Source of the DNA: a virus
Lineage: Duplodnaviria; Heunggongvirae; Uroviricota; Caudoviricetes
Length of the DNA: 17,877 nucleotides
Virus record (IMG/VR): IMGVR_UViG_3300028601_000028
Span: 1-17,877 of that record
Reading direction: 5' to 3' (one strand)
The notes beneath the pieces were generated by a model. That model did no database searches and had not been told where the DNA came from. It saw nothing but the letters and a program-made list of their open reading frames with translations. Positions 1 through 17,877 of the stretch are shown in pieces. Every line of letters begins with the position of its first letter. The stretch's first letter is position 1. The translations under genes and the position numbers were made by a program.

Positions 1-1
1 A

Positions 2-424
2 TATAATGGAATTTATGAAGAAGGTAAAAATAGTAAATTAACATATGATATTTATCAAAATTTCATATATAAAGATATTGATAAATTAATTAATAAATTT
101 AAGGATCAAAAGAATAAAAAAGGTGTTCAATATATTTTATCTGATAATAATGGAAACTATGATTATATTAAATATAATTTAAATAATAAAAAAATACATA
201 AATCTACTCCAATTTTAGATAAAAATAATAAAAAATTAAATAAAGTTGAAAGTAAAGATATTAAAGAAGGTGATATTATTATATATGGTAAAAATAATAG
301 AAAAGCTAAGATACAAAAAATAGAAAATATCGATGGTAGTGATATGGCAACATTAGTTTATATGGATAATAATGAAATAGTGGAACAACCAGTTGATATA
401 AATCTATTAAAAAAATTAAATTAA
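2..424 (+). CDS. Hypothetical protein, 5'-truncated by the window edge; possible C-terminal KOW/SH3-like barrel
   Basis: Frame 2 is open from base 2 to TAA at 422-424 (YNGIYEEGKNSK...DIKEGDIIIYGKNNRKAKIQKI...VDINLLKKLN*). The next ATG follows at 426. Absent from the ORF track because the start lies outside the window. Confidence 0.8.
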   Translation, partial: YNGIYEEGKNSKLTYDIYQNFIYKDIDKLINKFKDQKNKKGVQYILSDNNGNYDYIKYNLNNKKIHKSTPILDKNNKKLNKVESKDIKEGDIIIYGKNNRKAKIQKIENIDGSDMATLVYMDNNEIVEQPVDINLLKKLN

Positions 425-425
425 A

Positions 426-767
426 ATGAAAAATATAAAAACATATAAATTATTTATTGAAGGATATGAAGAAATTATGAAAGATATGGATTCTTCTGTT
501 GATATTAAACAAATTGAAAACGCCGAAAAAGAAATTCAAAAGTTAAAAGATAATATAGAGCAAAAAAATGAAGAACTAAAAATAAAACTTCAACAATTGG
601 AAGATTTCCAAGTTGATACATTAACAGATGATAATGTCGAAAAGATTGATAATAAAAAGAAAGAAATAGAAGAAACAATTGAGAAGATAAAGGATGATAT
701 AGAGAAACATAAAGAAACAATAGAAGTTTTTAAGAAAAAAATAGAAGATTTAAAATCAAATGAATAA
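426..767 (+). CDS. Coiled-coil protein with N-terminal capsid-targeting-like peptide; probable internal head or scaffold protein
   Basis: 113 aa, K/E-rich heptad pattern. N-terminus MKNIKTYKLFIE resembles the T4 IPII/IPIII targeting peptide MKTYQEFIAE. Confidence 0.7.
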   Translation: MKNIKTYKLFIEGYEEIMKDMDSSVDIKQIENAEKEIQKLKDNIEQKNEELKIKLQQLEDFQVDTLTDDNVEKIDNKKKEIEETIEKIKDDIEKHKETIEVFKKKIEDLKSNE

Positions 768-984
768 TAAGAAAAAGATACAAGAACAACGAATTAGAAA
801 CATCAAATCAAAATATTATTCAAGAATAAAAAGTTTATTCAATAAATCTCTAGGAAAAGATGGTGATGTTTTTTCTAAAATTGATGAAATAGATAATTTA
901 ATAAAAGAATGTGAGAAAGAAATTAGATTATATAAAAATGAACACCCATCACATATTCAAACATTTGAAAGTTTTACAAAATAA
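760..984 (+). CDS. Small basic helical protein with a targeting-like peptide at its C-terminus
   Basis: 74 aa. The ATG overlaps the upstream stop (ATGAATAA, 760-767). Ends ...PSHIQTFESFTK*. Confidence 0.65.
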   Translation: MNNKKKIQEQRIRNIKSKYYSRIKSLFNKSLGKDGDVFSKIDEIDNLIKECEKEIRLYKNEHPSHIQTFESFTK

Positions 985-993
985 TTTTTACAA

Positions 994-3399
994 ATGGCAT
1001 CTAAAATAGACCAAGCATTTATTGATAATTTACAAAACTTTACTAATGCACTAGAAGGTATTGTTGAATTATTAAAAGATCAGGCGGATAAAGGAGATTT
1101 GATAAATAAAATGGCTTCTGCTATGGATGGTGATAAAATATCCAAAATGACAGAAGATATTAAAAATATATTAGATGTATCTAAAAAAGTAGATGATAGG
1201 ACAAAAGAAATATTAAATGAAATTAAAGCAGCCAGAAAACAAAAGGAAACTGGTATGTTTGAAAAAATACAAGATAAAGATAATAAGAAAAAAATTGTTG
1301 ATGGTGTAGGAGTTATAATGTTAATTGCTGGTGGTGTTTTAGCAATTGGTATGGCTTTTAAAATAATAGGTAATATTGATTTCTTATCCGTAGTTGCATT
1401 AAGTGCTGGCATATTAATGATATCACATGCATTTGCTAAAATTGCAGAAATTAAAGAATTAACACCCAAAAAAGTTTTATATACTGGACTTGCTGTTATT
1501 GGTATTGCGGCTGCTGTAACGATATCTAGTTATATATTACAAAATTTTAAACCTATGAGTGGATTACAAATGTTCTCATTTGTTATTGTTAGTACTGCAT
1601 TAGGGGTGGGTGCATATTTTATAATGAAATCATTAAATTCTTTAAAATTAGATAGTCCAAAAGATATAGCAAAAATATTATTATTACCATTGATATTACC
1701 TGCTATTGCTGGTGGTATAGTATTATCTAGTTTATTATTAACGTATATGCAACCGGTTAGTTTTATGCAGGCAATATCAGCAATATTTGTCGGTGCTATA
1801 TTAGCTGTTGGTTCTATTGCTATAATGTTTATAATGAAAGCTACTAAAGGTGTTAATCCATTGCAAATGTTAATGACAACTGCATTAATCCCTTTAATTG
1901 CTGGTGGTATTGTATTATCTTCTATTATACTTCAATATTTTGAACCAATAAAGAACCCAATCGATCTTTTAATTGGTTCAGCAGTTATTGGTTTATCATT
2001 GTTGGCTTTTACTCCTACCGTATGGATATTAGGTAAATTGCCAATACAAGCAATGTTAATTGGATCATTAGGCGTTATTGTTGTATCAGCAGCTGTTATG
2101 ATTTCATCATGGGTATTAAGTGTTGGTAATTATAGTAAATATCCAGATTTAAAATGGGCATTAGGAGCAGGTTTAAGTGTATTATTATTTAGTTTACCTA
2201 TGTTTACATTGGGTATGTTGATGTTAAGTGGTGTTGGTGCAATTGCTTTAGCACTTGGTATAGGTGCAATTGGGATTGTATCCGCTGGTATAGTTTTAGC
2301 ATCTGAAATATTAAGAAAAGGTAAATATGATGTATATCCTGGTTTAAAATGGGCATCAGGTGCAGGTTTATCATTATTTGCTTTTGGTACAGGTATGGTT
2401 ATGTTAGGTTTAATACCATTTGCTGGTAAAATATTAAGTAGGGGTAATGAACAAGTACAAATGGTAGCAAATGCCATAAAAGATGTATCTTTTATTTTAG
2501 CTGGTGGTAATTATACGGGCGGTCCAACAAAAGAATGGGCAGAAGGTATTGGATTATCATTAAGTGCTTTTGCATATGCAGCGTCAGTATCAATGGAAGG
2601 TAAATCATTATTTTCATCTGGTAATTTAAATACTGATAAATTTAGAGAATTTATGGTATCTATTGCTAGTGGTATGATAGATGTTGCAAAAGTTTTAGGA
2701 AATTATGATTGGAATGATAAACACCCAAGTAAAGAATGGGCAGAAGGAGTTGCTACATCACTAGTTCCTTTTATAGATGCATATGATTCTATAAGTCAAA
2801 GAAAAAGAGCAAAAAATGAATCTTTTGGAATTTTAATGAAAGATATCGCAACATCTATGGTAGAAGTAGCAAATATTTTAAAAGGTGGTGATTTTACAGG
2901 TGGTCCTGATGAAAATTGGGCAAATGGTATATCAAAATCATTAAATGCATTTACCGAAAGTATAAGTAATATAGATGACAAAAAGGTTAAAGTTATTAAA
3001 AAGTTTTCAGACGCAATTAAAGACTTAGGTGAAAATATAAACAAATTAAATCAAAGAGGTATAGATAAACTTAATAATTTATCAACAAGTGTAAAAATTA
3101 TATCAGTTATTGATCAAAATAAATTAGATGAAGTATTAGATATATTAGAACAAAGAAAAAAAGAATTATCTAATATTATTGAAAATCAACCAAGAAATAT
3201 AGTAGATACAACAAAACAAAAAATAGCAGATATAATAAACCCAAAATCAGAATCAGAAGATAATTCTATATTAGAACAAGCTCAAATGAATAAAAAATTT
3301 GATATGATATTAGAAAAATTTGATATTCTATTAGAATTAATGACAAAACAAAATGCAGCATCTGATGTTGGATTAGAAGATGATGAACCTACTAAATAA
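994..3399 (+). CDS. Tape-measure-like protein
   Basis: 801 aa, predicted all-helical. Charged coiled-coil termini flank a long Ala/Gly/Ile/Leu-rich core with ~60-67-aa periodicity. No catalytic motifs seen. Same window as baseplate genes. Confidence 0.65.
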   Translation: MASKIDQAFIDNLQNFTNALEGIVELLKDQADKGDLINKMASAMDGDKISKMTEDIKNILDVSKKVDDRTKEILNEIKAARKQKETGMFEKIQDKDNKKKIVDGVGVIMLIAGGVLAIGMAFKIIGNIDFLSVVALSAGILMISHAFAKIAEIKELTPKKVLYTGLAVIGIAAAVTISSYILQNFKPMSGLQMFSFVIVSTALGVGAYFIMKSLNSLKLDSPKDIAKILLLPLILPAIAGGIVLSSLLLTYMQPVSFMQAISAIFVGAILAVGSIAIMFIMKATKGVNPLQMLMTTALIPLIAGGIVLSSIILQYFEPIKNPIDLLIGSAVIGLSLLAFTPTVWILGKLPIQAMLIGSLGVIVVSAAVMISSWVLSVGNYSKYPDLKWALGAGLSVLLFSLPMFTLGMLMLSGVGAIALALGIGAIGIVSAGIVLASEILRKGKYDVYPGLKWASGAGLSLFAFGTGMVMLGLIPFAGKILSRGNEQVQMVANAIKDVSFILAGGNYTGGPTKEWAEGIGLSLSAFAYAASVSMEGKSLFSSGNLNTDKFREFMVSIASGMIDVAKVLGNYDWNDKHPSKEWAEGVATSLVPFIDAYDSISQRKRAKNESFGILMKDIATSMVEVANILKGGDFTGGPDENWANGISKSLNAFTESISNIDDKKVKVIKKFSDAIKDLGENINKLNQRGIDKLNNLSTSVKIISVIDQNKLDEVLDILEQRKKELSNIIENQPRNIVDTTKQKIADIINPKSESEDNSILEQAQMNKKFDMILEKFDILLELMTKQNAASDVGLEDDEPTK
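1552..2919 (+). repeat. Degenerate ~60-67-aa protein repeats inside the tape-measure-like gene
   Basis: Pro-anchor codons at 1552, 1753, 1945, 2143, 2338, 2524, 2725 and 2905. The last five units carry P-x-x-x-W-A-x-G (Trp codons at 2155, 2350, 2536, 2737, 2917). Confidence 0.8.
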
Positions 3400-3424
3400 T
3401 TTTAAACTAAACCCATATTTTTAA

Positions 3425-3435
3425 ATATATAAATA
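3425..3435 (+). promoter_or_regulatory. Candidate late promoter ATATATAAATA
   Basis: Intergenic, with the ATATATA core 16 nt upstream of ATG 3448. Contains the T4 late-promoter octamer TATAAATA (3428-3435). AT-rich background lowers specificity. Confidence 0.45.
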
Positions 3436-3447
3436 AAAAAAATTCTT

Positions 3448-3909
3448 ATGCTTAAAAAGATAAAATATTTTTATTTATATCTAAAAATTTTAAATATAAA
3501 TAAAGATAAATTAAAAATAGAACATGATCTATCTATTGATTGGGTATATAGACTTTATAAAACTTATAATCTAACAGAAATAGATATAGAAAACACTAAA
3601 AGTTTAGGACCAAAATATTTTAATGATGTTTTAAAAAAAGAAATAAATAGAATAGATAAAACATTTATTGAAATAGGATTAAGTGAATTAATCGGATTAA
3701 TGGAAGTTATTGAACTTAATGATAATCAAGTAGGAATGGCATTTAGATTTAAATTTTTTAATACTGCTAAATTATTTAAAAGAATAATATGGTTATTGTT
3801 ATATTTAATTGGTGGATTAATTGGATTTTTATTTTTTTCATATTTGGGAATTGGGATTGGACTTTTATCAATTTTTATAATATACTTAATCACAATAATA
3901 TTTGTATAA
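3448..3909 (+). CDS. Hypothetical membrane protein with a C-terminal transmembrane hairpin
   Basis: 153 aa. C-terminal IIWLLLYLIGGLIGFLFFSYLGIGIGLLSIFIIYLITIIFV is long enough for two TM helices. Confidence 0.8.
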   Translation: MLKKIKYFYLYLKILNINKDKLKIEHDLSIDWVYRLYKTYNLTEIDIENTKSLGPKYFNDVLKKEINRIDKTFIEIGLSELIGLMEVIELNDNQVGMAFRFKFFNTAKLFKRIIWLLLYLIGGLIGFLFFSYLGIGIGLLSIFIIYLITIIFV

Positions 3910-3925
3910 AAAATAATTTAAATAT

Positions 3926-4345
3926 ATGATTAAAACAGACCAGTATTACGAACTAGATGATGAAATTATTGATTTTTTTAAAAAAATCGAACAAGAATTT
4001 GTGTTTGCGATTGACTTCAATTATACGTTTCAATCCAATAATAAACAGAAAAAATTAATACAAATAAAAAAGATACCAGATAATTATGCGGTTTTATTAA
4101 ATAGTGAGATATTAGTTACTGTAAATGATACTTTATTTGATAAATTAGATGAAGAAATAAAAACTATTTTATTTGAACAGGAAATAGATAAAATAATTCC
4201 AAATTTAGAAAAAGGTACATTTTCAATTACTCAACCTACTTTAAAAACATCAACAGGTATAGTTAAAAAACACACTTATGAAAAAGTCGAAAGAGCAAAT
4301 GAAGTAGAACGAATGTTAATCAAAGGATCAGATAAGGAAGAATAA
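3926..4345 (+). CDS. Phage metallopeptidase-like fold with a degenerate active-site motif
   Basis: 139 aa. EILVTVNDTLFDKLDEEIKTILFEQEIDKI follows the spacing of phage metallopeptidase-like proteins (..I.in...w..l.......ll.HEL.H), but the HExxH position reads QEIDK. Recognised by eye only. Confidence 0.45.
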   Translation: MIKTDQYYELDDEIIDFFKKIEQEFVFAIDFNYTFQSNNKQKKLIQIKKIPDNYAVLLNSEILVTVNDTLFDKLDEEIKTILFEQEIDKIIPNLEKGTFSITQPTLKTSTGIVKKHTYEKVERANEVERMLIKGSDKEE

Positions 4346-4370
4346 AAATTTTTAAAAAATAATTTAAAAT

Positions 4371-4588
4371 ATGATCAAAAAACAAATTGAGCAAAAATTA
4401 AGAAATTATTCACTAGTTAAGATATAACATTAATAATTGCTATAATGGCTTTGGGTATTAGTATATGGTCGCTATCCATATCATATAGTGTTAAAAAAGA
4501 ATTAAATTGGTTAAATAATAAACAAGATTATGTTATAGAAGGTTTAATGTTTAAAGATTTTAATATGGATAAAAAAAATAATGATTAA
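4371..4588 (+). pseudogene. Small single-TM ORF, apparently frameshifted or using an alternative start (ATG 4445 or ATA 4424)
   Basis: ATG 4371 reads MIKKQIEQKLRNYSLVKI* (TAA 4425-4427). An overlapping frame open from 4421 to 4588 reads DITLIIAIMALGISIWSLSISYSVKKELNW...KKNND*. This fills an otherwise empty 245-bp gap. Confidence 0.4.
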
Positions 4589-4590
4589 AT

Positions 4591-5412
4591 ATGAGTGAAG
4601 ATAAAAAATTTAAAGAAGTATTAGATAAAGCTAAAGAATTAGAAAATATAGACTTTAAAAAAGTTAAAGATTTTAATTATGATGAATATTATAAAACAAT
4701 TGAAGAAATAGCTAAGAAAAATAATACATTTAAAAATGAGGAAGCTGAAAATTTAATAAAAAATGACAATGGTGTATTATTAAATATTGACTTTTATAAT
4801 GAATTAAATAAAAAGAAAGAAACCATTTTAAATTTAATTAGAAAGTATGATCCAAATACAGATATTATTAAAAATATGTCTGAACATGATGTGGATAAAG
4901 TATATGCGATATCTAATTATTTAGTTAATTCATATATTCAATATTTAAATGAAATGACATTTAATTTTGAATTAAAAGTAGAAGAATTAAAATTTTTAAA
5001 TAAAATTTTAACAAATGTTATTGAATACAATGGTGATGATGTATTTAATTATGTTGAATTATATGAAAATTTTTGGCAACATGTTATGACTGAATATGAG
5101 TCTGATAAATCAAAAGATGTTTATGTTTTTAAAGTAAGTATTAAAAAAATATTAATTTTACATCATTTGATAAAGAATTATAAAGTTAGAGGAATAACAA
5201 ATGAATTTAAATATTTTAGAAATATTTTATATAAAATTGCACAAACAAATAAGTTATTTAATGCCTACAATATCATTGTAGAAAGAGTTAAAGATGATTG
5301 TAAATTATGGGGTATTGCTTTAGATGAAGTTCTTTCAAATAAACAGAAAGATAATAAAGTAGAAGATATAAAAGAAATAACAGATACAAAACAAGAAAAA
5401 AAGGAAGTTTAA
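4591..5412 (+). CDS. Hypothetical alpha-helical protein
   Basis: 273-aa ORF with codon usage like its neighbours, ending inside a terminator hairpin. No motif recognised. Confidence 0.85.
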   Translation: MSEDKKFKEVLDKAKELENIDFKKVKDFNYDEYYKTIEEIAKKNNTFKNEEAENLIKNDNGVLLNIDFYNELNKKKETILNLIRKYDPNTDIIKNMSEHDVDKVYAISNYLVNSYIQYLNEMTFNFELKVEELKFLNKILTNVIEYNGDDVFNYVELYENFWQHVMTEYESDKSKDVYVFKVSIKKILILHHLIKNYKVRGITNEFKYFRNILYKIAQTNKLFNAYNIIVERVKDDCKLWGIALDEVLSNKQKDNKVEDIKEITDTKQEKKEV

Positions 5413-5424
5413 AACTTCCTTTTT
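5398..5424. terminator. Bidirectional intrinsic terminator
   Basis: AAAAAGGAAGTT-TAA-AACTTCCTTTTT is a 12-bp perfect inverted repeat with A/T tracts on both sides, between convergent genes. Confidence 0.85.
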
Positions 5425-5438
5425 CTTTTAATACAAAA

Positions 5439-5833
5439 TTATTGTGATGATTTATATGTTTCTCCTAATACATAAGCACCAACAAACGGTGTTAATGCAC
5501 CGAAGTATGTTGATAAATCTATTAAAGGTAAAGGTTTTAATATTGAAAAAACACCAACAATAGTCCATAATAATATAACTATATATGTTAATATTTCTCT
5601 TTTTGATGAATTTCCTGATTTGAATACTGTTGTTTTATTAGATTTTCTAGCAGATTCTCCCCATACATAAGCAATAATAAAACCAGTTAATGATATAAAA
5701 TATACTGACAATGTTTTAAAATCATTTACACCATTAGTATTAAAATACATTAATGATGCAAAAAATATCCATAAAAATATAACTATAAAACCAAAAGTAA
5801 TCTTTTTGAATTTATTGGTATTGGTAAATTCAT
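5439..5833 (-). CDS. Four-TM membrane protein built from two tandem two-TM repeats (holin-like); true start lies upstream of the called ATG at 5750
   Basis: The frame stays open upstream of 5750 to 5861 and adds KKITFGFIVIFLWIFFASL. This aligns with the second half KREILTYIVILLWTIVGV. The repeat ends also align: FISLTGFIIAYVWGESARKS vs FGALTPFVGAYVLGETYKSS. The ATG at 5833 is one base out of frame. Confidence 0.7.
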
Positions 5834-6157
5834 TTATGATTTTAATTTTTTTAAAATATATTTAACATCATATTCTTTAACTTCATGTTCATTTGTATCC
5901 TTATTTATAATATCTAATAATACTAAATTACCCTTTAACCCAATTATTTGACCTGTTATACCATCAATTTCAATGAATTTACTTGATCTTAAAATATCAT
6001 AAGGGTTTCTCATAGATTTATTAGGTAAATTATTAAACATTGGTTTATTTTTATCATCCTTTGTTCCTTTTATATGATCATCATTAAAATCATTTAAATT
6101 TAAAATATCTTTATTATTTTTTGATTCATTTAAGAAATCATTAAATTTTTTAATCAT
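5834..6157 (-). CDS. Capsid-targeting-tagged hypothetical protein; possible C-terminal SH3-like barrel
   Basis: Start reassigned from 6190 to the ATG at 6157 (MIKKFNDFLNE-SK...), which removes the overlap with the upstream gene and puts the shared tag at the N-terminus. 107 aa. Confidence 0.75.
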   Translation of the reverse strand: MIKKFNDFLNESKNNKDILNLNDFNDDHIKGTKDDKNKPMFNNLPNKSMRNPYDILRSSKFIEIDGITGQIIGLKGNLVLLDIINKDTNEHEVKEYDVKYILKKLKS

Positions 6158-6160
6158 TTT
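6125..6160. repeat. 36-bp perfect direct repeat, copy 1 (encodes MIKKFNDFLNE on the minus strand)
   Basis: TTCATTTAAGAAATCATTAAATTTTTTAATCATTTT is identical to 6609-6644 (offset 484 bp). The flanking bases differ on both sides. Confidence 0.95.
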
Positions 6161-6164
6161 TGTA

Positions 6165-6641
6165 TTATTCTTTTTTAGATAATTCATCATAAATGGAATT
6201 GATTAAATTATTAATAGATTTATCAGATATATTTGTAGTAAAATTAACTAATGATTTAATTAAATTTATAATTTTATTTATATCTTTTGTATCCAAATAA
6301 TAATTGTATATATTTGTATCTTTCCATATATAACTTTTATTATTCTTTATATTATAAAGACTAAAAGATATTAATTGTTGTCTATGACCTGTATATATAT
6401 CAAATGAAAAATGAACATTATATCCATCTTCTTTTACATTTATTATTGGTTTTACTATTATTTCAGCATCTATTTCTTGAATACCTGATGATGTTTTATA
6501 ATAAACCTTAATATCTTTATCAGGTAAAATATCATCAATGACTTCAACTATTCTTTTTTGGTATTCATTTTCACCTTTTTTGAAATCAATGGGTTCATGT
6601 ATATTTTTTTCATTTAAGAAATCATTAAATTTTTTAATCAT
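6165..6641 (-). CDS. Capsid-targeting-tagged hypothetical protein
   Basis: 158 aa starting MIKKFNDFLNE-KN. The rest shows no similarity to the neighbour carrying the same tag. Confidence 0.8.
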   Translation of the reverse strand: MIKKFNDFLNEKNIHEPIDFKKGENEYQKRIVEVIDDILPDKDIKVYYKTSSGIQEIDAEIIVKPIINVKEDGYNVHFSFDIYTGHRQQLISFSLYNIKNNKSYIWKDTNIYNYYLDTKDINKIINLIKSLVNFTTNISDKSINNLINSIYDELSKKE

Positions 6642-6644
6642 TTT
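6609..6644. repeat. 36-bp perfect direct repeat, copy 2
   Basis: Identical to 6125-6160. Confidence 0.95.
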
Positions 6645-6659
6645 AGTTATTTTTATTTT

Positions 6660-8042
6660 TTAGTCTTCTGTATTATTATCATCATCAGATACTAAAGTCA
6701 TTTTACCACTAGGTGCAACATCTATTATTCTACCATCTTTTAATTCATATCTATTAAAAAAATCATTAGGTGATTCTATTTGTTTTGCTCCCTCTACTTC
6801 TTCTTCTGTTAATTGATCAGAAATATCAACTGATTCATTTATTTTAGATGATTTTTTAGCTTTCTTAATAATACCTTTTTTTAAACCTTCTGGTAATTTT
6901 CTTTGTTTTGGTGTTAAATATTTTTCTTCATCACTTTTATTAATATCATTCTTTTTATCTTTTTTATCATCTTTCTTATCATCGTCGCAGTCATTGCATT
7001 CTTCTTTATCTTTTTTATCATTTAATTTTTTACCGGATTTTTTCATTTTTTTAATAATTCCTTTCTTTAATCCTTCTGGTAATTTTCTTTGTTTTGGGGT
7101 TAGATATAATTCTTCATCATTCTTAGATTCATATAAAAAAGAATCATCATAATCAATACCTAATATATTAAATATATCTTCATATACACTAGCTAATCCA
7201 TTCCTTTCTACAAAATATATCAATTTTTGTTCCCATGTTGTAGCTTCTAATAAATTATTATCTTCTGCAAATGATTTAATATCACTTTTTACACTTTCTG
7301 ATTCTTCTCCTTCAATAATTGAGATTATGTCATTAGTATATCCATAAATATCCATATCATCTAAGATTTCGGTTATTTCATTAATTTGCCATTTTTTTAA
7401 TTTTTTATTTGATTCAAATAATTTTTTATCTTTTGATTCGTATACTGTTTCATTGAATGCGTTTTCTATCATATCTTCAGTTGCTCCAATAAAAGATAAT
7501 GCTTCTTTTTTATCACTATCTGACATCTTTCTAAATGTTACAAGAACATCATTTGTTTCTTCTAAATCATATTTAGACATTAATTTATATAATTTATCAA
7601 ATCCGTCCTTATTAATATCATAGTTTTCTGGACTTTCATGTAAATCAATAAATAATTCTTCCATTTCACCAATAGGTTTATCTATTTCAAATTCAGGTTT
7701 TTTAGATTCGTTTATTGATTCTTTTAAGTTACTCCTTTTTTTAAAATCGGTAAATCTAGATAATTTCTTAATATTAGATGGTTGTGTGGATGCAGCAGCA
7801 ATTGATTTATTATTAGCATCATTTTTGGAGAAATGTTCCCATGTATCTATTTCTCTTTTACTACTAAATGGATTATCCATATAATAAGCATTAGGCATTT
7901 TATTCTCTTTATATTTACTTGTGGTTCTTACTTTATGTTCTATATCACCACCTTCACTATCAATTGTTCTCTTCAAATTTTGAAGTTGCTTTTTAGTTCT
8001 ATCTCTTAATAGAGATTCATCTATTTTATTATTTCTTTTCAT
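6660..8042 (-). CDS. Highly charged probable prohead core or internal polyprotein with many putative protease sites
   Basis: 460 aa with eight [ILV]-x-E-S motifs (IDES, LKES, INES, LHES, VYES, LFES, LYES, INES), internal tag-like segments (IDTWEHF; IKKLSRFTDF), and a duplicated 20-aa basic motif. Confidence 0.6.
   Translation of the reverse strand: MKRNNKIDESLLRDRTKKQLQNLKRTIDSEGGDIEHKVRTTSKYKENKMPNAYYMDNPFSSKREIDTWEHFSKNDANNKSIAAASTQPSNIKKLSRFTDFKKRSNLKESINESKKPEFEIDKPIGEMEELFIDLHESPENYDINKDGFDKLYKLMSKYDLEETNDVLVTFRKMSDSDKKEALSFIGATEDMIENAFNETVYESKDKKLFESNKKLKKWQINEITEILDDMDIYGYTNDIISIIEGEESESVKSDIKSFAEDNNLLEATTWEQKLIYFVERNGLASVYEDIFNILGIDYDDSFLYESKNDEELYLTPKQRKLPEGLKKGIIKKMKKSGKKLNDKKDKEECNDCDDDKKDDKKDKKNDINKSDEEKYLTPKQRKLPEGLKKGIIKKAKKSSKINESVDISDQLTEEEVEGAKQIESPNDFFNRYELKDGRIIDVAPSGKMTLVSDDDNNTED
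6861..7106 (-). repeat. Two copies of YLTPKQRKLPEGLKKGIIKK (7047-7106 and 6861-6920)
   Basis: Identical 20-aa peptide 62 codons apart, with synonymous DNA differences. A CxxC (CNDC) in a K/D-rich linker lies between the copies. Confidence 0.9.
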
Positions 8043-8060
8043 TTTTTCTTTTTATTTTTT

Positions 8061-8100
8061 AATTATATATAAAAATCTAATATTAATATTTAATATATAT
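8061..8100. promoter_or_regulatory. Back-to-back candidate late promoters (ATATATA) for the divergent genes
   Basis: Minus-strand ATATATA at 8064-8070 is 21 nt from ATG 8042. Plus-strand ATATATA at 8093-8099 is 22 nt from ATG 8122. Confidence 0.55.
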
Positions 8101-8121
8101 TAAAAAATATAATTAATAATT

Positions 8122-8640
8122 ATGAAAAAAATTAAGTCTTTTAAAAATTTTATAAAAGAAAATTTAGAGTTAGCTGAACCAAAAGTTAAACCAACTACAA
8201 AACCTACAACTAAACCAACTACAAAACCAGGTAGACCATCTCCATTTAGAAGAGATAAACCATCTGTTATACCAAAACCAAAAGCTACTGATAAACAAGT
8301 TGCTGATAAATTTCTTAAATTAACAAAAGGAAACAAAGAAATTGAAAATTACTTAATGAAAAAATATTCTAAAAATATTACCGAAAAATTTATGGGTAGT
8401 AAAGGAAATGAAAGAATATCTATTGATTTAAGAGGACCAGAAGGCAATGCTTATGCGATATTAGGATTAGTGAATAGATTATGTAAACAATTAAAAGATG
8501 TTGATCCTGAAAAATATGATAGTGAAAGAATAACAAATGAAATGATGTCAGGGGATTATAAAAATCTTGTAAATACATTTGAAGAATATTTTGGAGATTA
8601 TGTTGATATATATAATTCAGATGTTCTTGATGAATATTAA
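8122..8640 (+). CDS. Tagged two-domain protein: targeting peptide, Pro/Thr/Lys linker, then a C-terminal GPEGNAY...SGDY domain
   Basis: Starts MKKIKSFKNFIKE, then LAE, KPTT repeats and ITE. The C-terminal IDLRGPEGNAYAILG...EMMSGDYKNLV...FGDYV resembles a small conserved hypothetical of T4-like phages (recalled, not searched). Confidence 0.7.
   Translation: MKKIKSFKNFIKENLELAEPKVKPTTKPTTKPTTKPGRPSPFRRDKPSVIPKPKATDKQVADKFLKLTKGNKEIENYLMKKYSKNITEKFMGSKGNERISIDLRGPEGNAYAILGLVNRLCKQLKDVDPEKYDSERITNEMMSGDYKNLVNTFEEYFGDYVDIYNSDVLDEY
8188..8229 (+). repeat. 12-bp-period coding repeat (KPTT x3 plus KP)
   Basis: aaaccaactaca aaacctacaact aaaccaactaca aaacca. Confidence 0.9.
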
Positions 8641-8667
8641 AAATAATATAAAAAATAAAATAAAATA

Positions 8668-9915
8668 ATGAAATTAAAAAAGTATAAAGAAATATTTGAA
8701 GAAGCAGATATTAAAGATGCTCTAGATGATGAATATTTAAAAAATGTTGAAAGAAAAGCTCGTCAACAATACGGTTATGGTCCATCTCGTCAAGAAATGA
8801 TGGAAGCAATGGATTTAATAAATAAAATATCAAGAATTCAAAGAGGACATGAGAAAGAATTAGAAGAAATTGGAATAAATGTACTTAAAAAACATTATCC
8901 TATTTTAAATGATATTGAATTAGATGTTAAAATAGTTAATCCTGATGATGAAGAAAAAATGGAAATGGCTCAAAAAATGATGGATGATGATCAAGAAGAA
9001 ATGAATTTTGATGGAAATGAAGATTATGGACCAGATGCACCACAAGATGAAATAAATAAAAGAAAAATTATTAATAATTTAATGCAAGGTGAATCACAAA
9101 ATGTACATCCAATGCTTTTTGATTGTAAAGAAGAAGTAGATAAAATTAGTACTGAACTTATTAATCTTCATATGAGACATCTTGAAATTAATAAGAAATT
9201 TGATTGGTTTGATCAAGTATCATTAGAAGAAATGATGGAACAAGCACCACAAATGGTAAATGCAATGGAAACTGATTATGAAGAAGATGAAGAAACAGGT
9301 GATACAAAACCAAAAATTAAAGCAAGAGTACTAGATTTAGTAATGCTAATACATGAAGTAGTTAAAGGTATATATGAACTTATTGCCGCAAAGGCAATAC
9401 CAGAAGATTCAGTTATGGCTAATAAAATATTATCAAAAACTGATAGTTTAAAAGATGAGCAACAAGATATTCGTTATGGACCATATATTGCAGCCGATTT
9501 AAGAAATTATTTAAACGAACATTTTGAAAAAATAATGATTGGTTATCAAGGAGATAATGTAAAGGAATTAATTTATGGTGAATTGGTTATGTTGCCGGCA
9601 TCAGAATTTATTGACGTTATTAAAGGAATGTTAAGTAATGATACAACTGTTACATTAAGAAAAATTAAAAAAATAGTTGACGATGTTGTTAATGAAATAG
9701 ATAATTATTATAAGAAATCAACAATGTCTGAATTTGAATATGAAGATGATGAAGATATTTTAGATTTACCAGTTAAAGAAGAACCTAAAAAAGAATTAAC
9801 TGATAAAGATTATAAGAATATGGGACAAAATGAATTAAATTACCAATTAAATTTAGCTATAGACAATGGAGATTTTGAGTTAGCTAAAAAAATATCAGAA
9901 TTTATAAAAGATTAA
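8668..9915 (+). CDS. Acidic helical protein with an N-terminal tag-like peptide and a C-terminal UVR-like coiled-coil motif
   Basis: 415 aa. Starts MKLKKYKEIFEE and ends ELNYQLNLAIDNGDFELAKKISEFIKD, matching the UVR (UvrB/UvrC) pattern L...A....DFE.A..I. Confidence 0.65.
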   Translation: MKLKKYKEIFEEADIKDALDDEYLKNVERKARQQYGYGPSRQEMMEAMDLINKISRIQRGHEKELEEIGINVLKKHYPILNDIELDVKIVNPDDEEKMEMAQKMMDDDQEEMNFDGNEDYGPDAPQDEINKRKIINNLMQGESQNVHPMLFDCKEEVDKISTELINLHMRHLEINKKFDWFDQVSLEEMMEQAPQMVNAMETDYEEDEETGDTKPKIKARVLDLVMLIHEVVKGIYELIAAKAIPEDSVMANKILSKTDSLKDEQQDIRYGPYIAADLRNYLNEHFEKIMIGYQGDNVKELIYGELVMLPASEFIDVIKGMLSNDTTVTLRKIKKIVDDVVNEIDNYYKKSTMSEFEYEDDEDILDLPVKEEPKKELTDKDYKNMGQNELNYQLNLAIDNGDFELAKKISEFIKD

Positions 9916-9930
9916 AAATAATAAAATATT

Positions 9931-10314
9931 ATGAAACATGTAAAATCTTTTGATAATTTTAATAATGAATGGATTATAGAAGAAAGTGAAACTGAAATAA
10001 TAACACTTTCATTAAATGAAAGTATTGATCAGGTTAAAAAAGTTGATGATGGTATAATATATAGAGGAGAAAAATTTACAGGTTATAATAAACCTAAAAA
10101 ATATACAGGTAAAGGAAAATTTAAAAAAAGAGTTTTGGCTAAAGAAGGTGATAAAATTAAAATCCTAAACTATGGACATAAAGATTATGAAGATTATACA
10201 ACACATAAAGATAAAGATAGAAGAAAAAATTTTAGAGCAAGACATAATTGTGATCCAGTTAGTAACTTATCGAAATTAACAAAAAGATATTGGGCTTGTC
10301 AAGATTTATGGTAA
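9931..10314 (+). CDS. Tagged small basic protein, DUF5754-like (HKD..RR..F..RH.C...YW.C..LW)
   Basis: Starts MKHVKSFDNFNNE...LNES. The C-terminal LNYGHKDYEDYTTHKDKDRRKNFRARHNCD...RYWACQDLW resembles a viral family seen in T4-like phages and NCLDVs. The Pfam name is from memory. Confidence 0.55.
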   Translation: MKHVKSFDNFNNEWIIEESETEIITLSLNESIDQVKKVDDGIIYRGEKFTGYNKPKKYTGKGKFKKRVLAKEGDKIKILNYGHKDYEDYTTHKDKDRRKNFRARHNCDPVSNLSKLTKRYWACQDLW

Positions 10315-10318
10315 AAAC

Positions 10319-10347
10319 AAAAACCACTTAAATATTAAGTGGTTTTT
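10319..10347. terminator. Bidirectional intrinsic terminator
   Basis: AAAAACCACTTAA-ATA-TTAAGTGGTTTTT is a 13-bp perfect inverted repeat between convergent genes. Confidence 0.9.
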
Positions 10348-10360
10348 AATAAAATAAAAA

Positions 10361-11257
10361 TTATTTAAAAGGAATTTCATTTTTTAAAATATCTTCTATA
10401 TTTTGATCATATCTTATTCTTATAAGTTTAATATTATTATTTTGACAGTATTCTGTTTTAATTTGGTCTCTTAATTGTCTAGTCATTAAATTTTTTTTAT
10501 TTTTTTCAAATCTATATTTCTTAAAATGTTGCTCACCGTCATATTCGACACATATATTATAATTTGGTAAATAAAAATCAAATTTTAATTTTCTTTTATA
10601 TTCACATCCTTCAAACATTTTTTGTGATTCATATAGAATATTATTTTTTTCAAAAAATGATTTAATTATCTTTTCATTTTTACTTAATTTACATTTTGGG
10701 CAACCAGAACCATTCATATGATTTTGCGCATTTTGTTCAAATTCACCATGTTCATCACAAATTATTTTAATTTTTGATGTTAAATTTATTAAATTTACTA
10801 AAGAATAATCATATTTAAAATCGTGTTTTAAATTACATCTGTTAATATATTCATCTCTTATAATTTTATTATTTTTAGCACATTTTGGACATCCAGAACC
10901 ATTAATATGATCAATTGGATTTTGTTCAAATATACCATGCTCTTTACAAATAATTCTAATTTTTGTTTTTGCATTTATATAATTTACCAAAGAATAGTCA
11001 TATTTAAAATTATGTGTAATATTAGACTTTTTAATAATATAATCATTATCTCTTTTTAATGTTTTAGAACATAAATAACAACCATGACCACTTAAATGAT
11101 CATCTGGTCTTTGTTCAAATACACCATGTTTATGACAAATAATTTTAATTTTTGTTTTATTATTAATATAATTCATTAAAGAATAGTCATATAAATTATT
11201 ATGAACCTTATTAAAATCATTAATAACCTGCTCTTTTGTTTTTCTTTTATTTGACAT
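10361..11257 (-). CDS. Free-standing Hef/Vsr-like (EDxHD-type) homing endonuclease with three zinc-binding repeats
   Basis: Three 63-aa repeats YDYS...IICxxHG.FEQ....H..G.GC..C, then SKNE(195)...FD(227)FY...VE(238)YDGEQH(244)...RD(264). Confidence 0.8.
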   Translation of the reverse strand: MSNKRKTKEQVINDFNKVHNNLYDYSLMNYINNKTKIKIICHKHGVFEQRPDDHLSGHGCYLCSKTLKRDNDYIIKKSNITHNFKYDYSLVNYINAKTKIRIICKEHGIFEQNPIDHINGSGCPKCAKNNKIIRDEYINRCNLKHDFKYDYSLVNLINLTSKIKIICDEHGEFEQNAQNHMNGSGCPKCKLSKNEKIIKSFFEKNNILYESQKMFEGCEYKRKLKFDFYLPNYNICVEYDGEQHFKKYRFEKNKKNLMTRQLRDQIKTEYCQNNNIKLIRIRYDQNIEDILKNEIPFK

Positions 11258-11260
11258 AAT

Positions 11261-11275
11261 AATTATATATAAAAA
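11261..11275 (-). promoter_or_regulatory. Candidate promoter TTTTTATATATAATT
   Basis: 15-nt sequence identical to 8061-8075. It overlaps the T-tract of the adjacent terminator, and its ATATATA core is 6 nt from ATG 11257. Confidence 0.45.
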
Positions 11276-11300
11276 ATCCCTCTTTTTAAGAGGGATTTTT
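11272..11300 (-). terminator. Intrinsic terminator directly downstream of the tRNA
   Basis: AAAAATCCCTCTT-TTT-AAGAGGGATTTTT is a 13-bp perfect inverted repeat with a T6 tract on the minus strand. Confidence 0.9.
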
Positions 11301-11301
11301 G

Positions 11302-11373
11302 AGCAAAGACACCGGAATCGAACCGAACCCTATTTACTGGAAGTAAATCATGCTACCGCTACACCATTCTTGC
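11302..11373 (-). tRNA. trnG-UCC: tRNA-Gly (anticodon UCC), atypical acceptor and T stems, no encoded CCA
   Basis: Minus strand: GCAAGAA TG GTGT AGCGGTA GCAT G ATTTA CTTCCAG TAAAT AGGG TTCGG TTCGATT CCGGT GTCTTTGC T. It has a perfect anticodon stem, a TTCGATT T-loop, a GG in the D-loop, and G1-C72, C2-G71 and U73 (bacterial Gly identity elements). Confidence 0.85.
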
Positions 11374-11390
11374 ATTTTGTATATTACATA

Positions 11391-11400
11391 TATTATATAT
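11391..11400 (-). promoter_or_regulatory. Candidate promoter for the tRNA (ATATATAATA)
   Basis: ATATATA at 11394-11400 is 20 nt upstream of tRNA G1, contains TATAAT, and overlaps the stop codon of the upstream endonuclease. Confidence 0.45.
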
Positions 11401-12280
11401 CAGTTAAAAAGTTTAATTTTTTTTCAATATTTTCATTATATTTTATCCTTATTAATTTAATATTATTATTTATACAATATTCATTTTTTATTTGATCTCT
11501 TTTTAATCTATTTTCAAAATCATCTTTTTTATCAAAAAATTCATTTATTATAAAATGCTGTTTACCATCATACTCTATACAAATATTATAATCAGGTAAA
11601 TAAAAATCAAATTTTAAATTTCTTTTATATTTACAACCTTTAAAATATTTTTGATAATCATATTTTATACTATTATATTCTAGAAATTTTCTTATTTCTT
11701 TTTCTCCTTTTGATTCATTACAAATAGGACAACCTTGTCCTAATAAGTGTTTGGCAGGTGTTTGTTTAAACATACCGTGTTTAGGGCATATTATTTTTAC
11801 TTTTTTTATATTATTTATATAATTAACTTGACTATAATTATAATAATTATTATGAATAATATTAAATCTTAATATAACATCTGATTGTTCTGAAGTCCTG
11901 TTTTCATTATAACAAATAGGACAACCATTTTTCTTAATTATATGATTCTGTGGTGTTTGTTTAAATATACCGTGTTTAGGGCATATTATTTTTACATTTG
12001 TATGTGCATTTTTATAATCTACTAATGAATAGTCATAAAAATTATTATGTATTATATTTGATTTTAATTTAAATGTTATGTTGGTATATTTTTTATTTTT
12101 ACTACAATATGGACATCCACTGCCCATTAAATGATGATCTGGTCTTTGTTCAAAAACATTATGTTCTTTGCATATTATTTTAACTTTAATTTTAGAATTT
12201 TTATAATCTACTAATGAATAATCATATCTATCACCATGTATTTTATTAAATTGATTGATAATTTTTTCATTACTTTTCAT
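11393..12280 (-). CDS. Second Hef/Vsr-like homing endonuclease with three zinc-binding repeats (paralog of 10361..11257)
   Basis: Repeats start at aa 19, 82 and 147. Nuclease residues E193, D225, E236, H242 and D262 (SKGE...FDFYLP...IEYDGKQH...RDQIK). Confidence 0.8.
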   Translation of the reverse strand: MKSNEKIINQFNKIHGDRYDYSLVDYKNSKIKVKIICKEHNVFEQRPDHHLMGSGCPYCSKNKKYTNITFKLKSNIIHNNFYDYSLVDYKNAHTNVKIICPKHGIFKQTPQNHIIKKNGCPICYNENRTSEQSDVILRFNIIHNNYYNYSQVNYINNIKKVKIICPKHGMFKQTPAKHLLGQGCPICNESKGEKEIRKFLEYNSIKYDYQKYFKGCKYKRNLKFDFYLPDYNICIEYDGKQHFIINEFFDKKDDFENRLKRDQIKNEYCINNNIKLIRIKYNENIEKKLNFLTDI

Positions 12281-12298
12281 TAAAACAAATTTTCATTT

Positions 12299-12309
12299 TA
12301 TTTATATAT
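12299..12309 (-). promoter_or_regulatory. Candidate late promoter ATATATAAATA
   Basis: Same 11-mer as 3425-3435. The ATATATA core is 22 nt upstream of ATG 12280. Confidence 0.5.
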
Positions 12310-12366
12310 TTATTTCAAACAATCATAATATAGTTTAATATAAAATAAAAAATAATTAATATTTAA

Positions 12367-13878
12367 ATGTTAATAGATTATGAATATAGGCAAAAGAAGT
12401 TAATTGTAAGTTACATTGATGATAATGGTAATATAAAGTTAAAATATTATCCTTGGAATAATCCCACTAAATTTATAATATGTGATGATAATGACAGTGA
12501 TAAATCAGGTAAATATGTTACTTGGGATGGTAAATCTATAAAAGAAATATACACACAACACCCGAATAGATATTCGGTTTATGATTTTTTGGATAAATTA
12601 CCAGAAGAAGAGAAAAAATTATTGTTCGAATATAAAGAACCTAATATATTCTTTATAGATATAGAGAACGAAATAATTGATAAAAAACCACAACCTCATT
12701 TGGCTGAATCTGCTATTCAATCAATATCTATTGTTAATAAAGATAAAGTTTTAGTTTTAGGTACTAAGAAATTAAATAAATCGGAAATAGATTCAATTAA
12801 AAGTGGTATAAATAACCATTTCGATAAATTAAAAACAAATTATGATTTTATGTATCGTTATTATAATAGTGAGTATGACATGTTACTTAACTATTTTAAG
12901 TTAATGGTACCAAAAATGTCAGTATTAACGGGATGGAATTTTGTGAATTATGACTGGGTTTTTTTGGTGAATAGAGCAAGGAAATTAGGTATTGATCCTA
13001 GTATTTCTTCATTTACTGGTAATTTAAGATCATCTTGGATGCAGAATGATCATTCTGAAATACCTGCACACCGTGTCATAATTGATTATATGGAATTATA
13101 TGCAAAATGGGATACGTCAATAAAAGTTAAAGAATCACAAGGGTTAGATTTTGTTTCTGATAATGTACTTGGTGTTAAAAAGATTAATTATGAAGGTAAT
13201 CTTAAATATTTATATGAAAGTGATTATCAAAAATTCATATTGTATAATGCTATTGACTCAGCACTAGTTCAGCAGATACACTTAAAGATGAAATATATTG
13301 ATATTTTATATGGTATTGCAACATTATCAAAAATTAGAGTTATTGATGCATTTACTACATTAACAGTAACAGAAGGTATATTAAGAGAGAAAATGAGATT
13401 TGAAAAGAATGTAGTATTTGTTAAAGATGATACAAAGAAAGATGATACTATTGATGACGATATGAATGTTAAAGGAGGTTGGGTTAAAGATCCGATAGTT
13501 GGAATGAATAGTTGGACTATTTGTTTTGATTTTGCATCTCTATATCCTACAACTATGCAAGAATTTAATATATCTGCTGATTCTTATATTGGTAAAGTTA
13601 TAAAAGATAGAGGTAAAAGTATAAGTGACATGATAGATAAATTGCAATCTGGTGGAGATGTATATTCGGTATTTAATGGACATAAAATAAAATTAGATAA
13701 AAACTCAATTATAACATTAAATGGTGCTGTTTTTAGGAATGAAGATGGTGTAGTTAAAAAAGTTATGGGTAATATTTACAAAGAAAGAAAAAAATATAAG
13801 AAAATGATGATGTCTGCAAATGAAGAATTGAAAGATTTGCAAAATGAATTAGAAAGATTAGAAAAAGAATTAAATTAA
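12367..13878 (+). CDS. polB: Family-B DNA polymerase, N-terminal subunit (3'-5' exonuclease, motif A and first fingers helix); split or truncated
   Basis: ExoI FID(98)IE, ExoII GWN...YDW, ExoIII YNAID, KGGWVKDP and motif A D(388)FASLYP are present. The protein ends ERKKYKKMMMSANEELKDLQNELERLEKELN*. Motif B (KxxxNSxYG) and motif C (YGDTDS) are absent. Confidence 0.9.
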   Translation: MLIDYEYRQKKLIVSYIDDNGNIKLKYYPWNNPTKFIICDDNDSDKSGKYVTWDGKSIKEIYTQHPNRYSVYDFLDKLPEEEKKLLFEYKEPNIFFIDIENEIIDKKPQPHLAESAIQSISIVNKDKVLVLGTKKLNKSEIDSIKSGINNHFDKLKTNYDFMYRYYNSEYDMLLNYFKLMVPKMSVLTGWNFVNYDWVFLVNRARKLGIDPSISSFTGNLRSSWMQNDHSEIPAHRVIIDYMELYAKWDTSIKVKESQGLDFVSDNVLGVKKINYEGNLKYLYESDYQKFILYNAIDSALVQQIHLKMKYIDILYGIATLSKIRVIDAFTTLTVTEGILREKMRFEKNVVFVKDDTKKDDTIDDDMNVKGGWVKDPIVGMNSWTICFDFASLYPTTMQEFNISADSYIGKVIKDRGKSISDMIDKLQSGGDVYSVFNGHKIKLDKNSIITLNGAVFRNEDGVVKKVMGNIYKERKKYKKMMMSANEELKDLQNELERLEKELN

Positions 13879-13894
13879 GTGATTTTATATCCCT

Positions 13895-14950
13895 TTATTT
13901 TTTCTTATACATACCATAATTGGAGTTAGCTTTTGTTTCGTTGTCTTTACCTTTTCTTTTTTTAACTTCTTCTGATTTTAATCTATCAACTCTGTTTCTA
14001 TTTTCGTGATTATATTTACTTCTTTTGCCTGATATTTTTCTATCTTTTTTCGATGTAATATATTCATTATCATCTATACTAGTTCCATCGGGTGCAAAAC
14101 TTTTAATACTATTTTTATTTTCTTTATTTGTGTTTATTATATTTTTTCTTGCATCTTCTTGTATCTCTTTAGAGTTTTCAACATTAAATCCAACAACATC
14201 ATCTCCATTTTCTTGTTTTGGTGATACAATTGTAGTATCATCATGTTCTACTTCATTTGTTATTATATCTCTTTCTAATGTATCTATTTTATTATTATCA
14301 TTAAAATATACATTATCAGATACAAAAATATTTGGATTTTGTAAAAATTTTAGAATATGTTGATCTAATTCACTTTTAACAATAGGTGTACCTGAATTGC
14401 CCACCATTGATGTTGGTTTAACAAGAATATTTAAAAATTCTTTAAACCATTCTATTATAAAATGATCACCCAGTACTGCTCTTTGGTTTGCTTTTTCTGT
14501 ACCTATATTAATTTTTCTTTTATTATCTTTTAATTCTATGTTTATATTGTCGTTATTCATTACTATTCTATTTAAAAGATGATCTATTATAAAATTATCT
14601 TTGTCTTGATATACTTGTGTTTTATGACTAAATAGTAAAGAATAAAAACTAACATAATCTTCATCAGATAAACTATCTAATTTATCTTGTAAATTTATAT
14701 TATACATATCTGTATATATGTAGTATGGTGAATATATATCACCATTATCAAATTTTATACTAACTGTTTTTCCAATAGGTGGAATTGAATATGAACATCC
14801 GTATGGTATAATCTGTGGTGATGACCAGGGTATATGAGATGTTGGTATATTATCAAATACACCAATAATTCTTACTTTAACTCTTCCCTTTCTTCTAGGA
14901 TCTATATTATCTTCTACTATTCCACTAAATATACCATCTTTATAATTCAT
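13895..14950 (-). CDS. T4 gp5/VgrG-like baseplate hub-spike protein (N-terminal OB fold, no lysozyme domain)
   Basis: FSGIVEDNIDPRRKGRVKVRIIG...IPWSSP...PPIGKTVSIKFDNGDIYSPYY matches the gp5 OB-domain pattern. The C-terminal ~100 aa are low-complexity and charged. Confidence 0.8.
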   Translation of the reverse strand: MNYKDGIFSGIVEDNIDPRRKGRVKVRIIGVFDNIPTSHIPWSSPQIIPYGCSYSIPPIGKTVSIKFDNGDIYSPYYIYTDMYNINLQDKLDSLSDEDYVSFYSLLFSHKTQVYQDKDNFIIDHLLNRIVMNNDNINIELKDNKRKINIGTEKANQRAVLGDHFIIEWFKEFLNILVKPTSMVGNSGTPIVKSELDQHILKFLQNPNIFVSDNVYFNDNNKIDTLERDIITNEVEHDDTTIVSPKQENGDDVVGFNVENSKEIQEDARKNIINTNKENKNSIKSFAPDGTSIDDNEYITSKKDRKISGKRSKYNHENRNRVDRLKSEEVKKRKGKDNETKANSNYGMYKKK

Positions 14951-14955
14951 AAAAA

Positions 14956-16968
14956 TTAATTATTTTCGTCATAAACATTACCATCAGGGTATTTTCTATT
15001 ATATTTATTATCTTCTTTCTTGTTTGTATTTGGAAATTTTTGGTTATAAGTTCCGTCTTCTTGTAAGTCACCTTCTGGGAATTTTTGATTGTATTGGCCA
15101 TCTTCATGAACATCTCCTTCTGGGAACTTTTGATTATACTGCCCATCTTCATGAACATCTCCTTCTGGAAATTTTTGATTGTACTGCCCATCTTCATGAA
15201 CATCTCCTTCTGGAAATTTTTGATTGTATTGACCATCTTCATGAACATCACCATCAGGATATTTTTGGTTATAAATTCCGTCTTCATGGACATCACCATT
15301 AGGGAACTTTTGATTGTACTGCCCATCTTCATGAACATCTCCTTCTGGAAACTTTTGATTGTACTGCCCATCTTCATGAATATCACCATCAGGAAATTTC
15401 TGATTATATTGAGCATCATTTTGATCTATGTCATCACCGATATTTAAGATATCATCATTTTCAATATCTCTATTTCTTGTTCTTCCTTCTTCGTCATATG
15501 CATTTGTATAATTATCTCTCCATTGGTTTCTACTCTTTATAGGATCAACATTATTATTTTTATTCTTTTTATTTCCTTTTATATCATCTAATTTTTTATC
15601 AATAAAATCACTAACAAATTTATCAACCATTCTAACTTTATCACCAGCTTTATCATAATAAACATTAACATCAGTTAGTGTTACTCCTACCTTTTCATTT
15701 AACCAATTTTGTGCTTTATCTGCTAGTTCAGTAACTTCATTTTTTAATTTATTAACAATGACACCTCTTATTTGTCTTGTTTCGTTTCTTAAATATGATA
15801 ATAATTTACTTTTCTTAGTATTATCTTGTTCACCAATGGGTGATACAACACCGGGTATTGTATCATCAAAATATTCAAAATATATATCATGCTCTGGTAA
15901 TCTCTTTCTAAAATCTAGTATATCAGAATTTCCTATAATGTGATCCCTCATCATTACTTTACTATATGACTTAAAATTTATTTTAAAGTTACTTTTAGAT
16001 ATATTTGGTTTTTGAGCATTATATCCACCTCTAATAATTTCACTTTCAAAATTTTTAGATTCAAAAAAATCAAATTGACAGTCATGTAAAATGTATATCA
16101 TTTTAGACGGAATGCTATTCATCATATTATCATCAGTTTTCATATTTCTATAATCGCTTATTATTAATGACATATCAAATCTTAAAAGATTTTCGGGTAT
16201 CAATACTCTATGTGTATCATAAGAATAAACTAAATTATTATATAATTCTGTCAAATATTGTGTACTCATAACAACATCTTCTGATATTGTAAATATTATT
16301 TTATCTTCTGGATAATTTATTATTTTTTTAGTTAATACATCTAATCCTGATATTGACTCTATATAATGTTCTTTATAACTTTTATCTTTATTTATTTCTG
16401 GAAGATTAGATGGAAATATTTTTTCAACTTCTAATTTAAATTTATAATATAAATCTAATCTATTATCATTACCTATTTCTGGTATATTAGAAGAATATTC
16501 ATTAATGAAATTTTCTATATTTTTAATATTATTATTAGTTGTAAATAATGGAGAATTATCATAATCAATTTTAATATCAAAAACTAAATATGTTGGATCT
16601 TGAAATTGGTCAACACTATTTTTATTAAATCCTATTGTTATGTATGTGTTTAAATTTTGTTTAAACACATCACTTTGATTATCAAACATACCAAATCTAT
16701 TAGTACCAGCATATTTATTTTCATTACCACTTATTTTTTTAACTAATTTTTTATTTTGTAAACCTGGTCCAAAATGTTCACCTGACTTACTAACATATTC
16801 ACCATAACCATCAACATATCCTAAATTTTCTTTAGATTTAGTATCTGATGTATTGTCTAATAGATTAGAATCTTGTACATTTTTATTTTGTTGACTACTT
16901 TGTTTAGCCTCTTTTCTTAACTGTTTATTAATTTGTCTATTTGACATTGGTGCTCCTGGTTTGGCCAT
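14956..16968 (-). CDS. Probable baseplate or tail-tube-fold protein with ten C-terminal 15-aa repeats
   Basis: 670 aa, lying between the hub and gp5-like genes. The central globular region (QDPTYLVF...YIESISGLD...ISEDV...LIPENLLRFDM...YILHDCQFDF) is tentatively tail-tube-like, by eye only. Confidence 0.5.
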   Translation of the reverse strand: MAKPGAPMSNRQINKQLRKEAKQSSQQNKNVQDSNLLDNTSDTKSKENLGYVDGYGEYVSKSGEHFGPGLQNKKLVKKISGNENKYAGTNRFGMFDNQSDVFKQNLNTYITIGFNKNSVDQFQDPTYLVFDIKIDYDNSPLFTTNNNIKNIENFINEYSSNIPEIGNDNRLDLYYKFKLEVEKIFPSNLPEINKDKSYKEHYIESISGLDVLTKKIINYPEDKIIFTISEDVVMSTQYLTELYNNLVYSYDTHRVLIPENLLRFDMSLIISDYRNMKTDDNMMNSIPSKMIYILHDCQFDFFESKNFESEIIRGGYNAQKPNISKSNFKINFKSYSKVMMRDHIIGNSDILDFRKRLPEHDIYFEYFDDTIPGVVSPIGEQDNTKKSKLLSYLRNETRQIRGVIVNKLKNEVTELADKAQNWLNEKVGVTLTDVNVYYDKAGDKVRMVDKFVSDFIDKKLDDIKGNKKNKNNNVDPIKSRNQWRDNYTNAYDEEGRTRNRDIENDDILNIGDDIDQNDAQYNQKFPDGDIHEDGQYNQKFPEGDVHEDGQYNQKFPNGDVHEDGIYNQKYPDGDVHEDGQYNQKFPEGDVHEDGQYNQKFPEGDVHEDGQYNQKFPEGDVHEDGQYNQKFPEGDLQEDGTYNQKFPNTNKKEDNKYNRKYPDGNVYDENN
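14959..15408 (-). repeat. Ten tandem 45-bp coding repeats, consensus YNQKFPEGDVHEDGQ
   Basis: Exact 45-bp period with no spacers. Units at 15139-15183 and 15184-15228 are identical in DNA, and the unit at 15319-15363 differs by one base. The two C-terminal units are degenerate. Confidence 0.95.
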
Positions 16969-16985
16969 TAATTTTAATTATTTTT

Positions 16986-17003
16986 ATAATTATATATAAT
17001 TAT
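16986..17003. promoter_or_regulatory. 18-bp palindrome ATAATTATATATAATTAT containing the candidate promoter
   Basis: Perfect palindrome in the 36-bp intergenic gap. Minus-strand ATATATA (16991-16997) is 22 nt upstream of ATG 16968. Confidence 0.5.
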
Positions 17004-17004
17004 T

Positions 17005-17877
17005 CTAGTTATTAAAATCATCATCATTAAATCCTAATTCTCTCTTAACTAATGTAACTTCTTGTGAAAACCCACTAATTTTATTAAATGTGTAGTTTAT
17101 TGCAGTAATTAACCATTCACCTGATAATCTTTTATTTATTCTATTTTCATCATAATTTTCACCATTGTAATTTTCTACTTTTTCTGGTGTTGGTTTAATT
17201 GGTTTATCATCTGTTATTGATATATCATCCATTTTATAAAATTTAAGTTGTATTTTTTGAAATCTATATAAATTAAAATTCATAAGATTTATTACAACTT
17301 TTACTTTTATTTTCTGTAATGCATTTAAATTTTTAATATTTTGTTGTTTGGCATAAAGATAATTAGAATGAACATTATCAGTATCAATTTTACCTAAATT
17401 CATATAATCAATAGAATTTTCCATTAATTCTGATATTTCACCGACTTTACCTTTTAATACTACCTGATCATTATTCTTACCTGTTGTGGTTATAGTATCC
17501 ATTAACAATTTATATATTACATTATCATTTTTATCATTGTATATTAATATAGATTTATATCCTATATCTAAATTAACTCTAGTTGAACTATTTATAATAT
17601 TAAATTTATTAATATAATTATTTGAGTTTAACTTATCTGGGTGATTTGTTAATATTAAATCCATTTCTGTTTCTTCTGAATCATTATTTAGATTTGTTGT
17701 TAAATTGGAAGAAAATAAAATACCAGTTTGATCAGATATATCTTCATTTAATGCTGACTCAATATCCACATAATTTAAATTATAATAGAAATCAATATAT
17801 GCATACATAAATGTAGAATCGTTTAAATATGAATGACTTACGACATTTTGTATAAATTTTAAATTTGTATTACCAGT
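17005..17877 (-). CDS. gp27/late-control-D-like baseplate hub protein, 5'-truncated by the window edge
   Basis: The frame is open from 17877 (TGNTNLKFIQNVVSHSYLNDSTF-MYAYIDFYYNLNYV...), so the ATG at 17808 is internal. The C-terminal KVKVVINLMNFNLYRFQKI...RLSGEWLITAINYTF...QEVTLVKRE fits the hub C-terminal barrel. Confidence 0.6.
   Translation of the reverse strand, partial: TGNTNLKFIQNVVSHSYLNDSTFMYAYIDFYYNLNYVDIESALNEDISDQTGILFSSNLTTNLNNDSEETEMDLILTNHPDKLNSNNYINKFNIINSSTRVNLDIGYKSILIYNDKNDNVIYKLLMDTITTTGKNNDQVVLKGKVGEISELMENSIDYMNLGKIDTDNVHSNYLYAKQQNIKNLNALQKIKVKVVINLMNFNLYRFQKIQLKFYKMDDISITDDKPIKPTPEKVENYNGENYDENRINKRLSGEWLITAINYTFNKISGFSQEVTLVKRELGFNDDDFNN

Follow-up and report, generated by a model that had tools for sequence, protein, structure and literature searches.

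A T4-like N-terminal peptide on many unrelated proteins of a large AT-rich phage: a candidate capsid-targeting tag

In bacteriophage T4, a capsid-targeting sequence (CTS) is borne by the internal proteins IPI, IPII and IPIII (reviewed in PMC9026906 and PMC3012670). According to PMC9026906, which cites Mullaney and Black 1996, residues 4 and 7 (Y and F) of this sequence serve targeting, while residues 8 and 10 (I and E) serve processing. The giant phages phiKZ and SPN3US load many head proteins (about 50 in SPN3US), several of which are trimmed after x-x-E by a gp21-related protease (PMC5694885, PMC7411985, PMC10052503). Their propeptides are mostly long, with several head proteins of SPN3US having more than 100 residues of it, and have no single short consensus. 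In phage P1, the Dar anti-restriction proteins are packed in the head and enter the cell together with the DNA (PMC9024508, PMC12810830). P1 relies on helper proteins arranged in a hierarchy (Hdf, DarA), with no common cleavable tag for an S77 protease. DarB of P1 is a methyltransferase-helicase whose N-terminal region is needed for packaging.

The phage described here, which is large, uncultivated and very AT-rich, resembles T4 in carrying an N-terminal peptide of about 10–13 residues, M-K-x-[YF]-x-x-F-[IL]-x-E, on unrelated small proteins, in encoding a gp21-type protease and in having cargo genes that vary between relatives. It differs in scale: T4 has three or four tagged genes, whereas this phage has 39 to about 49, a number about ten times that of T4. 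Unlike phiKZ and SPN3US, it reuses one tag of 10–14 residues on dozens of proteins. In the literature searched, limited to sources free of subscription, we found no published description of tags in such phages or of a protease–scaffold fusion, and no papers joining the CTS with huge, jumbo or mega phages.

A short N-terminal peptide shared by unrelated genes

The window, a stretch of 17,877 nucleotides, was analysed together with the rest of the phage. Eleven phage contigs (22% GC, 239 kb in total) were separated from a bacterial assembly of 60% GC by low GC as the sole criterion, and 301 ORFs were called on them naively (first ATG, longest non-overlapping frames). An earlier note on the window had pointed to six genes with a common N-terminal pattern; all six are as written (Table 1), and the phenomenon extends far past the window. 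The same note had stated that the tail, baseplate, polymerase and nuclease genes lack the pattern at their starts, and indeed the genes for the tape-measure-like protein, baseplate, gp5, DNA polymerase and Hef-like endonuclease carry no tag.

Table 1. Tags, tagged genes and promoter-like motifs in the window
Feature	Coordinates	Strand	Details
Tag MKNIKTYKLFIE	426..461	+	Gene 426..767, 113 aa, coiled-coil-like
Tagged gene, 107 aa from ATG at 6157	5834..6157	-	Tag MIKKFNDFLNE at 6125..6157
Tagged gene, 158 aa	6165..6641	-	Tag MIKKFNDFLNE at 6609..6641
Tagged gene, 172 aa	8122..8640	+	Tag MKKIKSFKNFIKE at 8122..8160
Tagged gene, 415 aa	8668..9915	+	Leader MKLKKYKEIFEE at 8668..8703
Tagged gene, 127 aa	9931..10314	+	Tag MKHVKSFDNFNNE at 9931..9969; I-I-E at residue 17
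Promoter-like AATATATA	8092..8099	+	30 nt upstream of ATG of 8122; same motif before head genes of the phage and its relatives
Promoter-like TATATATA	8064..8071	-	29 nt upstream of divergent untagged gene 6660..8042

Across the 11 contigs, an N-terminal M-x(1-5)-[FY]-x-x-[FY]-[ILV]-x-E is found in 39 to about 49 of the 301 ORFs (13–16%, roughly one gene in seven), the lower figure being the score-matrix set and the upper including about ten looser members added by eye. The strict form [FY]..F[ILV].E, with the first aromatic at residues 3–9, occurs 16 times, as compared with 0.2 ± 0.4 in shuffles and 0.16 in shuffles preserving N-terminal composition, and its density at N-termini is 55 times that elsewhere in proteins. 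An unbiased scan of gapped patterns placed [ILVM][KR]x[FYW]xx[FYW] at the top (24 N-termini versus 0.77 expected, p=1.5e-27); the best patterns in T4 and in Tenacibaculum phage PTm1 (30% GC) reached only about 1e-7. The N-terminal enrichment, for which the earlier note had proposed a test, is well above chance in this phage, and it recurs in two relatives, LR756501 (33 N-terminal matches in 542 ORFs, 20.7-fold) and LR756500 (20 matches, 16-fold; top pattern p=4e-32). In PTm1, with its different type of scaffold repeat, there were two matches genome-wide, and it was counted as without tags. The same regular expression applied to the T4 genome recovered IPII, IPIII and gp61.1, together with FGSFLTE/AEIGG, where gp23 is known to be matured. 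On the evidence of PTm1, T4 and the shuffles, we rejected the idea that the motif is a generic trait of AT-rich phage N-termini.

The first aromatic lies at residues 3–9 in nearly all tags. At a matrix score of at least 14, 31 of 34 matches are at a called start or no more than 15 residues from it; a few tags lie 8–100 residues inside the called ORF. Of the 39 tags, 30 have [ILVM]-x-E at their end, in 25 cases at residues 10–14, with I (14), L (10), V (5) or M (1) at the aliphatic position. The remaining nine have no clean [ILVM]-x-E and are either degenerate or carry Asp, and the Asp-for-Glu variants retain the aromatics (for example MIKKFKHYIND). The four conserved positions of the tag are the four mapped in the T4 CTS, MKTYQEFIAE; compared with T4, the consensus has an extra I-K pair before the first aromatic, and the residue before Glu is mostly Asn. 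Codon usage within the tags equals that of the genome (Ile, for example, is ATT in 48% and ATA in 50%), and where tags differ, they do so by conservative amino-acid exchanges (F/Y, I/L/V). Selection acts on the tag as a peptide.

Within the window, the tag of gene 426..767 has its Glu one residue early (F-I-E) and lacks [ILV]-x-E; this gene sits among tail genes. The start at 6157 is an ATG internal to ORF 5834..6190, and no family match was found for the gene that begins there. This gene and 6165..6641 are distant tandem paralogues, each about 30% identical to the orthologues of the other; they have 36 identical bases in common, and in a relative both tags have changed jointly. The earlier description of the tagged proteins as unrelated thus holds for the cargo in general but fails for this pair. 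After its tag, the product of 8122..8640 continues with a linker of KPTT repeats and ends in a phrog_1933 domain (no assigned function). The 415-aa protein, previously regarded as a looser match, has 174 homologues and is conserved across the clade; its orthologues retain a leader of 10–13 residues ending in [LI]-x-E, and because distant orthologues bear canonical tags (MKNFSKFLEE, MIKRFSDFLNE) it is a true member of the family. The cargo of 9931..10314 is DUF5754/phrog_7595, which has podophage homologues without the tag.

When the 39 cargo parts were compared with one another, none resembled another, ruling out that the tagged genes form one paralogous family. Domains detected in the cargo are a SAM methyltransferase, an RNase_T/DEDD exonuclease, NFACT-R, HD, ankyrin and DUF5754. 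An anti-defence or takeover role, which these domain types might suggest, is speculation.

A promoter-like motif, [AT]ATATATA, lies about 30 nt before the operons for portal, protease, sheath and baseplate and before 17 of the 39 tagged genes, and before none of about ten replication genes. Among relatives it is found ahead of the protease-scaffold gene in 90% of cases, ahead of the capsid gene in 63%, ahead of tagged genes in 38% and ahead of other ORFs in 23%. The enrichment for the tagged genes, which may or may not be expressed late, at the time of head building, is modest.

Protease, scaffold and capsid protein

The gp21-type protease and the scaffold of this phage are one fused protein (ORF C32:16770-19223), with 11 tandem repeats of 14 residues whose core is YSEY[ILV]AE. 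The protease domain occupies residues 1 to about 200 and the repeat region residues from about 255 to 460. Against Peptidase_S77 (PF03420) this ORF scored 27.3 bits in one search and 25.2 in another (cut-off 27), and the assignment of this copy taken alone is thus borderline; the copies of relatives score 45 bits. It matches annotated gp21 genes by tblastn, and in an alignment with T4 gp21 (PDB 5JBL) its GEFDHP and VSSRAAG motifs fall at the positions of the catalytic His and Ser. T4 gp21 (5JBL) was also the top match of the protease domain alone among PDB sequences, a weak one (E=0.097), while the sole match of the full protease-scaffold profile was to a designed coiled-coil protein and lay within the repeats.

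The scaffold repeat, x-I-x-Y-S-E-Y-[ILV]-A-E-N-L-D-K, is present in 9–16 copies in all 80 IMG/VR relatives. In the whole proteome the core motif has 55 matches, 23 of them N-terminal and 12 in the protease-scaffold (11 in the array of 14-residue period). [quoted passage not shown] Mahaphage-type huge phages (LR756501-LR756504, GenBank) encode the same protease-scaffold family with 14-residue repeats, and this family may be connected with the tags.

The capsid protein is gp23-like (PF07068, E=2.6e-27). Among 35 relatives the segment W-M-S-E-Y-A-E-x-H-x-[MILV]-N-E-N is nearly invariant, and [MILV]-N-E-N is present in 34 of the 35. The predicted site in this phage is I41-N42-E43/N44, at which the propeptide would be cut between E43 and N44.

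Possible roles of the tag

We favour, with moderate confidence, the reading that the shared N-terminus is a T4-type CTS doubling as a propeptide. Roughly one gene in seven starts with a peptide that agrees with the T4 head-loading signal at each functionally mapped position, and it is therefore probable that an unusually broad assortment of unrelated proteins is packed by the phage and injected. By analogy with T4, the two aromatics would dock the cargo on the scaffolding core during prohead formation; the gp21-type (S77) prohead protease would then cut at [ILV]-x-E, freeing mature cargo inside the head, and the freed cargo would be ejected along with the DNA. Because the scaffold repeats share the aromatic-x-x-aromatic-[ILV]-x-E core, one recognition rule could handle scaffold, capsid protein and cargo. 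The general head-loading tag proposed in the earlier note is partly supported, in that the sequence-level expectations we could test all hold: the conserved T4 positions, the protease, the scaffold core, the capsid site, the turnover of unrelated cargo and the frequent promoter-like motifs of head type. A narrower version, which we put forward only tentatively, is that the tag is a copy of the scaffold-repeat core, such that cargo would assemble together with the coiled coil of the protease-scaffold by way of the shared aromatic pair and be released by the cuts that dismantle the scaffold. Counting against head loading, the tRNA-methyltransferase-like protein and the exonuclease could equally work in the cytoplasm. 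The same side of the balance takes in the high number of tagged genes relative to T4, the nine tags without a clean [ILVM]-x-E, the few tags inside called ORFs, the lack of aromatic repeats in gp22, the S77 score at the family threshold and the modest promoter enrichment.

The tag might instead be a helix that docks onto a different common target (a phage hub protein, a chaperone, the membrane or a replication compartment), its likeness to the scaffold repeat reflecting a common amphipathic-helix pattern. The order aliphatic, basic, aromatic at i, aromatic at i+3 and aliphatic at i+4 does fit such a helix, some cargo enzymes have plausible cytoplasmic roles, and gene 426..767 lies in a tail-gene neighbourhood. 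We nevertheless regard this as unlikely: it leaves unexplained the Glu two residues past the aliphatic position, the same [ILV/M]-x-E/N in the capsid propeptide and in every scaffold repeat, and the position-for-position match with the T4 CTS, and a candidate partner was not found. Somewhat less probable still is that the tag is a site at which the phage protease activates or inactivates proteins late in the cytoplasm, without packaging. Such a role would account for the conservation of the processing determinants, and a 2026 preprint (PMC12991175) reports the activation of CBASS immunity through proteolysis by phage protease enzymes; such proteases can therefore act on non-virion proteins. 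Conservation is, however, strongest at the two aromatics, residues that T4 uses for targeting rather than for cleavage, and these are kept in the Asp-for-Glu variants. Moreover, T4 gp21 is active only within the assembled prohead.

A signal for degradation or timing by a host protease such as ClpXP would suit, as we see it, a motif confined to N-termini that is basic and then hydrophobic, but it accounts neither for the internal scaffold array and the capsid site nor for the absence of tags in relatives with a different scaffold repeat, and we consider it very improbable. The least credible reading makes the pattern a nucleotide-level feature of an AT-rich genome, related to translation starts or to a recombination cassette, in which the peptide has no role. 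The bases common to the 6157 and 6641 genes, with their jointly changing tags, would agree with it, as would the A-rich starts common in AT-rich genomes. Set against this are the genome-like synonymous codon usage of the tags, their conservative substitutions, the excess over composition-preserving shuffles and the lack of such enrichment in PTm1 or in T4 (35% GC), by which the nucleotide-level reading is already largely refuted.

If the tag is a CTS that works as in T4, the proteins carried into the cell by uncultivated phages, including relatives of the largest phage genomes known, would be readable from genomes. There would then be dozens of injected proteins per phage, most without assigned function and turning over between close relatives; the tagged list would be a catalogue of candidate first-minute effectors, and the tag a second natural, very short one for loading foreign proteins into phage heads. 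Should the copying of the scaffold repeat also prove true, a sequence rule alone would yield the injected proteome of a lineage (13–16% of genes, nucleic-acid enzymes included). A repeat scaffold with the same motif offers a testable idea for the partner of the tag and, if correct, a hint for the partner of the T4 CTS too.

Distribution among relatives

Neither the YSEY[ILV]AE repeat nor the core of the tag differs among the 80 IMG/VR relatives, LR756501 and LR756504. Sister contigs of the phage occur in samples JGI 3300050213 and 3300029822 and in ENA ERZ724040, and we found no tag-bearing relative in culture. Repeat and tag core are constant across relatives, so covariation of tag and repeat is uninformative and presence and absence only were compared. 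Lak has no scaffold repeats, and no such tags were seen in the 40 kb around its protease gene. A narrow DNA pattern for MIKKFNxFxNE found three IMG/VR contigs only and is too specific to gauge spread. Searches for related loci with single-protein queries returned one relative for the protease-scaffold and none for the 415-aa protein, an alignment query being needed for more. The cargo turns over between close relatives: one that is 85% identical has one tagged gene gained and another, 9931..10314, absent.

Phage contigs and their relatives

The window opens the 81.9-kb contig C70, covering its first 17.9 kb. The assembly holding it (G000) contains a bacterium of 60% GC and 11 contigs at 20–23% GC, summing to 239 kb (C1, C18, C27, C32, C34, C39, C41, C45, C55, C70 and C79). 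These low-GC contigs carry T4-type genes for the gp23 capsid protein, gp20 portal, gp18 sheath, gp5 and gp17 terminase and, on the replication side, gp43 polymerase, gp41, gp44, gp32 and UvsX; they are therefore fragments of a single large T4-superfamily phage, binned with an unrelated bacterium. That bacterium is unlikely to be the host, and phage proteins with Bacteroidota-type lipoprotein/signal starts suggest a different one. Ranked by the protease-scaffold protein, the closest GenBank phage records are the uncultured LR756501–LR756504 and LR745206 (634–735 kb, 47–54% identity), followed by LR756500 and then the Tenacibaculum phages PTm1 and PTm5; the similarity of Lak phages to this protein is confined to the protease domain.

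A recurrent N-terminal tag

Six N-termini sharing a peptide pattern had been reported in the earlier note. Their sequences were confirmed as written, and the pattern proved enriched at N-termini in the genome and in LR756501 and LR756500. On the phage contigs, 301 ORFs were called by taking the longest non-overlapping frames from their first ATG. Among these, the strict T4-like form [FY]..F[ILV].E matched 16 N-termini versus 0.2 in shuffles, with a density 55 times that in the rest of the proteins. A score matrix derived from the tags marked 39 ORFs as tagged, and ∼10 further looser tags, that of gene 8668 among them, are recognisable by eye. When gapped four-position patterns were scanned exhaustively and without bias, using a reduced alphabet, [ILVM][KR]x[FYW]xx[FYW] came out on top (24 N-termini versus 0.77 expected, p=1.5e-27). 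The same pattern emerged from LR756501 (p=3e-27) and a variant, MKYIKEYEEFLNE, from LR756500 (p=4e-32). Scans of T4 and PTm1 yielded nothing better than about 1e-7, so AT-richness does not account for the tag motif.

Synonymous codon usage in the tags equals that of the whole genome, and substitutions within them are F/Y and I/L/V; selection acts on the tag peptide. Two high-scoring tags lie deep inside ORFs (ILRYDQFLNEE at residue 79 and IIKFDNFINES at residue 100), reflecting either long propeptides or two genes read as one; the ORF on C32 is also tagged N-terminally.

The capsid targeting sequence (CTS) of T4 internal proteins has been known since 1996. In the T4 genome, a pattern search recovered MKTYQEFIAE twice (IPII and IPIII), MKTFKEFTST (IPI) and MKTFKEFIKE (gp61.1), and the core regex also matched the known gp23 maturation site FGSFLTE/AEIGG. 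The 54-aa hypothetical gp61.1 is a full CTS match beyond the known internal-protein genes. Amber-suppressor analysis of the IPIII CTS assigned targeting to residues 4 and 7 and processing to residues 8 and 10, with Asp at position 10 blocking processing and leaving targeting unaffected (PMC9026906). The tags conserve the same four positions, aromatic-x-x-aromatic-[ILV]-x-E. An [ILVM]-x-E end is present in 30 of the 39 tags, at residues 10–14 in 25 of those, and Asn as a rule precedes the Glu. Asp replaces Glu in a few (for example, MIKKFKHYIND), which under the T4 rule would be loaded but uncut.

Features discussed and their coordinates
Feature	Location	Strand
Protease-scaffold gene, 817 aa	G000:C32:16770-19223	
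ORFs with internal high-scoring tag	G000:C32:30467-31495; G000:C39:585-1376	
MIKKFNDFLNE tags	window 6125-6157; 6609-6641	-
MITKFNDYLNE tags, 85% relative	L173:1826-2652	
460-aa acidic untagged protein	window 6660-8042	-
DUF723/Hef-like endonuclease genes	window 10361-12280; 12367-13878	
15-residue units in gene 14956..16968	window 15031-15408	-
T4 gp61.1	L016 18966-19130	
Lak-C1 small ORFs	L014 7788-8655; 13179-13403	

The tag core in the protease-scaffold and capsid proteins

Residues 1–∼160 of the protease-scaffold protein match Peptidase_S77 at the family threshold, and the protein matches annotated gp21 (prohead protease) genes by tblastn. Two of its motifs, GEFDHP and VSSRAAG, do not vary among 31 relatives and line up with the places where T4 gp21 has its catalytic His and Ser. 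At its N-terminal end the protein carries I-V-E (residue 10) and L-N-E (residue 20), reminiscent of LIE-9 in gp21. A 14-residue unit, x-I-x-Y-S-E-Y-[ILV]-A-E-N-L-D-K, is repeated 11 times over residues 261–450; proteome-wide, [FYW]..[FYW][ILVM].E has 55 matches, of which 12 fall in this protein and 23 are N-terminal tags. All 80 IMG/VR relatives carry 9–16 units per protein, whereas the T4 scaffold gp22 has none. Beyond the array lie an acidic tract, with EEPVQTQEEEII and VQEPVEGQ three times each, and a conserved helical C-terminal domain. The adjoining gene encodes a gp23-type capsid protein with W-M-S-E-Y-A-E-L-H-Q-I-N-E/N, in which [MILV]-N-E-N is near-invariant across 35 relatives. The capsid motif, the scaffold repeat and the tag ends thus share one [aliphatic]-x-E/N-type site.

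In the protease-scaffold of Lak, an acidic tract takes the place of the 14-residue repeats, and several small ORFs of Prevotella phage Lak-C1 begin with a different common N-terminus, MIKFKEKKK or MIKFKKK.

We favour, with moderate confidence, the reading that the shared N-terminus is a T4-type CTS on a scale far beyond T4; by analogy with T4, the motif would lead to docking, cleavage, packaging and injection in turn. Less probably, the tag is a helix that docks on some other partner, a signal for processing in the cytoplasm or a degron; a nucleotide-level feature is less likely still. Each of these four leaves something unexplained, be it the conserved Glu, the array in the scaffold, the site in the capsid protein or the free synonymous sites. 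That T4-like phages could load various proteins by a CTS has been suggested in reviews (PMC9026906). Two features seem not to have been described in the papers searched: the scale of a CTS-like tag (dozens of genes, 13–16% of ORFs, in a lineage to which the largest phage genomes belong) and the building of a protease-fused scaffold from the same core motif.

Cargo, turnover and upstream motif

All-against-all BLASTP among the 39 cargo parts found no similar pair. The nameable families all differ: a SAM methyltransferase (tRNA-methyltransferase PHROG), an RNase_T/DEDD exonuclease, an NFACT-R RNA-binding domain, an HD phosphohydrolase, ankyrin repeats, a weak DHH match and DUF5754. Podophage homologues of the DUF5754 cargo align from residue 35 onward only, and so are without the tag.

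The 415-aa protein at 8668, described earlier as a looser match, has 174 homologues. Close ones begin MKLKKY[KS][EQ][IL]FE/AD, and distant ones on 600-kb contigs begin MKNFSKFLEE/ITIKGN or MIKRFSDFLNE/TTLKNN. Another group begins MKRVKENLFE/AKLNLP. A 10–13-residue leader with an [LI]-x-E end is maintained across all groups, consistent with what a processed leader would predict.

Sister contigs (99% identity) show no change in gene order. In a relative with 85% identity in the 415-aa orthologue, there is an extra 59-aa tagged gene (MKLKRFNDIIINE) and no DUF5754 gene. Orthologues of the adjacent tagged genes 5834 and 6165, distant tandem paralogues (∼30% identity across genomes), are only 58–69% identical, versus 73–87% for their neighbours. 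Both tags read MIKKFNDFLNE here and MITKFNDYLNE in that relative, a concerted change that points to gene conversion between gene starts.

The motif [AT]ATATATA lies ∼27–35 nt (up to 50 nt in a few genes) 5' of the start codons of the portal, protease-scaffold, sheath and baseplate operons and upstream of 17 of the 39 tagged genes; no such motif precedes ∼10 replication genes on the phage contigs. Across these contigs and 80 related loci (L041–L120), it stands 25–45 nt upstream of head/tail operons and several homing-endonuclease genes. Among the relatives, the motif is found before 90% of protease-scaffold, 63% of capsid and 38% of tagged genes, versus 23% of other ORFs, a real but modest enrichment at tagged genes; many of these lie in same-strand arrays, downstream of another tagged gene. 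It is probably the late promoter of this clade and looks equivalent to the TATAAATA late promoter of T4.

Several other genes in the window carry internal repeats. An internal duplication, YLTPKQRKLPEGLKKGIIKK(M/A)KKS, occurs in the 460-aa acidic protein, whose orthologue in an 85% relative is 103 residues shorter. A baseplate-region gene ends in ∼8 tandem 15-residue units (DGQYNQKFPEGDVHE; 45-bp repeat). The two DUF723/Hef-like genes have internal 189-bp repeats and adjoin a family-B DNA polymerase gene that ends past the exonuclease and first polymerase motifs; its second half does not adjoin the first.

Follow-up and report, generated by a model that had tools for sequence, protein, structure and literature searches.

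The capsid targeting sequence (CTS) of bacteriophage T4 is MKTYQEFIAE (PMC8442874), in which residues 4 and 7 determine targeting while residues 8 and 10 determine processing (PMC9026906). In T4 it forms an N-terminal propeptide of ~10 residues on IPIII and IPII (also IPI and Alt), with a fixed aromatic/aromatic/aliphatic/Glu spacing (Mullaney & Black 1996; PMC9026906, PMC3012670, PMC8442874). The internal proteins of T-even phages are diverse and the CTS is the sole part that they have in common; it has been suggested to be an evolutionary device for placing various proteins in the head (PMC3012670, PMC9026906). The hypervariable ip loci of these phages carry varied cargo behind the conserved targeting sequence, with gene content differing among close relatives (Repoila et al. 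1994, as cited in PMC3012670 and PMC9026906). Two of the genes, ipIII and ipII, are adjacent on one strand of the T4 genome (AF158101, 5417–6416) and begin with an exact common 5′ repeat of 47 nt, the copies being 697 nt apart. This covers the ribosome-binding site, the ATG, ten codons of the CTS and 2 more bases, after which the genes diverge. In view of this repeat ipIII should in principle be excisable by recombination.

Two further systems bear comparison. In T4-type phages the repeats of PeSL cassettes allow accessory genes to be deleted, inserted and replaced (Arbiol et al. 2010, PMC2839356; PMC4122927). In phiKZ, 201phi2-1 and SPN3US cleavage after Glu at a short A/S/G-x-E motif processes many of the head proteins, mostly removing propeptides of >100 residues, and the SPN3US paralogues gp53 and gp54 have identical N-terminal 15 residues on diverged bodies (PMC5694885).

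The DNA analysed here, termed the window, is 17,877 nucleotides long and comprises the first 17,877 bases of the 81.9-kb contig C70. It contains an exact 36-nt direct repeat, with copies at 6125–6160 and 6609–6644 that lie 484 nt apart on the minus strand. The sequence AAA-ATG-ATT-AAA-AAA-TTT-AAT-GAT-TTC-TTA-AAT-GAA comprises three leader bases, the start codon and ten further codons, and thus encodes the peptide MIKKFNDFLNE, hereafter the tag. The copy at 6609–6644 heads gene A (6165–6641, minus strand; 158 aa), in which the tag is followed by an alpha/beta domain; this is the gene that could be deleted as cargo. The downstream copy at 6125–6160 heads gene B (5834–6157, minus strand), which has 107 aa when counted from the ATG of the tag and in which a variable linker connects the tag to a conserved small beta-barrel domain at the C-terminus. 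The mechanically called reading frame of B begins at 6190, yet the tag and all the orthologues place the start at 6157. The first codon after the repeat is AAA (Lys) in A and TCA (Ser) in B, and similarity between the two proteins by BLASTP is limited to the 11/11 residues of the tag. An earlier note on this DNA had described an identical 36 bp opening two unrelated adjacent genes that diverge after the Glu codon, and the comparison bears this out. The search for other copies that it called for, allowing ≤3 mismatches, finds just these two in the window and the 3.6-Mb assembly, and none of 200 dinucleotide-preserving shuffles matches the 36-mer. The window thus reproduces the layout of ipIII and ipII, adjacent same-strand genes with identical 5′ DNA (36 nt here, 47 nt in T4), and the likeness to T-even phages that the note proposed holds at this level.

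The source of the window is a phage. In bin G000, eleven contigs of 20–23% GC (C1, C18, C27, C32, C34, C39, C41, C45, C55, C70 and C79; 238 kb) are grouped with a metagenome-assembled genome whose other contigs have 52–64% GC. Given this difference in composition, C70 and the other ten are mis-binned DNA of a T4-like huge phage of 22% GC. Another contig of the set, C32, carries a major capsid gene of the Gp23 family at 19586–20953 (PF07068, 92 bits; PHROG 138). The capsid protein matches T4 gp23 structures with E 2e-07, in an alignment that spans the C-terminal half alone. A head maturation protease is encoded directly upstream (PHROG 207, E 6e-34); its identification is based upon the PHROG family, as the match to Pfam Peptidase_S77 (PF03420) lies at the cut-off (25–27 bits). 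The protease domain is the N-terminus of an 817-aa reading frame (C32:16770–19223), the rest of which is of low complexity with an internal MTKYLDYLAE motif at C32:17544; this may be a protease–scaffold fusion directly before the capsid gene. The closest capsid proteins in GenBank are those of uncultured huge phages of 634–735 kb (LR756501-4 and LR745206; 53–61% identity), followed by the uncultured 462-kb phage LR756500 (32%) and then the Lak phages (28%). Since its capsid protein is 61% identical to those of the 735-kb phages LR756501/LR756503, the complete genome is probably much larger than 238 kb. The strain of the window is found in landfill, fermentation and groundwater metagenomes.

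The tag belongs to a family. The motif M-x(1-5)-aromatic-x-x-aromatic/aliphatic-aliphatic-x(1-2)-E was scanned over 284 crude reading frames, and is present at the first Met of 24 of them compared with 12 of 1038 internal Mets, a 7-fold enrichment. About 25 phage reading frames (~9%) are tagged, examples being MKKIKSFKNFIKE, MKHVKSFDNFNNE, MKIKNFNEFINE and MKIKRFNDFLNE. A few of the sequences caught by the loose motif are probably false, such as an exonuclease-like protein on C32. This protein (C32:29641–30438) combines a tag-like start (MDKIIKFSDFLLE) with a DEDD exonuclease-like motif (FVDTETTGL), and may be either a packaged nuclease or a false match. Three more tagged genes lie on the plus strand of the window, the first of them divergent from gene U, which is located upstream of A. 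They are 8122–8640 (MKKIKSFKNFIKE↓N...), 8668–9915 with a looser tag (MKLKKYKEIFEE↓A...) and 9931–10314 (MKHVKSFDNFNNE↓W...), where the arrow marks the predicted cut. The last has a C-terminal DUF5754 domain, which recurs in PHROG families whose annotation is 'minor head protein and DNA pilot'.

Comparison with the CTS leads us to read the tag as a probable head-loading propeptide that would be removed by the protease. In MIKKFNDFLNE the residues F5, F8, L9 and E11 follow one another at the 3-1-2 spacing of Y4, F7, I8 and E10 in T4. N-terminal peptides of the CTS kind, 10–19 residues long on otherwise unrelated proteins, are represented here by the 11-residue tag of A and B, and a prohead protease of the gp21 family and a capsid protein of the gp23 family occur in one genome. 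As with the T4 internal proteins, the tagged proteins are otherwise unrelated and non-conserved. Residues 1–16 of the AlphaFold model of A have pLDDT below 50 and stand apart from a confident body (model pLDDT 81), in keeping with a cleaved propeptide. The same is true of the sequence ...QINE↓NVSY... at residues 41–48 of the capsid protein, which lies beyond the half compared with gp23, and of LLLNE↓S at residues 15–20 of the protease reading frame. There are also differences from T4. The genome is that of a very distant uncultured huge phage of 22% GC and ~9% of its reading frames are tagged, compared with a handful in T4. The site predicted from sequence is (I/L/V)-(N/T)-E↓S, and relatives fuse the same modules as one polyprotein. 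The T4 internal proteins are uniformly basic, while the mature tagged proteins here have pI values of 4.1–9.8. The phiKZ-type phages likewise cut head proteins after Glu, but the tags here are of T4 length with a T4-like motif.

The shared peptide could instead have no part in capsid loading, and be a spacer in a polyprotein, a translation-initiation region or an address elsewhere in the cell; recombination at the DNA level would still hold. The mixed pI of the tagged proteins could be cited for this, though we take their charge to give no support either way on head loading. The motif is also found inside polyproteins (for example M-R-K-F-E-E-F-K-N-E-S in P0013), and neither a Pfam family nor a known fold is evident for A, B and U. 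None of the three has a match in Pfam or PHROG; tblastn with A and B against 50,697 GenBank phages found no match, nor did a search of IMG/VR with A. The model of A gives no convincing fold match in the PDB by Foldseek, a best Z of 4.7 by VIA-align (PH-like, within noise) and TM values of up to 0.44 in the ESM Atlas, again without a convincing match, while the model of B is confident in the last 47 residues only. Against such a role stand the spacing of the determinants, which equals that of the T4 CTS, the T4-type pair of protease and capsid genes, the sites close to the N-termini of the capsid protein (I-N-E) and of the protease reading frame (L-N-E↓S), and the one tagged protein whose domain is joined to minor head proteins in other phages. 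Synonymous variation between lineages speaks against an element acting at the level of RNA. Taken together we regard a non-capsid role as unlikely, if still deserving of some weight, and continue with the tag as a head-loading propeptide.

If two copies of the tag-coding repeat recombine, strains should exist in which gene A has been removed, and the earlier note suggested looking for them. Three contigs of relatives are of this kind. L014, from JGI sample 3300028603 and also deposited in an NCBI MAG, shares 97.5% identity in gene U with L009, which carries A, and lacks exactly 497 nt from the A-tag to the B-tag. Its junction passes from the upstream context of A into the tag and then directly into the body of B. 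The same junction is present on two ENA k141 contigs, L021 and L023, making three independent assemblies in all. In each the breakpoints lie inside a stretch of 33 nt that is identical on both sides. In a tree of the flanking domains L014 is the sister of L009 (support 97/94) within the clade that carries A, and from this nested position it follows that A has been lost in L014. The predicted consequence of recombination, removal of A with B left intact, is thus observed as a homologous event in the sister lineage represented by L014, L021 and L023, and it is from this lineage rather than the strain of the window itself that the form lacking A is known. One of the samples with the A-less junction, ERZ27247346, also yields the A-carrying contigs L013 and L016, of two lineages. 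Indel breakpoints that fall within repeats in close relatives are a defining feature of PeSL, and L014, L021 and L023 compared with L009 show it.

Both the repeat and the junction could in principle be artefacts of assembly, as the earlier note had recognized for the repeat. Short repeats can mislead de Bruijn assemblers, and in the Logan contigs (k=31) of four other runs the ends fall exactly upon the two repeat copies. Such breaks are expected of a true repeat longer than 31 nt, and they make these contigs uninformative on an A-less variant of the window's strain, while the body of A is present in runs X5, X6, X7 and X9. Logan joints with sides of 21 nt have been taken as spurious. Both copies are found on single contigs in three independent assemblies, which include L015 (JGI) and L016 (ENA, k=141), and the A-less junction emerged from three assemblies, two of them at k=141, far above the 33-nt repeat. 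An artefact is therefore scarcely credible.

The two tags within a genome also show signs of concerted evolution. The A-tag and B-tag differ at 0/33 bases in the window (states common to both: AAA, TTC), 1/33 in L009 (AAG, TTT), 2/33 in L012 (AAG), 2/33 in L007 (ATA, K3T, F8Y) and 5/33 in L006, where the differences are at synonymous sites and no states are held in common. Orthologous tags differ at ≥3 bases across lineages. The B-tag of L009 has three derived synonymous changes (AAA to AAG, TTC to TTT and AAC to AAT, polarized by the window, L006 and L007 as outgroups), all of which match the adjacent A-tag; the last codon alone remains unlike between the two. Since the tags co-vary within genomes, synonymous sites included, they appear to undergo gene conversion. 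The shared nonsynonymous changes of L007 could in principle reflect parallel selection. In the other tagged genes of L007 the second aromatic position is occupied by two phenylalanines and one isoleucine, and in none by tyrosine, which speaks against a change of the tag's binding partner throughout the genome. Homogenization is not constant, as the five synonymous differences of L006 illustrate.

The identity of the tags at all synonymous positions, to which the earlier note gave prominence, is confirmed as an observation and carries less weight than was placed on it. Given the codon bias of the phage, the same 10 residues encoded twice independently would yield matching DNA with P = 0.066. 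It is the co-variation within genomes that counts for more than the perfect identity in the window, which on sequence evidence is better explained by gene conversion than by recency. Purifying selection with extreme codon bias might alone have kept the tags alike, the A-less strain having arisen by an unrelated deletion; the P value, which is not negligible, and the divergence of the L006 tags would agree with this. Yet the breakpoints in L014, L021 and L023 lie inside the 33-nt identical stretch at both ends, and lineage-specific synonymous states (AAG/TTT in L009, ATA in L007) are found in both tags. Moreover, a third tagged gene (C79:9880) has 7/8 residues as in A and B, yet differs at 4/24 bases, and among 351 pairs of tags only A and B are fully identical. 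Selection with codon bias is consequently an improbable explanation. The earlier note had allowed that relatives might always carry both genes with synonymously diverged tags, and what is found is strains lacking A together with synonymous states shared by the two tags. We conclude with considerable confidence that the two copies recombine in the manner described, giving both deletion and conversion.

The earlier note further supposed that the locus had been caught soon after an insertion, and this is where its account fails. Orthologues of A and B are present in four further lineages, in the order U-A-B except in L014. Gene A is found in four lineages at one place, and the A proteins are 60–71% identical. 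A recent arrival of A, leaving the tags too little time to diverge, would explain the difference of 0/36 bases in the window. But beyond its fixed position and the divergence of its proteins, A is also a domain of a polyprotein in L020, its more distant homologues are separate tagged genes, and the tree makes the A-less form the derived one. Recent insertion is accordingly most improbable, and gene conversion in an established pair is the better account of the identity.

The age of the modules is seen in the relatives. Gene U (6660–8042, minus strand; 460 aa) has a conserved N-terminal domain followed by variable middle modules, and in the window it contains two K-rich YLTPKQRKLPEGLKKGIIKK repeats with INE↓S sites at residues 108–111 and 399–402. 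In relatives U runs on into the A and/or B domains as a single polyprotein. Between the same flanking genes, at the orthologous locus, many relatives encode one protein in which variable middle modules separate the N-terminal domain of U from the B domain (P0008, P0009, P0011–P0015 and L017). In L020, the one low-coverage contig in which A occurs as a fused domain, a single reading frame of 580 aa holds U, A and B. Here the A domain is preceded by ...VNE↓SKK... and the B domain by ...INE↓SKK..., at joints where the free-standing genes read ...FLNE↓S/K. The sequence (I/L/V)-(N/T)-E-S in the fused relatives thus stands exactly at the positions of the tag ends in the split genes. The element [NT]ES occurs 22 times in 9 polyproteins compared with 2.7 ± 1.6 in shuffles, an 8-fold enrichment. 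From its position at the module joints and this enrichment the end of the tag is read as a protease site. The internal motif of P0013 noted above follows directly after the N-terminal domain. L024 is split at another joint, with a gene of 107 aa for the N-terminal domain alone and a second gene that starts MYTKFNDFKKINE↓G and comprises a middle module and B. In a midpoint-rooted tree the three-gene state is one clade (support 82/95) nested among fused forms. The topology suggests that the separate genes arose by fission of a polyprotein, with the qualification that the root is a midpoint and the deep nodes are weakly supported.

A scheme that would accommodate these observations is as follows. 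The 36-nt repeat is the common 5′ end of two adjacent genes of a late operon, containing leader bases, start codon and the propeptide MIKKFNDFLNE. The tag would act like the T4 CTS: through its two aromatic residues the protein would dock on the scaffolding core inside the prohead, and the head protease, of gp21 type, would then cut after the Glu of L-N-E to leave the mature cargo inside the head. In T4 a Glu-to-Asp change at the equivalent position blocks cutting. Being direct repeats with 33–36 identical bases, the two copies recombine, as the comparison of natural strains shows. Non-crossover events keep the two tags alike within a genome and so produce concerted evolution, while crossover or slippage removes A precisely and joins its upstream context to the tag and B. 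The arrangement may have originated as a cleavable polyprotein (U-...-A-B) with modules joined by (I/L/V)-(N/T)-E↓S sites, as the midpoint-rooted tree suggests, the modules having become separate genes in the clade of the window, each with its own start and tag.

More broadly, the tag-coding sequence might be a recombination substrate by which modules of a cleavable head polyprotein become free tagged genes and revert, with fission, fusion and cassette flux at protease-site/tag-coding repeats, and cargo being lost, homogenized and possibly gained. We offer this general scheme tentatively, as less probable than the recombination of the two repeats in itself. On such a scheme a tag-like motif inside a polyprotein, if it has an in-frame Met as in P0013, would be a latent gene start. 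For the insertion direction, the plug-in of new genes that the earlier note envisaged, the sole support is that the slot is filled by different modules from one relative to another, from which we infer that gain may occur.

The locus has features of both T4 systems. Relative to the T-even ip loci, as these are described in the reviews cited, the breakpoints of one natural deletion are here placed inside the tag-coding repeat itself and the concerted evolution of the tags is visible. As in PeSL, non-essential genes lie between short conserved direct repeats that bring about gene turnover among close relatives. The PeSL units are non-coding and composed of promoter plus terminator; the repeat here is coding, with start codon and propeptide. 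At the tags there is neither a sigma-70-like promoter with terminator stem-loop nor a terminator-like hairpin, and across 5300–8300 there are 24 promoter-like matches where 28.8 are expected, no excess over chance. The only hairpin in that interval, at 5396–5426, is a bidirectional terminator-like structure that closes the minus-strand U-A-B operon and a convergent gene of 273 aa. The layout is of the CTS/internal-protein kind known from T4, to which it adds unusually clear evidence from populations and the link between a polyprotein and split genes.

If the tag is a head-loading signal, the proteins that are packed and injected could be predicted from sequence alone (~9% of reading frames), and the U-A-B locus would illustrate how the packed set changes. 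Natural populations provide evidence that a cargo gene is lost through recombination between tag-coding repeats, that the repeats are kept alike by gene conversion, and that one set of modules occurs either as a cleavable polyprotein or as genes with a tag each. The candidate cleavage motif (I/L/V)-(N/T)-E↓S with its short tag could be tested for the loading of foreign proteins, as with the T4 CTS.

Some other features of the region should be recorded. Inside gene U there are two direct repeats of 98 nt within 6842–7125 (minus strand), 84% identical and 186 nt apart, that encode EEKYLTPKQRKLPEGLKKGIIKK. An in-frame deletion of 84 nt in this region separates L014 from L009, and 84 nt are missing at 6870–6955 in a contig of run X6. 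These differences make a second length polymorphism of the operon that is associated with a repeat. The window's gene U also carries an extra module of ~100 residues (7128–7437, residues about 203–305) that is absent in L009, L014 and L007, and is bounded on either side by (V/L)-Y-E-S-K, a motif resembling a cut site.

The last gene of the U-A-B operon (5439–5834, minus strand) encodes a membrane protein of 131 aa in relatives. Near 5787 the window is one base shorter than L015, to which it is 99.7% identical, and than contigs of all four runs compared. As a result the gene, located downstream of B, is broken there, whether through an error of assembly or a genuine frameshift.

The clade of L009 and L014 has a further tagged gene of 124 aa (MIITKFDMYINE...), located at 1305–1679 of L009 and present also in L019, L021 and L023. 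It lies directly upstream of the tagged homologue of the window gene at 8122–8640, and is absent from the window (8043–8121) and L007. This is a second case of presence or absence of a tagged gene beside another, although the tags are not identical there. A Pfam match to PF00154 at C70:21083–21526 may represent the RecA fold of a helicase rather than a phage recombinase. Lastly, 10361–11257 and 11393–12280 are tandem paralogous homing endonuclease genes of the DUF723/HNH type, and the pair adjoins a 503-aa fragment of DNA polymerase B (12367–13878).
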